DNA of 64,000 nt, taken from NCBI GenBank assembly GCA_025463865.1, contig JAODBH010000085.1, positions 2,390 through 66,389 on the forward strand, in the 5' to 3' direction. Shown piece by piece: positions 1 through 64,000 of the stretch. The stretch comes from Actinomycetes bacterium (GTDB lineage: Bacteria; Actinomycetota; Acidimicrobiia; IMCC26256; Chersky-534). The notes beneath the pieces were generated by a model. It ran no database searches and was not told where the DNA came from. It saw only the letters and a list, made by a program, of their open reading frames with translations. The position numbers and the translations under genes were made by a program. Numbering within the stretch: position 1 is the first letter of the stretch; every line of letters begins with the position of its first letter.

Positions 1-1450
1 AGAAGAGGGCGAAGGTGGCCCGCTGCGCCGCGAGCTCGTTGCGGAGCTGCGGATCCGTGACCTGGGCCTCGGCTTCCAGGACGACCCGCTCGGCTTCCTG
101 GCCGCGGGCGAGGCCGCGGAAGAGATTGTCGCCGCGTGCGAGCGCGACCAATGTGCGCTGCTGATCGGTGACGGTCGCCGCGTCGGTGCCGGACCCGGCC
201 GCGGCGAGGACCAGCTCGGCCTCCTCGTGCTCGCCGAGGTGGTCGAGGGTCTCACCCAGGAGGTGCGCGGCGTCGATCCCCGCGCCCTGCTCCCACGCGA
301 CGCGCGCCAGCCGCCCGACGAGCTCGAAGTCTTCCCGCAGCCTCGCTTCCAGGGCGGCTTCGACGAGGAGCTCAGGCCGGCTGACGTTTCCACACTCGAG
401 CCGCCACACCGCGGCGCGCAGCGAGTCGGTGCGGTCGGCTTCCGGTCGGCGCTCGATTGCGTCGGTGAGCTGCTCGAGCAGCCGCTGCCGCCGACGCTCC
501 GGCAGCCGGGCCCGGATCGCCTCGCCGTAGACCGGGTGCGCGAGCCGCACCGTGTACCGGCCGCTCTCGGCCTGCACGTCGATCAGGCCCCGCCGCTCGA
601 GCTGTTCGACGCGCGCGGGAGCCGTCAGCGACTCCAGCAGATCGACGGCCACCGGTTCGCCCACGGCCACGAGCTCCAGCGCGGCGAGGTCGTCGTCCTC
701 GAGGCCCACGAACCGGTGCTCGACGAGCTCGACGAGTCGGGGCGACGCGGGGAGGTCCCGCGACCGGAGCCGCCAGATGCCGCCGGCGTCGTGGATCCCG
801 CCGGACTCGATCGCCGACTCCACCACCTCGCGCAGGAACAGCGCGTTGCCCCCGCTGATCTGGGCGAGGATGCTCGCGGTCCCACCGTCGACCGGGCCAC
901 CCAGCATTGCGGCCACGAGGTCGCCGACGGTCCGTCCGTCGAACGCGTGGACGTCGAGCCGGGTGAGGAGCTGGTCCTTCCAGAGCGCGAGCACCGGGTC
1001 GGGTGCGGGGTCGCCGGTGCGCACGGTGACCACCGCGAAGATCCGGCCTCGGACGACGAGCTGGTGCAGCAGGGCGGCGGATCCCGGGTCGAGCTCCTGG
1101 GCGTCGTCGACGCCGAGCACGAGGCGGAGACCGTCGGGGGCGGGCGGCTCGGTGATGGCCTCGGCTGCCCGCCACAGGGCATCGGTCTCACCACCCGGGA
1201 CCGCCACGCCCGCCGGCAACAGCGGAGCGAACGCGCCGAACGGAATCGTGCCGACACTCCGGTTGGCCTGGACCCGGGCGGTGCGGTGGCCGGCGAGCGC
1301 CGCGATCCTCAGGACCTCGTTGGCCAGGCGGGTCTTGCCGACCCCGGCCGGGCCCGCGAAGAGCACGCCGTCCGAACCGGTCCCGGCCATGAGCCCCGAG
1401 ACGGCCTGCAACTCGGATTGACGGCCGACGAGCGGCCATTCCCTGGGCAC
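1..1450 (-). CDS. Large ATP-binding regulator (LuxR/MalT-like AAA ATPase N-terminal half), partial; runs off the window
   Basis: Absent from the ORF track because it has no stop in the window. The reverse frame from GTG at 1450 reads VPREWPLVGRQSELQAVSGLMAGTGSDGVLFAGPAGVGKTRLANEVL, with Walker A GPAGVGKT at 1331-1354. A long Leu/Ala-rich helical region follows to position 1, with high GC3. The C-terminal part lies outside the window, so the family call is tentative. Confidence 0.6.
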   Translation of the reverse strand, partial: MPREWPLVGRQSELQAVSGLMAGTGSDGVLFAGPAGVGKTRLANEVLRIAALAGHRTARVQANRSVGTIPFGAFAPLLPAGVAVPGGETDALWRAAEAITEPPAPDGLRLVLGVDDAQELDPGSAALLHQLVVRGRIFAVVTVRTGDPAPDPVLALWKDQLLTRLDVHAFDGRTVGDLVAAMLGGPVDGGTASILAQISGGNALFLREVVESAIESGGIHDAGGIWRLRSRDLPASPRLVELVEHRFVGLEDDDLAALELVAVGEPVAVDLLESLTAPARVEQLERRGLIDVQAESGRYTVRLAHPVYGEAIRARLPERRRQRLLEQLTDAIERRPEADRTDSLRAAVWRLECGNVSRPELLVEAALEARLREDFELVGRLARVAWEQGAGIDAAHLLGETLDHLGEHEEAELVLAAAGSGTDAATVTDQQRTLVALARGDNLFRGLARGQEAERVVLEAEAQVTDPQLRNELAAQRATFALF

Positions 1451-1535
1451 AGCGGGGAATTCTCGCGCGCGCTCGGGAGGCTCCGACCCGGCACGCCGGG
1501 GAATCGGACGGCCCGCCGGTAGGTTGGGGGCCCTG

Positions 1536-3443
1536 ATGCACTCGATGATGATGAGCTACCGCAACGATCCTGCCGCCGTGAAGGGCAAGAAGCTGAACCG
1601 CCGGTTCCTGCGGCGGGTGCTCCAGTTCGCGCGCCCGTACCGCCTCGAGATCGCGCTGTTCATCGTCGTGGTGATCCTCGCCGCGGTGGTCGGCGCCCTG
1701 CCGCCCCTGCTCTTCAAGCGCCTTCTGGACCACGGTCTGCCCGTTGGCAACAAGCCCGGCAACATGGGCATCATCACCTGGCTGGCGATCGCCGGCGTGT
1801 TCCTCGCGATCGCCACCGCGGTTCTCGGGCTGGCCCAGCGCTATTACTCGGCCAAGGTCGGCGAGGGCCTGATCTACGACCTGCGGGTCGGCCTCTTCGA
1901 CCACGTGCAGCGGCTCCCCCTGTCCTTCTTCACCCGCACGCAGACCGGCGCGCTGATGTCGCGCATGAACAACGACGTCATCGGAGCCCAGACCGCGGTC
2001 ACGAGCACGTTGGGCACGGTCCTCTCCAATGTCATCACGTTGGCCGTCACGCTCGGCGTGATGCTGGCGCTGGAGTGGCGGCTCACCATCCTCACGCTCA
2101 TCGTGCTGCCCGCGTTCGTGATTCCGGCCAAGCGGGTCGGTCGGCGGCTGCAACGGATCACCCGGGAGTCGATGGGGCTCAACGCGTCGATGAACACGAC
2201 GATCAACGAGCGCTTCAACGTGTCGGGCGCGCTCGTGGTCAAGCTGTTCGGCCGGTACAAGGACGAGCGCGACACCTTCGCCAACCGCGCCGCGCGGGTC
2301 CGGGACATCGGCGTCACGTCGGCCATGTACTCGAGGGTGCTGTTCGTGGCGCTCGGGGTCGTGGCTGCGGTCGGGACCGCGGTCGTCTACTACGTGGGCG
2401 GCCGACTCGCGATCGACGGGGCGATCTCCGCCGGGACCGTCGGCGCGTTCGTGCTCTACGTCACCCAGATCTATCCGCCACTCACGCAGCTGACGAGCTC
2501 ACGCGTCGACGTGCTGACCGCGCTCGTCAGCTTCGAGCGGGTGTTCGAGGTGCTCGACTTCCCGGCCAACATCGCCGAGAGCGCGCACGCGGTCGCGCTC
2601 ACCGAAGCGAAGGGTGCGATCGACTTCGAGCACGTGTGGTTCCGTCATCCGTCGCCACTCGACTCCTCCCTCGCGTCGCTCGAGGACAGCACCACGCTTT
2701 CCGACGAGCCGAGTGCGTGGATCCTGCAGGACGTGAGCTTCCACGTGGAGCCGGGTGAGGTCGTCGCGCTCGTCGGCCACTCCGGCGCGGGCAAGACCAC
2801 CACCGCGATGCTCATCCCCCGGATCCACGACGCGGTCGAGGGCAGTGTCCGCATCGACGGGCACGACGTGAAGGACCTCACGATCGCGTCGCTGCGCGAC
2901 GCGATCGGCATGGTGAGCCAGGATCCGCACCTGTTCCACGACTCGATCGGCAACAATCTCCGCTACGCGCGTCCCTCGGCCACCAACGACGAGGTCGTCG
3001 ACGCCTGCAAGCGGGCCCGGATCCACGACCTGATCGAGAGCCTCCCCGACGGCTACGACACGCTCGTCGGCGACCGCGGCTACCGCCTGTCGGGGGGTGA
3101 GAAGCAGCGGGTAGCGATCGCCCGGGTACTGCTCAAGGAGCCCGCGATCGTGATCCTCGATGAGGCCACCTCGCACCTCGACTCCGAGTCCGAGCAGGCC
3201 ATCCAGCTCGCGCTCTCCGAGGCGCTCACCGGGCGGACCGCGGTGGTCATCGCGCACCGTCTCAGCACCATCGTGAACGCAGACCGCATCCTCGTGATCG
3301 AGGCCGGCCGGGTCGTCGAGGAAGGCACGCACGGCGAGCTGCTCGCACAGGGTGGCTTGTACTCGGAGCTCTTCCACACGCAGCACGACCTGGGCGCGTC
3401 CGGCCCCGCGTTGACCGTGCTTCCCGCCGCAGAAGGCGCGTGA
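1536..3443 (+). CDS. ABC exporter, fused permease/ATP-binding protein (MsbA/type I exporter-like)
   Basis: ORF 1524..3443. N-terminal multi-TM domain, then an NBD with Walker A GHSGAGKTT, signature LSGGEKQRVAIARV and Walker B IVILDEATSHLD. ATG at 1536 preferred; TTG at 1524 is possible. Confidence 0.9.
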   Translation: MHSMMMSYRNDPAAVKGKKLNRRFLRRVLQFARPYRLEIALFIVVVILAAVVGALPPLLFKRLLDHGLPVGNKPGNMGIITWLAIAGVFLAIATAVLGLAQRYYSAKVGEGLIYDLRVGLFDHVQRLPLSFFTRTQTGALMSRMNNDVIGAQTAVTSTLGTVLSNVITLAVTLGVMLALEWRLTILTLIVLPAFVIPAKRVGRRLQRITRESMGLNASMNTTINERFNVSGALVVKLFGRYKDERDTFANRAARVRDIGVTSAMYSRVLFVALGVVAAVGTAVVYYVGGRLAIDGAISAGTVGAFVLYVTQIYPPLTQLTSSRVDVLTALVSFERVFEVLDFPANIAESAHAVALTEAKGAIDFEHVWFRHPSPLDSSLASLEDSTTLSDEPSAWILQDVSFHVEPGEVVALVGHSGAGKTTTAMLIPRIHDAVEGSVRIDGHDVKDLTIASLRDAIGMVSQDPHLFHDSIGNNLRYARPSATNDEVVDACKRARIHDLIESLPDGYDTLVGDRGYRLSGGEKQRVAIARVLLKEPAIVILDEATSHLDSESEQAIQLALSEALTGRTAVVIAHRLSTIVNADRILVIEAGRVVEEGTHGELLAQGGLYSELFHTQHDLGASGPALTVLPAAEGA

Positions 3444-3533
3444 ACCAGGTCACACGGGTGGATGGCGCAGATCGGGGCGCACCGGCTCACGCGGGGTGCA
3501 CGGGTACGATGACGTGCCCCCTCAGGCATCTGC

Positions 3534-4718
3534 ATGGCTGACACCGACGACAAGACTCCTTCCGGAGCGCGTCGCGCCGCAAGGCTGCGACGGCGCAAGC
3601 ACTGGCGCCTCGGGGCATCGGTGCTAGGAGTGCTGGCCGCCCTCGCCGTCGTCCTGCTGGCCACCGGCGCGATCCCGTTGTCGGCGAACGCGGGGACCGA
3701 GAACACGGTTGCGGTGAAGAGGACGGCCACCACCAACGCCACGGCGCCCGGCGCGTCGGGCGCCAAGGCGCAGAGCAAGCAGCGGGCACTCGATCCGGCC
3801 AAGCCGCTGCAACTGTGGATCGCGGGTGACTCACTCGCCGGCGCGCTCGGCATCAGCCTCGGGCAGATCACCGCCGACACCGGGGTGGTGTCGCCGACGT
3901 TCGACTCCCGCCCGTCGACCGGCCTCGAGAACCCGAGCTTCTACAACTGGCCGCAGCACGCGACCCAGGAGTTGGCCCGCCTCAACCCCGAAGCGGTGGT
4001 CTTCATCGTCGGCGCGAACGACGGCGCGATCGTCACCGGCGAGACCAACGACGCGACCCACGTGCCCGCGTGGAAGGTCGAGTACCGCACGAAGGTCGAC
4101 GCGATGATGGACCTGCTCGTGGGTCCGAGCGGGCGCACGGTCTATTGGGTCGGCGCGCCGATCATGCGCGACACCGTGCTCTCGAAGCAGCTGCTCGAGC
4201 TCAACCAGGTGTTCGTCGAAGAGGCCGCGAAACGCAGCGCGCACGTGACGTACATCGACTCGTACCGCCTCTTCTCCGACTCGACCGGCAAGTACGCGAA
4301 CTCGCTCCCGGACCCGACCGGCACGCTCGTCCGCATGCGCACCGACGACGGCATCCACTTCACGTCGCCGGCCGGTGGCGACCGGATCGCCGACGCCGTC
4401 TTCAAGGAGATGGACGCCGACTGGCACATCACCGACCAGGCCGTGGCGAACCAGCCGCAGGTGGTGCACGAGACCAAGGGCAGCCGCAGCACGCCGCCGG
4501 GCGCGGGGTCGAGCTTCTACGCCGGCACGAGCACCCGGACGACCGCGGCGCGCGCCGCCACCACCGCGCCTCCGGCCACCCGCGCACCGGTCGACACCAC
4601 CAGCACGCCGACCACGACGTCTGCACCCAGCGCCAGCACGACGGCACCCTCCGTCGCCGTCCCACCGGTGGTCATCGGCACTCCCTCGACGACCGCGGCC
4701 GGGACCGCCACACCCTGA
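3534..4718 (+). CDS. Secreted/membrane-anchored SGNH (GDSL-like) hydrolase with Thr/Pro/Ala-rich C-terminal tail
   Basis: N-terminal Arg-rich segment plus TM helix (VLGVLAALAVVLLATGAI), GDS block IAGDSLAG, later GANDG and DDGIHFT (DxxH) blocks. The last ~75 aa are low-complexity T/P/A. Confidence 0.8.
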   Translation: MADTDDKTPSGARRAARLRRRKHWRLGASVLGVLAALAVVLLATGAIPLSANAGTENTVAVKRTATTNATAPGASGAKAQSKQRALDPAKPLQLWIAGDSLAGALGISLGQITADTGVVSPTFDSRPSTGLENPSFYNWPQHATQELARLNPEAVVFIVGANDGAIVTGETNDATHVPAWKVEYRTKVDAMMDLLVGPSGRTVYWVGAPIMRDTVLSKQLLELNQVFVEEAAKRSAHVTYIDSYRLFSDSTGKYANSLPDPTGTLVRMRTDDGIHFTSPAGGDRIADAVFKEMDADWHITDQAVANQPQVVHETKGSRSTPPGAGSSFYAGTSTRTTAARAATTAPPATRAPVDTTSTPTTTSAPSASTTAPSVAVPPVVIGTPSTTAAGTATP

Positions 4719-4766
4719 GGCGGCCGGGCCGGGGCCTTCGGGCTACCCGTCGGTAAGCTCGCCGTC

Positions 4767-6404
4767 ATGACCGACGACGACCTCACCGCCGCCGCCCAGA
4801 CCGTCGACGCGGCGGGCGCCGTGGTCGAGCGGGCCACGGCCCACCTCGCCGCGCTCGCGGAGGTCGACGGGCGCATCAGCGTCAGCCGACTCGACGAGCA
4901 CCAGGTGCTCGCGTACGACCTCGCGCACGCGGCGAGCGCGGTCGCCGCGGCCCGGGTGATGCTCGACTACGCGACGCTCGGCGACCTCGAGGCCGACATC
5001 GCCCGCGCCTTCATCGCCGACGCCGCGGCCGATCTCGGCGCGAAGCTCATCGGGCGCGAAGGCGAGTGGGGCACCGACTCCACAGAGCTCGCGGCGAGCG
5101 TGCCGTTCATCTCGGCCTACCGGGACCCGGTGTTCCTGGCCGGTCTGGCCGACCGTCTCGTCGGATTCGGTACCGGACCCGCGCACCTGTCCGACGACTT
5201 CGAGCTGGTGCAGGAGACGTTCCACCGCTTCGCCGAGGACAAGATCCGTCCCGTCGCCGAGCACGTCCACCGCGACAACACCGACATCCCCGAGAGCGTG
5301 ATCGGCGGCCTCGCCGAGATCGGCGGCTTCGGGCTCTCGGTGCCCGAGGAGTTCGGCGGGTTCGCGGCCGGCGGCGAGTCCGACTACATGGGCATGGTCG
5401 TCGCGACCGAGGAGCTCAGCTGGGGATCGCTCGGCGTGGGCGGATCGCTCATCACCCGGCCCGAGATCCTCACCCGGGCGCTGGTGAAGGGTGGGACCGA
5501 GGAGCAGAAGCAGCGCTGGCTCCCCGACCTCGCGTCGGGCGTGAAGATGGCCGGGGTCATGGTCACCGAGCCGGACTACGGCTCCGACGTCGCGGGCGTG
5601 AAGGTCACCGCCAACCCCGTCGAAGGCGGATACGCGATCAACGGCGTGAAGACGTGGTGCACGTTCGCCGGCCGGGCCAACCTCCTCATGCTGCTCGTGC
5701 GAACCGATCCCGACCGCAGCGCGGGCCACCGAGGGCTCTCGATGTTCGTGGTCGAGAAGGAGTCGGCGCCCGGCCACTCGTTCGCGTTCGCACAGGACGG
5801 CGGCGGCACCATGGAGGGCCGCGCCATCGACACGCTGGGCTACCGCGGCATGCACAGCTACGAGGTCGCGTTCTCCGACTGGTTCGTGCCGGCCGACAAC
5901 CTCGTCGGACTCGAGGCGGGTCTCGGCCGCGGCTTCTACCTCCAGATGGCCGGCTTCGAGAACGGTCGGCTCCAGACCGCGGCGCGCGCCGTCGGCCTGA
6001 TGCAGGCCGCGTACGAGGCCGCGCTCACGTACGCGCAGGAGCGCACCGTCTTCGGGCGACCGGAGTTCGACTACCAGCTGACCAAGGTGAAGCTCGCCCG
6101 CATGGCCGTGCTCATCCAGGCCGGACGCCAGTTCGCCTACGCCGTCGCACGAATGATGGCCAACGGCGAAGGCGTGCTCGAGGCGTCGATGGTGAAGGCC
6201 TACGTGTGCCGCTCCGCGGAGTGGGTGACCCGCGAGGCGATGCAGATCCACGGCGGCATGGGCTACGCCGAGGAGTTCGCGGTCTCCCGCTACTTCGTCG
6301 ACGCCCGCGTCCTCTCCATCTTCGAAGGCGCCGACGAGACCCTCTGCCTCCGCGTCATCGCCCGCCGCCTGGCCGAACAAGCTCTCGAAGCCACCCCCGC
6401 GTAG
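4767..6404 (+). CDS. Acyl-CoA dehydrogenase family protein with N-terminal extension
   Basis: 545 aa. Core resembles ACADs (FRFAEDKIRP, GFGLSVPEEFGG, TEPDYGSDVAGVKV, IHGGMGYAEEF, IFEGADE). Confidence 0.9.
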   Translation: MTDDDLTAAAQTVDAAGAVVERATAHLAALAEVDGRISVSRLDEHQVLAYDLAHAASAVAAARVMLDYATLGDLEADIARAFIADAAADLGAKLIGREGEWGTDSTELAASVPFISAYRDPVFLAGLADRLVGFGTGPAHLSDDFELVQETFHRFAEDKIRPVAEHVHRDNTDIPESVIGGLAEIGGFGLSVPEEFGGFAAGGESDYMGMVVATEELSWGSLGVGGSLITRPEILTRALVKGGTEEQKQRWLPDLASGVKMAGVMVTEPDYGSDVAGVKVTANPVEGGYAINGVKTWCTFAGRANLLMLLVRTDPDRSAGHRGLSMFVVEKESAPGHSFAFAQDGGGTMEGRAIDTLGYRGMHSYEVAFSDWFVPADNLVGLEAGLGRGFYLQMAGFENGRLQTAARAVGLMQAAYEAALTYAQERTVFGRPEFDYQLTKVKLARMAVLIQAGRQFAYAVARMMANGEGVLEASMVKAYVCRSAEWVTREAMQIHGGMGYAEEFAVSRYFVDARVLSIFEGADETLCLRVIARRLAEQALEATPA

Positions 6405-6410
6405 GTCCGC

Positions 6411-6803
6411 TCAAGAACCTGACACCCACGCGTCGGCTTCGATCTCGACGAGCCACCGGGGGTCGAGCAACGCGTTGACGACGATCTGGGTGGCCGCGGG
6501 GCGGACGTCGCGGAAGACCTCGGCGTGGGCGCGGGCGACGTCGTCCGCGAACGCTATGTCGGTGAGATACATGCGGGTGCGCACCACGTCGGCCGGGGTG
6601 GCGTCGAGCTCCGCCAGCGCGGCGGTGATGATCTCCAGGCAACGGACCGCCTGCCCGTAGGCGTCAGGACGACACGACCCGTCGGGCTCCACCGGCGCGG
6701 TCCCCGACACCCAGATCTGTTGCCCGACCCGCACCGCGCGGCTGAACCCGATCGTCGCCTCGAACGGCGAACCCGACTGCGCGCGTCGTCGCTCCGTCGT
6801 CAT
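6411..6803 (-). CDS. RidA/YjgF/TdcF family reactive-intermediate deaminase
   Basis: Last 130 codons of ORF 6411..7541, from ATG at 6803: MTTERRRAQSGSPFEATIGFSRAVRVGQQIWVSGTAP...RTRMYLTDI...VEIEADA. The upstream part of that ORF is antisense to nothing and Arg-rich, so it is rejected. Confidence 0.85.
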   Translation of the reverse strand: MTTERRRAQSGSPFEATIGFSRAVRVGQQIWVSGTAPVEPDGSCRPDAYGQAVRCLEIITAALAELDATPADVVRTRMYLTDIAFADDVARAHAEVFRDVRPAATQIVVNALLDPRWLVEIEADAWVSGS

Positions 6804-6829
6804 CCGCCGAACGGTAGTGAGCCGTGCCG

Positions 6830-7906
6830 CTACGGGAGCCTGAATTTCAACTCGGGGAACGAGCGGCCGTCGACGAGGTCGGCGAGGAGCTTGCCGATGA
6901 TCGGGGTGAACTTGAAGCCGTGGCCGGAGCAGGGTGAGGCGACGACGAGCGGGCCGACCCGGTCGACGATGAAGTCGTGCGTCGGGGTCGACGTGTAGAG
7001 GCAGGTGGCGCTGGTGACCGGGTCGGGGTCGAGGCCGGGGAACCACTCGGTCACGTAGTCGACGACGCGCATCGCGGCGAGGGGATCGATCACGCCGTCG
7101 CGCTCGTCGGGGTGCGCGAACTCCGTGCCGGTGTGGTGCTCGGCGACCTTCACGCCCTCGCCCGGGGTCAGCAGCCCGTAGTGGTTCGGCTCGGAGTGGT
7201 GCACGAAGCTGGGCCAGAACTCGAAGGGGTCGCGGGGCGGGAAGTGCAGGATCTGCTCCTGGGTCACCTTCATCGCCGGCAGGTTCACGAGGTCGGCGAG
7301 GAGCGACGTCACCCACGCGCCCGCGGCGACCACCACCACCGGGGCCTCGTACATGTCGACCGCGGTGCGGACGCGCAGCCCGAGGCTCGACGGCTCGAAG
7401 CCGAGCACCTTCTCGTTGAACCGGAACTCGGCGCCGTCGCGCTCGGCGCACGTCTCCAACGCGTCGAGCGTGGCCCGCGCGTAGATGCGCCCGGCGCCGG
7501 GTTGGAAGACGACGGCCTCGTCGAACCGCATGCCCGGCCACCGTTCACGGGCCTCGGCCGGGGCGAGGACGTCGCTGGGAACCCCGCGGGAGTCGAGCGC
7601 CGCCACGATCTCGGCGACGTCGGCGGCGGGACCGTGGTCGACGCCACCGGTGGTGGTCAAGAGCTCTACCTGGGCCGTCTCCTCGAGCTCCTCCCACAGC
7701 GGGAGCGCGGCCTGGGCGAGGCGCACGTAGACCGGATCGGCGTAGGCGAGGCGGAAGATGCGCGACCCGCCGTGCGAGCTGCCGCGGTCGTGACCGGCCG
7801 TGAACTGCTCGAGCACGGTGACCGATCGCCCGCGCCGGGAGAGCTCCCATGCCGCGGCCGAGCCCATCGCGCCGGCACCGATGACGATGACATCACTCCG
7901 CTGCAC
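6830..7906 (-). CDS. FAD-dependent monomeric sarcosine oxidase / N-methyltryptophan oxidase family protein
   Basis: Dinucleotide-binding start DVIVIGAGAMGSAAAWEL and C-terminal CSGHGFKF (the covalent-flavin Cys motif of the MSOX/MTOX family). Confidence 0.85.
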   Translation of the reverse strand: MQRSDVIVIGAGAMGSAAAWELSRRGRSVTVLEQFTAGHDRGSSHGGSRIFRLAYADPVYVRLAQAALPLWEELEETAQVELLTTTGGVDHGPAADVAEIVAALDSRGVPSDVLAPAEARERWPGMRFDEAVVFQPGAGRIYARATLDALETCAERDGAEFRFNEKVLGFEPSSLGLRVRTAVDMYEAPVVVVAAGAWVTSLLADLVNLPAMKVTQEQILHFPPRDPFEFWPSFVHHSEPNHYGLLTPGEGVKVAEHHTGTEFAHPDERDGVIDPLAAMRVVDYVTEWFPGLDPDPVTSATCLYTSTPTHDFIVDRVGPLVVASPCSGHGFKFTPIIGKLLADLVDGRSFPELKFRLP

Positions 7907-7924
7907 GGAGGGATCGTAGGGCCG

Positions 7925-8860
7925 TCAGCCCTCGGTACCGCGCGTCATCCCGGCGCGTTCGCCTCGGGTGACGAACTTCACGGCCATCTTGCGGCTCGCC
8001 TCGTCGATCATCTCGTCGCCGAACATGACCGCCCCCTTGCGGTCGGTCTCGGTGGCCTGCTTGTAGGCGTCGAGGATCGCGAGGGCCTTGTCGAACTGCT
8101 CCTGCGTGGGGGTGAACACCTCGTTGATGACCTTCACCTGGTCGGGGTGCAGCGCCCACTTCCCGTCGTAGCCGAGGATCCGGGTGCGCATCGAGTAGTC
8201 GCGCAGCGCGTCGAGCTCACGGATCTTGAGGAACGGGCCGTCGATCACCTGCAGGCCGTAGGCGCGGCCCGCCATCAGGATCTTGCTGAAGACGTAGTGG
8301 AAGTGGTCGCCCGGGTACTCCGGGATCTGCACCCCACCGGTGAGCACCGGCATCTCCATCGACGCGGCGAAGTCGGCGGGACCGAAGATGATCGTCTCCA
8401 GCCGGGGCGAGGCCGCGCAGATCTCCTCGACGTTGATGAGGCCCATCGTCGTCTCGATCTGGGCCTCGATCCCGACTCGGGAGCGGCCGGTGTTCGCCTC
8501 GATCTGGGTGAGCAGCAGGTCGAGTGCGACGACCTCGGACGCGCGCTGCACCTTCGGGAGCATCAACTCGTCGAGACGCTCGCCCGACTGCTCGACGATG
8601 TGGATGACGTCCTGGTAGGTCCACTTGGTGTCCCAGGCGTTGATCCGCACGCAGAGGACCGTGTCGCCCCAGTCGTTGTCGTTGATCGCGCTGACGACGT
8701 TGGCGCGCGCCGCCTCCTTCTCCAGGGGCGCGACCGAGTCCTCGAGGTCGAGGAACACCATGTCGGCGCCGAGCGACGGCCCCTTGGCGAGCATCTTGGG
8801 GCTCGAGCCCGGGATCGACAGGCAGGTGCGACGGGGAAGGTAACGCGAGCGTTCGGACAT
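7925..8860 (-). CDS. HpcH/HpaI aldolase-CitE family lyase (citryl/malyl-CoA lyase-like)
   Basis: RRTCLSIPGSSPKMLAKGPSLGADMVFLDLEDSVAP, IEAQIET, GPADFAAS: typical CitE/malyl-CoA lyase blocks. Confidence 0.85.
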   Translation of the reverse strand: MSERSRYLPRRTCLSIPGSSPKMLAKGPSLGADMVFLDLEDSVAPLEKEAARANVVSAINDNDWGDTVLCVRINAWDTKWTYQDVIHIVEQSGERLDELMLPKVQRASEVVALDLLLTQIEANTGRSRVGIEAQIETTMGLINVEEICAASPRLETIIFGPADFAASMEMPVLTGGVQIPEYPGDHFHYVFSKILMAGRAYGLQVIDGPFLKIRELDALRDYSMRTRILGYDGKWALHPDQVKVINEVFTPTQEQFDKALAILDAYKQATETDRKGAVMFGDEMIDEASRKMAVKFVTRGERAGMTRGTEG

Positions 8861-8908
8861 GGCCGGGAGGCTAATCCCTGGCCCCGATCACGAGCACAGC
8901 CGGGCCGT

Positions 8909-9763
8909 ATGCTCGTTCCCGTGTCCGACGACCCCGCGAACCTCGCGCTCACCGAGCTGGCCGACGGCGTGTTCGCGTGGCTCCCACCGAACAGCCGTAC
9001 CGGCGTCTCGAACGCCGGGATCGTGGTGGAGGACGACGGCATCACCGTGATCGACACCCTGATGGTCCGTTCGCAGTGGGAGCCGTTCGCGGAGGCGGTC
9101 AAGGCCTTCGACCGTCCGGTCCGTCGCACGATCCTCACCAACGCGCACATCGACCACGTGGGCGGGACGAAGGCGTTTCCGGCGTCGGGCGTGTACGCGT
9201 CGCCGCAGACGAGCGACCTCCTCGACCTCGAGATGCCGATCGAGGCCTACCGGAACTTCATGCCCGAGTTCGCCGACGAGCTCACCGAGCTGGCCGAGCT
9301 CGGCACCCGGGCCGCGACCCACATCGTCGACGGCGCGGCGCAGTTCACCGAGCGCATCGAGGTGCTCCCCGCGGCCGGGCACACGTCGGGCGACCTGCTC
9401 GTGCTGATCGCCGACGCCGACATCTGCTTCGCCGGCGACCTCTGCTTCTTCGGCGTCACCCCGCTCGCGTTCCAGGGCGATCCCGCGCTGTGGGCCGACG
9501 TGCTCGACGCGGTGGCCGAGCTCGCCGACATCCTCGTGCCGGGCCACGGACCCGTCGGCGGGGAGGAGGAGCTGCGCGACCTGCAGCGCTACCTGCGCGC
9601 CTGCGTCGCGGCCGACGGCGACGTCGCGGCGATCGGACCGGGCCCGTGGGACAGCTGGGTCGAGCGGGACCGCGACGCGATCAACGTCGAGCGCGCCGCG
9701 CTGATGGCCCAAGGCAGGGACGACGTCCCGCCGTCGATGCTCCGGGCGATGGGGTTCGGTTGA
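8909..9763 (+). CDS. MBL-fold metallo-hydrolase
   Basis: Only the last 284 codons of ORF 6977..9763 look coding (ATG at 8909). NAHIDHVGG metal motif, later AAGHTSGD and VPGHGP. Confidence 0.8.
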   Translation: MLVPVSDDPANLALTELADGVFAWLPPNSRTGVSNAGIVVEDDGITVIDTLMVRSQWEPFAEAVKAFDRPVRRTILTNAHIDHVGGTKAFPASGVYASPQTSDLLDLEMPIEAYRNFMPEFADELTELAELGTRAATHIVDGAAQFTERIEVLPAAGHTSGDLLVLIADADICFAGDLCFFGVTPLAFQGDPALWADVLDAVAELADILVPGHGPVGGEEELRDLQRYLRACVAADGDVAAIGPGPWDSWVERDRDAINVERAALMAQGRDDVPPSMLRAMGFG

Positions 9764-9788
9764 GCCGGGATCCGATCGGCAGTGCGCA

Positions 9789-10298
9789 GTGGGCGTCGCG
9801 CTAGGTTCTGCAGCCGTGGCGACCAACCCCGATCCGGATCTCCAGCTCACGACGACGACGGGCAGCACGCGCTCGCTCGACGACTGGACGACGATGTTCC
9901 ACCTCTGCCTCGTGATCCTGCCGGATCGCCCGGAAGGGCGCGCGTGGGTGCCGGTCGCGGAGCGCATCTTCCGCACGCTCGGCGACGCCGACTGCCACAC
10001 CGCCTTCTGCGTCCCCAGCACCACCGCGATCACCGAGCGCGTGATCGGTGACCTCGAGAAGCCGGTGCTCACGTTCATCGACCCGGACCAGGACTTCGTG
10101 AAGAGCCTCGGGCTCACGCACCTCCCGGCGTTCGTCCACATCCGGCAGAACGCGACCGTCGCGGATGCCGCGGAGGGTTGGGACGTGCGGGAATGGAAGC
10201 GCGTCGCGGCGTCGATCGCGAAGGCGATGAAATGGACCACGCCCGAGATCGTCGGTCCCGACCTTCCGCCACCGACTCCGGGCTGGCCCCTGCGATAG
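9789..10298 (+). CDS. Hypothetical protein, possibly thioredoxin/redoxin-like fold without CxxC
   Basis: 169-aa ORF with high GC3. The spacing of hydrophobic blocks (FHLCLVILP, TAFCVPS, VLTFIDPDQDFVKSLGLTHLPAFVHI) resembles TlpA/redoxin folds. Start uncertain (GTG 9789 or 9816). Confidence 0.5.
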   Translation: MGVALGSAAVATNPDPDLQLTTTTGSTRSLDDWTTMFHLCLVILPDRPEGRAWVPVAERIFRTLGDADCHTAFCVPSTTAITERVIGDLEKPVLTFIDPDQDFVKSLGLTHLPAFVHIRQNATVADAAEGWDVREWKRVAASIAKAMKWTTPEIVGPDLPPPTPGWPLR

Positions 10299-10591
10299 CC
10301 CCGTGAACGCGCCGAACGGGAAAGTGCCGCTGATCACGGAAGATCGCGTTGTAGAACGCCGGCCCGGCTGCCGATACCCATCCCCGGGTGCATTGCCGGC
10401 GAGCCGTAGGCTCCGTGCGCCCAGCGGTGACGGTCACCGCAACCCGCGTTCCACGGGCTGGCCACTGGTGGTCGGGCCCGTCTAGGGTCTCCGGACCTCC
10501 CCCAAACGGCGTCATGTGGCGCGCGGATCGCCTTTCCGCGCACCACCGTTGCGACGTCTTCCTGTCCGCTGCTGAAGGGGAAACACGCCGC
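10299..10591 (+). promoter_or_regulatory. Long ORF-free 5' leader of the NlpC/P60 gene; candidate cis-regulatory RNA (possibly ydaO/c-di-AMP class)
   Basis: 293 nt between the upstream stop and ATG 10592 with no credible ORF. GC-rich hairpins are present (e.g. GCGCGG-N9-CCGCGC at ~10523-10546). Partial resemblance to ydaO blocks (CGCUGAUC, ACCCA, CGGGUGCAUUG, CCCGUCUAGGGUCUCCGGA). Not verified by a covariance model. Confidence 0.3.
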
Positions 10592-11683
10592 ATGTCGTTG
10601 CCGTTGCGCCGGATTGCTCCGATCCTGCTCATGAGTCTGCTCGCCGCCATCGCGGCACCGCTGACGGCAACCGCGGCGGGTGCGAGTCCCATCGACGACA
10701 AGAAGGCCGAAGCCGCGCGGCTCGCCGCGGCGATCGACGCGAACGGCGAGAAGATCTCCGCGCTCGACGAGCAGCGGAACGCGGCGCAGCTCAAGCTGCA
10801 GGACGCGCAGTCGCAGATCGCCACGGCGAAGCAGCAGATCGAGCAAGCCCAGCAGCAGGCCGACGCGCTGAAGGCCGTACTCGGTCAGCGCGCCGCGTCG
10901 ATCTACACCGACGCGACCAGCCCCGGCGGCTCGTCCAGCCTCAACGATCCGATCACCGCGGCCGCGCGGTCCACCTACGCCGCCGCGGCCGCGAGCAAGA
11001 ACGACGGAATGATCTCCCAGCTCACGGTGATCAAAGAACAGCTGGCGCAGAAGAAGGCCGACTTCGAAGCCGCGCAAGCTGAGGCCCAGGCGCAGAACGA
11101 TCAGCTCGCGGCGGCCGCGAAGCAGGCCGCCACCCTGCAGGCGAATCAGGAGCAGCTGCTCTCCCAGACCAAGGGCCAGCTCGCTGCGCTCGTCACCGCC
11201 GACCAGCAACGCCGCGACGCCGCGGCGAAGGCGGCCGCGCTCGCCGCGATCCAGCGGGCCGCGGCCCGCAGCACCAGCACGCGCAGCGGCGCCAGCGCAC
11301 CGAAGATCGACACCAGCAAGCTGCCGCCGCCGTCGGGTCGGGCCGCCGCCGCGATCAGCTTCGCCTACGCGCAGCTCGGCAAGCCCTACGTCTACGCCGC
11401 CACCGGCCTGGCCTCCTACGACTGCTCGGGCCTGACCATGCGGGCCTGGGGTGCCGCGGGCGTGTCGCTGCCCCACTACTCGGGCGCGCAGTACTCGATG
11501 TTCCCGAAGGTGCCACTCAGCCAGCTCCAGCCGGGCGACCTCGTCTTCCGCGGCGCCGGCGGCAGCCAGCACGTGTCGCTCTACATCGGCGGCGGGCAGG
11601 TCATCAGCGCGCCCCACACGGGTGACGTGGTGAAGGTCCAGGGCATGGGCAACGTCCTCCCGTACGGCTCCCGCCCCGGCTGA
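10592..11683 (+). CDS. Secreted coiled-coil NlpC/P60 peptidoglycan endopeptidase (RipA-like)
   Basis: ATG 10592 preceded by GAAGGGGA. Signal peptide MSLPLRRIAPILLMSLLAAIAAPLTATAAGA, long Ala/Gln-rich coiled coil, and a C-terminal NlpC/P60 domain (YVYAATGLASYDCSGLTMRAW, HVSLYIGGGQVISAPHTG). Confidence 0.9.
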   Translation: MSLPLRRIAPILLMSLLAAIAAPLTATAAGASPIDDKKAEAARLAAAIDANGEKISALDEQRNAAQLKLQDAQSQIATAKQQIEQAQQQADALKAVLGQRAASIYTDATSPGGSSSLNDPITAAARSTYAAAAASKNDGMISQLTVIKEQLAQKKADFEAAQAEAQAQNDQLAAAAKQAATLQANQEQLLSQTKGQLAALVTADQQRRDAAAKAAALAAIQRAAARSTSTRSGASAPKIDTSKLPPPSGRAAAAISFAYAQLGKPYVYAATGLASYDCSGLTMRAWGAAGVSLPHYSGAQYSMFPKVPLSQLQPGDLVFRGAGGSQHVSLYIGGGQVISAPHTGDVVKVQGMGNVLPYGSRPG

Positions 11684-11743
11684 TCACACCCGCCCGACCG
11701 CGCGGCCCGCGGCGGGGCGCGTTCCGTGAGCTCCGCTCAGAGC

Positions 11744-12751
11744 TCAGGGAATGACGAGCATCCCGAGCTCCGCCTCCAGCTGCGGCCGCGGCTTCGCGCC
11801 GAGCGACTGACGTTCGAGCCGGCCGTTGCGGAACAGGCCGATCAACGGGATCGACTGCACCTGGTACTGCTGCGCGAGCGCGGGCTCCTCGTCGATGTTG
11901 ACCTTGACCACCTTGTAGGCGCCCTCGCGCATTCCGGCGATCTGCTCGACGACCGGGCCGACCTGGCGGCACGGTCCGCACCACGGTGCCCAGAAGTCGA
12001 CGATGACGGGAAGCTCGCTCCGCAGCACCTCGGAGTCCCACTGTGCGGTGGTGACCGACGGGACCCGTTCGATCGGGTCGTCCGGAACGGGCTCGTTCGG
12101 CGCCTCGCCCGCGCGCACTGCGTCGAGCCATTCGTGCGCCTGCTGCACGCTCTCGAGCGCGACCTGGTGGCCCATCGGGTACTCGCCGTAGACGACCGCC
12201 ATGCCGTGCGCCTGCAAGGTGCGGGCCAGCTCGCGTCCGCGCTTCACCGGGATCAGGGGGTCCTGGGAGCCGTGTTGGACAAGGGCGGGACGACCCGCGA
12301 CGCCGGCCCAATCGGGCTCGAGGCCGGGCATCTCCGGGTAATACGAGCTCATGGCGAGCAACGCGGCCGGGTGGTCCTTGCCGCTGTTTCGCAGGCTGAG
12401 CGCGACCGCGATCGCGCCGCCCTGGGAGAACCCCGCGACGACAGCCTCCGAGCGGGGGAACCCGAGCGCCTCGCACTGCTCGTCGAGCAGCTCGTCGACG
12501 GCGTCGACCGCGTCGAGGAAGCCCGAGGGGGCCGCGTCACCGCTCTGCGACGTGACTCCACCGATGTCGTACCAGCCGTACCCGGGCGAGACCGCGATCG
12601 GACCACGCGGCAGCACGGTCGCGAAGTGGCCCTCGGGGTCGAGGTACGGCAGGAGACCGGCGAGGTCCTGCTCATCGGCGCCGTATCCGTGCACGAGCAG
12701 CAACACCCGTTCGGCGTTCGGGCCGCCGATCACATTGCTGACGAGATCCAT
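11744..12751 (-). CDS. Fusion protein: phospholipase/carboxylesterase-type alpha/beta hydrolase + C-terminal thioredoxin
   Basis: ATG 12751 preceded by GGAGGAG. N-terminal part has LLLVHGYGADEQDL, nucleophile elbow GFSQGG, HGSQDPLIP and YPMGH. C-terminal ~110 aa read VIVDFWAPWCGPCRQ...VKVNIDEEPALAQQYQVQSIPLIGLF (WCGPC at 11969-11983). Confidence 0.85.
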   Translation of the reverse strand: MDLVSNVIGGPNAERVLLLVHGYGADEQDLAGLLPYLDPEGHFATVLPRGPIAVSPGYGWYDIGGVTSQSGDAAPSGFLDAVDAVDELLDEQCEALGFPRSEAVVAGFSQGGAIAVALSLRNSGKDHPAALLAMSSYYPEMPGLEPDWAGVAGRPALVQHGSQDPLIPVKRGRELARTLQAHGMAVVYGEYPMGHQVALESVQQAHEWLDAVRAGEAPNEPVPDDPIERVPSVTTAQWDSEVLRSELPVIVDFWAPWCGPCRQVGPVVEQIAGMREGAYKVVKVNIDEEPALAQQYQVQSIPLIGLFRNGRLERQSLGAKPRPQLEAELGMLVIP

Positions 12752-12864
12752 GCCTCTCCTCCAGTACGCGTGCGGGCGTTGCAGCCAACCGTCGAGCCTA
12801 CGGCTGGATTCCCGGCGCCCTTCCACCCGTGCCAGCATGACGACTCGTCGATCGCGGAGGATCC

Positions 12865-13905
12865 ATGCGCCTCGGAATCAACCTCGGATACCAGGACTGG
12901 GGTACCGGCCTCGCGGACGCGCTCGAGCTCGCGCGGGAGGCCGAGCGCCTCGGCTACCACTCGGCGTGGACCGCCGAGGCCTACGGCACCGATGCCATCA
13001 CCCCGCTCACCTGGATCCTCGCCCACACGACCACGCTGCACGGCGGATCGGCCGTCATGCAGATGCCGGCCCGTACGCCCGCGATGACCACCATGACCGC
13101 GTTGACGCTCGACCTCATGAGCAACGGCCGCTTCCTCCTCGGCCTCGGTTTGTCGGGCCCGCAAGTGGTCGAGGGCTGGCACGGCCAGCCGTACGGCAAA
13201 CCGCTCGCGAAGACGCGCGAGTACATCGAGATCATCCGCCGGATCTGGCGACGCGAGATGCCCGTCGAGCACCACGGTGACCACTACGACATCCCTTATA
13301 CCGGCGAGGGCGCCACCGGACTCGGCAAGCCGCTGAAGCTGATCGTGCATCCCACCCGTCCGTGTCCGCCGATCTACCTCGCGGCGATCGGCCCGAAGAA
13401 CGTGGAGCTGTGCGCCGAGCTCGCCGAGGGCTGGCTGCCCATCTTCTTCTCGCCGTACCGCCTCGCCACCACATACGGCGACCAGCTCGCGGCCGGCTTC
13501 GCGGCCGCGGGCGACGGCAAGAGCCTGGCCGACTTCGACATCGCGCCAACCGTCACGGTCATGGTCGGCGACGACGTCGACGCGCTGCGAAACGCCGTGA
13601 AGCCGGGGATCGCGTTGTACGTCGGCGGCATGGGCGCGCGCGGCAAGAACTTCTACAACGACCTCGCCTGCCGCTACGGCTTCGAAGGCGCGGCCAAGAC
13701 GATCCAGGACCTCTATCTCGACGGCAAGAAGGCCGAGGCCGCCGCCGCGGTACCCGACGAGCTGGTCGACGAGATCGCACTGGTCGGACCGCGTGCCCGC
13801 ATCGCCGACCGGCTCGATGCGTGGCGGGAGTCGGGCATCACCACGCTCATCGTCGGCGCCTCGCAGCCGGAGGCATTGCGCACGATGGCCGAGCTCGCGC
13901 TCTGA
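12865..13905 (+). CDS. LLM-class (luciferase-like) F420-dependent oxidoreductase
   Basis: MRLGINLGY...[33 protein letters not shown]...[20 protein letters not shown]: typical LLM/F420 family blocks. Confidence 0.85.
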
Positions 13906-13930
13906 GCCGATCCGTCGGCGCCGCCCCGCA

Positions 13931-13948
13931 CGGACCCCGGCGGGTCCG
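13931..13948. terminator. Hairpin between convergent genes (possible bidirectional terminator)
   Basis: CGGACCC-CGGC-GGGTCCG perfect 7-bp stem, followed by TTGGGTTG. Lies between stop 13905 (+) and stop 13964 (-). Confidence 0.45.
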
Positions 13949-13963
13949 TTGGGTTGCGTCGGT

Positions 13964-14803
13964 TCAGAACAGCACGTTGGCCTGGTCGACGAACGCGCGG
14001 CCGAGTGCCTGATCGCCCGAGAGGTGCACCGCACCGCTCGCCATGATCTCGTCGACGTCGCCGCGCCCGTTCATCAAACGCACGAACGTGTCGGTGTCCA
14101 TCGACAGCCGCGCGGTGGGCTCCGGCACGGGGTCCGTCAACCGCGCTCGCCCGTCGACCTCGACGCCGATCGAACGGTTGGCCGCCCCCGAGATCTCGAG
14201 CACCAGCGTCGTACCGGTGGGCGCGCCGACCTTCTTGCCGACGACGTAGGGGACGAAGCCCACCAGCTGTGCGTAGCAGTTGTCCGCGGCCGCGCCGGTG
14301 ACATCGCCGGGACGTCCGAGCGCTCGTCGCATGTCCTGCTCGTGCACCCACGAGTCGAAGATCCTGAAGGGCAGCAGGGTGGCGATGGTGCCGGGTCCCA
14401 TCGGCGTCCACGACGGCGTCTCGAACCCGTCGTCGTCGAGCGGACGTAACTGGGCGAGCCGTTCGCCGGTGATCGCGCGGAACTCCGCGAGGGTCTCGGC
14501 GCCGGAGCGCGCACGCCAGGCGTCGACCCAGGCCTCGTTGAGCGCACCGATGCCGCCCTTGTCGTGCACTCCCCCGGCTGCGCCCTCCATCGCCGCGGCC
14601 GCCGTCTCGGTCACCGCCTTCGGAGTGGGCCGGCCTGCGAGCATCGCTTCGATGCCGAACAGGTGGGTGACGTTGTCCTGCACGCTCCAGCCCGGACACT
14701 CGGTGGGCGTGTTCCACTCCTCCTCGTCGAGCGCGTCGCCGAGCGCGCCGATCGACTCCCACACCGACGCGAGCTGCTCGACGAGCGCACGTCCGCTCGT
14801 CAT
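13964..14803 (-). CDS. Maleylpyruvate isomerase-family mycothiol-dependent enzyme (DinB-like N-domain + SCP2-like C-domain)
   Basis: Last 279 codons of ORF 13964..16015, from ATG 14803: MTSGRALVEQLASVWESIGALGDALDEEEWNTPTECPGWSVQDNVTHL...FDSWVHEQDMRRALG. Confidence 0.8.
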   Translation of the reverse strand: MTSGRALVEQLASVWESIGALGDALDEEEWNTPTECPGWSVQDNVTHLFGIEAMLAGRPTPKAVTETAAAAMEGAAGGVHDKGGIGALNEAWVDAWRARSGAETLAEFRAITGERLAQLRPLDDDGFETPSWTPMGPGTIATLLPFRIFDSWVHEQDMRRALGRPGDVTGAAADNCYAQLVGFVPYVVGKKVGAPTGTTLVLEISGAANRSIGVEVDGRARLTDPVPEPTARLSMDTDTFVRLMNGRGDVDEIMASGAVHLSGDQALGRAFVDQANVLF

Positions 14804-15258
14804 CGGTCCGCGCTCTCGAGCGGTCCGCCCCGCATGTGGTGACCGAGATCCCCGACCAGGTCGGGGAACACCTGACGGTGCTCGAAGCGCCAGGTGCCGC
14901 CGTCCTTCACGAACCGGTCGTGGTACCGACCGACGAGGATCGCCTGGAGCGGGAAGTCGTCGACGGCCTGCCACACCGTGAAGTACGTGCGCGCGCTGGC
15001 TTCGGTTGCGTCGCGCTCGTGCTCGATCGACACGTTCGACAAGACGTGCCGGGTGCGCGGCGTCCCGTCGGCGTAGATGATGACGGGGTCGTAGTTCCGG
15101 GCCCGGATCGCCGCCGCGCCGCGCACCGGCTCGGCCCGATTGGGTGATCCCCAAGTGGCGTGCTCGAACAGCGCGGCGACGCCGTCGAGGTCGCCGGCAT
15201 CGAGCCGCTCCGCGTACACGTGGATCAGCGACTGGATCTCGATGCGGTCGGTCCTCAT
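14800..15258 (-). CDS. SnoaL-like/NTF2-fold protein
   Basis: From ATG 15258: MRTDRIEIQSLIHVYAERLDAGDLDGVAALFEHATW...GRYHDRFVKDGGTWRFEHR. Its stop overlaps the downstream start by 4 nt (ATGA). Confidence 0.75.
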   Translation of the reverse strand: MRTDRIEIQSLIHVYAERLDAGDLDGVAALFEHATWGSPNRAEPVRGAAAIRARNYDPVIIYADGTPRTRHVLSNVSIEHERDATEASARTYFTVWQAVDDFPLQAILVGRYHDRFVKDGGTWRFEHRQVFPDLVGDLGHHMRGGPLESADR

Positions 15259-15340
15259 GACGGGGAATCCTCGCGCGCGCACCCGCCGCGCTCCAGATGC
15301 GATCGGCCGGTTGCGCCGGGCCCCGATAGCGTGCGCTCCC

Positions 15341-15994
15341 GTGAGGTACCGGGCGGTCATCTTCGACATCGGCGGGGTGATCTATCCCTCCCCCTTCGAG
15401 GGGATCCGGGCGTACGAGCGCAGCATCGGCTTGGAGCCCGGGTTCCTCGGCGCCCTGATCCACGCGCAGGGCCACGACGGCGCCTGGTCCGCCATGGAAC
15501 GGGGCGAGATCGATCCCCGGCAGTTCGCCACCGCGTTCGCGCTCGAGTGCAGGGACGCGGGCGCTCCGGTGGCGGTCGACGGCGCCGCGTTCATGGCCGC
15601 GATGTCCAGCGGCGCCGGGCCCCGGCCCGAGATGCTGGCCGCGGTCGCCGTGCTGCAGGCGGCCGGACTTCGCACGGCCGCGCTCACCAACAACTGGCAG
15701 CCGCTCGATTCCGGGGGCAGCGAGATGGTCGAGCTGATGAGCCACTTCGACGTCGTGATCGAGTCGAGCGTGGTCGGCCTTCGCAAACCCGACCCGCGCA
15801 TCTACGAGCTCGTCTGCGAGCGGCTCCGCGTCGAGCCCTCCGAGGCCGTGTTCCTCGACGACCTCGGCGTCAACCTCAAAGGCGCGCGTGCGCTCGGCAT
15901 CGCGACGATCAAGGTCGACGACCCTGACGTCGCACTCGCGGAGCTCGGCGCCCTGGTCGGACTCGACCTGGCGGGCCACGCCGCGACAGGCTGA
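15341..15994 (+). CDS. HAD-superfamily hydrolase (subfamily IA)
   Basis: GTG 15341. VIFDIGGVI (DxG nucleophile block), ALTNN, VVGLRKPDPRIYE, FLDDLGVNLKGA. Confidence 0.8.
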   Translation: MRYRAVIFDIGGVIYPSPFEGIRAYERSIGLEPGFLGALIHAQGHDGAWSAMERGEIDPRQFATAFALECRDAGAPVAVDGAAFMAAMSSGAGPRPEMLAAVAVLQAAGLRTAALTNNWQPLDSGGSEMVELMSHFDVVIESSVVGLRKPDPRIYELVCERLRVEPSEAVFLDDLGVNLKGARALGIATIKVDDPDVALAELGALVGLDLAGHAATG

Positions 15995-15998
15995 GCCG

Positions 15999-16607
15999 AT
16001 GGAGCTGATCCTCATCCGTCACGCGGAGCCCGAACGCATCGCGTCCGGTGAGGGTGGGCCCGGACCCGTCGACCCGGCGCTGACCGACCGGGGCCGCGCG
16101 CAGGCCGACCGCCTCGCCGCCTGGTTCAGGGGCGACCCGATCGACGCGGTGATCTCGAGCCCGTTGCGGCGCGCGATCGACACCGCCGCCCCACTCGCCG
16201 CCGCGCTGCACGTCGAGCCAACCGTCGTGGCCGGGCTCGTGGAGTACGACGCGGCGACCGACCATTACATCCCGGTCGAAGAGTTGCGGGTGGCGAAGGA
16301 CGCGCGCTGGGACGCAATGGTCGCAGGCCGCTGGGAGGAGTTCGGCGGCGAGAACCCGCACGTCTTCCGGTCGCGGCTCGTCCCCGAGTTCGACGCCATC
16401 GTCGACGCGCATCGCGGACGACGGGTTGCGGTCGTCTGTCACGGCGGGGTCATCAACGTGTACCTCGCGGCCGTGCTCGGACTCGACGCGCACCTCTGGT
16501 TCGAGCCCGTCTACACGTCGGTGTCACGCGTCCTCGCGTCTGGCGGTCACCGGTCGCTGCGCTCCCTCAACGAGACCGCGCACCTCGACGGGGAACGGAC
16601 GCGGTGA
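15999..16607 (+). CDS. Histidine phosphatase (phosphoglycerate mutase-like) family protein
   Basis: MELILIRHAEPE (RHG-type motif), LTDRGRAQA, SSPLRRAIDTA, VVCHGGVI. Confidence 0.85.
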   Translation: MELILIRHAEPERIASGEGGPGPVDPALTDRGRAQADRLAAWFRGDPIDAVISSPLRRAIDTAAPLAAALHVEPTVVAGLVEYDAATDHYIPVEELRVAKDARWDAMVAGRWEEFGGENPHVFRSRLVPEFDAIVDAHRGRRVAVVCHGGVINVYLAAVLGLDAHLWFEPVYTSVSRVLASGGHRSLRSLNETAHLDGERTR

Positions 16608-17398
16608 CCCCCGTCCCCGCACCGGCAAGCGTCCGCACCGAGGTCGACGGACCCGTGCTCGTCGTGACCATCGACCGGCCCGAGGTCCGCAACGCGGTCG
16701 ACGGGCCGACCGCTCGGGCACTGGCCGACGCGTTCCGCGCCTTTGCGGCCGACGATCGGCTGTCGGTTGCCGTGCTCACCGGTGCCGGCGGGACGTTCTG
16801 CGCCGGTGCCGACCTCGGAGCCATCGCCCGGCCGGACGAGGGACGGGCGAACCGTCTGGATGCCGAGGGCGACGGACCCATGGGACCGACCCGCATGGTC
16901 CTGGACAAGCCGGTGATCGCCGCGGTCGAAGGCTTCGCGGTCGCCGGCGGCCTCGAGCTCGCGCTCTGGTGCGACCTGCGGGTGGCAGCCGAGGACGCGA
17001 CGTTCGGCGTCTACTGCCGGCGGTGGGGAGTACCGCTGATCGACGGAGGCACCGTGCGCCTGCCCCGCATGATCGGCGAGAGCCGCGCCCGCGACCTCAG
17101 TCTCACCGGCCGCGGAGTCTCCGGCGTCGAGGCCCTCGCGATCGGATTGGCGAACCGGGTTGTCGAGCCCGGGACCGCGCTCGCGGCCGCGTCGACACTG
17201 GCCCACGAGCTCGCCGCGCTGCCCCAGCTCTGCCTCCGTTCCGATCGGGCGTCGCTGCACGAGCAGGCCGGACTGCCGCTCGACGCCGCCCTCCGCACGG
17301 AGTTCGAGCATGGGATGCGCACCCTCGCCGAGGGCGGGTTCCTGGAGGGCGCGCGGCGCTTCTCCGGAGGCGCCGGGCGCCACGGCTCGGCCACCTGA
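16604..17398 (+). CDS. Enoyl-CoA hydratase/isomerase (crotonase) family protein
   Basis: GTG start overlaps the previous stop (GTGA). VLVVTIDRPEVRNAVD, VLTGAGGTFCAGADL, PVIAAVEGFAVAGGLELALWCD. Confidence 0.85.
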   Translation: MTPVPAPASVRTEVDGPVLVVTIDRPEVRNAVDGPTARALADAFRAFAADDRLSVAVLTGAGGTFCAGADLGAIARPDEGRANRLDAEGDGPMGPTRMVLDKPVIAAVEGFAVAGGLELALWCDLRVAAEDATFGVYCRRWGVPLIDGGTVRLPRMIGESRARDLSLTGRGVSGVEALAIGLANRVVEPGTALAAASTLAHELAALPQLCLRSDRASLHEQAGLPLDAALRTEFEHGMRTLAEGGFLEGARRFSGGAGRHGSAT

Positions 17399-17407
17399 GC
17401 CGCGGGC

Positions 17408-18076
17408 TCAGATGCCGGGACGCGCCGCGGTCTTGTCGGGCGCGGGTGCAACCATGTGGCGGGCGAACCACTGACGCGACAGCTCCCGCGTCCGCGTCGA
17501 CCAGGGACTCCTGGTCCGGGCGGGCAGCACCCGCAGTTCGTTCACGCAGCGCAAGTGGGCCTGCATCTCGCGGGCCCGTTCGAGCGCTTCGTGCTCCGGA
17601 CTGTGGATGAGCATCAACACCGGCGCGGTGATCTCGCGCAGGATCGCACGACCACCGTCGGGGCGACCGCCCACGGTCACCACTGCACGCACCGATTCGG
17701 GACGCGCGCCCGCCGTCCACAGCACCCACGCCGAGCTGCTTCCTGTGCCGAGCATGCCCACACGCTCGTCGTCGGGCCAACGGAGCGCGACCCATCGCAG
17801 GATCGCGTCGATCCGACGATGCAACGCGGCACTCCCGATCGTGCCGGGACCTGTGGACTCGGCGGTGCTGACGACGTCGACAATGAGCGCCGCGAGGCCC
17901 GCCCGCACCAGCTCGACGGCCAGCAGGTCGAGATCGTCGCGGTAGAGACTCGCTCGACCGCAGCCGAGCAGGACGATCGACGGGCCCACCCCCGAGTGCT
18001 CCAGGCGGGCCCACAGCCGGACCTTCCCCACCGGGATCTCGAGCTCTTCGCTCACTGTCGGCTCCGTCACGATCAC
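17408..18076 (-). CDS. Alpha/beta-fold hydrolase-like protein (dienelactone hydrolase-like), tentative
   Basis: ORF 17408..18151. Good GC3 and a beta-alpha pattern (SIVLLGCGRAS, AALIVDV, VGMLGTGSSSAW, VVTVGGRPD, PVLMLIHSPEHEA). No clean GxSxG motif. Start uncertain (GTG 18076 or 18151). Confidence 0.5.
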   Translation of the reverse strand: MIVTEPTVSEELEIPVGKVRLWARLEHSGVGPSIVLLGCGRASLYRDDLDLLAVELVRAGLAALIVDVVSTAESTGPGTIGSAALHRRIDAILRWVALRWPDDERVGMLGTGSSSAWVLWTAGARPESVRAVVTVGGRPDGGRAILREITAPVLMLIHSPEHEALERAREMQAHLRCVNELRVLPARTRSPWSTRTRELSRQWFARHMVAPAPDKTAARPGI

Positions 18077-18254
18077 ACCCCGGGCCCGCGATGCGGGCTC
18101 TCCACCCGTGCGCCCGGTCTCCACAGTGGACCTCGTTCCCGGAGGCGGCAAGACCTCGTGGCGTACCGCCGCGTTTTGCCCCGGTGGCAGCCGGGTACCG
18201 GGAGCGCAATCCCTTCGTGGGCCCTACGCCCGCGTCCGTCGATCGGAGGACTTC

Positions 18255-19004
18255 ATGGCGACGACCAGGCAGAAGGCCGCGGCCCGGAAGAACATCAGGA
18301 AGGCGCAGTCGGCGAGCAGGAACGGGAGCTCGAGGCGAGCGACCGCGTCGTCGGGCCTCAGCACCCGGGAGCAGAACCGTCTGCCCGACTCCGCGTTCGC
18401 CTTCCCGAAGGAACGGAAGGAGCCCATCACCGACGCCCGGCACGTGCGGAACGCGATTGCCCGCTTCGACCAGGTGGAGGGCGTGACCGACGCCGAGCGC
18501 GATGCGGCGTGGCGTCGGATCCTCGACGCGGCCAAGCGGTTCGGGGTGCACGTCTCGGAGAAGAGCTGGCACGAGCTGATCCCGAGCCGCTCGCGGACCG
18601 CGAAGAAGGCGACGGCGAAGAGAACCACCGCCAAGAAGGCCGGCGCACGAAAGACCACCGCCAAGAAGACGACGGCACGCAAGACCGCGGCCAAGAAGAC
18701 GACGGCGCGCACGACCGCGGCCAAGAGGACCACCGCGAAGAAGGCGACTCCGCGGAAGACCACGGCCAAAAGGACCACCGCGAAGAAGACGACGGCCCGG
18801 AAGGCGACTGCTCGCAAGACGACGGCACGCAAGACGACTGCTCGCAAGACGACGGCACGAAGCACCGTTGCGAAGAAGACCGCGCCGCGGAGGGCGACGG
18901 CCAAGAAGACGACTGCTCGCAAGACGACCGCCAAGAAGACCACCCCGCGCACGACCGCACGGAAGACCGCGGCGAAGAGGACCACGCCACGGAAGCGGGC
19001 CTGA
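18255..19004 (+). CDS. Small basic protein: conserved N-terminal module + ~26 tandem T-A-K/R-K-T pentapeptides (histone H1/HU-tail-like, putative nucleic-acid binding)
   Basis: ATG 18255 preceded by GGAGGA. N-terminus has LPDSAFAFPKERKEPITDARHVRNAIARFDQVEGVTDAERDAAWRRI. C-terminus reads TAKKATAKRTTAKKAGARKTTAKKTTARKTAAKKTTAR... to the stop. Confidence 0.75.
   Translation: MATTRQKAAARKNIRKAQSASRNGSSRRATASSGLSTREQNRLPDSAFAFPKERKEPITDARHVRNAIARFDQVEGVTDAERDAAWRRILDAAKRFGVHVSEKSWHELIPSRSRTAKKATAKRTTAKKAGARKTTAKKTTARKTAAKKTTARTTAAKRTTAKKATPRKTTAKRTTAKKTTARKATARKTTARKTTARKTTARSTVAKKTAPRRATAKKTTARKTTAKKTTPRTTARKTAAKRTTPRKRA
18597..19001 (+). repeat. Coding tandem repeat, 15-bp period (about 26 units)
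   Basis: Repeated acc/gcN/aag|cgc/aag/acN units visible directly in the DNA. It generates a mirror-image artefactual ORF (18224..18985, minus strand). Confidence 0.9.
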
Positions 19005-19074
19005 TCTCCGTAGTCCTCCGCAGTGCCGGAATCACAGCCGTGTAATCGTCGTACCCGGCTGTCATGCTCCGTGC

Positions 19075-22000
19075 ATGCAGTTCCTCGAGGGTGGCCTGGT
19101 GCTCAGCGCAAGCGATCTCACCGGCTTCGCCGCGTGTGAGCACCTGACGCAGCTCGAGATCTCGGCGGCCCGCGGCGAGCGCACGCCGCCCAAGCGCGAG
19201 GACCCCATGCTCGACGTCCTGAGTCGCAGGGGCGACGAGCACGAGTCCCACCACCTCGAAACCCTGCGGGGCACGGGTCTGCGGGTCGCCGAGATCCCGG
19301 GCGACGCGCGCACCCGCGCCGAGCTCGAGTCGGCAGAGCTGGCGACCATCGCCGCGATGCGTGCGGGCGTCGACGTCATCTATCAGGCCACCTTCTTCGA
19401 TGGGCGCTGGCGCGGCCACGCCGACTTCCTCCGCCGAGTGGCGCGGCCCAGTGATCTCGGCCCGTGGTCCTACGAAGTCGCCGACACCAAGCTCGCCCGT
19501 CGGGTCAAAGCCGCTGCCCTCCTCCAGATGTGCGAGTACTCCGAGCACGTCGCGCGCGTGCAGGGCGTGGTCCCTGAGCACATGCACGTGATCGCCGGTG
19601 ACGGCGAGGAGCACGAGTTCCTCGTGGCCGACTATGCCGCGTACCACCGCACGCTCAAGTCCCGGTACGAGGAGCTCGTGTTCGGTCCCACGCTCGACAC
19701 GTATCCCGATCCGGTCGACCACTGCGGCATCTGCCGCTGGGCCGACGAGTGCAAGCTCCGCCGTCGCGCCGACGACCACCTCTCGTTGGTCTCCGGCATG
19801 CGGCGCGACCAGGCCCACAAGCTGGCGGCGGTCGGGGTCGAGACGCGCGCGGCCCTGGCCGATGTGTCGGCGGCCACCCCGGTCGCCGGCATCAGCGACG
19901 CGAGCCTCCAACGGCTCCGCCACCAAGCGCAGCTGCAGGTGCGGGGTGAAGGCATGCATCCGCCGATCTACGAGCTGCTGCCACCCGAGCCGCCCGAACC
20001 CGTCGACACCGTGGCCGGAGACCCGGCCGTCGATCCGTCGATCGCTGCGCTCGTGTGGCCGCAACGCGGCTGGGCGGCGCTGCCCGAGCCTTCGCCTGGC
20101 GATCTCTTCTTCGACATGGAAGGCGACCCGTACGCGCTCGACGGCGGGCTCGAGTACCTGTTCGGAGTGATCGAGCTGGTCGACGGGGAGCCGCGGTATC
20201 ACGCGTTCTGGGCCCACGACCGCGCTGGAGAGAAGCGGGCGTTCGAAGCGTTCATCGACTTCGTGGGCGTGCAGCGAAGCCGACATCCCGAGATGCACAT
20301 CTACCACTACGCCCCCTACGAGCCATCGGCGGCGAAGCGGCTCATGGGCGCTCACGACACGCGCGCGCGTGAAGTCGACGAGCTGTTGCGCGGCGACGTG
20401 TTCGTCGACCTGTACGCCGTCGTCCGCCGAGCGCTGCGCCTCGGGTTGGAGTCGTACTCGTTGAAGCAGGTCGAGAAGCTCTACATGGATCGGCCCGCGG
20501 GCGACGTGATGGACGCGGGCAGCAGCATCGTCGCCTACGAGGACTACCTGCAGGACGGCGACGCGGCCCGGCTCGACGGGATCCAGATCTACAACGAGGA
20601 CGACTGCATGTCGACGCTCCGATTGCACCGCTGGCTCGAGGCCCGGCGGGCCGACGCGGAGCGCGACTTCGGGCCGATCCCGCGACCGACGACGAAGGAC
20701 GGCGCGGCTCCGGAACCCGTCGGTGCGCGCGACCTGGAGGTCCGTGCCCTGGTCGACCAGCTCACCCGCGGTCTCCCGGAGGCGGCAGAAGATCGGGATC
20801 CCGATCAGCAGGCGCGATGGCTTCTGGCGCAGATGCTCGACTGGCACCGGCGGGAGTCGAAGCCCGACTGGTGGGACTACTTCGCCCGTCTCCGCATGAG
20901 TGAGGAAGAGCTCGCCGACGACCGCGCGTGCATCGGCGGTCTCGAATGCACCGGCGAGGGGACGACGCTCGGCCGATCCAAGGTGTACCGGTACGCGTTC
21001 AGCCCACAGGACCACAAGCTGGGCGTCGGGACGCGACCACACGATCCCGCTTCCGGCCGCGCGGCCGGTGAGATCGTGGCGATGCACGACGTCGAAGGCT
21101 GGCTGGACCTCAAGCGCGGGCCCGCGGCGATGCAGGGCCCCCACCCGCGCGGGCTGGTTCCCGATCGGCCACGCACCACCGCTGCGATGGAATCCGCCAT
21201 CACGCGCGTGGCCGAGTGGGTGGTCGAACACGGGATGGGCGCGCCGGGACCGTACCGCGCCGCGCGCGACCTGCTGTTGCGCAACCCGCGGGTTCCGGGA
21301 GCGCCCGCGTTCTCGGAGCCGTATCTGGCGATCCAAGGGCCTCCCGGCTCGGGCAAGACCTACACCGGTGCGGGGCTGATCCTCCAACTCGTGCGCGAGG
21401 GCAAGCGCGTGGGCATCACCGCGCACAGTCACGCGGTCATCGGCAACCTGCTGGAGGCGGTGGGCGAGCGTGCGGCCGCCGAGGGCCTTGCGGTGCGCGC
21501 GCTCCAGAAGGCCGAGGACCATCAGCGCTGCACCGAGGGATTCGTCGAGTGCGTCGACGACGCCAAGCTCGTCGAGCAGGCCGTGCATGACGGCGGGTTC
21601 GACGTCATCGCAGGCACGTCCTGGTTGTGGGCACGCGAAGGCATGGCCGACGCGGTCGACGTGCTGTTCGTCGACGAGGCGGGGCAGAAGTCGCTGGCCG
21701 ATGTGATCGCGGTCAGCGGAGCCACCCGGCAGTTGGTGCTGCTCGGGGATCCGCAACAGCTCGCGCAGCCGTCGAAGGGCAGCCATCCGGCCGGAGCGGA
21801 GGTCTCCGCCCTCGAGCACCTGCTCGCAGGTGAGTCGACCATGCCCGAGACGCTCGGAATGTTCCTGGCCACGACCCACCGGATGCACCCGGCGGTGTGC
21901 GCGTTCGTGTCCGAGGTGGCCTACGAATCCCGGCTGCATTCCGAGCGCGGCCTCGAGCACCAGTCGATCGACGGGTTCGCCGGTCTGCGGTTCGTACCCG

Positions 22001-22482
22001 TATCCGGAGGCGGCAACCGGAGTTGGTCGGCCGAAGAGGTCGAGGCGGTCGACGGTTTGGTGCGTGGCCTCGTCGGACGGACGTGGACCGACAGGGATGG
22101 GAGGACGCGGGCTCTGAGCCTCGACGACGTGCTCGTCGTGACCCCGTACAACGCGCAGGTGGCCAAGCTCGCGGAACGGCTGCCGGAGGGCGCGCGGGTC
22201 GGGACGGTCGACAAGTTCCAGGGGCAGGAGGCACCGGTGACCATCTATTCGATGGCCACCAGCAGCGCCGACGACGTACCCCGGACCATGGAGTTCCTCT
22301 ACGACCTGCACCGGCTCAACGTCGCGGTGTCCCGGGCGCGGGCCGAGTCGATCATCGTCGGCAATCCCGAGCTCCTGCGGGTGCACTGCCGGACTCCTCG
22401 GCAGATGCTGCTGGCCAACGCGCTCTGCCGTTACGTGGAACGGTCCGCAGAGGCGTCGGCGGCCCGTTCATCGGCGGTCTGA
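19075..22482 (+). CDS. Multidomain nuclease-helicase: Cas4/RecB-like PD-(D/E)XK Fe-S nuclease + RNase H-like (YprB/TM0106-type) exonuclease + Upf1/DNA2-like SF1 helicase
   Basis: ATG 19075 within ORF 18868..22482.
- Nuclease: FAACEH ... GHADFL ... YEVADTKL ... DHCGICRWADEC (C...CxxCx5C).
- Exonuclease: LFFDMEGDPY, IYHYAPYE, IYNEDDCMST.
- Helicase: GPPGSGKTYT (21337-21360), VLFVDEAGQ, LLGDPQQL, TTHRMHP, VDKFQGQEAPV, NVAVSRAR. Confidence 0.9.
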   Translation: MQFLEGGLVLSASDLTGFAACEHLTQLEISAARGERTPPKREDPMLDVLSRRGDEHESHHLETLRGTGLRVAEIPGDARTRAELESAELATIAAMRAGVDVIYQATFFDGRWRGHADFLRRVARPSDLGPWSYEVADTKLARRVKAAALLQMCEYSEHVARVQGVVPEHMHVIAGDGEEHEFLVADYAAYHRTLKSRYEELVFGPTLDTYPDPVDHCGICRWADECKLRRRADDHLSLVSGMRRDQAHKLAAVGVETRAALADVSAATPVAGISDASLQRLRHQAQLQVRGEGMHPPIYELLPPEPPEPVDTVAGDPAVDPSIAALVWPQRGWAALPEPSPGDLFFDMEGDPYALDGGLEYLFGVIELVDGEPRYHAFWAHDRAGEKRAFEAFIDFVGVQRSRHPEMHIYHYAPYEPSAAKRLMGAHDTRAREVDELLRGDVFVDLYAVVRRALRLGLESYSLKQVEKLYMDRPAGDVMDAGSSIVAYEDYLQDGDAARLDGIQIYNEDDCMSTLRLHRWLEARRADAERDFGPIPRPTTKDGAAPEPVGARDLEVRALVDQLTRGLPEAAEDRDPDQQARWLLAQMLDWHRRESKPDWWDYFARLRMSEEELADDRACIGGLECTGEGTTLGRSKVYRYAFSPQDHKLGVGTRPHDPASGRAAGEIVAMHDVEGWLDLKRGPAAMQGPHPRGLVPDRPRTTAAMESAITRVAEWVVEHGMGAPGPYRAARDLLLRNPRVPGAPAFSEPYLAIQGPPGSGKTYTGAGLILQLVREGKRVGITAHSHAVIGNLLEAVGERAAAEGLAVRALQKAEDHQRCTEGFVECVDDAKLVEQAVHDGGFDVIAGTSWLWAREGMADAVDVLFVDEAGQKSLADVIAVSGATRQLVLLGDPQQLAQPSKGSHPAGAEVSALEHLLAGESTMPETLGMFLATTHRMHPAVCAFVSEVAYESRLHSERGLEHQSIDGFAGLRFVPVSGGGNRSWSAEEVEAVDGLVRGLVGRTWTDRDGRTRALSLDDVLVVTPYNAQVAKLAERLPEGARVGTVDKFQGQEAPVTIYSMATSSADDVPRTMEFLYDLHRLNVAVSRARAESIIVGNPELLRVHCRTPRQMLLANALCRYVERSAEASAARSSAV

Positions 22483-22581
22483 GACCGGCGGAATGTGGGC
22501 GCGTCGCACGCCAACGGCACGGGCGCGCGGGGCGGCAGGCAGGCATGATGGCCCGAGCCACGAGCATCGGGGGGTACCGCC

Positions 22582-23550
22582 ATGGCCGCCGCTTCCGTTC
22601 TCCGCTTCGACCTGCGTCGAGCGCCGTTCTCCACCGTCAGCGAAGCCGAGCAGTACTCGCAGTGCCTCGAGATGTCGGGGTGGGCCGACGATCACGGGTT
22701 CGTCGCCATGACCGTGCCCGAGCACCACGGTGTCGACTTCGTGTCCGCACCACTCACGCTGGCCGGGATGATCCTCGGCCGCACCCGCAACGCGTTCGTG
22801 ACGGTCAACGCGCTTCTCCTCACGCTCCACGATCCCGTACGGCTCGCCGAACAGATCGCCACGCTCGACCTCGCGAGCGGCGGCCGGTTCTCGTTCGTCG
22901 GCGGACTCGGATTCCGGGTCGAGGAGTTCGAGATGGCGGGCCTCGACCGCTCGCAACGCGGCGCGCTCATGGACGAGCACGTCGAGGTGATGCTGCAGGC
23001 GTGGGCCGGAAAGCCGTTCGAATGGCGGGGCCGGACGGTGGTCGTGACGCCGACGCCGGTGCGTCCCCCACAGCAGCTGATGATGATCGGTGGAGCGGCC
23101 CGGGCCTCGGCCGAGCGGGCCGCGCGGTTCGGGCTTTCGTTCTTCACGATGTCGGTCGACCCCGCGGTCGGCGAGATGTACCGCAGCGCGTGCGAGCGGC
23201 GCCGCTTCACCGACGGCGTCTTCCACGCTCCCGGCGGCCCGCTGTTCGTGCACGTCACCGAGGACCCCGACCGGCTCTGGGACGCCATCGGCCCCTACGC
23301 CCTCTACGACATGCAGAGCTACCTGAGCTGGCAGACCCCCGACCAGGACAGCGTGGCGGCGCTGACGGTGCACTCGGTCGACGACCTCAAGGCCTCCGGC
23401 CTGTGGCAGGTCGTGACTCCCGACGAATGCGTCGAGCTCGCGCGTCGTCACGGGTCGGTCGTGCTGCACCCGCTCATGGGCGGCATCTCCCCCGACCTCG
23501 GCTGGGAGAGCCTCCAGCTCTACGTGGACAAGGTGCTTCCGCGCCTCTGA
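22582..23550 (+). CDS. LLM-class flavin-dependent oxidoreductase
   Basis: FDLRRAPFS...MSGWADDHGFVAMTVPEHHGVDFVSAPL...GGRFSFVGGLGFRVEEFEMAG. Luciferase-like family pattern. Confidence 0.85.
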   Translation: MAAASVLRFDLRRAPFSTVSEAEQYSQCLEMSGWADDHGFVAMTVPEHHGVDFVSAPLTLAGMILGRTRNAFVTVNALLLTLHDPVRLAEQIATLDLASGGRFSFVGGLGFRVEEFEMAGLDRSQRGALMDEHVEVMLQAWAGKPFEWRGRTVVVTPTPVRPPQQLMMIGGAARASAERAARFGLSFFTMSVDPAVGEMYRSACERRRFTDGVFHAPGGPLFVHVTEDPDRLWDAIGPYALYDMQSYLSWQTPDQDSVAALTVHSVDDLKASGLWQVVTPDECVELARRHGSVVLHPLMGGISPDLGWESLQLYVDKVLPRL

Positions 23551-23624
23551 ACACAGTGCTTCCGCGCCTCTGAACGCAGTGCTTCCGCGCCTCTGCACGC
23601 AACGCTCCCGCGCCTCTGCACGCG
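23533..23624. repeat. 23-bp tandem repeat x4 spanning the stop codon of the LLM gene
   Basis: GTGCTTCCGCGCCTCTGAACACA / GTGCTTCCGCGCCTCTGAACGCA / GTGCTTCCGCGCCTCTGCACGCA / ACGCTCCCGCGCCTCTGCACGCG at 23533, 23556, 23579 and 23602. Confidence 0.9.
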
Positions 23625-23730
23625 GTTCGCACCGCCCCCAAAGGCGCTCGTCGAGCTCTTACCTGCGACCCGGCCTCCTCCAGCAGCATCCGACGGTTAC
23701 CGGCCTGTTTGTCGGGGTATCCCACCCGCC

Positions 23731-24204
23731 ATGCTGTCGTGGGTACGTGAAAATCGGCTCGGACAGTTTGCGGTTGCCGCTCTGGTGATCACGCTGGCCG
23801 CCTGCACCCAGATCGTCGGACCGGCCCGCACGTACCAGGACTACGAGCGCAAAGCCGGCTCCACCGCGAAGAGCGTGCTCTCGGCGGTACAGACGTCCCG
23901 CCTCACGCTGCGACTCGGTCGCCAGGACAAGTCGTTCGCGCCGTATCTCTCGGTGATGGCCTCGGAGTCCGAAGACACCGGCGCGGGGGCGACCGCCACC
24001 TTCTCGGGCATCCAACCCCCCGACGATCGGGCCGAGGCACTCGGGACCCGCCTCGAGAAGACGTTGCAGGAGGCGTCCAGCGCCCTCACCGACGTCCGGG
24101 TGCGCGCGCGCCGCACCCAGCTGGGGACCCCTGACCCGAAGCTCGAGCGTCGTCTCGCCAAGGTCACCCGCCAACTCGACGCGTTCGTGAAGGAGCACGG
24201 GTGA
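23731..24204 (+). CDS. Hypothetical lipoprotein
   Basis: Signal/lipobox FAVAALVITLAAC, followed by a helical soluble domain. Its stop overlaps the next start (GTGA). Confidence 0.7.
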   Translation: MLSWVRENRLGQFAVAALVITLAACTQIVGPARTYQDYERKAGSTAKSVLSAVQTSRLTLRLGRQDKSFAPYLSVMASESEDTGAGATATFSGIQPPDDRAEALGTRLEKTLQEASSALTDVRVRARRTQLGTPDPKLERRLAKVTRQLDAFVKEHG

Positions 24205-25430
24205 AGAAGCTTCTCGGCGTGACGCTCGGCGTGCTGACCGCGGTGGGCGGCTTCATGGACATCGGCGACATCGTCGCCAGCTCGGCGGTCGGCGCGCGCT
24301 TCGGCATGTCGCTGGCATGGGCGCTGCTGCTCGGGGTCGGCGGCATCTTGGTCTACGCCGAGATGTCGGGGCGGGTGGCGGCAGTCTCCGGGCGTCCGAC
24401 GTTCGACCTGGTGAGGGAACGGCTGGGCGCGCGTATGGCACTTGCGAACCTGGGCGCGTCGTTCTTCATCAACTTCCTCACGCTGATCGCCGAAGTGGCC
24501 GGTATCGCGATCGCGCTCCAGCTCGTGAGCGACGTCAACTACCTCCTGTGGCTGCCGTTGACCGCCCTGCTCGTCTGGGTGGTGATCTGGCGGGTCAAGT
24601 TCTCGGTCATGGAGAACGTCTTCGGCCTCATGGGCCTGGCGCTCATCGTCTTGGCGGTGGCGGTTTGGAAGCTCTCGCCCGACTGGTCGAGCCTCTGGCA
24701 CGGCGCGTCGCATCCGAAAGTGGTGAGCGGCGAAGGCCACGCGACGTACTTCTATTACGCCATCGCCCTGTTCGGCGCGGCGATGACGCCCTACGAGGTC
24801 TTCTTCTTCTCGTCCGGCGCAGTGGAGGAGAAGTGGACGAAGCGGGACCTGGGCGAGAACAAGATCAACGTCTTCCTCGGGTTTCCACTGGGCGCCTTTC
24901 TCTCACTCAGCCTGATGGCTCTGGCCACGATCGTGCTCGAACCGCGCGGTATCAGTGTCGACAAGCTCGGGCAGGCCGCGCTGCCGGCAACGCTTGCCCT
25001 CGGCAAGGTCGGCCTCGCCCTCGTCATCGTGGGGTTCTTCGCCGCGACCTTCGGTGCGGCGCTCGAGACGAGCCTGTCGGCGGGGTACACCGTCGCGCAG
25101 TTTTTCGGTTGGCAGTGGGGGAAGCTCGTTCGCCCGCGCGACGCGGCGCGCTTTCACCTGGTGGTGCTCGCGGCGATCGCCGTCGCCCTGATGATCGGGC
25201 TCACCGCGGTCGATCCGGTGAAGGTCACGGAGTATTCGATCGTCCTGTCGGCCGCCGCCCTCCCCTTGACGTACCTGCCGATCCTCATCGTGGCCAACGA
25301 CCGGGACTACATGGGCGACAAGGTGAACAGGCGCTTCGGCAACGCGGTCGCCAGCTTCTACCTGGTCGTGATCTTCGTCGTCGCCATCGTCACCATCCCT
25401 CTGATGATCGTCACCAAGGCGGGCGCATGA
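24201..25430 (+). CDS. NRAMP/SLC11-family cation transporter, divergent
   Basis: 409 aa with ~11 TM segments. The TM1 region FMDIGDIVASS replaces canonical DPGN, and the TM6 region GAAMTPYEVFFFSSG replaces canonical MPHN. Overall NRAMP-like topology. Confidence 0.8.
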   Translation: MKKLLGVTLGVLTAVGGFMDIGDIVASSAVGARFGMSLAWALLLGVGGILVYAEMSGRVAAVSGRPTFDLVRERLGARMALANLGASFFINFLTLIAEVAGIAIALQLVSDVNYLLWLPLTALLVWVVIWRVKFSVMENVFGLMGLALIVLAVAVWKLSPDWSSLWHGASHPKVVSGEGHATYFYYAIALFGAAMTPYEVFFFSSGAVEEKWTKRDLGENKINVFLGFPLGAFLSLSLMALATIVLEPRGISVDKLGQAALPATLALGKVGLALVIVGFFAATFGAALETSLSAGYTVAQFFGWQWGKLVRPRDAARFHLVVLAAIAVALMIGLTAVDPVKVTEYSIVLSAAALPLTYLPILIVANDRDYMGDKVNRRFGNAVASFYLVVIFVVAIVTIPLMIVTKAGA

Positions 25431-25879
25431 CCGAGGCGGATCAACCCCTTCACGTCCACGAAAGCAGCGGGTTGCCCCTCGCCCGGCCGGGCGATCAGCC
25501 CCGCGAGCTGCGCGCCGGACTCCATCTGCTCGACCACCAGATCCTCGACCCGGACGCGCGCATGGCCGGCAAGGTCGACGACCTGGAACTCGAACCGGCG
25601 GACGACGGCGGCCCGCCGACAGTGGTCGCGATCCTCTCGGGCGCCGGCGCGCTCGCGCGTCAGTTCCAGGGCCGCTTCGGCCGCTGGCTCGAGAGCGTCG
25701 ACGAGCGCCTCACCCACGAAGAGTCGCCGTCGCGGATCCCGTTCTCCTACGTCGAGGCGATCGGCAGCCACGTCACGGTGACGGTCCACCACGAGGAGCT
25801 CCAGACCGCCCGCGCCGAGCGCTGGGCCCGCGACACCGTGATCGACCACATTCCGGGAGCCGGTCATGCGCCTCACTGA
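25427..25879 (+). CDS. PRC-barrel-like domain protein
   Basis: Last 150 codons of ORF 24317..25879, from ATG 25427 (ATGA overlap with the NRAMP stop). LHLLDHQILDPDARMAGKVDDLELE is a typical PRC-barrel opening. Confidence 0.6.
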   Translation: MTEADQPLHVHESSGLPLARPGDQPRELRAGLHLLDHQILDPDARMAGKVDDLELEPADDGGPPTVVAILSGAGALARQFQGRFGRWLESVDERLTHEESPSRIPFSYVEAIGSHVTVTVHHEELQTARAERWARDTVIDHIPGAGHAPH

Positions 25880-26162
25880 TTACCTCGGTCTCCGGGTCGT
25901 CGACCGCGACGGTCGCGACCTCGGATGCGTGCACGACGCCCGGCTGGTCGCGGACGGGACCCCGAACGGACCCTTCGGGCCGGCCCTCCGGCTGCACGGC
26001 TTCTACGTCGGCAAGGGCTCGTTGGGCGCGCGGCTCGGGCTCGATCGCGACGCGATGCGCGGGCCCTGGCTCCTGAAGGTGATCTTCGGGCGACGACGGT
26101 TCCGCGTGGTCCCATGGGAGGACGTCGACCGGGTCGAGGACCAGACCATGCACCTCAAGTAG
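25866..26162 (+). CDS. PRC-barrel domain protein
   Basis: MRLTDYLGLRVVDRDGRDLGCVHDARLV...VPWEDVDRVED. Overlaps the previous gene by 14 nt. Confidence 0.7.
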   Translation: MRLTDYLGLRVVDRDGRDLGCVHDARLVADGTPNGPFGPALRLHGFYVGKGSLGARLGLDRDAMRGPWLLKVIFGRRRFRVVPWEDVDRVEDQTMHLK

Positions 26163-26190
26163 CGACGGCGTCGCCGGGGCGAGCCTCGCC

Positions 26191-26244
26191 GTGCCCGGGG
26201 AGGGAATCGAACCCTCATGCCCTTGCGGGCCGGCGGGTTAAGCC
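26191..26244 (-). repeat. Orphan copy of the 3' half of tRNA-Leu(UAA) (att-like direct repeat)
   Basis: 54 of 55 nt identical (one T indel) to 28719-28773, same orientation. It covers anticodon loop, variable arm, T-arm and acceptor 3' strand. No matching 5' half (GCCCGGG acceptor strand/D-arm) lies upstream of it. Confidence 0.85.
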
Positions 26245-26369
26245 CGAGCTCGAGCGTCTATCGCGCTCGTTCGAATCCACCGTGTCCGCCTGAGCAGGGA
26301 CTTCTCTCCGCTACGCATCCGCTTCGCCTACGGCGTCTGCCGCGTACCGTTGCGTTCGTTAGCAAGGCG

Positions 26370-26741
26370 TTATCGGCGAGCGCCCTCAATCGCTCGGTCC
26401 GGCGGTGAGGCCGCGTACGACGTGGCCGGTGTCATCCGGAGATCGTGTAGGTCTGACGGTCCCGTCTGCCGGGACGCCCTGATCACCCCTGACCTGCGTA
26501 AGCCGCACACCGCGTCTTCGGTTAGGTCCTGCATACCGGCGAGTTGTGGGGATGAATGTAGGGATGCGCGCCGTCGTCTCCATAACTGAGCGACGGGACC
26601 TGCAGGAGAACCGCGGATCGGGCTGGCCAGGCACCCGGTTGGGCCGTACACCCTGTTCTGACCGTCTCGACGAGTCCGTTGGCGCGCAAGTCGAGCGTCC
26701 ATTCCAGCCCGGGTGACGATCGTCACCTGACAGCCCATCAA
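26370..26741 (-). pseudogene. Possible relic of a tyrosine recombinase (very tentative)
   Basis: The 123-codon ORF is not protein-like overall. In one frame and in the right order it contains GLRRSGVI (26504-26481, box I-like) and LHDLRMTPATSYA (26450-26412, HxLRHTxAT box II-like), about 20 aa apart rather than about 100 or more. Confidence 0.2.
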
Positions 26742-26762
26742 CGTCTCGATCCTGATGAACGT

Positions 26763-28055
26763 CTATCGAGCTCCCGGGTGCCGGTCGTGCAGAGTGGGAG
26801 CTCCCCGGGCATCCGACCGGCGAGCGGCGAGTACGCCGAAGATCGCGGCTGCGAGCGCGGCGATGCCGCCGATGACGAGTGGCGCGCGCGCACCGACGGA
26901 GTCGGCGATAGCGCCCATCAGCAGCGAGCCGAACGGCGTGGTGCCGACAATGAGCACCGTTTGGATCGCGAGGACGCGTCCGATCATGTTGCGATCGGCG
27001 CGGAGTTGGGCGATCGCAGTGGTCGAGGTCATGTAGGCGACGCTCGCTGCGCCGACCGCAACCGCCAGCACGACTGCGGACACGACGTTCGGCACCAATG
27101 CCATCGCGACGCTCGTGACGCCGAGCGCGGCGGACCCAACGGCGACGCTGCGGATGGAGACGGTCGTGCGCCGGGCCAGTACGAGCGCCCCGACGAAACC
27201 ACCGAAGCTGAAGGCCGAATACACGAGGGTGTAGGCGCCGTCGCCGCCGTGCAGGCTCTTCTCGATGAAGAGCGGGAACACGACGATGAAGTTGTAGCTG
27301 ATGGTCCCGACCACGAGGAGCATCACGAACGTGATCCAGAGATCGGGTACGCCGGTGATGTAGCGGAGCCCGGCCCGGATCTGCCCGGCGGCACGCGGCG
27401 TCACCTGTACCCGTCGAAGCTCTGAGGCGCGCATCATTCCGAGCGCGGCCAGCACCACGAAATACGAGAGCGCGTCGATCGTGAAGCACCAGCCGTAGCC
27501 GACGAACAGGATGAGGAGCCCGGCGAGGGCTGGACCGCCGACCCGGGCGAGGTTGTTCATGGCGCTGTAGAGCGTCACGGCGTTGGGAAGGTCTTCGACC
27601 GGCACGAGTTCGTTGACGAGGGAGCGCCGCACCGGGCTCTCGACCGCGAAGAGGCAGCCGCCTACGACGGCGACGCCGTAGAAAGCGGCGAGCGGCGCGT
27701 GGGGTACGAAGGCGAGGGCTGCGAGCGCGTACGACGGCACCATCTCGAGAGCCTGGGTGTTGGCCCTGAGGGTGCGTTTGTCGTAGCGGTCGACGAGGAC
27801 GCCGGCCCATGCCGACAGAACGAGCGTGGGTCCGAACTGGCATGCGGAGAGCAGCCCTACCGAGACGCCGCTGCCGGTCCGGTGCAGGATCAGGAGGGTC
27901 AGGGCGACGATCGTGAGCCAGTTGCCGACTTGCGAGATCGTCTGGCCGCCGAAGAACAACCGGAAGTTTCGGGATCGGAACGACGCGAACGTCCGGTGGG
28001 CGAAACCGAGCTTGGGTATCGCAGCCGACGTGTCGCCTTCCGGAGCGGGGCGCAT
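26763..28055 (-). CDS. MFS transporter (EntS/DUF894-like efflux family)
   Basis: 430 aa from ATG 28055. FRSRNFRLFFGGQTISQVGNWL, VLVDRYDKR, 12 predicted TM segments. Its start overlaps the MarR stop (TGATG). Confidence 0.9.
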   Translation of the reverse strand: MRPAPEGDTSAAIPKLGFAHRTFASFRSRNFRLFFGGQTISQVGNWLTIVALTLLILHRTGSGVSVGLLSACQFGPTLVLSAWAGVLVDRYDKRTLRANTQALEMVPSYALAALAFVPHAPLAAFYGVAVVGGCLFAVESPVRRSLVNELVPVEDLPNAVTLYSAMNNLARVGGPALAGLLILFVGYGWCFTIDALSYFVVLAALGMMRASELRRVQVTPRAAGQIRAGLRYITGVPDLWITFVMLLVVGTISYNFIVVFPLFIEKSLHGGDGAYTLVYSAFSFGGFVGALVLARRTTVSIRSVAVGSAALGVTSVAMALVPNVVSAVVLAVAVGAASVAYMTSTTAIAQLRADRNMIGRVLAIQTVLIVGTTPFGSLLMGAIADSVGARAPLVIGGIAALAAAIFGVLAARRSDARGAPTLHDRHPGAR

Positions 28056-28492
28056 CAGATGCCTTCGGCCAACCGCTCCATCAGAGGTACGGCCGTCGCC
28101 AACTGTTCGAGCTCGCGGCGAGTGAAGCCGTTGGTCAGGACCTGGGCCATGCGTTCGTCGCGTGCACTTCGCCGGTTCCGCAGGACCTTCCCGGCGAGCT
28201 CGGTCGCCGACACGAGGGTCTGCCGGCCGTCGTCGGAGTCGGGGCGACGCTCGATGAGACCGCGGGTCTCGAGCGCAGCGAGGATTGCGCCCATCGACTG
28301 CGGGCTGATCTGCTCGAGCTTCGCGAGCGCGGTGGTCGTCGTCGGCCCGCCGCGGTCCAAGCGGGAGAGGGCCGACGCCTCGGACAACGTGGGCTCGCCT
28401 TCGATCGGCGTCTGCCTGACCCGCCGGATGAGCACTCCGACCGTGATCCGGATCGCGCCGGCGAGCTCTTCGACGTTGATGCTCTTCGCCAT
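28055..28492 (-). CDS. MarR-family transcriptional regulator
   Basis: From ATG 28492: MAKSINVEELAGAIRITVGVLIRRVRQ...LSRLDRGGPTTTTALAKLEQISPQSMGAILAALETRGLIERRPDSDDGRQ (winged HTH). Confidence 0.9.
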   Translation of the reverse strand: MAKSINVEELAGAIRITVGVLIRRVRQTPIEGEPTLSEASALSRLDRGGPTTTTALAKLEQISPQSMGAILAALETRGLIERRPDSDDGRQTLVSATELAGKVLRNRRSARDERMAQVLTNGFTRRELEQLATAVPLMERLAEGI

Positions 28493-28493
28493 A

Positions 28494-28527
28494 TACCAAG
28501 TGTAAACTACAAAGTATTGCCTTGGTA
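28494..28527. promoter_or_regulatory. AT-rich inverted repeat abutting the MarR start (candidate operator/promoter; possibly leaderless mRNA)
   Basis: TACCAAG-N20-CTTGGTA, with a ~30% GC interior (tgtaaactacaaagtattgc) in a ~70% GC genome. On the sense strand TACACT lies ~6 nt before the ATG and there is no Shine-Dalgarno. Confidence 0.45.
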
Positions 28528-28719
28528 CCGAGCCGACGTGCCTCGTCGCCGTTCGCAACGACTCACGGGGAGCGTCTCGGTTTCGGTCCCGATGTGCCCG
28601 CGTTGCGCGTCGAGGCCGACCGTAGCTCCGCCGCGAGATCCATCGTCACTGCGAACGGTTCGTCGAAGTGCTCCGCGAGCGGACGACCGTCCTTGAGACG
28701 TTTTCCCAGGTCAACCGAG

Positions 28720-28802
28720 TGCCCGGGGAGGGAATCGAACCCTCATGCCCTTGCGGGCCGGCGGGTTTAAGCCGCCTGCGTATGCCGTTCCGCCACCCGG
28801 GC
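28720..28802 (-). tRNA. tRNA-Leu (anticodon UAA)
   Basis: Reverse strand: GCCCGGG TG GCGG AACGGCATA CGC A GGCGG CTTAAAC CCGCC GGCCCGCAAGGGCAT GAGGG TTCGATT CCCTC CCCGGGC A. 7-bp acceptor, long variable arm, canonical T-loop, CCA not encoded. Confidence 0.9.
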
Positions 28803-28827
28803 CTCCCCGCAGCGTACGAGCCACGGC

Positions 28828-29331
28828 TCACGCGGCGGACCGCACGGACACCGCGGAGGCCCGGGCGTCGGCCGGCGGTGCGGCCGTCACGTCGGTCGGG
28901 CCCGGCCCGGAGGCAGCGGGCTCGGCGACGGTCAGGTCGATGACGACGGTCTCCCCCGAGACCGCGTGCTCCCCGGAAACCATCCGCTCGCCGGAGACCA
29001 CGCGCTCCTCGGAGGTCACGCGCTCCGGGGGGATCGCGACGCCCGAGCGGGCGGGCGCAGGGTCGACCAACGCCTGACACAGCGCGGCCCGCATACGCAG
29101 GGCGGCCTCACCCTGCAGCCGGTTGGCGACGAGCACCCCTTCGATCATGTCGGCCGCGACCCGGTCGAAGGGCCGCTCCCGGAGCTGGACGGCCACCACG
29201 CAACCGCCCGCCATGCGCCGGATCGTGCGGGGCGCACCGGCCACGCGCGGTGGGCAGCGGAACGCGGGTGGCACGAGGCCCGCGGCGCGGGCGACCTCCG
29301 TGAGGGTGCGGGCCGTGCGCGCGAAGCACAA
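28828..29331 (-). CDS. Hypothetical conserved-looking protein with C-terminal heptad repeats
   Basis: Within ORF 28828..29523. High GC3 over LCFARTARTLTEVARAAGLVPPAFRCPPRVAGAPRTIRRMAGGCVVAVQLRERPFDRVAADMIEGVLVANRL. Start uncertain (TTG 29331 up to 29523). Confidence 0.5.
   Translation of the reverse strand: MCFARTARTLTEVARAAGLVPPAFRCPPRVAGAPRTIRRMAGGCVVAVQLRERPFDRVAADMIEGVLVANRLQGEAALRMRAALCQALVDPAPARSGVAIPPERVTSEERVVSGERMVSGEHAVSGETVVIDLTVAEPAASGPGPTDVTAAPPADARASAVSVRSAA
28948..29031. repeat. Imperfect 21-bp coding tandem repeat (~4 units)
   Basis: Encodes ERVTSEE/RVVSGE/RMVSGE/HAVSGE on the minus strand. Confidence 0.6.
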
Positions 29332-29538
29332 CGTCGGCGGTTCCGGTGATGGGAACGACGATGCCGACGGCGGGGCCGACGGCGGGGGTTGCGGAGAGGA
29401 TGCGCGGGACGGGGTCACGGATGCACGATCCCACGGAGGTGTGACACGTATCGGGGTCGGGTCCGCCGACACGCGCGGACCGCGCGCTCGCAGCAGGAAA
29501 TGCGCGCGCTCCGGCGGTTGCAAGCCCTACCGTCGGGC

Positions 29539-30903
29539 ATGGGTCGGCTCCGCGCGTTCTCGCATCCCGACGACCGCGCCATCCTGCGGCTCGCGGTGCC
29601 GGCCTTCGCCACGCTGATCGCGGAGCCGCTCTACGTCCTCGCCGACACCGCGATCGTCGGGCGGCTCGGTACCCGCCCGCTCGCCGGGCTCGCGGTCGCG
29701 GCCGCGGTCCTCACCACGGTCTTCTGGCTGGTGAACTCGGTGACGGTCGCGTCAGCCGGGCTCGTCGCCCGCCGGTACGGACGGTCCGACGAGCGGGGCG
29801 CGGCGGAGGTCGCGGTGAGCCTCGCCTGGTTGTGCGTCGCGCTCGGCGCCATCCTGCTCGTGGTCTTCGTCGCGGTTCCGGGCCCGGTCGTACGGGCATT
29901 CGGAGCGTCGGCCGGGGCTGCGCCCGACGCCGCCCTGTACCTGCGCATCAGTGCGGTCGGCCTGCCGTTCCTGCTCTGCACCGCGCCCGCGCTCAACTAC
30001 CTGCGCGGCCTGCAGGACACCCGTACCCCGCTCCTCATCACCCTCGCCGCCAACATCGTCAACATCGTCCTCGAGGTCGTGTTGGTCTACGGCTTCGACG
30101 CCGGCCTGGCCGGCTCCGCCTGGGGCACGGTGATCGCCCAGGTCCTCGCGTTCGGCGCCTACGCCTGGGTGACGGTGCCACGCGTGCGCTCGACCCGCGC
30201 CGCGCGCCGGCCCCGGTCGCGCGACGTGCGGGAGATCGGCCGACTCGGCGGCTACATGCTCGTCCGCACCCTGGCGCTCACCGCCGCGCTGACCGGCTCG
30301 ACGGCGATCGCGGCACGGATGTCCGACGTCGAGGTCGCCGCACACCAAGTGGTGCTCCAACTCTGGCTGCTCTCCGCGCTGGCTCTCGATGCGATCGCCA
30401 TCGCCGGCATCGCGCTCATCGGCAAGCGGATCGGCGAGAACGACCGCGAGCGGGCGGAGAGCGCCGCCCGGCGGATGATCCGCTACGGCGTGTGGATGGG
30501 CATCATCATCGGCGTGGTCATGGTGGCGACTCGGCAGTGGCTCCCCGGCATCTTCAGCGACGACCGTGCTGTCCAACACGCGGCGCAGGGGGCGCTCCTG
30601 GTGTCGGCATGCATGCAGCCCTTGAGCGGCTACGCGTTCACACTCGACGGCATCCTCCTCGGCGCCGGCGACACGCGGGCGATGGCGGGCCTCATGCTGC
30701 TCAGCCTCGTGCTCGTGTTCGTCCCCGCGGCGGCGATCATCCTCGCCACGGGCGCAGGGCTCACCTGGCTCTGGGTCGCGATCGCGGTCTGGGTCGCCTC
30801 CCGCGCCGTCGGCCTGGCGTGGCGCTATCACGGCGCCCGCTGGCTCGTCATGGAGGTCCCGACCGACGCCGGCCCGACCGGAGCGGCAGTACCGACCGAC
30901 TAG
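29539..30903 (+). CDS. MATE-family efflux transporter (DinF-like)
   Basis: ATG 29539 within ORF 29389..30903. DRAILRLAVPAFATLIAEPLYVLADTAIVGRLG, 12 TM segments, second-half repeat AAHQVVLQLW. Confidence 0.9.
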   Translation: MGRLRAFSHPDDRAILRLAVPAFATLIAEPLYVLADTAIVGRLGTRPLAGLAVAAAVLTTVFWLVNSVTVASAGLVARRYGRSDERGAAEVAVSLAWLCVALGAILLVVFVAVPGPVVRAFGASAGAAPDAALYLRISAVGLPFLLCTAPALNYLRGLQDTRTPLLITLAANIVNIVLEVVLVYGFDAGLAGSAWGTVIAQVLAFGAYAWVTVPRVRSTRAARRPRSRDVREIGRLGGYMLVRTLALTAALTGSTAIAARMSDVEVAAHQVVLQLWLLSALALDAIAIAGIALIGKRIGENDRERAESAARRMIRYGVWMGIIIGVVMVATRQWLPGIFSDDRAVQHAAQGALLVSACMQPLSGYAFTLDGILLGAGDTRAMAGLMLLSLVLVFVPAAAIILATGAGLTWLWVAIAVWVASRAVGLAWRYHGARWLVMEVPTDAGPTGAAVPTD

Positions 30904-30914
30904 CTTCGAAGCCC

Positions 30915-32339
30915 ATGGCGCTCCCCAAGCAAGCCGACGATTTTCCCGCGTGGTACCAGGCGGTCGTGCGTGACGCCCAGATGGCGGAGAGCTCGCTCGC
31001 CCGGGGCACGATGGTGATCAAGCCGTGGGGCTACGCGATCTGGGAGGCCATCCAGCGCGCGGTCGACGACCGCATCAAGGCCACCGGCCACGAGAACCTC
31101 TACTTCCCCACGCTCATCCCCGAGCGGCTCCTGCAGCAGGAGGCCGAGCACGTCGAGGGCTTCGCACCCGAGGTGGCGGTGGTCACCCACGCGGGCGGCG
31201 AGCAGCTCGCGGAACCGCTGATCCTGCGGCCCACGTCGGAGACGATCATCTGGGACACGTACTCGAAGTGGGTGCAGAGCTACCGCGACCTGCCGCTGCT
31301 CTACAACCAGTGGGCCAACGTGTTCCGTTGGGAGATGCGGCCCCGCGTGTTCCTGCGCACCACCGAGTTCCTCTGGCAGGAGGGCCACACCGCGCACGAG
31401 ACCGGTGAGGAGGCGATGGCCGAGACGTTGCGGGTGCTGCACGAGGTCTACGTCGACACCGCGCGTGAGGTCCTGCGCATGCCGGTGATCCCCGGCCGCA
31501 AGAGCGCCGCGGAGCGCTTTCCCGGCGCGGTCGAGACGTTCACGATGGAAGCGCTGATGCGCGACGGCAAGGCGCTGCAGGCGGGTACCTCGCACTACCT
31601 CGGCCAGAACTTCGCCCAGGCCTACGACGTGACCTTCCAGGGCCGCACCGGCGAGGTGGAGTACGCGTACGCGTCGAGCTGGGGCGTCAGCACGCGCCTC
31701 ATCGGCGCGGTGATCATGGCCCACGGCGACGACAAGGGTCTCCGCCTGCCGTCGACGATCGCACCGGTGCAGGTGGTCATCGTGCCGATCTACAAGACCG
31801 ACGACGAGCGCGCGAGCGTGCTCGAGGTGGCCAACGGGATCGCACGCGGCCTCGACGGCGTGAAGGTGAAGGTCGACGACCGCGACGAGTACCGCCCGGG
31901 CTACAAGTTCAACGAATGGGAGCTGAAGGGCGTGCCGGTGCGGATCGAGCTCGGGCCGCGCGACATCACCGCCGGAAACGTCACCGTCGCCCGACGCGAC
32001 CTCCTGACCAAGGAGACGTGGACGATCGAGTCCGCCGCGGCACGCGTCCGTCCCCTGCTCGACGAGATCGACACGAACCTCTACACGCAGGCGCTCGAGT
32101 TCCGCGAGGAGCACACCGCGCGGCCCGAGACGTACGAGGAGCTCCGTGACTTCCTGAAGGCCGGCACCGGCTTCGCGATCGCGGGCTGGGACGGCGATCC
32201 CGAGACCGAGGCGAAGGTGAAGGCCGACACCAAGGCCACGATCCGTTGCCTGCGGCTCGAGACCGGTGGCGTCGAGGGCACGTGCATCGTCTCGGGTAAG
32301 CCCGCCGTCGAGGAAGCCGTCTTCGCCCAGGCCTACTGA
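30915..32339 (+). CDS. proS: Proline--tRNA ligase (archaeal/eukaryote-like short type with C-terminal Zn-less domain)
   Basis: ATG 30915. FPAWYQAVVRDAQMAE, RPTSETIIW, FRWEMRPRVFLRTTEFLWQEGHTAH, GTSHYLGQNF, SWGVSTRLIGAVIMAHGDDKGL. Confidence 0.95.
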   Translation: MALPKQADDFPAWYQAVVRDAQMAESSLARGTMVIKPWGYAIWEAIQRAVDDRIKATGHENLYFPTLIPERLLQQEAEHVEGFAPEVAVVTHAGGEQLAEPLILRPTSETIIWDTYSKWVQSYRDLPLLYNQWANVFRWEMRPRVFLRTTEFLWQEGHTAHETGEEAMAETLRVLHEVYVDTAREVLRMPVIPGRKSAAERFPGAVETFTMEALMRDGKALQAGTSHYLGQNFAQAYDVTFQGRTGEVEYAYASSWGVSTRLIGAVIMAHGDDKGLRLPSTIAPVQVVIVPIYKTDDERASVLEVANGIARGLDGVKVKVDDRDEYRPGYKFNEWELKGVPVRIELGPRDITAGNVTVARRDLLTKETWTIESAAARVRPLLDEIDTNLYTQALEFREEHTARPETYEELRDFLKAGTGFAIAGWDGDPETEAKVKADTKATIRCLRLETGGVEGTCIVSGKPAVEEAVFAQAY

Positions 32340-32345
32340 GAGCTG

Positions 32346-32951
32346 CTATTCCAGGAACTTCGCCACGAGATCCTGGCCGCGGACCCGCCACTCCTCGGCG
32401 GTGATCGCGTAGCGGATGTGGTCCTCCCACACGCCCCGGATCTGCAGGAGACGGAGCGCGGTGCCCTCGTCGCGCAAACCCAGCTTCTCGGCCACCCGAC
32501 GGCTGGGCGCGTTGCGGGGCACGATCGCGGCTTCCACCCGGTGCAGGCGTAGCTCGTCGAACGCGTACCGGAGGACGAGCACCACGCCTTCGGGCACGTA
32601 GCCGTTCCCCGCCTGGTCCTGGTCGATCCAGTAGCCGACCGACGCCGACTGGAACGGGCCGCGCTGCACGGTGCCGAGGCTGATCTCGCCGACGAAGCGG
32701 CCGTCGCGCAGGAAGAGGCCGAAGCCGTAGGCACTGTCGAAGTGGCGTTGACGGTCCCACGCTCCGCACCGGGCGCGGTAGGCCTCGACGTCGAAGGCGG
32801 GATCCGGCAGCCCGCGATCGGGAAGTGGCTCCCACGCCTCGAGCCAGGTCCGGCTCCTCTTGCGGACGTCCGCCCAGCCCGGATGGTCCGCGAGTGTGAG
32901 CGGTCGCAGCATCACCCGGGTTCCGAGCAGGCGGCCCCAGCTACTGGTCAC
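32346..32951 (-). CDS. GNAT-family N-acetyltransferase (RimJ/RimL-like)
   Basis: C-terminal part of ORF 32346..34331. VMLRPLTLADH, GEISLGTVQRGPFQSASVGYWIDQDQAGNGY, LRLHRVEAAIVPRNAPSRRVAEKLG. Start GTG 32951 or GTG/ATG 32915/32912. Confidence 0.8.
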   Translation of the reverse strand: MTSSWGRLLGTRVMLRPLTLADHPGWADVRKRSRTWLEAWEPLPDRGLPDPAFDVEAYRARCGAWDRQRHFDSAYGFGLFLRDGRFVGEISLGTVQRGPFQSASVGYWIDQDQAGNGYVPEGVVLVLRYAFDELRLHRVEAAIVPRNAPSRRVAEKLGLRDEGTALRLLQIRGVWEDHIRYAITAEEWRVRGQDLVAKFLE

Positions 32952-33152
32952 GACCGGACGCCGTTCGGCGCGCGCAGCAGCAGATCGACATCGCGAGGAT
33001 CGGGTGACGGCCGGGAACGAGCACGGCCGCATTGTAGGAGGGGCCGGAGGTTTCCACTCGGGGGGCGTCGGACCGACCCGCCGGACCCCGCGCGGACGTC
33101 CGGTGGACGTCCGGGTCGGCGCGTCGTCGGCGTGTGTGCCAGGCTCCGGGCT

Positions 33153-33809
33153 GTGTCCGTCGATCGTGAGCCCGTAGCCGACGGCGTCCCTGTCGAGGAC
33201 GCCGCGTCGAGTGCGGAGACCGCACCCGATCCGGCGAGCGACCGTCTGGTGTGGATCGACCTCGAGATGACCGGCCTCGACGTCGACCGCCACGTCATCG
33301 TCGAGATCGGGGTCCTCGTCACCGACGGCCAGCTCGAGGTGATCGACGGAGGCTTCGACGTCGTCGTCCACCAGCCGCCCGAGGCCCTGGCCGAGATGGA
33401 CGACTTCGTGCGGCGGATGCACACGCGGTCCGGGCTCCTCCCGGCGATCGAGGCGTCGACCCTCTCGTTGGAAGAAGCCGGCGCGCAGGCCCTGGAGTAC
33501 ATCCGCACGCTGGTCCCCACGCCGGGAGTCGCGCCCATGTGCGGCAACTCGATCGGCACCGACCGGCGCTTCCTCTCGGCGCAACTGCGGGAGCTCGACG
33601 ACTACCTCCACTACCGCAGCGTCGACGTCTCCTCCTTCAAGGAGCTGTGCCGCCGCTGGTACCCCGACGTCTACGCGAAGCGGCCCGACAAGGGCGAGAC
33701 GCACCGCGCCCTCGAAGACATCACCGAGTCGATCGCGGAGCTGCAGTACTACCGCGCCCACATGCTGCGCGCTCCCGAGCCGGGGCCGGAGCGTGGCACC
33801 TCCGCTTAG
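33153..33809 (+). CDS. orn: Oligoribonuclease
   Basis: GTG 33153. LVWIDLEMTGLD, CGNSIGTDRRFL, HYRSVDVSSFKEL, HRALEDITESIAELQYYR (DEDDh). Confidence 0.9.
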   Translation: MSVDREPVADGVPVEDAASSAETAPDPASDRLVWIDLEMTGLDVDRHVIVEIGVLVTDGQLEVIDGGFDVVVHQPPEALAEMDDFVRRMHTRSGLLPAIEASTLSLEEAGAQALEYIRTLVPTPGVAPMCGNSIGTDRRFLSAQLRELDDYLHYRSVDVSSFKELCRRWYPDVYAKRPDKGETHRALEDITESIAELQYYRAHMLRAPEPGPERGTSA

Positions 33810-34225
33810 CGCAACCCGTCGGCCTTCTGGCTGCGCATCATCGGCGATCGCGCCGCCGACTCGAACAGCACGGGCTCCCACGCCATCAACAGGAACGAGA
33901 GCTCGCGTTCGACCAGGTCGGCTACGACGAACCCTCGCGCCAGCTCCGCGGCGGCGCGGGCGACACAGGTGGTGGGGGCGTCCGGAAGGTTCACGCCGGC
34001 GCGCGTCGCCGCCTCGAGCACGGCCCGGGCCGCCCGCTGCGCGGCCTGCGCGGCGCGGCGGGTCCGATCGGTGCGCCGCAGTGCGCGATCGATCGCCATG
34101 GTGGCCCGCCAGGCGTCGACCTCGTCCCCCTGGAAGGCGGTGAGCCGCTCGAGCCCGACGGCGACCCGATCCAGATCGGAGGCCGACATCGCTTCCAGTG
34201 CGGCAGTGAACGCAACCGTGTCCAT
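33806..34225 (-). CDS. Hypothetical helical protein
   Basis: From ATG 34225: MDTVAFTAALEAMSASDLDRVAVGLERL.... High GC3, no recognisable motif. Confidence 0.5.
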   Translation of the reverse strand: MDTVAFTAALEAMSASDLDRVAVGLERLTAFQGDEVDAWRATMAIDRALRRTDRTRRAAQAAQRAARAVLEAATRAGVNLPDAPTTCVARAAAELARGFVVADLVERELSFLLMAWEPVLFESAARSPMMRSQKADGLR

Positions 34226-34340
34226 ACGGGGTTCTCGGCAGCGCACGGGACGAATTGGAGGGCTTTCCGGGCCCGATGCCACGGGAGCGGCCATGGCCCG
34301 CGGCCACGGAGCGCGCGTGCGAAGGGTCCACCGCACCGGA

Positions 34341-35270
34341 TCAGAGCTGCGAGCGCACGAGACCGTCGAGGATGTCGGCCTCGCTCACCAACATCTCGTC
34401 GAAGCCGAAATGGCGGAAGATCGACACCAGGATCAGCGCACCACCCACGATGACGTCCGCCCGCTCCGGCTCGAGACCGGGGTTGTACCTGCGCTCGGCC
34501 AACGATTCGGTCGCCAAGGTCCGGAAGACGTCTTCGGCCGCGGCGTGCGTGAGATGGAAGTGGTGGATGCGATCGCGGTCGTAGGTCGCGAGGCCGAGCT
34601 CGATCGAGGCCACCGCACTGACCGTGCCCGCGAGCCCGACGAGGGTGGGGGCATCGCGTAGACCGGGCATCTCGTGGTCGACGTCGGCCAAGTAGTCGCG
34701 GACGACGGCCACCGCGTTCGAGAGCTCCTCGGGCGCGGGAGGGTCGGACGCGAGGAACTGCTCGGTGATGCGGACGCAGCCCACGTCGATCGACTTCGCC
34801 GCGACCGGTTCGCTCGAGCCGAGCACGAACTCGGTCGAGCCGCCGCCGATGTCGACGACGAGGTACGGCGCCGGGGCGTCCAGCTCGGCGGTCGCGCCGA
34901 GGAAGCTGAGCCGCGCCTCCTCGTCGCCCGAGATGAGCTCCAGATCGAAGCCCAGCACCTCCCGCGCGGGCACGAAGAGTTCGTCGCGGTTCTCCGCGTC
35001 GCGTGCCGCGCTCGTGGTGGTCGCGCGCGCGTGATGCAATCCGTGCGCGTCGAGGAGCTCCCGGTACCCGCGCAGGACCGCGAGCGTCCGTTCGATCGCA
35101 TCGGGACGCAGACGGCGGGTCGCGTTGACGCCCTGACCCATGCGGGTGATGGTCATCCGCCGCTCGAGCGTCCGCAGGCTCGGCGGTCCGTCGTTGTGAC
35201 GGTCGACCTCCGCGATCAGGAGCCGGGTGGAGTTCGTCCCGAGGTCGAGGCCGGCGTAGGTGTCGCTCAC
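34341..35270 (-). CDS. ppx: Exopolyphosphatase / guanosine pentaphosphate phosphohydrolase family (Ppx/GppA)
   Basis: GTG 35270. AGLDLGTNSTRLLIAE, VVDIGGGSTEFVLG, GLAGTV. Confidence 0.9.
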   Translation of the reverse strand: MSDTYAGLDLGTNSTRLLIAEVDRHNDGPPSLRTLERRMTITRMGQGVNATRRLRPDAIERTLAVLRGYRELLDAHGLHHARATTTSAARDAENRDELFVPAREVLGFDLELISGDEEARLSFLGATAELDAPAPYLVVDIGGGSTEFVLGSSEPVAAKSIDVGCVRITEQFLASDPPAPEELSNAVAVVRDYLADVDHEMPGLRDAPTLVGLAGTVSAVASIELGLATYDRDRIHHFHLTHAAAEDVFRTLATESLAERRYNPGLEPERADVIVGGALILVSIFRHFGFDEMLVSEADILDGLVRSQL

Positions 35271-35749
35271 GAGCTCGCGTTCCCAGCGGCCGCATCGGCG
35301 TCGAGCTCGGCCCGCACCCAGCGGCCGACCGGATCTTCGTTGCCGGCGAGCAGGTTGGCCAGGTGCGCGTGGAGACACTTCACGCCGACCCGGGTCCCGC
35401 CCACCCCGCCGGTCGGACGCGCACCCACATGACCCGGAGGCAACGCGGCATCGCGCTCACGCGCGTACGCGTCGTGCGTGGCGCGGAGTGCGTCGGCGTC
35501 GACCCCGGCCTCCGCGGCGCGCACACCGCCGCGCGACTCCACCCGTGCGACCGCTTCCGACAACGCCCGGTCGACGAGCCAGTAGCGGGTCGGCATCGGC
35601 GTCCCGTCGTGCAGCAACGGGGCGTTGCGGATGACGACCGGGGCGCCGACGGGCGTACGCACGACGATCTCGAAGTCGGCGCGCGGCGTTCGTCCCAGCA
35701 GTTCGGTGAGCTCGGCGATGTCGGCCGGGCTGGCCGAGGCGGTGGACAC
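35267..35749 (-). CDS. DUF501 domain protein
   Basis: PMPTRYWLV, GGTRVGVKCLHAHLA. Conserved position between ftsB/divIC and ppx. 4-nt overlap with ppx. Confidence 0.8.
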   Translation of the reverse strand: MSTASASPADIAELTELLGRTPRADFEIVVRTPVGAPVVIRNAPLLHDGTPMPTRYWLVDRALSEAVARVESRGGVRAAEAGVDADALRATHDAYARERDAALPPGHVGARPTGGVGGTRVGVKCLHAHLANLLAGNEDPVGRWVRAELDADAAAGNASS

Positions 35750-35779
35750 GACCGTCAGTGTACGAGGCCCGGGGAACGG

Positions 35780-37613
<1,834 letters not shown>

Positions 37614-37669
37614 TCACCGATCGTGGTCGCCGCAGTCACCGAGCTCGGCGCGCCCGAGCGCGGCCGCTC

Positions 37670-39184
37670 TCACGCCGGATCGGACCGCACGCCCCCTGCC
37701 CGGCGCCACAGCTCCGCGGCCCGGACGTGGTCGAGGGTTGTGACATCAACGCCCTCTTCGTCCGCTATGACCTCGAACGATCGGAATCGGCGGATCAGGT
37801 CCTGGACCCAGGCCCGGAGGGCCCCCTCGGCGTCGACGCCGCGGCTCCGGGCCACGAGGACGACAGCGCCCAACATCGACCCGATCAGGAGGGTATCGGT
37901 GTCGTCACCCTCTTCGGCGTGTTCAGCAGTGAACGCGGCCATCGCGGCTTGCACGGCCGGCAACGCCTCAGGAGCGACCGCATCGGTGATGCCCGCCGTC
38001 TTCGCCTTGCTGAGGAGCTTGTCGGCGAAGAGCAGGGCGGGCAGACCGGGCGTGATGCCGGCGACGAGTGACCGCCCACCCTTCTCGGCCCGCTTGATCT
38101 GCTCCCAGGTCTGGAGGACCTCGGCCGCCGACCCGGGGGCGTCGACGCCGAACACGTCGGGGTGGCGGCGCACGAGCTTGTCGTGGATGCCGCGCGCCAC
38201 GTCGGCGATCGAGAACGCGCCCCGCTCCCCGGCCAGGATCGAGTGGAAGACCACCTGGTAGAGCAGGTCGCCGAGCTCGTCGGCCAACAGAGCGTCGAGC
38301 TCGGGATCCACGTCGGCCGGCGGTGCGTCGGGTGGGAGGCGCTCCACGGCCTCGAGCGTCTCGTACGCCTCCTCGATCAGGTACTTCGCCAGGGAGGCGT
38401 GGGTCTGCTCGGCGTCCCAAGGGCATCCACCGGGCCCCCGCAGGCGTTCGGCCAGCTCGACCAGGCGGACGAACTCGGCGCCCACCCTGGCCCCGCCGAC
38501 ATCGACGAACACCGCGGTGAGGTGATCGGGCTCGAGGCTGCGGTCCAGATCGACCAGCTCGAGGTGGGTCACCAGCTCGTCGGGCAGGCCCAGGCGCTGC
38601 AGGCCGACGACCGGATGGTCGGCCTGGAGGACCTCGAGCAGGGCGAGCTTCACGTCCGAGAGCACGAACTGCGAGTCGCATTGCGCCACCAACATGGCGC
38701 CGCCGAGACCAGCCGCGCCGGCCGCGAAGGCGCGGGCGTCGACGACCCGTGCCCCGCCCATGGGGTCGATCCCCAGGCGGGCCCAGGCGAGATCGGCGAA
38801 CGACAGTCCCGGGACGACCCGTACCTCGACCTCACCACGACCCGCGGCCTCTTGCAGGAGGGCGACGCTCTGCTCCGCGACCGCGGGATTCCCCGGCACT
38901 GCGTACACGACGTGACCGACACGGTTCGCGGCAGCGACCACGGTGCCGGCGATCGTCCCGTAGGCGTCGGCGAGGGACGGGGCGGCGTCGTAGACGGCGT
39001 CGAAGCTCTCGAAGCCGATGCCCTCGGCCTCGAGCTGCTGCACCGCCGGGTGGCGGGACGTGCGCACGAATCGCGCCGCCGCGGCCGTCAGTGCGGTGCG
39101 GGCCGCAGGAAGCAGCAGGTCGGTGCCGGCCGGGCCGAGCCCGACGATCGAGACGACTCCCGAGCCGGAAGCCGGCTCCCTCAT
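37670..39184 (-). CDS. mazG: YabN-type fusion: tetrapyrrole-methylase-like domain + tandem MazG NTP pyrophosphohydrolase domains
   Basis: N-terminus VVSIVGLGPAGTDLL...VVYAVPGNPAVAE (TP-methylase fold), then CPWDAEQTHASLAKYLIEEAYE...ELGDLLYQV and a second MazG-like repeat. Confidence 0.9.
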   Translation of the reverse strand: MREPASGSGVVSIVGLGPAGTDLLLPAARTALTAAAARFVRTSRHPAVQQLEAEGIGFESFDAVYDAAPSLADAYGTIAGTVVAAANRVGHVVYAVPGNPAVAEQSVALLQEAAGRGEVEVRVVPGLSFADLAWARLGIDPMGGARVVDARAFAAGAAGLGGAMLVAQCDSQFVLSDVKLALLEVLQADHPVVGLQRLGLPDELVTHLELVDLDRSLEPDHLTAVFVDVGGARVGAEFVRLVELAERLRGPGGCPWDAEQTHASLAKYLIEEAYETLEAVERLPPDAPPADVDPELDALLADELGDLLYQVVFHSILAGERGAFSIADVARGIHDKLVRRHPDVFGVDAPGSAAEVLQTWEQIKRAEKGGRSLVAGITPGLPALLFADKLLSKAKTAGITDAVAPEALPAVQAAMAAFTAEHAEEGDDTDTLLIGSMLGAVVLVARSRGVDAEGALRAWVQDLIRRFRSFEVIADEEGVDVTTLDHVRAAELWRRAGGVRSDPA

Positions 39185-40221
39185 CCGGCCGGCGGCGCGG
39201 TGGTGGCGGTCGTCGCGGTGGCCCCGGTGGGTGCCGTCGTGGGCGCGCCGGCGACCTTTCCGCCCGGCTGGTCCAAGGTGGCGGGGGTCTTCGGCGGCGA
39301 GACGGTGAACCCGGTACCGGCGACGAACTTGACCGTCCCGTACTGCGGGTTCACGTGGACATCACCGCGGTAGGGCCGTTGGATCGCGAGCAGGGCCTCG
39401 GTCTGGGCCGCGGTCGCGATCTCGGCCGCGAGGACCTCGGGCCCGTAGGGCTCGACCGTCGCGACGTAGGTGCTGCCCGAGACCGTGACCGGCTTCGACG
39501 GCGCACCCGGCTGGAGGCCGGTGACCGCGGCGGCGAGCTCCGCCGGGATGCTCGGGTCGTTGGCGCAACCGGCCACGCCACCCTCGGCTGCGGTCGTCGT
39601 CTCGATCGACTCGCGCTTGGCGACGTCGGAGAAGGAGGCGCCCGCGTTGATCTGGGCGATCACCGCGTCGGCCGTGGTCGCGTCCGGGACCTGGATGATG
39701 AGGAGGATGTCGGGGCACTGCGCCGCGTTGGCCGCGAACTTCGACTGGTAGAGCGCGGCGCGCTGCGCGGCGGTGGTCTTCGTGACCGCGACGGTGCGGG
39801 CCTTCCGGTCGATCTCGAGGTTGCGGAACCAGGCGGGGAAGGCCGCGAAGGTCTTGGCGCCGCCGAAGGACCCCTGCGCGAGTGTCTTCCCCGCGGCGCG
39901 GTCGGCCGCGGTGAGCTTCTTGTGCGCCGCGGCGAACGTGCGGTCGATCATCTTCTGGACGATCACCTGGTTCATCCAGCTGGCGGCAATCGAGCTGCTC
40001 ACGAGGTGCTTGCCGTCGGAGATGGATCCGCCTCCGGCCTTCACCGCCTGCGCCAGCAGCTTGTTGTCGCGCAGCGCCGTGAGCTCGCGGTTGAAGCTGC
40101 TGGTGGAGATCGAGGAGGCCTTGACCGTCGCCGCATCGGCCCGCGGAGAGCCGGAGCAACCGGCGCCGACCAGGGCGGCGACGAGGACGAACGCGATGAT
40201 GCCGAGAGAGGTTCGCTGCAC
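39181..40221 (-). CDS. Lipoprotein with SurA-N-like and degenerate parvulin-like domains
   Basis: GTG 40221. Lipobox LVGAGCSG. FAAFPAWFRNLEIDRKAR, ILLIIQVPD...INAGASFSDVAKRES. T/A/P-rich tail. ATGA overlap with mazG. Confidence 0.75.
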   Translation of the reverse strand: MQRTSLGIIAFVLVAALVGAGCSGSPRADAATVKASSISTSSFNRELTALRDNKLLAQAVKAGGGSISDGKHLVSSSIAASWMNQVIVQKMIDRTFAAAHKKLTAADRAAGKTLAQGSFGGAKTFAAFPAWFRNLEIDRKARTVAVTKTTAAQRAALYQSKFAANAAQCPDILLIIQVPDATTADAVIAQINAGASFSDVAKRESIETTTAAEGGVAGCANDPSIPAELAAAVTGLQPGAPSKPVTVSGSTYVATVEPYGPEVLAAEIATAAQTEALLAIQRPYRGDVHVNPQYGTVKFVAGTGFTVSPPKTPATLDQPGGKVAGAPTTAPTGATATTATTAPPAG

Positions 40222-40247
40222 GGGGGGCAATCTACCGGGAGGCGCGG

Positions 40248-41351
40248 TCAGCCGGACGAGCCGGGAGCGGGAGCGGCCGTCGTGGCCGGCGCCGTGGTGG
40301 CCGGCGCGGTGGTGGTCGGCGCCACCGTGGTCGTCGTCGGCTTGGTGCCGGGCGCCTGGACTTCGACGCCCTTGTCGGTGCGGACGAGCTTGCCCCAACG
40401 CTTGTCGATGCTGATCTTCGCCGCCGCGAGCTGCTTGGTGAAGTCGGCCGAGAACTTGTTGGCGTCCTCCTGCTGGATGGCCAGCCGGATCTGGCCCTTC
40501 TCGTTGGCGTACTCCATGTTCTGGACCTGGATGATGTGCCACGAGTTGGCGACGTGGACGGGGGCCGACAGCTGGTTGAGCGGCAGCGCCTCGGCCGCGG
40601 TCTGGAAGTCGGCGACGAACTGCTTCTCGACGAGGCAACCGAGCTCACCGCCGACGGCGCCCGAGGTGCGGTCGGTGCTGTCGGACTTCGCCAGCGCGGC
40701 GAAGTCGCCGCCGGCCGCCAGCTTCTTCTCGATCGCGTCGGCCTGGGCCTTGGTCTTCGTCTCGATGTGGCGCACCAGCTTCTTGGAGGTGCAGCCGCTC
40801 TCGAGGTCGGTCCGGTGCGCGGCGTAGTAGGTCGCGAGCTCGGCTTCGCCCGGCGGGCCGCCGCCCTGCGCGTCGATCAACGCGATGAGTCGGGCCTGGC
40901 GGTCGATCAGCGTCTGGCGGAACTTCGCCGGGAACCCGTTGACGATCGGAACGCCCGCCTCGGGTGCGGACGGGGTGCTGAACTGCGCAATGATCTGGCT
41001 CTTCGCCTCGGCCCGCTGATCGGCGGAGAGCTTCAGCTTCTTCCGGGCGAAGTCGCTGTCGGCCACGCTCTGCTGGATCTCGCTGGTGAGCCAGGAGGCG
41101 GCGATCGCCGCGTCGTACTTGTCGCTGCCGGTGCGGACCGCCTTCACCCCGCTCGCCTTGAGCTGCTTCGCGAGCGGCTTGTTCGCGGCGAGGGTGTCGA
41201 GCTCCGCCGTGAACGACGAGTTCGAGATCTTCTTGCCGTCGACGGAGAAGGCGGTCCCGCTGATCGCTGCGCCCGCGGGCGCCGCCACGAAGGCGACGCA
41301 CAGAGCGGCGACGAGCACTGGCGACACCAGGCGGATGCGGCGGAAGATCAT
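40248..41351 (-). CDS. Secreted parvulin-type peptidyl-prolyl isomerase (PrsA/SurA-like)
   Basis: ATG 41351 (ATGA overlap with the mfd stop). Signal peptide. RHIETKTKAQADAIEKKLAAGGDFAALAKSDSTDRTSGAVGGELGCL...SWHIIQV. T/A/P-rich tail. Confidence 0.8.
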   Translation of the reverse strand: MIFRRIRLVSPVLVAALCVAFVAAPAGAAISGTAFSVDGKKISNSSFTAELDTLAANKPLAKQLKASGVKAVRTGSDKYDAAIAASWLTSEIQQSVADSDFARKKLKLSADQRAEAKSQIIAQFSTPSAPEAGVPIVNGFPAKFRQTLIDRQARLIALIDAQGGGPPGEAELATYYAAHRTDLESGCTSKKLVRHIETKTKAQADAIEKKLAAGGDFAALAKSDSTDRTSGAVGGELGCLVEKQFVADFQTAAEALPLNQLSAPVHVANSWHIIQVQNMEYANEKGQIRLAIQQEDANKFSADFTKQLAAAKISIDKRWGKLVRTDKGVEVQAPGTKPTTTTVAPTTTAPATTAPATTAAPAPGSSG

Positions 41352-44300
41352 GACGCCGAGGACCCTACCGGGACCGGTGACTCGAGCGGCATCAGGTCCT
41401 GCAACAGCGAGCGGACCGTCGCGGCGGCCGTTTCCGGACCGCCCTTGAGCGGGATCACGGTCTCGTCGGGCTTGTACACCGCCCGGGGCGCGAGTCGTTG
41501 GAGCCGCACCTTTTGCGACTCCTTGAGCTCGAGGCCGACCACCCGGGCCACGCCCTTCTGGACGGTCACGCTGCGAAGCCCGAGGCGCACGCACTCGGCA
41601 CGGAGCCGGGCGACCTCGAGCAACGCCTCGGCCGCGGCCGGAAGCGGCCCGTACCGGTCGAGCCACTCGTTCTCGATGTCGCGGACGTCGGCCTCGTCGC
41701 CCACCGCCGCGAGGCGCCGGTACGCCTCCATCCGGACGTCGTCGCGCTCGACGTAGTTGCGCGGGAGATGCGCGTCGACCGGCACGTCGATCGTGATCTC
41801 CTTCGGCTTCTCGATCGTCTGGCCGGTGAGCTCGCCGACCGCCTCGGTGACCATCTCGCAATAGAGGTCGAAGCCGACCGCGGCGATGTGCCCGCTCTGC
41901 ACGCCGCCGAGCAGGTTGCCGGCCCCGCGGATCTCGAGGTCGCGCATCGCGATCTTGAACCCCGACCCGAGATCGGTGAACTCGCCGATCGTCTTGAGCC
42001 GTTCGTACGCCTCTTCGCTCAGCTTCCGGTCGGGCGGGAAGAGCAGGTACGCGTACGCGCGCTGTCCCCGTCGTCCGACCCGGCCCCGCAACTGGTAGAG
42101 CTGCGAGAGCCCGAGCATGTCGGCGCGGTCGACCACCAGCGTGTTGACGTTCGGGATGTCGAGCCCGCTCTCGATGATCGTGGTGGACACGAGCACGTCG
42201 TAGTTGCGCTCCCAGAAGTCGAGCACGATGCGCTCGAGCTGGCCCTCGTCCATCTGCCCGTGCGCGACCGCGATGCGCGCCTCGGGCACGATCGCCTGCA
42301 GCTGCGCGGCGACGTGCTCGATGTCCTGCACGCGGTTGTGGACGTAGAAGACCTGGCCCTCACGGAGAAGCTCGCGTCGGATCGCCTCGGCGACGGCCCG
42401 CTCGTCGTACTCGTCCACATAGGTCAGGATCGGCTGGCGGTCCTCCGGAGGCGTGTTCACCAGCGACAGGTCGCGGATGCCGGTGAGGCTCATCTCGAGC
42501 GTGCGCGGGATGGGGGTTGCGGAGAGGGTCACGACGTCGACGTCGGCTCGCATCTGCTTGATCTTCTCTTTGTGGCTCACACCGAAGCGCTGTTCCTCGT
42601 CGACGACGAGAAGCCCGAGGTCCTTGAACTTGATGTCCTCGGAGAGCAACCGGTGCGTGCCGATCACCACGTCCACCGCGCCGCTCGCGACTCCGTCGCT
42701 CACCGCGCGTTGCTCCTTCGCGGTGAGGAAGCGCGACATGACCTCCACCCGGACCGGGTAGTTGGCAAATCGCTCCCGGAACGTCTGGCCGTGTTGGTTC
42801 GCGAGCAGCGTCGTGGGCACGAGGACCGCCACCTGCTTGCCGTCCTGCACGGCCTTGAAGGCGGCGCGCACCGCAACCTCGGTCTTGCCGTAGCCGACGT
42901 CGCCACAGACGAGGCGGTCCATCGGTACGGTGCGTTCCATGTCGGCCTTCACCGCGAGGATCGCGGCGAGCTGGTCGGGCGTCTCCTCGTACGGGAACGC
43001 GTCCTCGATCTCCTGCTGCCACGGCGTGTCGGGGGCGAACGCGTGGCCGGCGGTCGCGAGTCGGCGTCGGTAGAGGACCACGAGCTCCTGCGCGATCTCG
43101 TTGACCGCGGATCGCACCTTGGCCCGCGCCTTGGCGAAGTCGGTGCCGCCCAGCCGGTGCAGGCTCGGAGTCTCTCCACCGGTGTAGCGGCGGACGATCC
43201 CCACCTGGTCGGTGGGCACGTACAGCTTGTCGGCTCCGCGGTACGCGAGCAGGAGGTAGTCGCGCTCCACGCCGCCGATACCCCGCGTGACCATGCCTTC
43301 GTAGCGGCCGACGCCGTGAACCTGGTGCACGACGTAGTCGCCGGGCTTGAGGTCGTCGTAGTAGTCGGCTCCCTTGCGCGCACCGCGCGGACGCCGGTGG
43401 ACGCGTCGCCGTCCGGTCAGGTCGGACTCGGCCACGATCGCGAGCCGCACACCCGGCAGGACCGCGCCCCGCTCGAGCGGCGCGGTCACGAGGTTGATGC
43501 CGGGTTCGCGCAGCAGCGCGGGCGTGAGGTCCTCCTGCACCGGGACTTCGAGACCCTCGCCGGCGAGCACGTCGTGCAGCCGGCGCGCCGAACCCGTGCC
43601 TTCGGCGGTGATCACGACGCGCATGCCTTCGCCCCGCAGGCGACGCAGCCGGCTGGCCAAGGCCTCGGAATCGCCGACGACCGGATCGAACGCGGTGGAC
43701 GCGAGCATCGGCGTTCCTGGGGCGTCGGGCGTGCTCAACAGCGACGCGGCGCCGGCCTTGGTCTCGGTGAGCAGCCGTTCGAAGGGCAGCGAGAGACGGG
43801 GAAGATCGCGGTCGGTGTCGACGCCCCACGCACCGCCGAGCGCGCGTGCGAGCGCGTCCTCCTCGTCGAGGAGCTCCTGGGCCCGGTCGCGCATGCGCTT
43901 CGGCTCGACCAGGAGCACCAACGCCTCGCGCGGGAGCAGATCGGTGAGCAGCCGCTCGTCCTTGCAGAGCCACGGCAGCCAGCTCTCCATGCCGTCGAAG
44001 ACCTGGCCTTCGGCGAGGCGCTCCCACTGCTCGCGACCCCACGGCTCGGCGGTGATGAGCTCGTCGGCCCGGGCCCGCACCTCGAGCGTCGGGAGGAGCT
44101 CGCGGGCCGGGAAGATCGCGACCGCGGCGAGATCGTGGGTCGACCGCTGGTCGGCGACCGAGAACCCCGACAGCCGGTCGACCTCGTCTCCCCACAGATC
44201 GACGCGCACCGGGTGGTCGGCGGTCGACGGGTAGACGTCGATGATCGAGCCGCGCACCGCGACCTCGCCCCGCGACTCGACCTGGTACTCGCGCCGGTAG

Positions 44301-44830
44301 CCGTCAGCGACGAGACGCTCGATCAGGCCGTCGCGGTCGACTTGCTGGCCGGGTTGGAGGACGACGGGGTCGACGTCCTCGACGTGCGGGCCGAGCCGCT
44401 GCACGAGCGCGCGGATCGGGGCGACGATGACGGCTGGGGTGTGCCGGCCACCCTCGCGCAAGCGCCACATCACCCGTTGGCGTCGACCCATGGTCTCGAG
44501 ACCGGGCGAGACCCGCTCGAACGGCAGGGTCTCCCACGCGGGGAAGCGCTCCACCTCGGCGTCGCCGAGGTACTGGCGCAGATCGTGCTCGAGCCGCTCG
44601 GCCTCGTTGGCGGTGGGAACCGCCACGACCACCGGGCGGCGGCCGGTCGTCGAGTGCAACGCGGCGGTGAACAACGCCCGAGCGGAGTCGGGAACCGCGA
44701 CGACGCGGTCGCGGCCGACAGCCGCACCGAGCAGCGCGGGCTCCTCCGCGAGCAGCGCAGGAAGCGCCGCCAGCGGTGGAGTCGCGGGCGCGGCGGGATC
44801 GATTTCGGGAGGCTCGGGAGCGGTGGTCAT
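41348..44830 (-). CDS. mfd: Transcription-repair coupling factor
   Basis: 1160 aa. DYVVHQVHGVGRY (RNAP-interaction domain), CGDVGYGKTEVA, VVDEEQRFGV, SATPIPRTL, QLRGRVGR. Confidence 0.97.
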   Translation of the reverse strand: MTTAPEPPEIDPAAPATPPLAALPALLAEEPALLGAAVGRDRVVAVPDSARALFTAALHSTTGRRPVVVAVPTANEAERLEHDLRQYLGDAEVERFPAWETLPFERVSPGLETMGRRQRVMWRLREGGRHTPAVIVAPIRALVQRLGPHVEDVDPVVLQPGQQVDRDGLIERLVADGYRREYQVESRGEVAVRGSIIDVYPSTADHPVRVDLWGDEVDRLSGFSVADQRSTHDLAAVAIFPARELLPTLEVRARADELITAEPWGREQWERLAEGQVFDGMESWLPWLCKDERLLTDLLPREALVLLVEPKRMRDRAQELLDEEDALARALGGAWGVDTDRDLPRLSLPFERLLTETKAGAASLLSTPDAPGTPMLASTAFDPVVGDSEALASRLRRLRGEGMRVVITAEGTGSARRLHDVLAGEGLEVPVQEDLTPALLREPGINLVTAPLERGAVLPGVRLAIVAESDLTGRRRVHRRPRGARKGADYYDDLKPGDYVVHQVHGVGRYEGMVTRGIGGVERDYLLLAYRGADKLYVPTDQVGIVRRYTGGETPSLHRLGGTDFAKARAKVRSAVNEIAQELVVLYRRRLATAGHAFAPDTPWQQEIEDAFPYEETPDQLAAILAVKADMERTVPMDRLVCGDVGYGKTEVAVRAAFKAVQDGKQVAVLVPTTLLANQHGQTFRERFANYPVRVEVMSRFLTAKEQRAVSDGVASGAVDVVIGTHRLLSEDIKFKDLGLLVVDEEQRFGVSHKEKIKQMRADVDVVTLSATPIPRTLEMSLTGIRDLSLVNTPPEDRQPILTYVDEYDERAVAEAIRRELLREGQVFYVHNRVQDIEHVAAQLQAIVPEARIAVAHGQMDEGQLERIVLDFWERNYDVLVSTTIIESGLDIPNVNTLVVDRADMLGLSQLYQLRGRVGRRGQRAYAYLLFPPDRKLSEEAYERLKTIGEFTDLGSGFKIAMRDLEIRGAGNLLGGVQSGHIAAVGFDLYCEMVTEAVGELTGQTIEKPKEITIDVPVDAHLPRNYVERDDVRMEAYRRLAAVGDEADVRDIENEWLDRYGPLPAAAEALLEVARLRAECVRLGLRSVTVQKGVARVVGLELKESQKVRLQRLAPRAVYKPDETVIPLKGGPETAAATVRSLLQDLMPLESPVPVGSSAS

Positions 44831-44900
44831 GTTCGCTTTCTGGACGCGCGAAGAGGCCCGGAAGAACGACTCCCCGGGTACCTCGCGAGGGTACCGGCTC

Positions 44901-45509
44901 TCAGTTGAACCGATTCATCGCGGCATCCATGCCCTCGGTCGCGATGAGCTCCACCGCGTCGGCCGCGCGTTCGACCGTCACGTCGACGGCCTCGCGGTCG
45001 GCCTTCGAGAACCGCTTGAGGACGTGATCCGCACCCTGTTTCTTGCCGCCGGGCGGCTTGCCCACCCCGATGCGAACCCGCCCGAAGCCGTCGTCCTTGA
45101 GGTGCGCCTTGATCGAGCGCAGACCGTTGTGACCCGCGAGACCGCCGCCGATCTTCAGCTTCAGCGCCGCGGGCGGGAGGTCGAGCTCGTCGTGGACGAC
45201 CACGAGGTCGGGGACGGCCACGCCGTAGCGCCGGACGAGCGGCGCGACGGCCTGCCCCGAGTCGTTCATGAAGGTGAGCGGGACCGCGAGCGCGACGCGA
45301 CGGCCGCCGATGCGCACCTCGGTCGTGAACGCGCGCTCCTTGCTCTTCTTCAACCGCCCGCCGTGACGGGACGCAAGGAGCTCGACGACCTCCGCACCCA
45401 CGTTGTGGCGGGTGCGGTGGAACTCGTCCCCGGGATTCCCGAGCCCGACCACGAGCAGGTCGGCCGGGGTCCCGGTGCGCTCGCCGCCACGCGACGGGCG
45501 CCGGAGCAC
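44901..45509 (-). CDS. pth: Peptidyl-tRNA hydrolase
   Basis: LVVGLGNPGDEFHRTRHNVG, MNDSGQAV, HDELDLP, GHNGLRS. Confidence 0.95.
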   Translation of the reverse strand: MLRRPSRGGERTGTPADLLVVGLGNPGDEFHRTRHNVGAEVVELLASRHGGRLKKSKERAFTTEVRIGGRRVALAVPLTFMNDSGQAVAPLVRRYGVAVPDLVVVHDELDLPPAALKLKIGGGLAGHNGLRSIKAHLKDDGFGRVRIGVGKPPGGKKQGADHVLKRFSKADREAVDVTVERAADAVELIATEGMDAAMNRFN

Positions 45510-45512
45510 GGG

Positions 45513-46169
45513 CTACTCCCCGGAGGAGTCGCCGCCGTCGCCCTCAGCCGCTTCGCCGGCTTCGGCGGCAGCCTCGGCCGCGGCTTCGGCTTCCTGCTCG
45601 CCGATGTCGACACCACGAGGCGCGACGACTTGGGCCGCGAGCTCGTCAGGGTCCTGGGTGGTGACCACGCCACGGGGCAGCACGAGATCGCGCACGTGGA
45701 TCTGGTCGCCCACGATCATGACCGAGATGTCGTGTTCGATCGCCGCGGGGATGTCGGCCGGCAGCGCTTCCACCGTGAGGGTGAAGACCAACTGCTCGAG
45801 CAGGCCACCGTCGAGGACACCGACGGACTCCCCGGTCAGGTGCAGCGGGACCTCGGCGGCGACCGCCACGTTGGCGCTCACCCGGATGAAGTCGACGTGC
45901 ACCAGGTCACCGCGGGTCGGGTGGCGCTGGATCTGGCGGGCCAGGGTCAGGACGTTCTTGCCGCCGAGCTCGAGGGTGATGACCGTGTTGGAGCCGCTCG
46001 CACCGCCGAGGATCCGGCTCAGATCGCGGGCGGAGACGGTGATCGGCTCGGAGGGCTCGTCGAGGCCGTAGACCACGGACGGGACCAAGCCGGTGCGCCG
46101 GATGCGCCCCGAAGGGCGCGAGCCCAACTCGGTGCGGGGTTCGGCGCTGAGAGTGTTGGTGTCCGCCAT
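45513..46169 (-). CDS. rplY: 50S ribosomal protein L25 (Ctc form) with acidic tail
   Basis: ATG 46169. GLVPSVVYG, RHPTRGDLVHVDF, VPLHLTGES. Confidence 0.95.
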   Translation of the reverse strand: MADTNTLSAEPRTELGSRPSGRIRRTGLVPSVVYGLDEPSEPITVSARDLSRILGGASGSNTVITLELGGKNVLTLARQIQRHPTRGDLVHVDFIRVSANVAVAAEVPLHLTGESVGVLDGGLLEQLVFTLTVEALPADIPAAIEHDISVMIVGDQIHVRDLVLPRGVVTTQDPDELAAQVVAPRGVDIGEQEAEAAAEAAAEAGEAAEGDGGDSSGE

Positions 46170-46275
46170 GGCGCGAGTCGTCCTTCGTGGAACTGCAGGG
46201 GAACGAGCCATTCTGCTCGTTCCGGGCGCCGGATGCCACCCGGGTGGGCGGCTCAGGGCCCGATCGGGCGGCGAA

Positions 46276-47262
46276 TCAGGTGTTGTCGCCCCGGAAGATC
46301 TCGCTCACCGAGGTGTCCTCGAACACGGCATCGAGGGCGTCGGCGATGATCGGTGCGATCGACAGCACGGTGAGCTTGTCGAACTGCTTCTCGGGCGGGA
46401 CCGGCAGGGTGTTGGTGATGACCACCTCACGGACGGGCGAGTTGGTCAGGCGCTCGACCGCGGGCCCGGACAGCACGCCGTGGGTCGCCAGCACGTAGAC
46501 CTCCTTCGCACCCTTCTCCATGAGGAGATTGGCCGCGGAGGTGACCGTGCCGGCGGTGTCGATCATGTCGTCGACCAGGACACAGGTGCGGCCGTCGACC
46601 ACACCGACGACGTCCTGGGCCTCGGCGACGTTGTGGGTGCCCTTGGGGCGGCGCTTGTCGATGAACGCAAGGTCGCCCTCGATGCCGGTCGAGTTGGTGA
46701 GGCAGTTGGCGAAGCGCCGGGCGAGCTTGCCGCCGCCGGCGTCGGGGGAGACGATCGTGACCTCACCCTGGATCTTCTCCCCGAGGTACTCGGCGAGCAT
46801 CGGCACCGCGGTGAGGTGATCGACCGGCATGTCGAAGAAGCCCTGGATCTGACCGGTGTGCAGGTCGACGGTGACGACCCGGTGCGCGCCGGCGGTGGCC
46901 AGCACGTCGGCGACCAGACGGGCGGTGATCGGTTCGCGGCCCTCGGCCTTGCGGTCCTGGCGGGCGTAGCCGTAGAAGGGGCAGACCGCGGTGATGCGCT
47001 TGGCCGACGCGCGCTTCGCGGCGTCGATCATGATCAGCTGCTCCCAGAGGCGGTCGTTGATCGGATCGCAGTGGCTCTGGATGAGGAAGACGTCGGCGCC
47101 GCGGATGCTCTCGCCGTAGCGGCAGTAGATCTCGCCGTTGGCGAACGTCGAGAGGACCACCTCGCCCAACGGGACCTTCAGGCACTCCGAGATCTCCTCG
47201 GACAGGGCCACGTTGCCCCGACCCGCGAAGAGCATCAGCTTCTTCTTGGTGATCAGCTCCAC
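46276..47262 (-). CDS. prs: Ribose-phosphate pyrophosphokinase
   Basis: FANGEIYCRYGESIRGADVFLIQS, YARQDRK, VTVDLH, VLVDDMIDTAGT. Confidence 0.97.
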   Translation of the reverse strand: MELITKKKLMLFAGRGNVALSEEISECLKVPLGEVVLSTFANGEIYCRYGESIRGADVFLIQSHCDPINDRLWEQLIMIDAAKRASAKRITAVCPFYGYARQDRKAEGREPITARLVADVLATAGAHRVVTVDLHTGQIQGFFDMPVDHLTAVPMLAEYLGEKIQGEVTIVSPDAGGGKLARRFANCLTNSTGIEGDLAFIDKRRPKGTHNVAEAQDVVGVVDGRTCVLVDDMIDTAGTVTSAANLLMEKGAKEVYVLATHGVLSGPAVERLTNSPVREVVITNTLPVPPEKQFDKLTVLSIAPIIADALDAVFEDTSVSEIFRGDNT

Positions 47263-47440
47263 TGGTGCCCGTTTCGTCGCGTCCGCCGGCCGCCCATCCT
47301 ACGGTCACGGCACAGCCCGCTGTCCGAGCGTTCCGACCGCCCCGGCGTCGCCGGACCCCTGCTCCCGGTCCGAGCTCGTCGTCAGGGTCTGAGCCGCCTC
47401 GATCGTTCTGCTGAGCACCGGTTGCGTGCTCGACGGGTTT

Positions 47441-48850
47441 CTAAGGGGTGGGCTTCTCGTCGCGGCGGGCGGCCCAGCCTTCGGTGATGCGCGCGGGGAC
47501 GCCCTTGGCGAGCGCGCCGGCTGGGACGTCGGACGTGACCACCGCACCGGCCGCGATGTAGGCACCGTCGCCCACCTCGACCGGGGCAACCAGCACCGAG
47601 TTGGACCCGGTGCGGGCGTCGGCGCCGATCTTGGTGCGGTGCTTGTCCTTGCCGTCGTAGTTCGCAGTGATCGTTCCCGCGGCGACGTTGGCCCGCGGGC
47701 CGACCTCGGCGTCACCCACGTAGGCAAGATGCGGGACCTTCGCGCCCTCGCCGATCTCCGCGTTCTTGGTCTCGACGAAGCCGCCGATGTGCGCGTCGTC
47801 GGCGACACGGGTGCCGGCGCGGAGGTGCGCGAACGGACCGACCGAGCACCGGTCGCCGATCTCGGAGTCGCGTGCGACCGTGTTGCGGATCACGCTGTTC
47901 TCGCCGACGATCGTGTCGACGATGTGGCAGTCGGGCCCGACCACGGTGTGCGCGCCGACGACGGTCCGGCCCTCGAGGATCACCCCGGGGAGCAGGCGCA
48001 CGTCGGGCTCGAGCTCGACCGCGGCGTCGATGTAGGTGTGCGACGGGTCGGTCATGCTCACGCCCGTGCGCATCCATCGCGTGTTGATGCGCTCCCGCAT
48101 GACGGCTTCGGCCTCGGCGAGCTGCGCGCGGTCGTTCACGCCCATCGCCTCGGTCGGATCGTCGGCGATGACCGCGGTCACCGAGTGACCCGCGGCGCGC
48201 AGGACGCCGACCGCGTCGGTGAGGTAGTACTCGCCCTGCGCGTTCTCCGGGCTCAGGCGACGGAGCGCGGGCATGAGCAAGCCGCGCCGGAAGCAGTAGA
48301 TGGAGGTGTTGACCTCCTGGATCGCGAGCTCGTCGGGTGACGCGTCGAGCTGTTCGACGATCGCGGCGACGCGGTCGAGCTTGTCGCGGAGGATCCGCCC
48401 GTAGCCGTCGGGATCGTGGGTGACCGCGGTGAGCAGCGTGGCCGCCGCGTCGGAGCTGCGGTGCTCCCGGGCGATCGCGGCCAGGGTCTCGGGGCGCAGC
48501 AGCGGCGTGTCGCCGGGCACCACGAGAACGTCGTCCTCGTCGAAGTCGTCGGCGAACGCGGTGAGACCGGCGCTGGTGGCGTCACCGGTGCCGCGTTGCA
48601 CGCGCTGCTCCACGAACTCCACCGGCATCTCGGTCGCGAGCTGCTCCTGGAGCGTCTTGGTCACGCGTTCGGCGCCATGACCCACGACGACGACGATGCG
48701 CTGCAGCGGCAGCGCGGTGAGGGCGTCGATCACGTGGAGCAGGATCGGGCGGCCCGCGATCGGATGCAGCACCTTCGGGGTGGAGGAGCGCATGCGGGTG
48801 CCCTCACCGGCGGCGAGAACGACGGCTGAGAGCGGTCGGTACTGGCCCAT
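47441..48850 (-). CDS. glmU: Bifunctional UDP-N-acetylglucosamine pyrophosphorylase / glucosamine-1-phosphate N-acetyltransferase
   Basis: ATG 48850 within ORF 47441..49108. AVVLAAGEGTRMRSSTPKVLHP, C-terminal hexapeptide repeats. Confidence 0.95.
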   Translation of the reverse strand: MGQYRPLSAVVLAAGEGTRMRSSTPKVLHPIAGRPILLHVIDALTALPLQRIVVVVGHGAERVTKTLQEQLATEMPVEFVEQRVQRGTGDATSAGLTAFADDFDEDDVLVVPGDTPLLRPETLAAIAREHRSSDAAATLLTAVTHDPDGYGRILRDKLDRVAAIVEQLDASPDELAIQEVNTSIYCFRRGLLMPALRRLSPENAQGEYYLTDAVGVLRAAGHSVTAVIADDPTEAMGVNDRAQLAEAEAVMRERINTRWMRTGVSMTDPSHTYIDAAVELEPDVRLLPGVILEGRTVVGAHTVVGPDCHIVDTIVGENSVIRNTVARDSEIGDRCSVGPFAHLRAGTRVADDAHIGGFVETKNAEIGEGAKVPHLAYVGDAEVGPRANVAAGTITANYDGKDKHRTKIGADARTGSNSVLVAPVEVGDGAYIAAGAVVTSDVPAGALAKGVPARITEGWAARRDEKPTP

Positions 48851-48892
48851 TCGGCTCCTCGGATGCAAGTCGTGCGATCGGTCGACGGGAAG

Positions 48893-48963
48893 CTCGGGGG
48901 CGAGGTTTCGAACCTCGACTTGGGACTCCAAAGGACCCCGTGCTGCCGTTACACCACCCCCGA
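48893..48963 (-). tRNA. tRNA-Gln (anticodon UUG)
   Basis: Reverse strand: TCGGGGG TG GTG TAACGGCAG CAC G GGGTC CTTTGGA GTCCC AAGT CGAGG TTCGAAA CCTCG CCCCCGA G. One U-U mismatch in the anticodon stem. Sits upstream of glmU. Confidence 0.85.
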
Positions 48964-49098
48964 TCGGGTGGCCTCGACGATAGCGCCGCGCACCGACACC
49001 ACCGGTCCCGGTCGGGCTGCGCATCGACGACCGCTTCTTCCCGTCACCAAGGGCCGGAATCGACGCCCGGGCGGGGCAGCGGCTAATTTCCGCCCCAT

Positions 49099-49200
49099 AT
49101 GGGCTCACTGATCAAGAAGCGCCGCAAGCGCATGCGCAAGAAGAAGCACAAGAAGCTCCTGAAGAAGACGCGCTGGCAGCGTCGTCAACAGGGCAAGTAG
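49099..49200 (+). CDS. 30S ribosomal protein bS22 (33 aa)
   Basis: Below the ORF-track size cutoff. MGSLIKKRRKRMRKKKHKKLLKKTRWQRRQQGK closely matches the actinobacterial bS22 pattern as I recall it. Confidence 0.8.
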   Translation: MGSLIKKRRKRMRKKKHKKLLKKTRWQRRQQGK

Positions 49201-49220
49201 AGCCCCACAGGTTCTGCGGC

Positions 49221-49241
49221 GGCCGCCCCTCTGGGGCGGCC
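49221..49241. terminator. GC-rich hairpin between convergent bS22 and ispE (bidirectional terminator candidate)
   Basis: GGCCGCCCC-TCT-GGGGCGGCC, a perfect 9-bp stem. Confidence 0.6.
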
Positions 49242-49266
49242 TCGTCGCGTCTTGGCGTCGGGCCGA

Positions 49267-50148
49267 TCAGGCGATCTCGACGCCTTTCGGCACCGTGACG
49301 CCCACGTGGGCCACGAATCCGAGGTCCTGCTCGACCCGCGTCCTGGCCGCTTCGGCCGATCCCGCGTCCTCGAACCAGGTCCAGAGCGACGACCCGCTCC
49401 CCGCCACGAGGAACGGCCGACCCGTCACCCGTTCGACCTCCGCCCGGGCGCCGACCAGCCGCGGCTCGACCCGTTCGGCGGCCGGCTCGAGATCGTTGCC
49501 GAGCTCGGGTAGGAGATGCACGACGGCCGGCGGTGCGGGGATCGTACGGGTCGACGAGGGGCCGCCGAGCTGATCCCAGGCGCGGTAGACGTCGGGGGTC
49601 GCGATCCGAAAGTCGGGCACCACGATCAGCACCGTGACCGCGTCGAGGGGCCCAACCGGTGCGAGCTGCTCGCCCCGCCCCCGCATCCACGCGGCGCCGC
49701 CCTCCACGCAGAACGGCACGTCGGAACCGAGCTCCGCCGCGACGGCGAGGAGCCCGGCGCGATCGACCCGCCCGGCGCCGGAAAGCAACGAGCTGACGGC
49801 CACCAGCGTCGCGGCCGCGTCGGCCGACCCGCCACCGAGGCCACCGCCCGCGGGAATCCCCTTGTGCAGCGAGATGGCGAGGCCGAGATCCGAGCCTGCC
49901 CGGCGGAGCAGCGCGCGCGCCGCACGGACCACGAGGTTGTCGGCCGTCGCGGGCACGGTCCCGGTGACGCCGCTCAGGCCGAGCGCGATCTCGCCGGCGT
50001 GCGTGGCGACGACTTCGATCGTGTCGAGGGGAGGCGACACCGAGACCGCGAGTGCGTCGAGCCCGTGGTAGCCGTCGGGGAGGACACCGAGGACGCGCAA
50101 CGACAGCGTCAGCTTCGCGTGGGCGCGCACGCGTACCCGCCCGCTCAC
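49267..50148 (-). CDS. ispE: 4-diphosphocytidyl-2-C-methyl-D-erythritol kinase
   Basis: GTG 50148 (GTGA overlap with ksgA). AHAKLTLSLRVLG, KGIPAGGGLGGGSADAAA. Confidence 0.9.
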   Translation of the reverse strand: MSGRVRVRAHAKLTLSLRVLGVLPDGYHGLDALAVSVSPPLDTIEVVATHAGEIALGLSGVTGTVPATADNLVVRAARALLRRAGSDLGLAISLHKGIPAGGGLGGGSADAAATLVAVSSLLSGAGRVDRAGLLAVAAELGSDVPFCVEGGAAWMRGRGEQLAPVGPLDAVTVLIVVPDFRIATPDVYRAWDQLGGPSSTRTIPAPPAVVHLLPELGNDLEPAAERVEPRLVGARAEVERVTGRPFLVAGSGSSLWTWFEDAGSAEAARTRVEQDLGFVAHVGVTVPKGVEIA

Positions 50149-50978
50149 GCGGCGTCGACCCGCGCCAGCGCGGCCCACTCCTCGAGACCCAGGGTCTCGG
50201 CCCGGGCCCGCGGGTCGATGCCCGCAGCTTCGAGGGTTCCGACGGTCGCGTCGCCGAGCAGCGCTTTGAGCGCCTGACGCAGGGTCTTGCGCCGTTGCCC
50301 GAACCCGGCCCGGACGAGCACGAACATCCGGTCGACCGACGGGACGTCCACCGGCGGTACGGCGCGACGGTCGAGCGCGACCAGCGCGCTCTCCACCTTG
50401 GGCGCGGGCATGAAGACCGTGGGTGGGACCGTCCCGACGACCTTCGCCGTCGCGTAGTACGCGACCTTCACGCTCATCGCGCCGTAGGCCTCGCTGTCGA
50501 CGGCGGCGGCCATCCGTTCCCCCACCTCGCGCTGCACCATCACCAGCATCCGGTCCACCATCGGCGCGTGCTCCAACAGCCGGATCACGACCGGGGTGGC
50601 CACGTTGTAGGGCAGGTTCGAGACCGCGCGCCACGACGGCGCGTCGGCGAGCAGCGCGCCGAGGTCGATCTCGAGGGCGTCCCCCTGCACGATGTCGACC
50701 ATCGGGTCGTCGCCGACGACCGACCGCAGCACGGGCACGAGGTGCCGGTCGAGCTCCAGCGCACGAACGTGCACGCCGCGCTCGCGCAGCGCCAGCGTCA
50801 ACGAGCCGATCCCGGGCCCGATCTCGAGCACGTGGTCGCCGGGCTCCAGACCCGCGAGTCGGACGATGCGCCGCGCCGTGTTGCCGTCGGCGAGGAAGTT
50901 CTGCCCGAGCGCGCGGCTCGGGCGGACGTCGTGCTCGCGCAGAAGGGCGTTGATGGAGCCCGGCGTGAGCAGTGACAT
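50145..50978 (-). CDS. rsmA: 16S rRNA (adenine1518/1519-N6)-dimethyltransferase
   Basis: ATG 50978. LGQNFLAD, VLEIGPGIGSLT, SNLPYNVATP. Confidence 0.93.
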   Translation of the reverse strand: MSLLTPGSINALLREHDVRPSRALGQNFLADGNTARRIVRLAGLEPGDHVLEIGPGIGSLTLALRERGVHVRALELDRHLVPVLRSVVGDDPMVDIVQGDALEIDLGALLADAPSWRAVSNLPYNVATPVVIRLLEHAPMVDRMLVMVQREVGERMAAAVDSEAYGAMSVKVAYYATAKVVGTVPPTVFMPAPKVESALVALDRRAVPPVDVPSVDRMFVLVRAGFGQRRKTLRQALKALLGDATVGTLEAAGIDPRARAETLGLEEWAALARVDAA

Positions 50979-51024
50979 CGCCGCGACGCTACCTTGCGGC
51001 TCCTGGCGGATCGTCGGCCTACGA

Positions 51025-52671
51025 CTACCAGCTGAGCGTGACCGGGACGACACCCTGCGAACGGTTCGCGATCTTGTCGAAGGTGTCGGGCGACAGGTCG
51101 ATGATCCGACCCGCGGCGAACGGGCCGCGGTCGGCCACCACGCAGGTGGTGGAGCGCCCGTTCTGGGTGTTCGTCACCGTGACGACCGTGCCCATGGGAA
51201 TCGTCTTGTGGGCGCACGTCCCGGCCGTGATCTGGTACCAGGTCGCGCCACCGCTCTCGCTGTGCCCCGTGCCGGATGGCTGCGCGGCCGCAGGCGCTGG
51301 GCCCGCGGGAGCTGCCGATCCCGTTCCGGATGTACCCGAGCCGCTGCCGCTCGGCGGGACGGTCGCCTTCGCACCCACCGCCACGATCTTCGGCTTGGCC
51401 GCGACGGTCACGACCGTCGAGACGACGCGCTCGGCGACGACCCGGCCGTCCCGGATCGTCTGCTGGTACGTGATCTGGGCCGAGCCGTTCACGCCCTCCT
51501 GCATCACGCGGTATTGACCCTTCGGGAGCGTCGGGTCGGTGCGTTGCACGGTCGCGTAGGGGACCGGCTGGGTCTCCATTCGCTGACCCGCGTCCATGCG
51601 CACGACCGTGATGGTGCCGTTCACCGGGACGGGCTGGTCGAGGCCCGGCGTCACCTGGTCGTTGCCGTCGAGAGTGATCGCGTTGTTGTTCAGGAACTCA
51701 CGCACGGTCAGGGCGGTCGTCGACAGGCCCAGGGTCTGACCGTCGACGACGACCGTGACCGGGCGGCTGCTCCGCAACACGATCGGCACGGCGGGGTCGA
51801 GCTTCGGCGTGCTCGGGACGCCCAGCGCGACGAGCGCGGGATCGATCTTCAGCTCGGCGCGGAGACCCGAGAGCGTGGTCGCGGTCGTCCAGACCGACTG
51901 CTGCTTGCCGTCGATGTCGAGCTCGACGGGGTGCGCGCGCTGGAGCGAGATGGCACCGCGCGGCGGGATCGGCGCGCCGAGCGCGGGCTGTACGCGGTCG
52001 AACGGGCCGACCCAGATCTCGGCGTGCGCGAGTGCGTCACCCACGGTGTCGGCACCACCCGCGTCGGTACGGATGCGCTGGCCGTCGACGTTGATCTCGA
52101 CGGGGTGACTCGTCGGCAGCAGCAGCCTCCACACGATGGTCCCGACGACGAGGACCAGCCCGGCGGCGATCGCGAGCCGGGTGCGTCGACGCTTCGTGCG
52201 GGCCCGTCGCTCCGCGGCCCGGCGGCTGCGCCGGTCCCACGCCTGCACCGCGGGTGCGGACTCCCACGCGGGCAAGTCGGGTAGGTCGGGCAGCTCGGCC
52301 AGGTCGACGTGGCCGGTGAAGGCCGGCTCGATCCGCTCGACGGCGGAGGTGCGGTCCTCGGGCTCGGCCCCGGGAGCCGGCGCGTGCCGGGCCTCGACCG
52401 CAGGCGCGACGGCGTCGGCGTCGACGAGCGCCGCGGGCACGATGACGACGTCGAGCTCCGGCAGGTTGCGGAGGTCGCCGAGCGGCAGCCAGGCCTCGGG
52501 CACGGGCGCTTCGGCGCGCGCCGGAGAGGGTCGGACGGACCGCAGCGCGTAGTGGCGCGCGGCGATCGCCCGCCGGCTCTTCGTGTCTCGCGGCGCGTGG
52601 CGCGCCATGGAACGTTGTACCGGCTCTGAGATCGGGTCCGCCTCCCGCTCAGGAGCGATGGTGCCGCTCAC
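51025..52671 (-). CDS. YabE/RpfB-locus cell-wall protein: disordered N-terminus, TM, DUF348 repeats, G5 domain, C-terminal RlpA-like double-psi beta-barrel
   Basis: TM segment LAIAAGLVLVVGTIVWRLLL. Repeated VxVDGxxxxxxTxAxTVxxxL modules. G5-like PYATVQRTDPTLPKGQYRVMQEGVNGS. C-terminus GGATWYQ...CAHKTIPMGTVVTVTNTQNGRSTTCVVADRGPFAAGRIIDLSPDTF. Confidence 0.85.
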   Translation of the reverse strand: MSGTIAPEREADPISEPVQRSMARHAPRDTKSRRAIAARHYALRSVRPSPARAEAPVPEAWLPLGDLRNLPELDVVIVPAALVDADAVAPAVEARHAPAPGAEPEDRTSAVERIEPAFTGHVDLAELPDLPDLPAWESAPAVQAWDRRSRRAAERRARTKRRRTRLAIAAGLVLVVGTIVWRLLLPTSHPVEINVDGQRIRTDAGGADTVGDALAHAEIWVGPFDRVQPALGAPIPPRGAISLQRAHPVELDIDGKQQSVWTTATTLSGLRAELKIDPALVALGVPSTPKLDPAVPIVLRSSRPVTVVVDGQTLGLSTTALTVREFLNNNAITLDGNDQVTPGLDQPVPVNGTITVVRMDAGQRMETQPVPYATVQRTDPTLPKGQYRVMQEGVNGSAQITYQQTIRDGRVVAERVVSTVVTVAAKPKIVAVGAKATVPPSGSGSGTSGTGSAAPAGPAPAAAQPSGTGHSESGGATWYQITAGTCAHKTIPMGTVVTVTNTQNGRSTTCVVADRGPFAAGRIIDLSPDTFDKIANRSQGVVPVTLSW

Positions 52672-52783
52672 TACCGGGTCCAGAACCGACCCCGGATTGC
52701 CGCGGACCGTAGCGAGGGTTCGCGCTGCGTCGCAACCTCACCCCGCAGCACGCGCAGGGTGCGCACCCTCTGACCAGGGACGA

Positions 52784-53569
52784 CTACAAAGAGTGAATAT
52801 CGGTCAGGACGGCGCGCGTCGTCGCGAGCGTCGCACGCGCGACCTCGTCGACCGACCGGCCCATCGCGGCAGCGAGCGCGGCGCCGACATCGGGAAGGAA
52901 CTCCGGGCGGTTCTCGCGACCGCGGTGCGGCACCGGCGCGAGGTACGGCGTGTCGGTCTCGACGAGCACGCGGTCGAGCGGCGCGATCGCCGCCGCCTCG
53001 CGCAGATCGGCCGCGTTCTTGAACGAGACGATGCCGCTGAACGACAGGTACGCGCCGAGGTCCAGGGCCTCGCGCGCGACGTCGGCGTCCCCGGTGAAGC
53101 AGTGGAAGATCGTCCGCCGCGGCACGCCGACGTCCCGGAGGATCACGAACGTCTCGGGCCACGCGTCGCGCGTATGGATCACGAGCGGCAGGTCGCGGTC
53201 GAGCGCGAGCCGGATCTGGGCCCGGAACGCGGCTTGCTGGGCGTCGGCCGGGGAGTGCCCGTAGTAGTAGTCGAGCCCGCACTCGCCGACCGCGACGACG
53301 CCCGACTCCCCCAGCAGGCCCTCGAGCTCCGCGCCCTCCGACTCCCAACGCGACGCATCGTGCGGATGCAGGCCGACGGCGGCGAAGACCTCGGGCTGTC
53401 GCTGCGCGAGCGCGACCGCGTCCCGTGACGAGGCGAGGTCGGTACCGACGCAGACCATGACCTCGACGCCGACCGCACGCGCACGGTCGATCACGTCGTC
53501 CGCGCTCTCGTCCAACCCGGTGAGATGGCAGTGACTGTCTGCCCATGTCACCGTCGACCCCGACGTCAC
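52784..53569 (-). CDS. tatD: TatD-family metal-dependent hydrolase
   Basis: WADSHCHL, GECGLDYYY, VIHTRDA, IFHCFTG, ETDTPYLAPVPHRG. Confidence 0.92.
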   Translation of the reverse strand: MTSGSTVTWADSHCHLTGLDESADDVIDRARAVGVEVMVCVGTDLASSRDAVALAQRQPEVFAAVGLHPHDASRWESEGAELEGLLGESGVVAVGECGLDYYYGHSPADAQQAAFRAQIRLALDRDLPLVIHTRDAWPETFVILRDVGVPRRTIFHCFTGDADVAREALDLGAYLSFSGIVSFKNAADLREAAAIAPLDRVLVETDTPYLAPVPHRGRENRPEFLPDVGAALAAAMGRSVDEVARATLATTRAVLTDIHSL

Positions 53570-55113
53570 TTGGGGTCGACGCGGGGGAAGAGGGACTCAC
53601 CCTTCTCGAGCAGGCTGCCGGCGGTGAGGCCACCCCATTCGGCCGCGTCGGGGAGGCGCGCGTCCTCCGGACGACCGGGAAGTCCGAGCCGCGACCAGAG
53701 GTCGGCGGCCGCGATCGGGATGAGCGGCGACGCGAGCAGCGCGACGATGCGCAGCGTCTCCAAGCAGTCGCCGATGACGGCGGCCACCTGCTCGTGCTCG
53801 CCCGCCTTGTGCAGCGCCCAGGGCTGCTGCTCCTCGATGTAGGCGTTGGCCGCGCCGATCAGCTCCCACACCGCGCCGAAGCCGTCGGAGAAGTTGTACG
53901 CCTCGAGCTCGGTGGTGAGGGTGGCGAACGCCGTGGCCGCGGCCTCCCGGAGCGGGCCGTCGGCGCGGGCTTCGGGGACGACGCCACCGCAGTAGTTGAC
54001 GGCCATGTTGAGGACACGGCTCGCCAGGTTGCCGAAGTTGTTGGCGAGATCCGCGTTGTAGCGGGCCAGCATCGCCTCGTAGCTGAAGTCGCCGTCGGGA
54101 CCGAAGCGCTGGTCGGCGAGGAAGTAGTAGCGGAAGCCGTCGACGCCGAAGTCGGCCACCAGGTCGGCGGGAGCGATCTGGTTGAGGGTCGTCTTGCTCA
54201 TCTTCTCGCCGCCCACGAGCAGGAAGCCGTGAATCGCCTCCCGGTGTGGTGGCAGCTCGCCGGCCGACATCAGCATCGCCGGCCAGTAGACGGCGTGGAA
54301 CCGGAGGATGTCCTTCGCCATCACGTGGTTGACCGTCGGCCAGTATCGATGGAAGCGCTCGGGATCGACGCCGTAGCCGATGGCGGTGATGTAGTTGATG
54401 AGCGCGTCGAACCACACGTACGAGACGTGCTTCTCGTCCCAGGGGATCGGCACACCCCACGAGATCGACGTGCGCGAGATCGAGAAGTCGCGCAGGCCCT
54501 GCTTGATGAAGCCGATGGCCTCGTTGCGCTTGCCCGCCGGCACGATCGCGTCGGGGCTGTTGCCGTAGTACTCGAGCAGACGGTCCTCGAAGCGAGAGAG
54601 CTTGAAGAAGTAGTTCTCCTCCACGACCAGCTCGACCGGCCGCAGGTGGATCGGGCAGAGGCCGTCGATCAGGTCCTCTTCGTTGTAATAGGCCTCGCAG
54701 GAGACGCAGTAGATGCCCTCGTACGTGCCGAGCTCGATGTCGCCCGCCTCGTGGACGCGCTCGAGCATCGTCTGCACCGCCTGGTAGTGGCGGGGCTCGC
54801 TGGTGCGGACGAAGTCGGTGTTGGAGATGGCGAGCAGCTCCCAGGCGTCCCGGAAGGTCTGGCTCACGCGGTCGGCGAGCTGGATGGGCGTGACGCCCTC
54901 GGCCTCGGCGGCGCGCTGGATCTTGAGGCCGTGCTCGTCGGTCCCGGTGAGGAACACCACGTCGTCGCCCCACAGCCGCCGCCAGCGGGCCATCGTGTCG
55001 GCCGCGACCGTGCTGTACGCGTGCCCGATGTGGGGCGGCGCGTTGACGTAGTAGATCGGGGTGGTGATGAAGAACGGTTGTCCGGGCACGCGCCTAGGGT
55101 ACCCAGACGGCAT
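53566..55113 (-). CDS. metG: Methionine--tRNA ligase
   Basis: PIYYVNAPPHIGHAYS (HIGH), CVSCEAYY, KMSKT. Start ATG 55113 or GTG 55089. 4-nt overlap with tatD. Confidence 0.95.
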   Translation of the reverse strand: MPSGYPRRVPGQPFFITTPIYYVNAPPHIGHAYSTVAADTMARWRRLWGDDVVFLTGTDEHGLKIQRAAEAEGVTPIQLADRVSQTFRDAWELLAISNTDFVRTSEPRHYQAVQTMLERVHEAGDIELGTYEGIYCVSCEAYYNEEDLIDGLCPIHLRPVELVVEENYFFKLSRFEDRLLEYYGNSPDAIVPAGKRNEAIGFIKQGLRDFSISRTSISWGVPIPWDEKHVSYVWFDALINYITAIGYGVDPERFHRYWPTVNHVMAKDILRFHAVYWPAMLMSAGELPPHREAIHGFLLVGGEKMSKTTLNQIAPADLVADFGVDGFRYYFLADQRFGPDGDFSYEAMLARYNADLANNFGNLASRVLNMAVNYCGGVVPEARADGPLREAAATAFATLTTELEAYNFSDGFGAVWELIGAANAYIEEQQPWALHKAGEHEQVAAVIGDCLETLRIVALLASPLIPIAAADLWSRLGLPGRPEDARLPDAAEWGGLTAGSLLEKGESLFPRVDPK

Positions 55114-55152
55114 CGGCCGTCTCCCGCTGTTTGGCCGGGCTGAGGAGCTCCC

Positions 55153-55404
55153 GTGAAGTCGCTCGGCATCGCGCGCAAGGTCGACTCGTTGGGCCGCATC
55201 GTGCTCCCGGCCGAGCTCCGGAAGCTCCTCGACATCAGCGACGGTGACTTCGTCGAGATCTTCGTCGACGGCGACCACATCGTCCTCGCCAAGCTCGAGG
55301 AGCACTGCGTCTTCTGCGGGGCCATCACCGACCTCCGCGAGTTCGAGTCCAAGCTGGTGTGCCAGGAGTGCGTCGGGCGCCTCACCGGCCCGCCGAACGC
55401 CTAG
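55153..55404 (+). CDS. AbrB/SpoVT-type DNA-binding protein with C-terminal CxxC...CxxC zinc-ribbon
   Basis: GTG 55153. GIARKVDSLGRIVLPAELRKLLDISDGDFVEIFVDGDHIVLAK matches the swapped-hairpin AbrB N-domain. The tail HCVFCG...VCQECV carries four Cys. Confidence 0.85.
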   Translation: MKSLGIARKVDSLGRIVLPAELRKLLDISDGDFVEIFVDGDHIVLAKLEEHCVFCGAITDLREFESKLVCQECVGRLTGPPNA

Positions 55405-55415
55405 AGACTCTTCGT

Positions 55416-55452
55416 GCGTCCCCTGAGCACACATATCGTGCTCCAGGGACGC
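55416..55452. terminator. Long imperfect hairpin between convergent abrB-like and rsmI genes
   Basis: GCGTCCCCTGAGCAC-ACATATC-GTGCTCCAGGGACGC (about 14 bp with one bulge). Confidence 0.5.
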
Positions 55453-55459
55453 TCGAAGC

Positions 55460-56329
55460 TCAGGAGCGCAGCGAGATCGCGAGGTCGTAGGCCCTGCGCT
55501 TCGGGACGCCGAGCAGGCGCGCCACCGACGCCGCCGCGTCCCGGCCCGACGCGCCGCCGGCGAGCTCCCGCTGGAGGGCGCCCACGATCGCGTCGTCGTC
55601 GACCGGCGCGTCGACCACCGGTGCGGGGCCGATCACGAGCACGTACTCGCCCCGCGGCGGGACCCGCCGCACGTGTTCGGCCGCGTCGGTCAGGGTGCCG
55701 CGCCACGTCTCCTCGTGGAGCTTCGTCAGCTCCCGTGCCAGCGCGACCCGGCGCTCGCCGCCGCAGACCTCCAGCAGGTCGTCGACCGTGGCCGGCACCC
55801 GGTGCGGCGACTCGAACATCACGACCGTGCAATCGCCGTCGGCGATCGCTGCGAGGCGCTCGGCCCGCTCGCGCCCCTTGCGCGGGAGGAAGCCCTCGAA
55901 GGTGAACCGGGCCGCCGGCAGGCCCGACAACGCCAGCGCCGTCAGCACCGCGCTCGGCCCCGGCACCACCTCGATCGACAGCCCGGCGTCCACGCATGCG
56001 GCGACCAGACGCTCACCCGGATCCGACACGACCGGCATGCCGGCGTCGCTCACGTAGACGACCGTCTTGCCCGCGCGCACCAGAGCGACGACCTCCAGGG
56101 CCGAGTCACGCTCGTTGTGCTCGTGGATCGCGATCAGGCGGCCGGCCGCGGGGATCCCTTCGTGCGAGAGCAGCTTGCGGGTCCGCCGGGTGTCTTCCGC
56201 GGCGAGCACGTCGGCCGCACGCAGGGCCTCGACCGCGCGGGGAGAGAGGTCGCCGAGATTGCCGATCGGCGTGCCCACCAGGACGAGCCGACCGGTCGTA
56301 CCCGCGACCGGCGGCTCCGCGTCGGTCAC
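55460..56329 (-). CDS. rsmI: 16S rRNA (cytidine1402-2'-O)-methyltransferase
   Basis: LVLVGTPIGNLGDLSPRAVEALRAADVLAAEDTR, SDAGMPVVSDPG. Confidence 0.93.
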   Translation of the reverse strand: MTDAEPPVAGTTGRLVLVGTPIGNLGDLSPRAVEALRAADVLAAEDTRRTRKLLSHEGIPAAGRLIAIHEHNERDSALEVVALVRAGKTVVYVSDAGMPVVSDPGERLVAACVDAGLSIEVVPGPSAVLTALALSGLPAARFTFEGFLPRKGRERAERLAAIADGDCTVVMFESPHRVPATVDDLLEVCGGERRVALARELTKLHEETWRGTLTDAAEHVRRVPPRGEYVLVIGPAPVVDAPVDDDAIVGALQRELAGGASGRDAAASVARLLGVPKRRAYDLAISLRS

Positions 56330-56655
56330 TGCTTCACCTCGAGCGCGTCACCGACGTGGAGGTTCCACCGGTCGAACGCGCCTTCTTCGGCCTCGACCAC
56401 GAAGTCGGTGTGCCGCACGATCGGAGCGAGGCGCCAAGGACGCAGCGTGCAGGTCCGCAGGACCCGGCCGTCGCGGTCGCAGAACGCGAGATCGAGCGCG
56501 AACCGCATCCCGAAGCTGTGGACGTGACGGCACGGCTGGAGGACGAGGGCGCCCTCGAACGAATCGCGCCCGAGAAGGCCACGCCGGCGGGAGCGGCCGG
56601 AGTCGGCGACCTCGGCGGCCGCGAGCACATCGCCGTCTCGAACCAACCAGGCCAT
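56326..56655 (-). CDS. DUF192 domain protein
   Basis: RRRGLLGRDSFEGALVLQPCRHVHSFGMRFALDLAFCDRDGRV is typical of DUF192. Confidence 0.8.
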   Translation of the reverse strand: MAWLVRDGDVLAAAEVADSGRSRRRGLLGRDSFEGALVLQPCRHVHSFGMRFALDLAFCDRDGRVLRTCTLRPWRLAPIVRHTDFVVEAEEGAFDRWNLHVGDALEVKQ

Positions 56656-56658
56656 CGC

Positions 56659-57717
56659 TTAGACGTTGAACCGGATCTCGAGGACGTCACCGTCGGCGAC
56701 CTCGTAGTCCTTCCCCTCGACCCGCAGCTTGCCGAGGTCCTTGGCCTTGTTCCACGAGCCGATCTCGAGCAGCTCGTCCCAGTGGATCACCTCGGCCCGG
56801 ATGAACCCGCGCTGCAGATCGGAGTGGATGACACCCGCGCACTCCGGCGCCTTGGCGCCGGCCCGGAAGGTCCAGGCCCGGCTCTCCTTGTCTCCGGTGG
56901 TGAGGAACGTGCGCCGTCCGAGCAGGTGGTAGGCGGCCGCGGCGACGCGGGGCACGACACCCGCGCCCAGGCCCAGTCCGTCGAGCAGCTCGGCCCGTTC
57001 GTCGGGATCCAGACGGGCGGCCTCGGCTTCGAGCTGCACGCAGACCGGGAGCGCGTTCTCGCCGAACGGCGCCGCGATCTCCTCGGCCCGCTCGAGCTGG
57101 TCCTCACCGATGTTGACCACGACGAGGATCGGCTTGTCGGTGAGCAGGAAGATCGGCGCGAGGAGGGCGCGCTCGTCGGCGTCGAGGTCGGAGCGGTACA
57201 GAGGAATCCCCTCCCCCAGCACCGCCTGCGCGTGCTCGAGCGCTTTGATCTCCGGCCCGAGGCTCTTGTCGCCCTTGGCCGCCCGTGACTGGCGGTAGTG
57301 GCGGGCCTCCACCGACGCCAGGTCGGAGAGCACCAGCTCGAGCTCGAGGGTGAGCAGGTCGGACTCGGGGTCGGAGTCGCCCGGGACCGACGGGTCCTCG
57401 AACGCCCGCAACACGAACAGGATGGCGTCGCAGTCGCGCAGCGCCCCGAGGAACCGGTTCCCGAGCCCCTCACCGCTGTTGGCTCCCTTGACCAGCGCGG
57501 CGATGTCGACGACCTCGACCCCGGTGTGCACGACCTTCTTGCTCTCCGACATCACCGCGAGCCGGTCGAGGCGCTCGTCGGGGACCTGGGCCACGCCCTG
57601 GGCGCTCTCCATCGTGGAGAACGGGTGGGGGGCGACGAGGGTGTCACCGCCGGTCAGCGCGTTGAACAGACTGCTCTTACCCGAGTTCGGGAGGCCGACG
57701 AGGCCGAGATGCTCCAT
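56659..57717 (-). CDS. ychF: Redox-regulated ATPase YchF
   Basis: ATG 57717. GLVGLPNSGKSSLFNALT, DIAALVKGA, C-terminal TGS domain RAWTFRAGAKAPECAGVIHSDLQRGFIRAEV. Confidence 0.95.
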   Translation of the reverse strand: MEHLGLVGLPNSGKSSLFNALTGGDTLVAPHPFSTMESAQGVAQVPDERLDRLAVMSESKKVVHTGVEVVDIAALVKGANSGEGLGNRFLGALRDCDAILFVLRAFEDPSVPGDSDPESDLLTLELELVLSDLASVEARHYRQSRAAKGDKSLGPEIKALEHAQAVLGEGIPLYRSDLDADERALLAPIFLLTDKPILVVVNIGEDQLERAEEIAAPFGENALPVCVQLEAEAARLDPDERAELLDGLGLGAGVVPRVAAAAYHLLGRRTFLTTGDKESRAWTFRAGAKAPECAGVIHSDLQRGFIRAEVIHWDELLEIGSWNKAKDLGKLRVEGKDYEVADGDVLEIRFNV

Positions 57718-57863
57718 TGCCGCCAGGGTAGCGAAGGCCCCGCCCGGCGCCCTCGGCGGGGTCCCCCGGGATGCCGATCGGCGGCTTCGGCTACGATCCT
57801 CCGGTTCCCGCACCCGTCGCTGGTCGACGCGCGCACCCGTTTTTCGGCCCTCGAGGACCTCCG

Positions 57864-57950
57864 ATGAGCAAGAAGACCAAGAAGCGCAAGCTCCGGGCCC
57901 GCCGCAACAAGGCGAACCACGGCAAGCGTCCCCTCGTCGGCCGCAGGTAG
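57864..57950 (+). CDS. 50S ribosomal protein bL37-like (28 aa)
   Basis: Below the ORF-track cutoff. GAGGA precedes the ATG. MSKKTKKRKLRARRNKANHGKRPLVGRR carries the KANHGKRP core I associate with actinobacterial bL37. Confidence 0.7.
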   Translation: MSKKTKKRKLRARRNKANHGKRPLVGRR

Positions 57951-57974
57951 CAACCGCGGGCTCCGGCAGGTCGG

Positions 57975-58754
57975 CTACTCGGCCTTGCGGGTGAGCCGGA
58001 CCACCCGGTGGTCCGACGTGAACAGCCGTCGGGCCACGCCCAGCCCCACGATCGACGTCGTCGTGGCAACCGAGGCCAGCACCACGTACATCACCGCGAT
58101 CTGCACCCGGACCGCATTGAGCGGGTCGACACCCGCGAGGATCAGCCCGGTCATCGCACCGGGCAGGAAGATGATCCCGACGGCCTTGGTGGTCTCGATC
58201 TGCGGGATCAGCGCGCTCCGGATGGCCGAGCGCACGTACGGCTGCGCCGCGTCGCGCGCCGACTGGCCGAGGGCGAGTCGGGCCTCCACCTCGCCCCGTT
58301 TGTCACGCAGCTCCTCGTAGACGCGCCGGCCGACCAGGACCGTCGCCGCGAGCGAGTTGCCGACGATCAACCCCGAGAGCGGGACCAACGTCCGCGCGTC
58401 GGTGGGGAACACCTGCAGCCCGAGCAACACGCCGAGCGTGACCGCGAGCGACACGGTGAAGGCGAACAGCGCGAGCGGCAGCAGTCCCGGCACGTCCCGG
58501 GCGCGCAGCCACACCGTGAGCGACGCGAACCCGACCATGGCCGCGAGCCAGAGCCACGACCAACCGATCGACCGGTGTGCGGCCAGCACGAAGTGCAGCG
58601 CGACGCCGACGAGCACCAGCTGCACCGCGGCCCGAAGGCTCGACCACAGGAGGGTGCGCTCGACGCCGAGGTGCTGCCAGGCCGAGATGCCGAGCGCGAT
58701 CGCGACGAGCGCGGCCGAGATGCCGAGCCCGGACCATCCGATGTCACTGTTCAT
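57975..58754 (-). CDS. ABC transporter permease, FetB/YbbM (UPF0014) family
   Basis: Polytopic. GNSLAATVLVGRRVYEELR and IPQIETTKAVGIIFLPGAMTG are typical of the family. Start 58754 or 58769. Confidence 0.85.
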   Translation of the reverse strand: MNSDIGWSGLGISAALVAIALGISAWQHLGVERTLLWSSLRAAVQLVLVGVALHFVLAAHRSIGWSWLWLAAMVGFASLTVWLRARDVPGLLPLALFAFTVSLAVTLGVLLGLQVFPTDARTLVPLSGLIVGNSLAATVLVGRRVYEELRDKRGEVEARLALGQSARDAAQPYVRSAIRSALIPQIETTKAVGIIFLPGAMTGLILAGVDPLNAVRVQIAVMYVVLASVATTTSIVGLGVARRLFTSDHRVVRLTRKAE

Positions 58755-59487
58755 GCTCACCGCTCCCATCGGATTCGGCGTCGCTCGCGAGAAACGCCCG
58801 GACGTCCGGCGGCGCGGTGCCGACGAGCAGCGCAGGTTCGGCGACCTGGGCGACGCGGCCGTGCATCAGCACGACCACGAGGTCGGCGATGCGTGCCATC
58901 TGCGCGAGGTCGTGACTGACCCACAGGATCGGGATCCCTTCGCCCGAGAGGCGCCGGGCCAGACGCTCGAGGCCGAACGTCGACGGCTGGTCGAGCGCCG
59001 AGGTGGGCTCGTCCATCAGCAGCACCTCGGGTCTCGTCGCGAGCGTCCGGGCCAGGCACACGCGTTGCTGCTCACCACCGGAGAGCTCGGTGGCGGGCCG
59101 GTCGAGAAACGCCCGGTCGAGAAGGCACCGGGCGAGGATCTCGGCCGCTTCGTCGTCCGACAGCCCGGGCTGCGCGACCGCGAGGTTCTCGCGCACGGTT
59201 CCCGGAAACGGGGTCGGCTGCTGGAACACCATGCCGACGCGCCTCCGCAGCGCAAGGACATCGAGCGTCGCGGTGTCCTGCCCGTCGAGCCGGACGACGC
59301 CCGAGTCGGGGACGTCGAGCCGGTTGCACACCCGGAGCAGCGTCGACTTGCCCGCACCGGAAGGCCCGACCACCACCGTGATGCCGTGCTTCGGCACCCG
59401 CAGCGACAGGTCGTCGAGCCGCGGCGAGCCCGCGTTCCTCCCGTCGACCCGCACCGACTCGAACTCGAACCGCGGCTCGACGTCCAC
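58744..59487 (-). CDS. ABC transporter ATP-binding protein, FetA-like
   Basis: GTG 59487. GPSGAGKSTLL, LSGGEQQRVCLAR, LLMDEPTSALD. Confidence 0.85.
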   Translation of the reverse strand: MDVEPRFEFESVRVDGRNAGSPRLDDLSLRVPKHGITVVVGPSGAGKSTLLRVCNRLDVPDSGVVRLDGQDTATLDVLALRRRVGMVFQQPTPFPGTVRENLAVAQPGLSDDEAAEILARCLLDRAFLDRPATELSGGEQQRVCLARTLATRPEVLLMDEPTSALDQPSTFGLERLARRLSGEGIPILWVSHDLAQMARIADLVVVLMHGRVAQVAEPALLVGTAPPDVRAFLASDAESDGSGEHEQ

Positions 59488-59488
59488 C

Positions 59489-60301
59489 TCAGAGGCGATC
59501 GAGCAGCAACGACTGGGTGGCACGGCCGATGCGTCCCTGCTCGTCGTAGACGGCGGACTCGGCGAACCCGGTCCCGTTCGGGCCGACCACCGACTGGGCG
59601 TCGATCCCGACCCACTCGGAGACCGGTGGCCGCGCCACCGTGACCGTGAGGTCGGGGTTGATGAACAGATAGCCGCCCCAGGGGAACGCGTTGCCGAGAC
59701 CGTTGGAAAAGTCGGACGCGGCCGCCACACGGGAGAAGGGGACGACGGGCTCGCCGGCGACGACCTCGCTCCGGAGGCGGAACCACATCGCGGCCGGGCC
59801 CGGGCGACCCCAAGCACCGCGCGCGAGCGCGACGTCGAAGGCGTGGAAGAAGCCCTCGCTCTCGATGAAGGTCCTCGAGTCGAAGGGGGTCGACCCGGCG
59901 GGACCGGGTTCCATCACGTCGCCGGTCATGACCGCGTCGTCGGTGGGGAGGTCGATCTCGCGCAGCCGCAACGCACGCGCTCGCACGAGCTCGGTGTCTC
60001 CCACGCGGATCACCGCGTCGACGAGCTGCACCTTTTTCCCCGGCCGCACCACCTCCACGGCCACGGTCAGCGGTACGAGCGGCACCGGTCGCATGAGCTC
60101 GACCGTCATCCGACCGACGAACGTGGTGGACCCGGGCTCGAACCCGCTGATCACGTGGGCGAGCAGTGCAGACGGCGCCCCCCCGTGCATCGCGTTCGGG
60201 TCCCACGGCCCGCGGGTCTTCGCCGAGGGGACGAAGCGGTTCCCGTCCCGGCGGAACAGCGGTTCGTCGGCCGTGTCTCGGGTGCCGGCGATCGGATCCA
60301 C
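59489..60301 (-). CDS. Thioesterase-like superfamily protein (TesB/4HBT_3-type double hotdog)
   Basis: RGPWDPNAMHGGAPSALLAHV, two hotdog halves. Its stop lies 1 nt before the fetA-like start. Confidence 0.8.
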   Translation of the reverse strand: MDPIAGTRDTADEPLFRRDGNRFVPSAKTRGPWDPNAMHGGAPSALLAHVISGFEPGSTTFVGRMTVELMRPVPLVPLTVAVEVVRPGKKVQLVDAVIRVGDTELVRARALRLREIDLPTDDAVMTGDVMEPGPAGSTPFDSRTFIESEGFFHAFDVALARGAWGRPGPAAMWFRLRSEVVAGEPVVPFSRVAAASDFSNGLGNAFPWGGYLFINPDLTVTVARPPVSEWVGIDAQSVVGPNGTGFAESAVYDEQGRIGRATQSLLLDRL

Positions 60302-60411
60302 GGGCGCACGCTACTGAACCGTCTCACGCTGGCCGGGAACCGGGTCGCGACGCGGGTCGTCAGACGATGCAGCAGGTGGGCCACCGGCCCGCCGCGTCGG
60401 GAGGAGAACCC

Positions 60412-61173
60412 ATGCACCCACGACTCGCGGGCGCGACCGCGCTCGGCGCGCTGCTCGTGCTGGCCACGGGATGCGGCACCCTCGGCAACGGCACGGCGGG
60501 TCGGGCCGCGCCGGCGCTGCAGGCCCGAGCGGCCGCGGCGACCGTGAAGGCCGCCGGGACGATCGACGTCCACGGCACGGGTCTGGTCCAGGGCACGCCC
60601 GACCTCCTCGAGGTCAACGTCGGCGTCTCGACCACCGCGGATTCCGCCAAGGACGCGCTCGAACGGGCGAACCAGGAGTCGGGGCAGGTCATCACCACCC
60701 TGAAGACCGCCGGCGTGGCGGTCGCCGACATCCAGACCCGCAACTTCTCCATCTTCCCCAGCTTCGACGACAAGCGGAAGCGGTTCACGTACTCGGTGGC
60801 CAATACCGTGAACGCCAAGCTGCGCGATCTGCTGAAGGCGGGCGCGATCCTCGACGACGTCGCGTCCAGCGCGGGCAACGACATCCGGATCGAGGGCGTC
60901 TCGTTCTCGTTCGCCGACAACAGCTCGCTGCTCGCGGCGGCCCGCACGGACGCGGTGCGGCAGGCGCGGCGACAGGCCGAGCAGCTCGCCCGCGGCGCGG
61001 GCGTCAAGCTCGGCCCGGTGAAGTCGATGACCGAGGACAGCAGCGGTCTGCCGACCGTGTTCGCGACCATGCAGGGACTCCGAGCCGATGCGTCGGCGTC
61101 GCCGGTTCCGATCGAGCCGGGCTCCGAGTCGCTGACCGTCGCGGTCCACGTCGTGTACACGATCGCCAAGTGA
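60412..61173 (+). CDS. SIMPL-domain (DUF541) lipoprotein
   Basis: GGGAGGAG before ATG 60412. Lipobox LATGCG. GTPDLLEVNVGVST...AKDALERANQE...IEPGSESLTVAVHVVY. Confidence 0.8.
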   Translation: MHPRLAGATALGALLVLATGCGTLGNGTAGRAAPALQARAAAATVKAAGTIDVHGTGLVQGTPDLLEVNVGVSTTADSAKDALERANQESGQVITTLKTAGVAVADIQTRNFSIFPSFDDKRKRFTYSVANTVNAKLRDLLKAGAILDDVASSAGNDIRIEGVSFSFADNSSLLAAARTDAVRQARRQAEQLARGAGVKLGPVKSMTEDSSGLPTVFATMQGLRADASASPVPIEPGSESLTVAVHVVYTIAK

Positions 61174-61195
61174 CGAACGGCCTAGAGTCCGCGAC

Positions 61196-61978
61196 GTGGC
61201 CGATGTCGTGCTCGTCGAGACCCGGGACCGGGTGCGCACCATCACGTTGCACCGACCCGAGGTCCGCAACGCCCTCGACAGCGAGCTCCAACATGCGTCG
61301 GCCGACGCGCTCCACGACGCGGACCAGGACCCCGATGTCGACGTGGTGGTGCTCACCGGATCCGATCCCGCGTTCTGCGCGGGCCTCGACCTGCGCGAGC
61401 TCGGCAGCACGGCGGACAATCTCAACGTCCACAGCGACGATGCCGACCGTCCGTCGAACCCGTTCACTGCGCTCGGGTCGATGCGTACTCCGGTCATCGG
61501 CGCGATCAACGGGCCCGCGGTCACCGGCGGGTTCGAGCTCGCGCTCGCGTGCGACTTCCTCGTCGCTTCCGACCGGGCGACGTTCGGCGACACCCACGCC
61601 CGGGTCGGTGTGACCCCGGGAGGCGGCATGAGCGTGTTCCTCCCGATGGCAGTCGGGCTCCGACGTGCGAAGGAGATCAGTCTCACGGGCAACTTCGTGA
61701 GCGCGGAGCAGGCCGAGCGGATCGGTCTGGTGAACCTCGTGGTCGCACACGCCGACCTGCTCCCGACCGCCCACCGGCTCGCAGCCGACATCGTGAGCAA
61801 CGATCAGCGCGCGGTGCGCAACCTGAAGGCGCTCTATCACCGCACCGCCGCGGTCGCGCCGGCGGACGGCCTCGCGATCGAGCAGGAGGTGTTCCGCTCC
61901 TGGCGCGTCGACCCAGCCGAGATCGCGAGTCGCCGCGAGTCCGTGTTGCGCCGAGGCCGGGAGCAGCAGGAATCCTGA
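61196..61978 (+). CDS. Enoyl-CoA hydratase/isomerase family protein
   Basis: ITLHRPEVRNALD, VLTGSDPAFCAGLDL, PVIGAINGPAVTGGFELALACD. Confidence 0.85.
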   Translation: MADVVLVETRDRVRTITLHRPEVRNALDSELQHASADALHDADQDPDVDVVVLTGSDPAFCAGLDLRELGSTADNLNVHSDDADRPSNPFTALGSMRTPVIGAINGPAVTGGFELALACDFLVASDRATFGDTHARVGVTPGGGMSVFLPMAVGLRRAKEISLTGNFVSAEQAERIGLVNLVVAHADLLPTAHRLAADIVSNDQRAVRNLKALYHRTAAVAPADGLAIEQEVFRSWRVDPAEIASRRESVLRRGREQQES

Positions 61979-62084
61979 ATTGATGGGCTGCTCGCGACGC
62001 GGCGTTCGTGGAAGAATCGACGGTCCGCACCTACCCTGAGTGGCGGTCCCGGCGCTCAGCGTTCACCGGCTTACCCAGGACGGC

Positions 62085-64000
62085 ATGGCCTTCCCCAGAG
62101 TCACCTTCGCCATCTTCTTTCTGGTCGTCCTGCCGCTGAGTTGGTTCCTGATGCCCACCCTCCACCGGACATACCGGTGTTTCGGGGCTCGGATCCAGGG
62201 CGTCCCGTGGAAGCTGGCGATGCTCGTCGCGTCGTACGTGTTCCTGGGCTACTTCAGCCCGACGACCCACGTGCTGATCGTTCCCCTGCCCACCTGGTCG
62301 CTGATCCTGTTCATCTCCACCGTCGTGAACTGGGCGCTCGGCCAGGGGCTCGGCTGGTCCCGCGACATCGACCGCGCCCGCGAACCGGGCGCGAGCCGGA
62401 CCTGGTTCACCCGTCCGAGGTTGTGGCTGGCGGCCGCCGTCGTCTTCAACCTCGCGTTCCTCGGCTACTTCAAGTACTACGAGTTCTTCGTCACGCAGGC
62501 GCACAACGCGTTCACCGACATGGGTCTGAGCTTCCCGCTGCCGGTCCTCTCGATCGCGCTCCCCGTCGCGATCTCGTTCTTCACGTTCCAGGCGATCAGC
62601 TACACCGCCGACATCTACCGCAACACGTTCGACCCGGTGAACCCGCTCGACTTCGCGACGTACCTCGCCTTCTTCCCGCACCTCGTCGCCGGACCGGTGG
62701 TGCGCGCGGCCGAGTTCATCCCGCAGATGTACGAGCGCCACGACCCGCGGAGGGTGGACGCCACCCGCGCCTTCGCGCTGATCAGCGGCGGCCTGTTCAA
62801 GAAGCTCGTGCTCGCCGACTTCCTCAACAACTCGATCGTCATCCCTACGTTCACGTCGCCCGGCAACCACACGTCGGCCGAGATCCTCGTGGGGATCTAC
62901 GCGTACGCGATCCGCATCTACTGCGACTTCAGCGGCTACACGGACATGGCCATCGGCATCGCGCTGCTGCTCGGCATCAAGTTCCCGCAGAACTTCGACG
63001 CGCCGTACACCGCGGTCTCGCTCCAGGACTTCTGGCGGCGCTGGCACATGACGCTGTCGCGCTTCCTCCGCGACTACCTCTACATCCCACTCGGCGGCAA
63101 CCGTGAGAGCGCGCTCGTGCTCGGGGTGCGCAAGGTCGGGAACCGGATCGTGCCGGCCCGGTCGAAGGCGACCACGGGCGGCGGTGCCGCCGAGTCACCG
63201 GGCTCGGTCCGCGCCCGCGCGCCCGACGTCCGCCCGACCACGGCCACCGGGGAGGCCGGGCGCCGACCGGTGATCCCGAGCTACGCGATCGCGGTCACGG
63301 TGCTGATGCTGGCCGTCACCAGCCTTCGGCTGTTCGACATCGCCGACGTGTGGGGCTGGAACCTGCTCCTCGTCATCGCCGTGTTCGCGCTCCTGGCCAC
63401 GGCCCCGGGGCGGAGCGGGAAGCCCGTGTGGAACGACCACCCGGCGGCGGTCGGGCTCCTCGTCGCGCAAGCGCTCCTCTGCGCGAGCCGGCTCGTCGGC
63501 GGACCGTCGCTCTGGTGGCTCGACTTCCTCCTCATCGGCGCGCTGCTCCTCGTGTTCGCCGCGTCCGACCTCACGATCATGGGCGTGGTCATCCTCGGGA
63601 ACCTGCTCGCAACCATGGCGCTCGGCGGGATCTGGCACGGCCGGGGCTGGACGTTCCTCATCTGGGGCGTCATCCACGGCTTCGGGCTGCTCGGGGAGCA
63701 CTGGCACCGCCAACGGCGCGCGCGGCTCGGGCTCGCGCCACCGAGGGACACGGTCTGGCGCCGGAGCGGCGGCCGCCTCCTCACGTTCCACGTCGTGTGC
63801 TTCGCGTGGATCTTCTTCAACGCCGAGTCGCTGTCGACCGCGAGTGAGATCGTGCGCCGCCTCTTCACCGACTGGCACTGGAACAGCAGCTACACCCCGT
63901 TCGTCGACGATCCCCTCGTGACCGGCGGCGTGCTGCTCGCGATCGCGATCGGCCTCGGCGTGCAGTTCGTGCCCCGCGACTTCGGCGCCCGCCTGCTGGC
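62085..64000 (+). CDS. MBOAT-family membrane O-acyltransferase (AlgI/DltB-like), partial, with large internal insertion
   Basis: Absent from the ORF track (no stop in the window). ATG 62085. VAISFFTFQAISYTADIYR, FFPHLVAGPVVRA, IRIYCDFSGYTDMAIG, FWRRWHMTLSRFLRDYLYIPLGGNR, GGIWHGRGWTFLIWGVIHG. I translated 63060-63690 codon by codon to confirm a single frame. Confidence 0.85.
   Translation, partial: MAFPRVTFAIFFLVVLPLSWFLMPTLHRTYRCFGARIQGVPWKLAMLVASYVFLGYFSPTTHVLIVPLPTWSLILFISTVVNWALGQGLGWSRDIDRAREPGASRTWFTRPRLWLAAAVVFNLAFLGYFKYYEFFVTQAHNAFTDMGLSFPLPVLSIALPVAISFFTFQAISYTADIYRNTFDPVNPLDFATYLAFFPHLVAGPVVRAAEFIPQMYERHDPRRVDATRAFALISGGLFKKLVLADFLNNSIVIPTFTSPGNHTSAEILVGIYAYAIRIYCDFSGYTDMAIGIALLLGIKFPQNFDAPYTAVSLQDFWRRWHMTLSRFLRDYLYIPLGGNRESALVLGVRKVGNRIVPARSKATTGGGAAESPGSVRARAPDVRPTTATGEAGRRPVIPSYAIAVTVLMLAVTSLRLFDIADVWGWNLLLVIAVFALLATAPGRSGKPVWNDHPAAVGLLVAQALLCASRLVGGPSLWWLDFLLIGALLLVFAASDLTIMGVVILGNLLATMALGGIWHGRGWTFLIWGVIHGFGLLGEHWHRQRRARLGLAPPRDTVWRRSGGRLLTFHVVCFAWIFFNAESLSTASEIVRRLFTDWHWNSSYTPFVDDPLVTGGVLLAIAIGLGVQFVPRDFGARLL

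Follow-up and report, generated by a model that had tools for sequence, protein, structure and literature searches.

The window analysed here, a 64,000-nt stretch of a contig from an uncultured Acidimicrobiia bacterium, carries an intact tRNA-Leu(UAA) gene and, downstream of it on the tRNA strand, a second copy of the gene's 3' half in the same orientation (Table 1). The 2,474 nt between the two copies consist of a translationally coupled MarR-MFS_3 operon and non-coding stretches of 518 nt and 226 nt. Past the left copy stands an NRAMP operon with neighbouring genes; on the tRNA side stand a hypothetical gene and a MATE transporter gene, both of which adjoin tRNA-Leu(UAA) in close and distant relatives. 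The original prediction for this locus had read the two copies as the attL and attR of an integrated element, either a heavily decayed island or a minimal cassette mobilised in trans.

Table 1. Features of the tRNA-Leu(UAA) locus and its surroundings, by position in the window.
Feature	Position	Strand	Remarks
SF1 helicase gene with RNase_H_2 domain	18868-22482	plus	Left gene-order anchor, in common with L075
Second lineage-specific block, beyond the left copy	22453-26190	plus	Missing at this locus in L075
Luciferase-like monooxygenase	22582-23550	plus	In second lineage-specific block
Hypothetical gene	23731-24204	plus	In second lineage-specific block
NRAMP	24201-25430	plus	In second lineage-specific block
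Hypothetical gene	25427-25879	plus	In second lineage-specific block
PRC-barrel-like gene, 98 aa	25866-26162	plus	Pfam E 8e-4, under the curated cut-off
Left repeat copy, tRNA 3' fragment of attR type	26191-26244	minus	Without 5' half
Non-coding, 518 nt, MFS stop to left copy	26245-26762		64% G+C; candidate element arm (P)
MFS transporter, 430 aa (MFS_3 / MFS_1)	26763-28055	minus	Pfam E 1e-50
MarR-family regulator, 145 aa	28055-28492	minus	Pfam MarR E 2e-12
MarR upstream region	28493-28529	minus	Conserved with the L079 homologue
Genome-specific non-coding DNA	28530-28696		From conserved trailer to MarR promoter region
Trailer of 22 nt directly 3' of the intact tRNA	28697-28718		Native trailer or conserved element arm (P')
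Right repeat copy, anticodon loop to 3' end of the functional tRNA	28719-28773	minus	attL-core equivalent
Intact tRNA-Leu(UAA) gene	28719-28802	minus	ARAGORN, Rfam, fold, alignment with relatives
Hypothetical gene	28828-29523	minus	Right gene-order anchor
MATE transporter	29533-30903	plus	Right gene-order anchor

The intact gene is called by ARAGORN and matched by the Rfam tRNA model (52.4 bits, E 1e-9, span 28720-28802), folds into a cloverleaf whose variable arm is long, and aligns with the same sequence in the relatives L075 and L076. At the left copy ARAGORN calls no RNA gene and all Rfam matches are sub-threshold; it is not a tRNA gene. Aligned by eye, the left copy (54 nt) and the right copy (55 nt) are identical at 54/55 positions, the single difference being one T missing from the GTTTAAG run of the anticodon loop in the left copy, and a repeat search pairs 26191-26246 with 28719-28774, 2,528 nt apart from start to start. 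Each repeat half is present exactly twice in the window and absent from 100 of 100 dinucleotide-preserving shuffles. The left copy begins 28 nt past the stop of the PRC-barrel-like reading frame. The same-orientation repeat, the minus-strand tRNA-Leu that contains its right copy, and a left copy lacking the 5' half behind a PRC-barrel gene had all been predicted and are borne out by the repeat search, ARAGORN, Rfam and the alignment, with the proviso that the PRC-barrel assignment is weak.

Within the tRNA the repeat starts two bases into the 5' strand of the anticodon stem and ends one base beyond the discriminator. Past the inner edge the left copy matches the 5' half of the tRNA at only 9/22 positions by our own count, identity thus falling from 100% to random, with a partial dyad CGGG-CTTAA-CCCG kept at the junction. 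This abrupt loss points to a recombination junction and not to a decayed duplicate of a whole tRNA; a pseudogene of the entire tRNA, degenerate in its 5' half, was rejected because identity in that half is random past the junction. The edges match the identity block of tyrosine integrases whose crossover lies in the anticodon loop.

The left copy is also young. It shows no substitution across 54 nt, a result with a chance of at most 0.003 at 10% divergence per lineage, while four-fold degenerate sites of the window are only 60-71% identical to those of L075; the copy is therefore much younger than the split from relatives. Further degenerate tRNA fragments were found neither at 15-45 kb of the window nor in L075 or L066-L069. 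Perfect identity in apparently non-functional DNA could also reflect selection on the copy as an RNA element, acting as terminator of the convergent NRAMP operon or as a small RNA derived from the tRNA, and the position of the copy close behind a stop codon in G+C-rich, hairpin-rich DNA would suit such a role. We consider this extremely improbable: the fold is no better than that of shuffled sequences (z = -0.7 and -1.5), no terminator-like site and no Rfam family at threshold were found, and the left copy occurs in no relative, so that conservation cannot be shown. Scarcely more probable is an assembly artefact, a chimeric contig whose parts were merged across the tRNA segment they share. The sequence comes from a metagenome-assembled genome, the 72,560-nt contig has been seen only once, and related strains are present in such samples. 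Against this, two separate false joins would be required, the shared block of 54 nt is shorter than the largest k-mers commonly used by metagenome assemblers, and the one-base deletion marks the left copy as a distinct locus.

The content of the bracketed DNA agrees with what had been described from the reading frames. Pfam and codon-position GC confirm a MarR regulator, an MFS transporter and roughly 0.5 kb of ORF-poor DNA, and the MarR stop overlaps the MFS start as TGATG. Homologues of the MFS protein reach 65-78% identity, those with names belonging to Acidimicrobiia or Acidimicrobiales, and the cargo is an operon of a kind ordinary in Acidimicrobiia chromosomes. Neither the PRC-barrel protein nor MarR was on record in exact look-ups. 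The inverted repeat TACCAAG...CTTGGTA within 28493-28529 is likely an operator/promoter. The 518-nt stretch has flat codon-position GC, no Pfam match in any reading frame and no homology to any fetched locus; a 16-bp palindrome, GGTGACGATCGTCACC, lies inside it at 26712-26727. This flank (64% G+C) and its non-coding counterpart at the tRNA end (28493-28718, 61.5% G+C, containing the genome-specific DNA) are both poorer in G+C than any 1-kb window of the 64 kb (65.2-75.0%). GC3 of the two cargo genes is normal, and the composition and GC3 scan showed no anomaly. Consensus sites resembling promoters or terminators were not found, and an arm-type repeat search returned no motif of at least 9 nt common to the two arms.

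The predicted absence of an intact integrase or excisionase from the bracketed DNA also holds. No integrase, excisionase, relaxase or remnant of one was detected between the repeats or elsewhere in the 64 kb, in tests of limited sensitivity. For these, two tyrosine recombinases from a different MFS locus served as tblastn and phmmer queries, and ten fragments of reading frames in the non-coding stretches were compared with Pfam, all without a match. A blastn search of 26150-28850 against plasmids and phages yielded nothing beyond weak similarity to MFS or MarR and generic tRNA-Leu matches, collections of phages, plasmids and viral contigs contained no matching attP, and neither the att block nor the left junction had an exact-pattern match in viral contigs. 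One match of a shorter pattern, on a 198 kb viral contig, was set aside as an encoded tRNA-Leu(UAA) gene unrelated to an attP. A transposon, IS element or integron finds no footing here, with no inverted repeat pairing the flanks, no common word of at least 9 nt and no transposase, and the locus has none of the integrase, relaxase, FtsK-like transfer or replication genes of its own that would make it an ICE, AICE or IME.

Comparison with relatives shows a wider difference than the repeat brackets. The whole of 22453-28696 (6.2 kb, from the helicase gene to the tRNA) is non-homologous to L075, the closest relative with a long contig, and homology to L075 resumes at 28697, at the start of the 22-nt trailer. 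That trailer matches L075 at 17/22 and L076 at 15/22 positions (binomial p ~6e-6 and 2e-4), whereas the flank of the left copy matches the trailers of these relatives at only 6/22. In textbook integration the native trailer moves with the displaced fragment; here the conserved trailer sits beside the intact tRNA and not beside the fragment, opposite to the pattern predicted for a simple, recent insertion at an otherwise conserved site. L075 and L076 themselves have at least 58 nt of trailer in common, and the 9.3 kb available downstream of the tRNA in L075 contain no second tRNA fragment. We also rejected a secondary-site integration of the NRAMP block, the helicase-side boundary (22483-22581) having no overlap-like TTAA motif.

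Flank conservation of this kind is what would be seen if the tRNA and its 22-nt trailer were native and had never recombined, the left copy being a passenger attR or attP brought from another genome. The foreign DNA would then be all or part of 22453-28696, and it could have arrived as an integrated element transferred along with adjacent chromosomal genes, or by homologous recombination in the helicase gene together with an illegitimate join 22 nt past the tRNA. The trailer matches, the non-homology of the entire 6.2 kb with its sharp end at 28697, the long trailer common to the two relatives (which suggests inheritance), the youth of the left copy, and the occurrence of the NRAMP and MarR-MFS operons in many other genomic contexts all speak for such an imported mosaic. 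It nevertheless requires an unobserved donor with a PRC-barrel gene beside tRNA-Leu, as well as the illegitimate junction, and no such arrangement appeared among 65 NRAMP loci. Mobile DNA that follows the trailer in L076, described below, would also be hard to explain if the trailer were native. We regard this explanation as unlikely, if still to be reckoned with.

The same 65 loci serve as a search for the empty site that had been predicted, a PRC-barrel gene followed directly by tRNA-Leu. The NRAMP operon is conserved across them, and in none does tRNA-Leu(UAA) directly follow the PRC-barrel homologue; the nearest case (L008) has the tRNA 1.4 kb away, probably by coincidence. Closer NRAMP homologues (81-84% identity) lie in different genomic contexts, and gene listings for three NRAMP-homologue contexts (L085-L088) show no MATE- or ProS-type neighbours of the tRNA. 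A metagenome scan with the MATE protein reached only relatives of at most 51% identity, and confirmed the adjacency of tRNA-Leu and MATE but not the downstream side. The predicted empty site was found in no relative, in what is a weak test given that the closest relatives have ~82-84% DNA identity. Neither an empty site of the Islander type nor a native flank on the displaced fragment was found, the conserved trailer adjoining the intact tRNA.

Other members of the clade suggest, by their sequences, that mobile elements use this site and this boundary. First, just beyond the shared trailer of the same tRNA, L076 carries a 5'-truncated fragment of a MobF/TraA relaxase-helicase (SH3_13 E 1e-5, with tblastn matches to mobF/traA genes on plasmids), and no tRNA fragment separates the trailer from this mobile-element DNA. 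Second, two Logan contigs from another relative (L077 and L078) start at the equivalent of 28744. Logan assemblies use k = 31, and the start lies exactly 30 nt (k-1) inside a block with its edge at 28773|28774, as expected if a second sequence diverges at the same boundary. These observations bear on whether the repeat is site-specific at all, since a segmental duplication or illegitimate recombination, acting without an integrase, could have ended in the tRNA by chance. The lack of an integrase and of arm-type repeats would be in keeping with such an event, as would a region already prone to rearrangement. The edges, though, fall at the anticodon loop and at the tRNA 3' end (one base beyond the discriminator), the break in L077 and L078 independently implies the same inner boundary, and a tandem duplication cannot import 2.5 kb of unrelated DNA. 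We find a chance origin improbable.

Our preferred reading, held with middling confidence, is that a CIME-like element became immobilised at a tRNA-Leu hot spot and survives here as a remnant, its left copy being a displaced attachment fragment of attR type. A tyrosine-integrase element whose attP included the 3' half of tRNA-Leu(UAA) would have recombined with the chromosomal tRNA gene in the anticodon loop; the tRNA would have been rebuilt by the element-borne copy, and the 3' fragment stranded at the far end of the insert. Later deletion of the integrase, excision and transfer genes may have left what is now a presumably autoregulated MarR-MFS efflux operon flanked by arm-like non-coding DNA, 0.5 kb and 0.2 kb long. 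The one-base deletion of the left copy falls in the presumed crossover region, the anticodon-loop overlap, and probably prevents any further site-specific recombination. Homology between the trailer and those of the relatives forces one extra assumption on this model, that the shared 22 nt are element-derived: they would then best be taken as the conserved tRNA-proximal arm (P') of one element family that has occupied the site repeatedly. The 6.2 kb stretch behaves in the clade like a hot spot for replacement. The predicted attachment scar stands on its geometry and on the evidence from L076, L077 and L078, and it does not stand as regards the empty site, the limits of the insert (the variable stretch being 6.2 kb) or the conservation of the flank. 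For a minimal cassette mobilised in trans we obtained no positive support, the nearest MarR-MFS homologue lying on a 3.4 kb contig with neither a tRNA nor a called integrase. We give little credence to an active family of integrase-less minimal cassettes in uncultured Acidimicrobiia, swapped at tRNA-Leu(UAA) by an integrase encoded elsewhere; if it existed, the conserved 22-nt motif would be an arm-type binding site and the 6.2 kb mosaic would record the capture of the chromosomal NRAMP and MarR-MFS operons.

Among known systems, the pSAM2-like AICEs offer one comparison. The actinomycete ICE pSAM2 has a 58-bp identity block covering a tRNA-Pro from its anticodon loop to its 3' end, so that host phylum, sublocation in the tRNA and block length (54-55 nt versus 58 bp) are alike, whereas our locus is without the defining int, xis, rep and tra genes and a relaxase fragment lies near the same tRNA only in L076. 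More generally, an anticodon-centred ('A') class of islands in tRNA genes was reportedly recognised by Williams in 2002, and it is the commonest class in the Islander database of tRNA-integrated islands (PMC4383910). An intact tRNA gene and a cognate fragment in the same orientation share one replicon, and the fragment is a 3' one that lies downstream, reaches the tRNA end and is not internal. The spacing of 2,528 nt from start to start falls within the Islander length range of 2-200 kb, and the fragment overlaps no Pfam domain of a coding sequence, as Islander also demands. Only the tyrosine-integrase filter fails, the genes inside being MarR and MFS alone; the locus passes every other Islander filter (PMC4383910). 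It differs from the 'A' class in that it would be rejected by that filter and in that 2.5 kb is at the extreme small end of the size range.

The locus also resembles CIMEs (cis-mobilizable elements), which retain att sites and have lost mobility genes (Bellanger et al. 2011, as reviewed in PMC5704250); those described come from Streptococcus and Streptomyces and none from Acidimicrobiia (PMC5704250). As in a CIME, direct att-type repeats at the 3' end of a target gene surround cargo, both attL and attR are retained, integration and transfer genes are absent, and the site appears to be used by other elements too, where tandem or accreted structures are expected. The differences are the one-base deletion in the presumed overlap of one att copy, a tRNA-proximal flank in common with relatives, and the lack, in our searches, of a related functional element with this att site. 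Descent of the locus from an ICE or IME in the manner of a CIME is putative, with indirect support from the relaxase fragment in L076 and from the contig break of L077 and L078 at the same boundary.

To our knowledge, very little is known of mobile elements in Acidimicrobiia, a class of mostly uncultured soil and water Actinomycetota. The locus would represent routine island decay, an ordinary genomic fossil whose cargo is a common efflux operon, with no sign of a new mechanism. It illustrates that a repeat bracket need not equal the stretch that differs from relatives, 2.5 kb being bracketed here and 6.2 kb being lineage-specific. As a scar, it would mark tRNA-Leu(UAA) as a hot spot of integration and replacement in the clade, and it defines a likely attB core, the part of the tRNA gene between anticodon loop and 3' end, which Islander or TIGER may use to find integrase-bearing elements.

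The window holds two tRNA genes called by ARAGORN, one of which is a tRNA-Leu(UAA) that scores 52.4 bits with the Rfam tRNA model and, when folded, gives a cloverleaf whose variable arm is long. A repeat search of the window pairs 26191-26246 with 28719-28774 as a direct repeat at a spacing of 2,528 nt, and direct reading finds the left and right copies identical save for one T absent from the left copy's GTTTAAG run, the plus-strand view of the tRNA-Leu(UAA) anticodon loop. Across the 64 kb, either half is present at exactly two places, and 100 shuffled sequences contain neither. The block extends from two bases into the anticodon stem's 5' strand to one base beyond the discriminator. Past its inner edge, only 9 of 22 positions in the left copy (manual count) agree with the tRNA 5' half, so that the junction is sharp and this is not a decayed duplicate of the whole gene. 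The original prediction of a repeat with a single T indel, its right copy within an intact tRNA-Leu and its left copy without a 5' half, is thus borne out, and ARAGORN calls tRNA-Leu(UAA) at the right site and nothing at the left. That the left copy serves as a selected RNA element is a minor alternative: neither ARAGORN nor Rfam calls an RNA gene there, and the region has no folding advantage over shuffled sequence (z = -0.7 and -1.5).

Features around tRNA-Leu(UAA), in window coordinates
Feature	Position	Strand	Details
Open frame antisense to helicase gene	18427-22386	minus	1,319 codons
Four-gene operon (hypothetical, NRAMP, second hypothetical, PRC-barrel-like)	23731-26162		far side of left copy
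Left copy	26191-26244
Spacer without codon-position signal	26245-26762		518 nt, 64% G+C
Perfect 16-bp palindrome GGTGACGATCGTCACC	26712-26727		36 nt downstream of MFS stop codon
MFS_3/MFS_1 transporter gene	26763-28055		ATG overlaps MarR stop codon; sequence and Pfam
MarR gene	28055-28492		Pfam domain search
Non-coding spacer	28493-28718		226 nt, 61.5% G+C
Inverted repeat TACCAAG (20-nt spacer) CTTGGTA	28494-28527		immediately upstream of MarR start
Right copy	28719-28773
tRNA-Leu(UAA)	28719-28802	minus	intact
Hypothetical gene beside tRNA	28828-29523	minus	no Pfam family
Imperfect 18-nt tandem units	28947-29012		three or four, within hypothetical gene

Comparison with relatives places the fragment inside a larger variable block. 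Three relatives of the MATE protein encoded near the tRNA reach 85-87% identity, the next best falling to 52%, and their contigs are L075, L076, and the pair L077/L078. The order tRNA-Leu(UAA), hypothetical gene, MATE is conserved even where MATE is only ~50% identical; this side of the tRNA is native. (The tandem units in the hypothetical gene encode VSGExx-type repeats, and called counterparts of its protein in relatives are shorter, at 148-163 aa.) The window aligns with L075 over the helicase gene (19029-22452) and again over 28697-41109; the intervening 6,244 nt of the window have no match to the 5,694 nt of L075, so 6.2 kb is lineage-specific, with the tRNA fragment within it. The long frame opposite the helicase gene is unlikely to be a real gene and is probably an artefact of the kind common in high-G+C DNA. 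At the helicase-to-tRNA-Leu position of L075 (L075:3629-9322; GCA_038208305.1) lies a different 5.7 kb gene set (DUF2254, a zinc-ribbon protein, PGPGW, baeRF_family3, heliorhodopsin, P450, and ferredoxin), and no second tRNA fragment was found in L075 or in more distant loci.

Beyond the left copy, the NRAMP operon is preceded by a luciferase-like monooxygenase gene; its last three genes overlap their neighbors, and its two hypothetical proteins have no Pfam family. Most or all of the operon is kept, in many different contexts, in most of 65 Actinomycetota loci ranging from Acidimicrobiia to Mycobacterium and Nonomuraea, and the closest NRAMP homologues (81-84% identity) likewise have other genomic contexts. 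The empty site implied by the original prediction did not appear: tRNA-Leu(UAA) directly follows a PRC-barrel homologue in none of the 65 loci, and no such site was found in a relative, a weak negative since the closest genomes are only ~82-84% identical in DNA.

The sequence following the intact tRNA poses a problem. In a textbook event, attB x attP gives B-O-P' ... P-O-B', in which element DNA (P') comes after the rebuilt tRNA and the native trailer (B') after the displaced fragment. Here, the first 22 nt past the intact tRNA (TCGGTTGACCTGGGAAAACGTC in tRNA sense) agree with the L075 trailer at 17/22 positions (binomial p ~6e-6) and with the L076 trailer at 15/22 (p ~2e-4), whereas the left-copy flank matches either one at a nonsignificant 6/22; L075 and L076 have at least 58 nt of trailer in common. 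This is the reverse of the textbook expectation, the conserved trailer being at the intact tRNA and not at the left copy. An ancient insertion shared by the clade fails as a solution because a neutral 54-nt relic as old as the split between the window and L075, which are only 60-71% identical at four-fold degenerate sites, would be expected to carry ~8-11 substitutions, and the left copy has 0. Two readings of the trailer remain: it may be element-derived, as the arm next to the tRNA in a single element family whose members entered this site separately in several lineages, or it may be native, with the fragment imported. The second, in which the tRNA and trailer were left untouched and the fragment was a passenger on imported DNA, is the main rival reading, and we consider it rather unlikely.

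Signs of mobile elements at the same tRNA site bear on this choice. Just beyond the shared trailer in L076, a 3.4 kb contig from a relative whose MATE is 87% identical, is a minus-strand open frame (L076:1-399) that lacks its N-terminal part, the contig ending within it. It is a 5'-truncated MobF/TraA-type relaxase-helicase fragment, matching SH3_13, the RecD-like helicase SH3 domain (E 1e-5), and by tblastn plasmid mobF and traA relaxase genes. Mobile DNA after the trailer, with no tRNA fragment between, is natural if the trailer is element-derived and awkward if it is native. In addition, L077 and L078, Logan contigs from two sequencing runs (SRR30681657 and SRR30681656), both have as their first base the counterpart of window 28744 (L077:1-31 and L078:1-31 correspond to 28744-28774). 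Logan assembly uses a de Bruijn graph with k = 31 (PMC12424806), and from 28744 to the block edge at 28773|28774 is exactly 30 nt (k-1). This is suggestive, and only that, of a second sequence in these samples that contains CATGCCCTTGCGGGCCGGCGGGTTTAAGCC and diverges at the very base where the left copy does; a one-base variant lying just beyond the contig end is another possible cause of the break. At the DNA level L077 is nearest to L076 (88% identity) rather than being the window's sister, so a shared boundary would not be simple inheritance. A 198 kb viral contig carries a tRNA-Leu(UAA) gene of its own (L089:3544-3628), one of five tRNA genes found within 12 kb; an uninterrupted 31 nt, in the T arm and variable arm, is identical between it and the clade's host-type tRNA.

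The 2,474 nt between the copies are as originally described: MarR and MFS genes with overlapping stop and start, ORF-poor sequence, and no integrase. Two tyrosine recombinases used as queries against the whole 64 kb gave no match, nor did a Pfam search of ten fragments translated from reading frames in the non-coding DNA. A search for consensus sites resembling promoters or terminators was negative, and the two flanks have no repeated words of 9 nt or more in common. The palindrome may be a hairpin or protein-binding site. The inverted repeat, in the region's only A+T-rich patch and largely conserved in L079 (GCA_017882925.1), the closest homologous locus, is a likely MarR operator.

The cargo itself is ordinary. 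Over two thousand homologues of the MFS protein exist; the best are 65-78% identical and, where named, from Acidimicrobiia or Acidimicrobiales. L079 matches window 26818-28529 at 79% DNA identity, covering the operon and ~38 nt upstream with the inverted repeat. Its operon is flanked by SnoaL-like and PNPOx genes, and the locus has no tRNA or called integrase; further homologues have still other contexts. For example, in one set of loci (L081:3108-10900, also L082-L084), a MarR, isochorismatase, PBP, and MFS_3 cluster, whose MFS is 71% identical to that of the window, is flanked by two tyrosine-recombinase genes (303 and 416 aa) and by toxin-antitoxin pairs, with PIN and PemK toxin genes nearby and no tRNA, and may be a mobile or integron-like region. 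GC3 is 0.85-0.91 across all genes of the 6.2 kb stretch, similar to core genes (0.85-0.94). Neither the cassette nor a matching attP occurs in any phage, plasmid, or viral contig searched, and the suggestion of a minimal cassette mobilized in trans finds no support.

In both main readings the fragment arose when a tRNA-Leu(UAA) att site underwent site-specific recombination, a shared point that we regard as quite probable; non-specific duplication and an assembly chimera are minor alternatives. That the remnant formed in place, with loss of its mobility genes, has in our judgment an even chance of being correct. A tyrosine-integrase element with its crossover in the anticodon loop would have integrated at tRNA-Leu(UAA), bringing a replacement 3' half, and its integrase and transfer genes would subsequently have been deleted, the remainder being a CIME-type remnant. 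The one-base loop deletion is probably disabling; tyrosine recombinases require matching overlap sequences. The MarR-MFS operon would now act as a fixed efflux operon, probably repressed by MarR through the conserved inverted repeat, its predicted site.

The structure belongs to an already known kind of feature. Its block length and sublocation are similar to those of actinomycete integrative-element att sites such as that of pSAM2. It matches the descriptive definition of a CIME, in which att sites are kept and mobility genes lost (PMC5704250), with descent from an ICE or IME putative. Of the Islander filters it fails only the one for an integrase (PMC4383910), and so it cannot be classified as a genomic island in the Islander sense. 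The idea of a decayed island is partly supported. The value of the finding is modest: it points to a hot spot of integration, and to an attB core that can be put to use, in a class that has been little studied.
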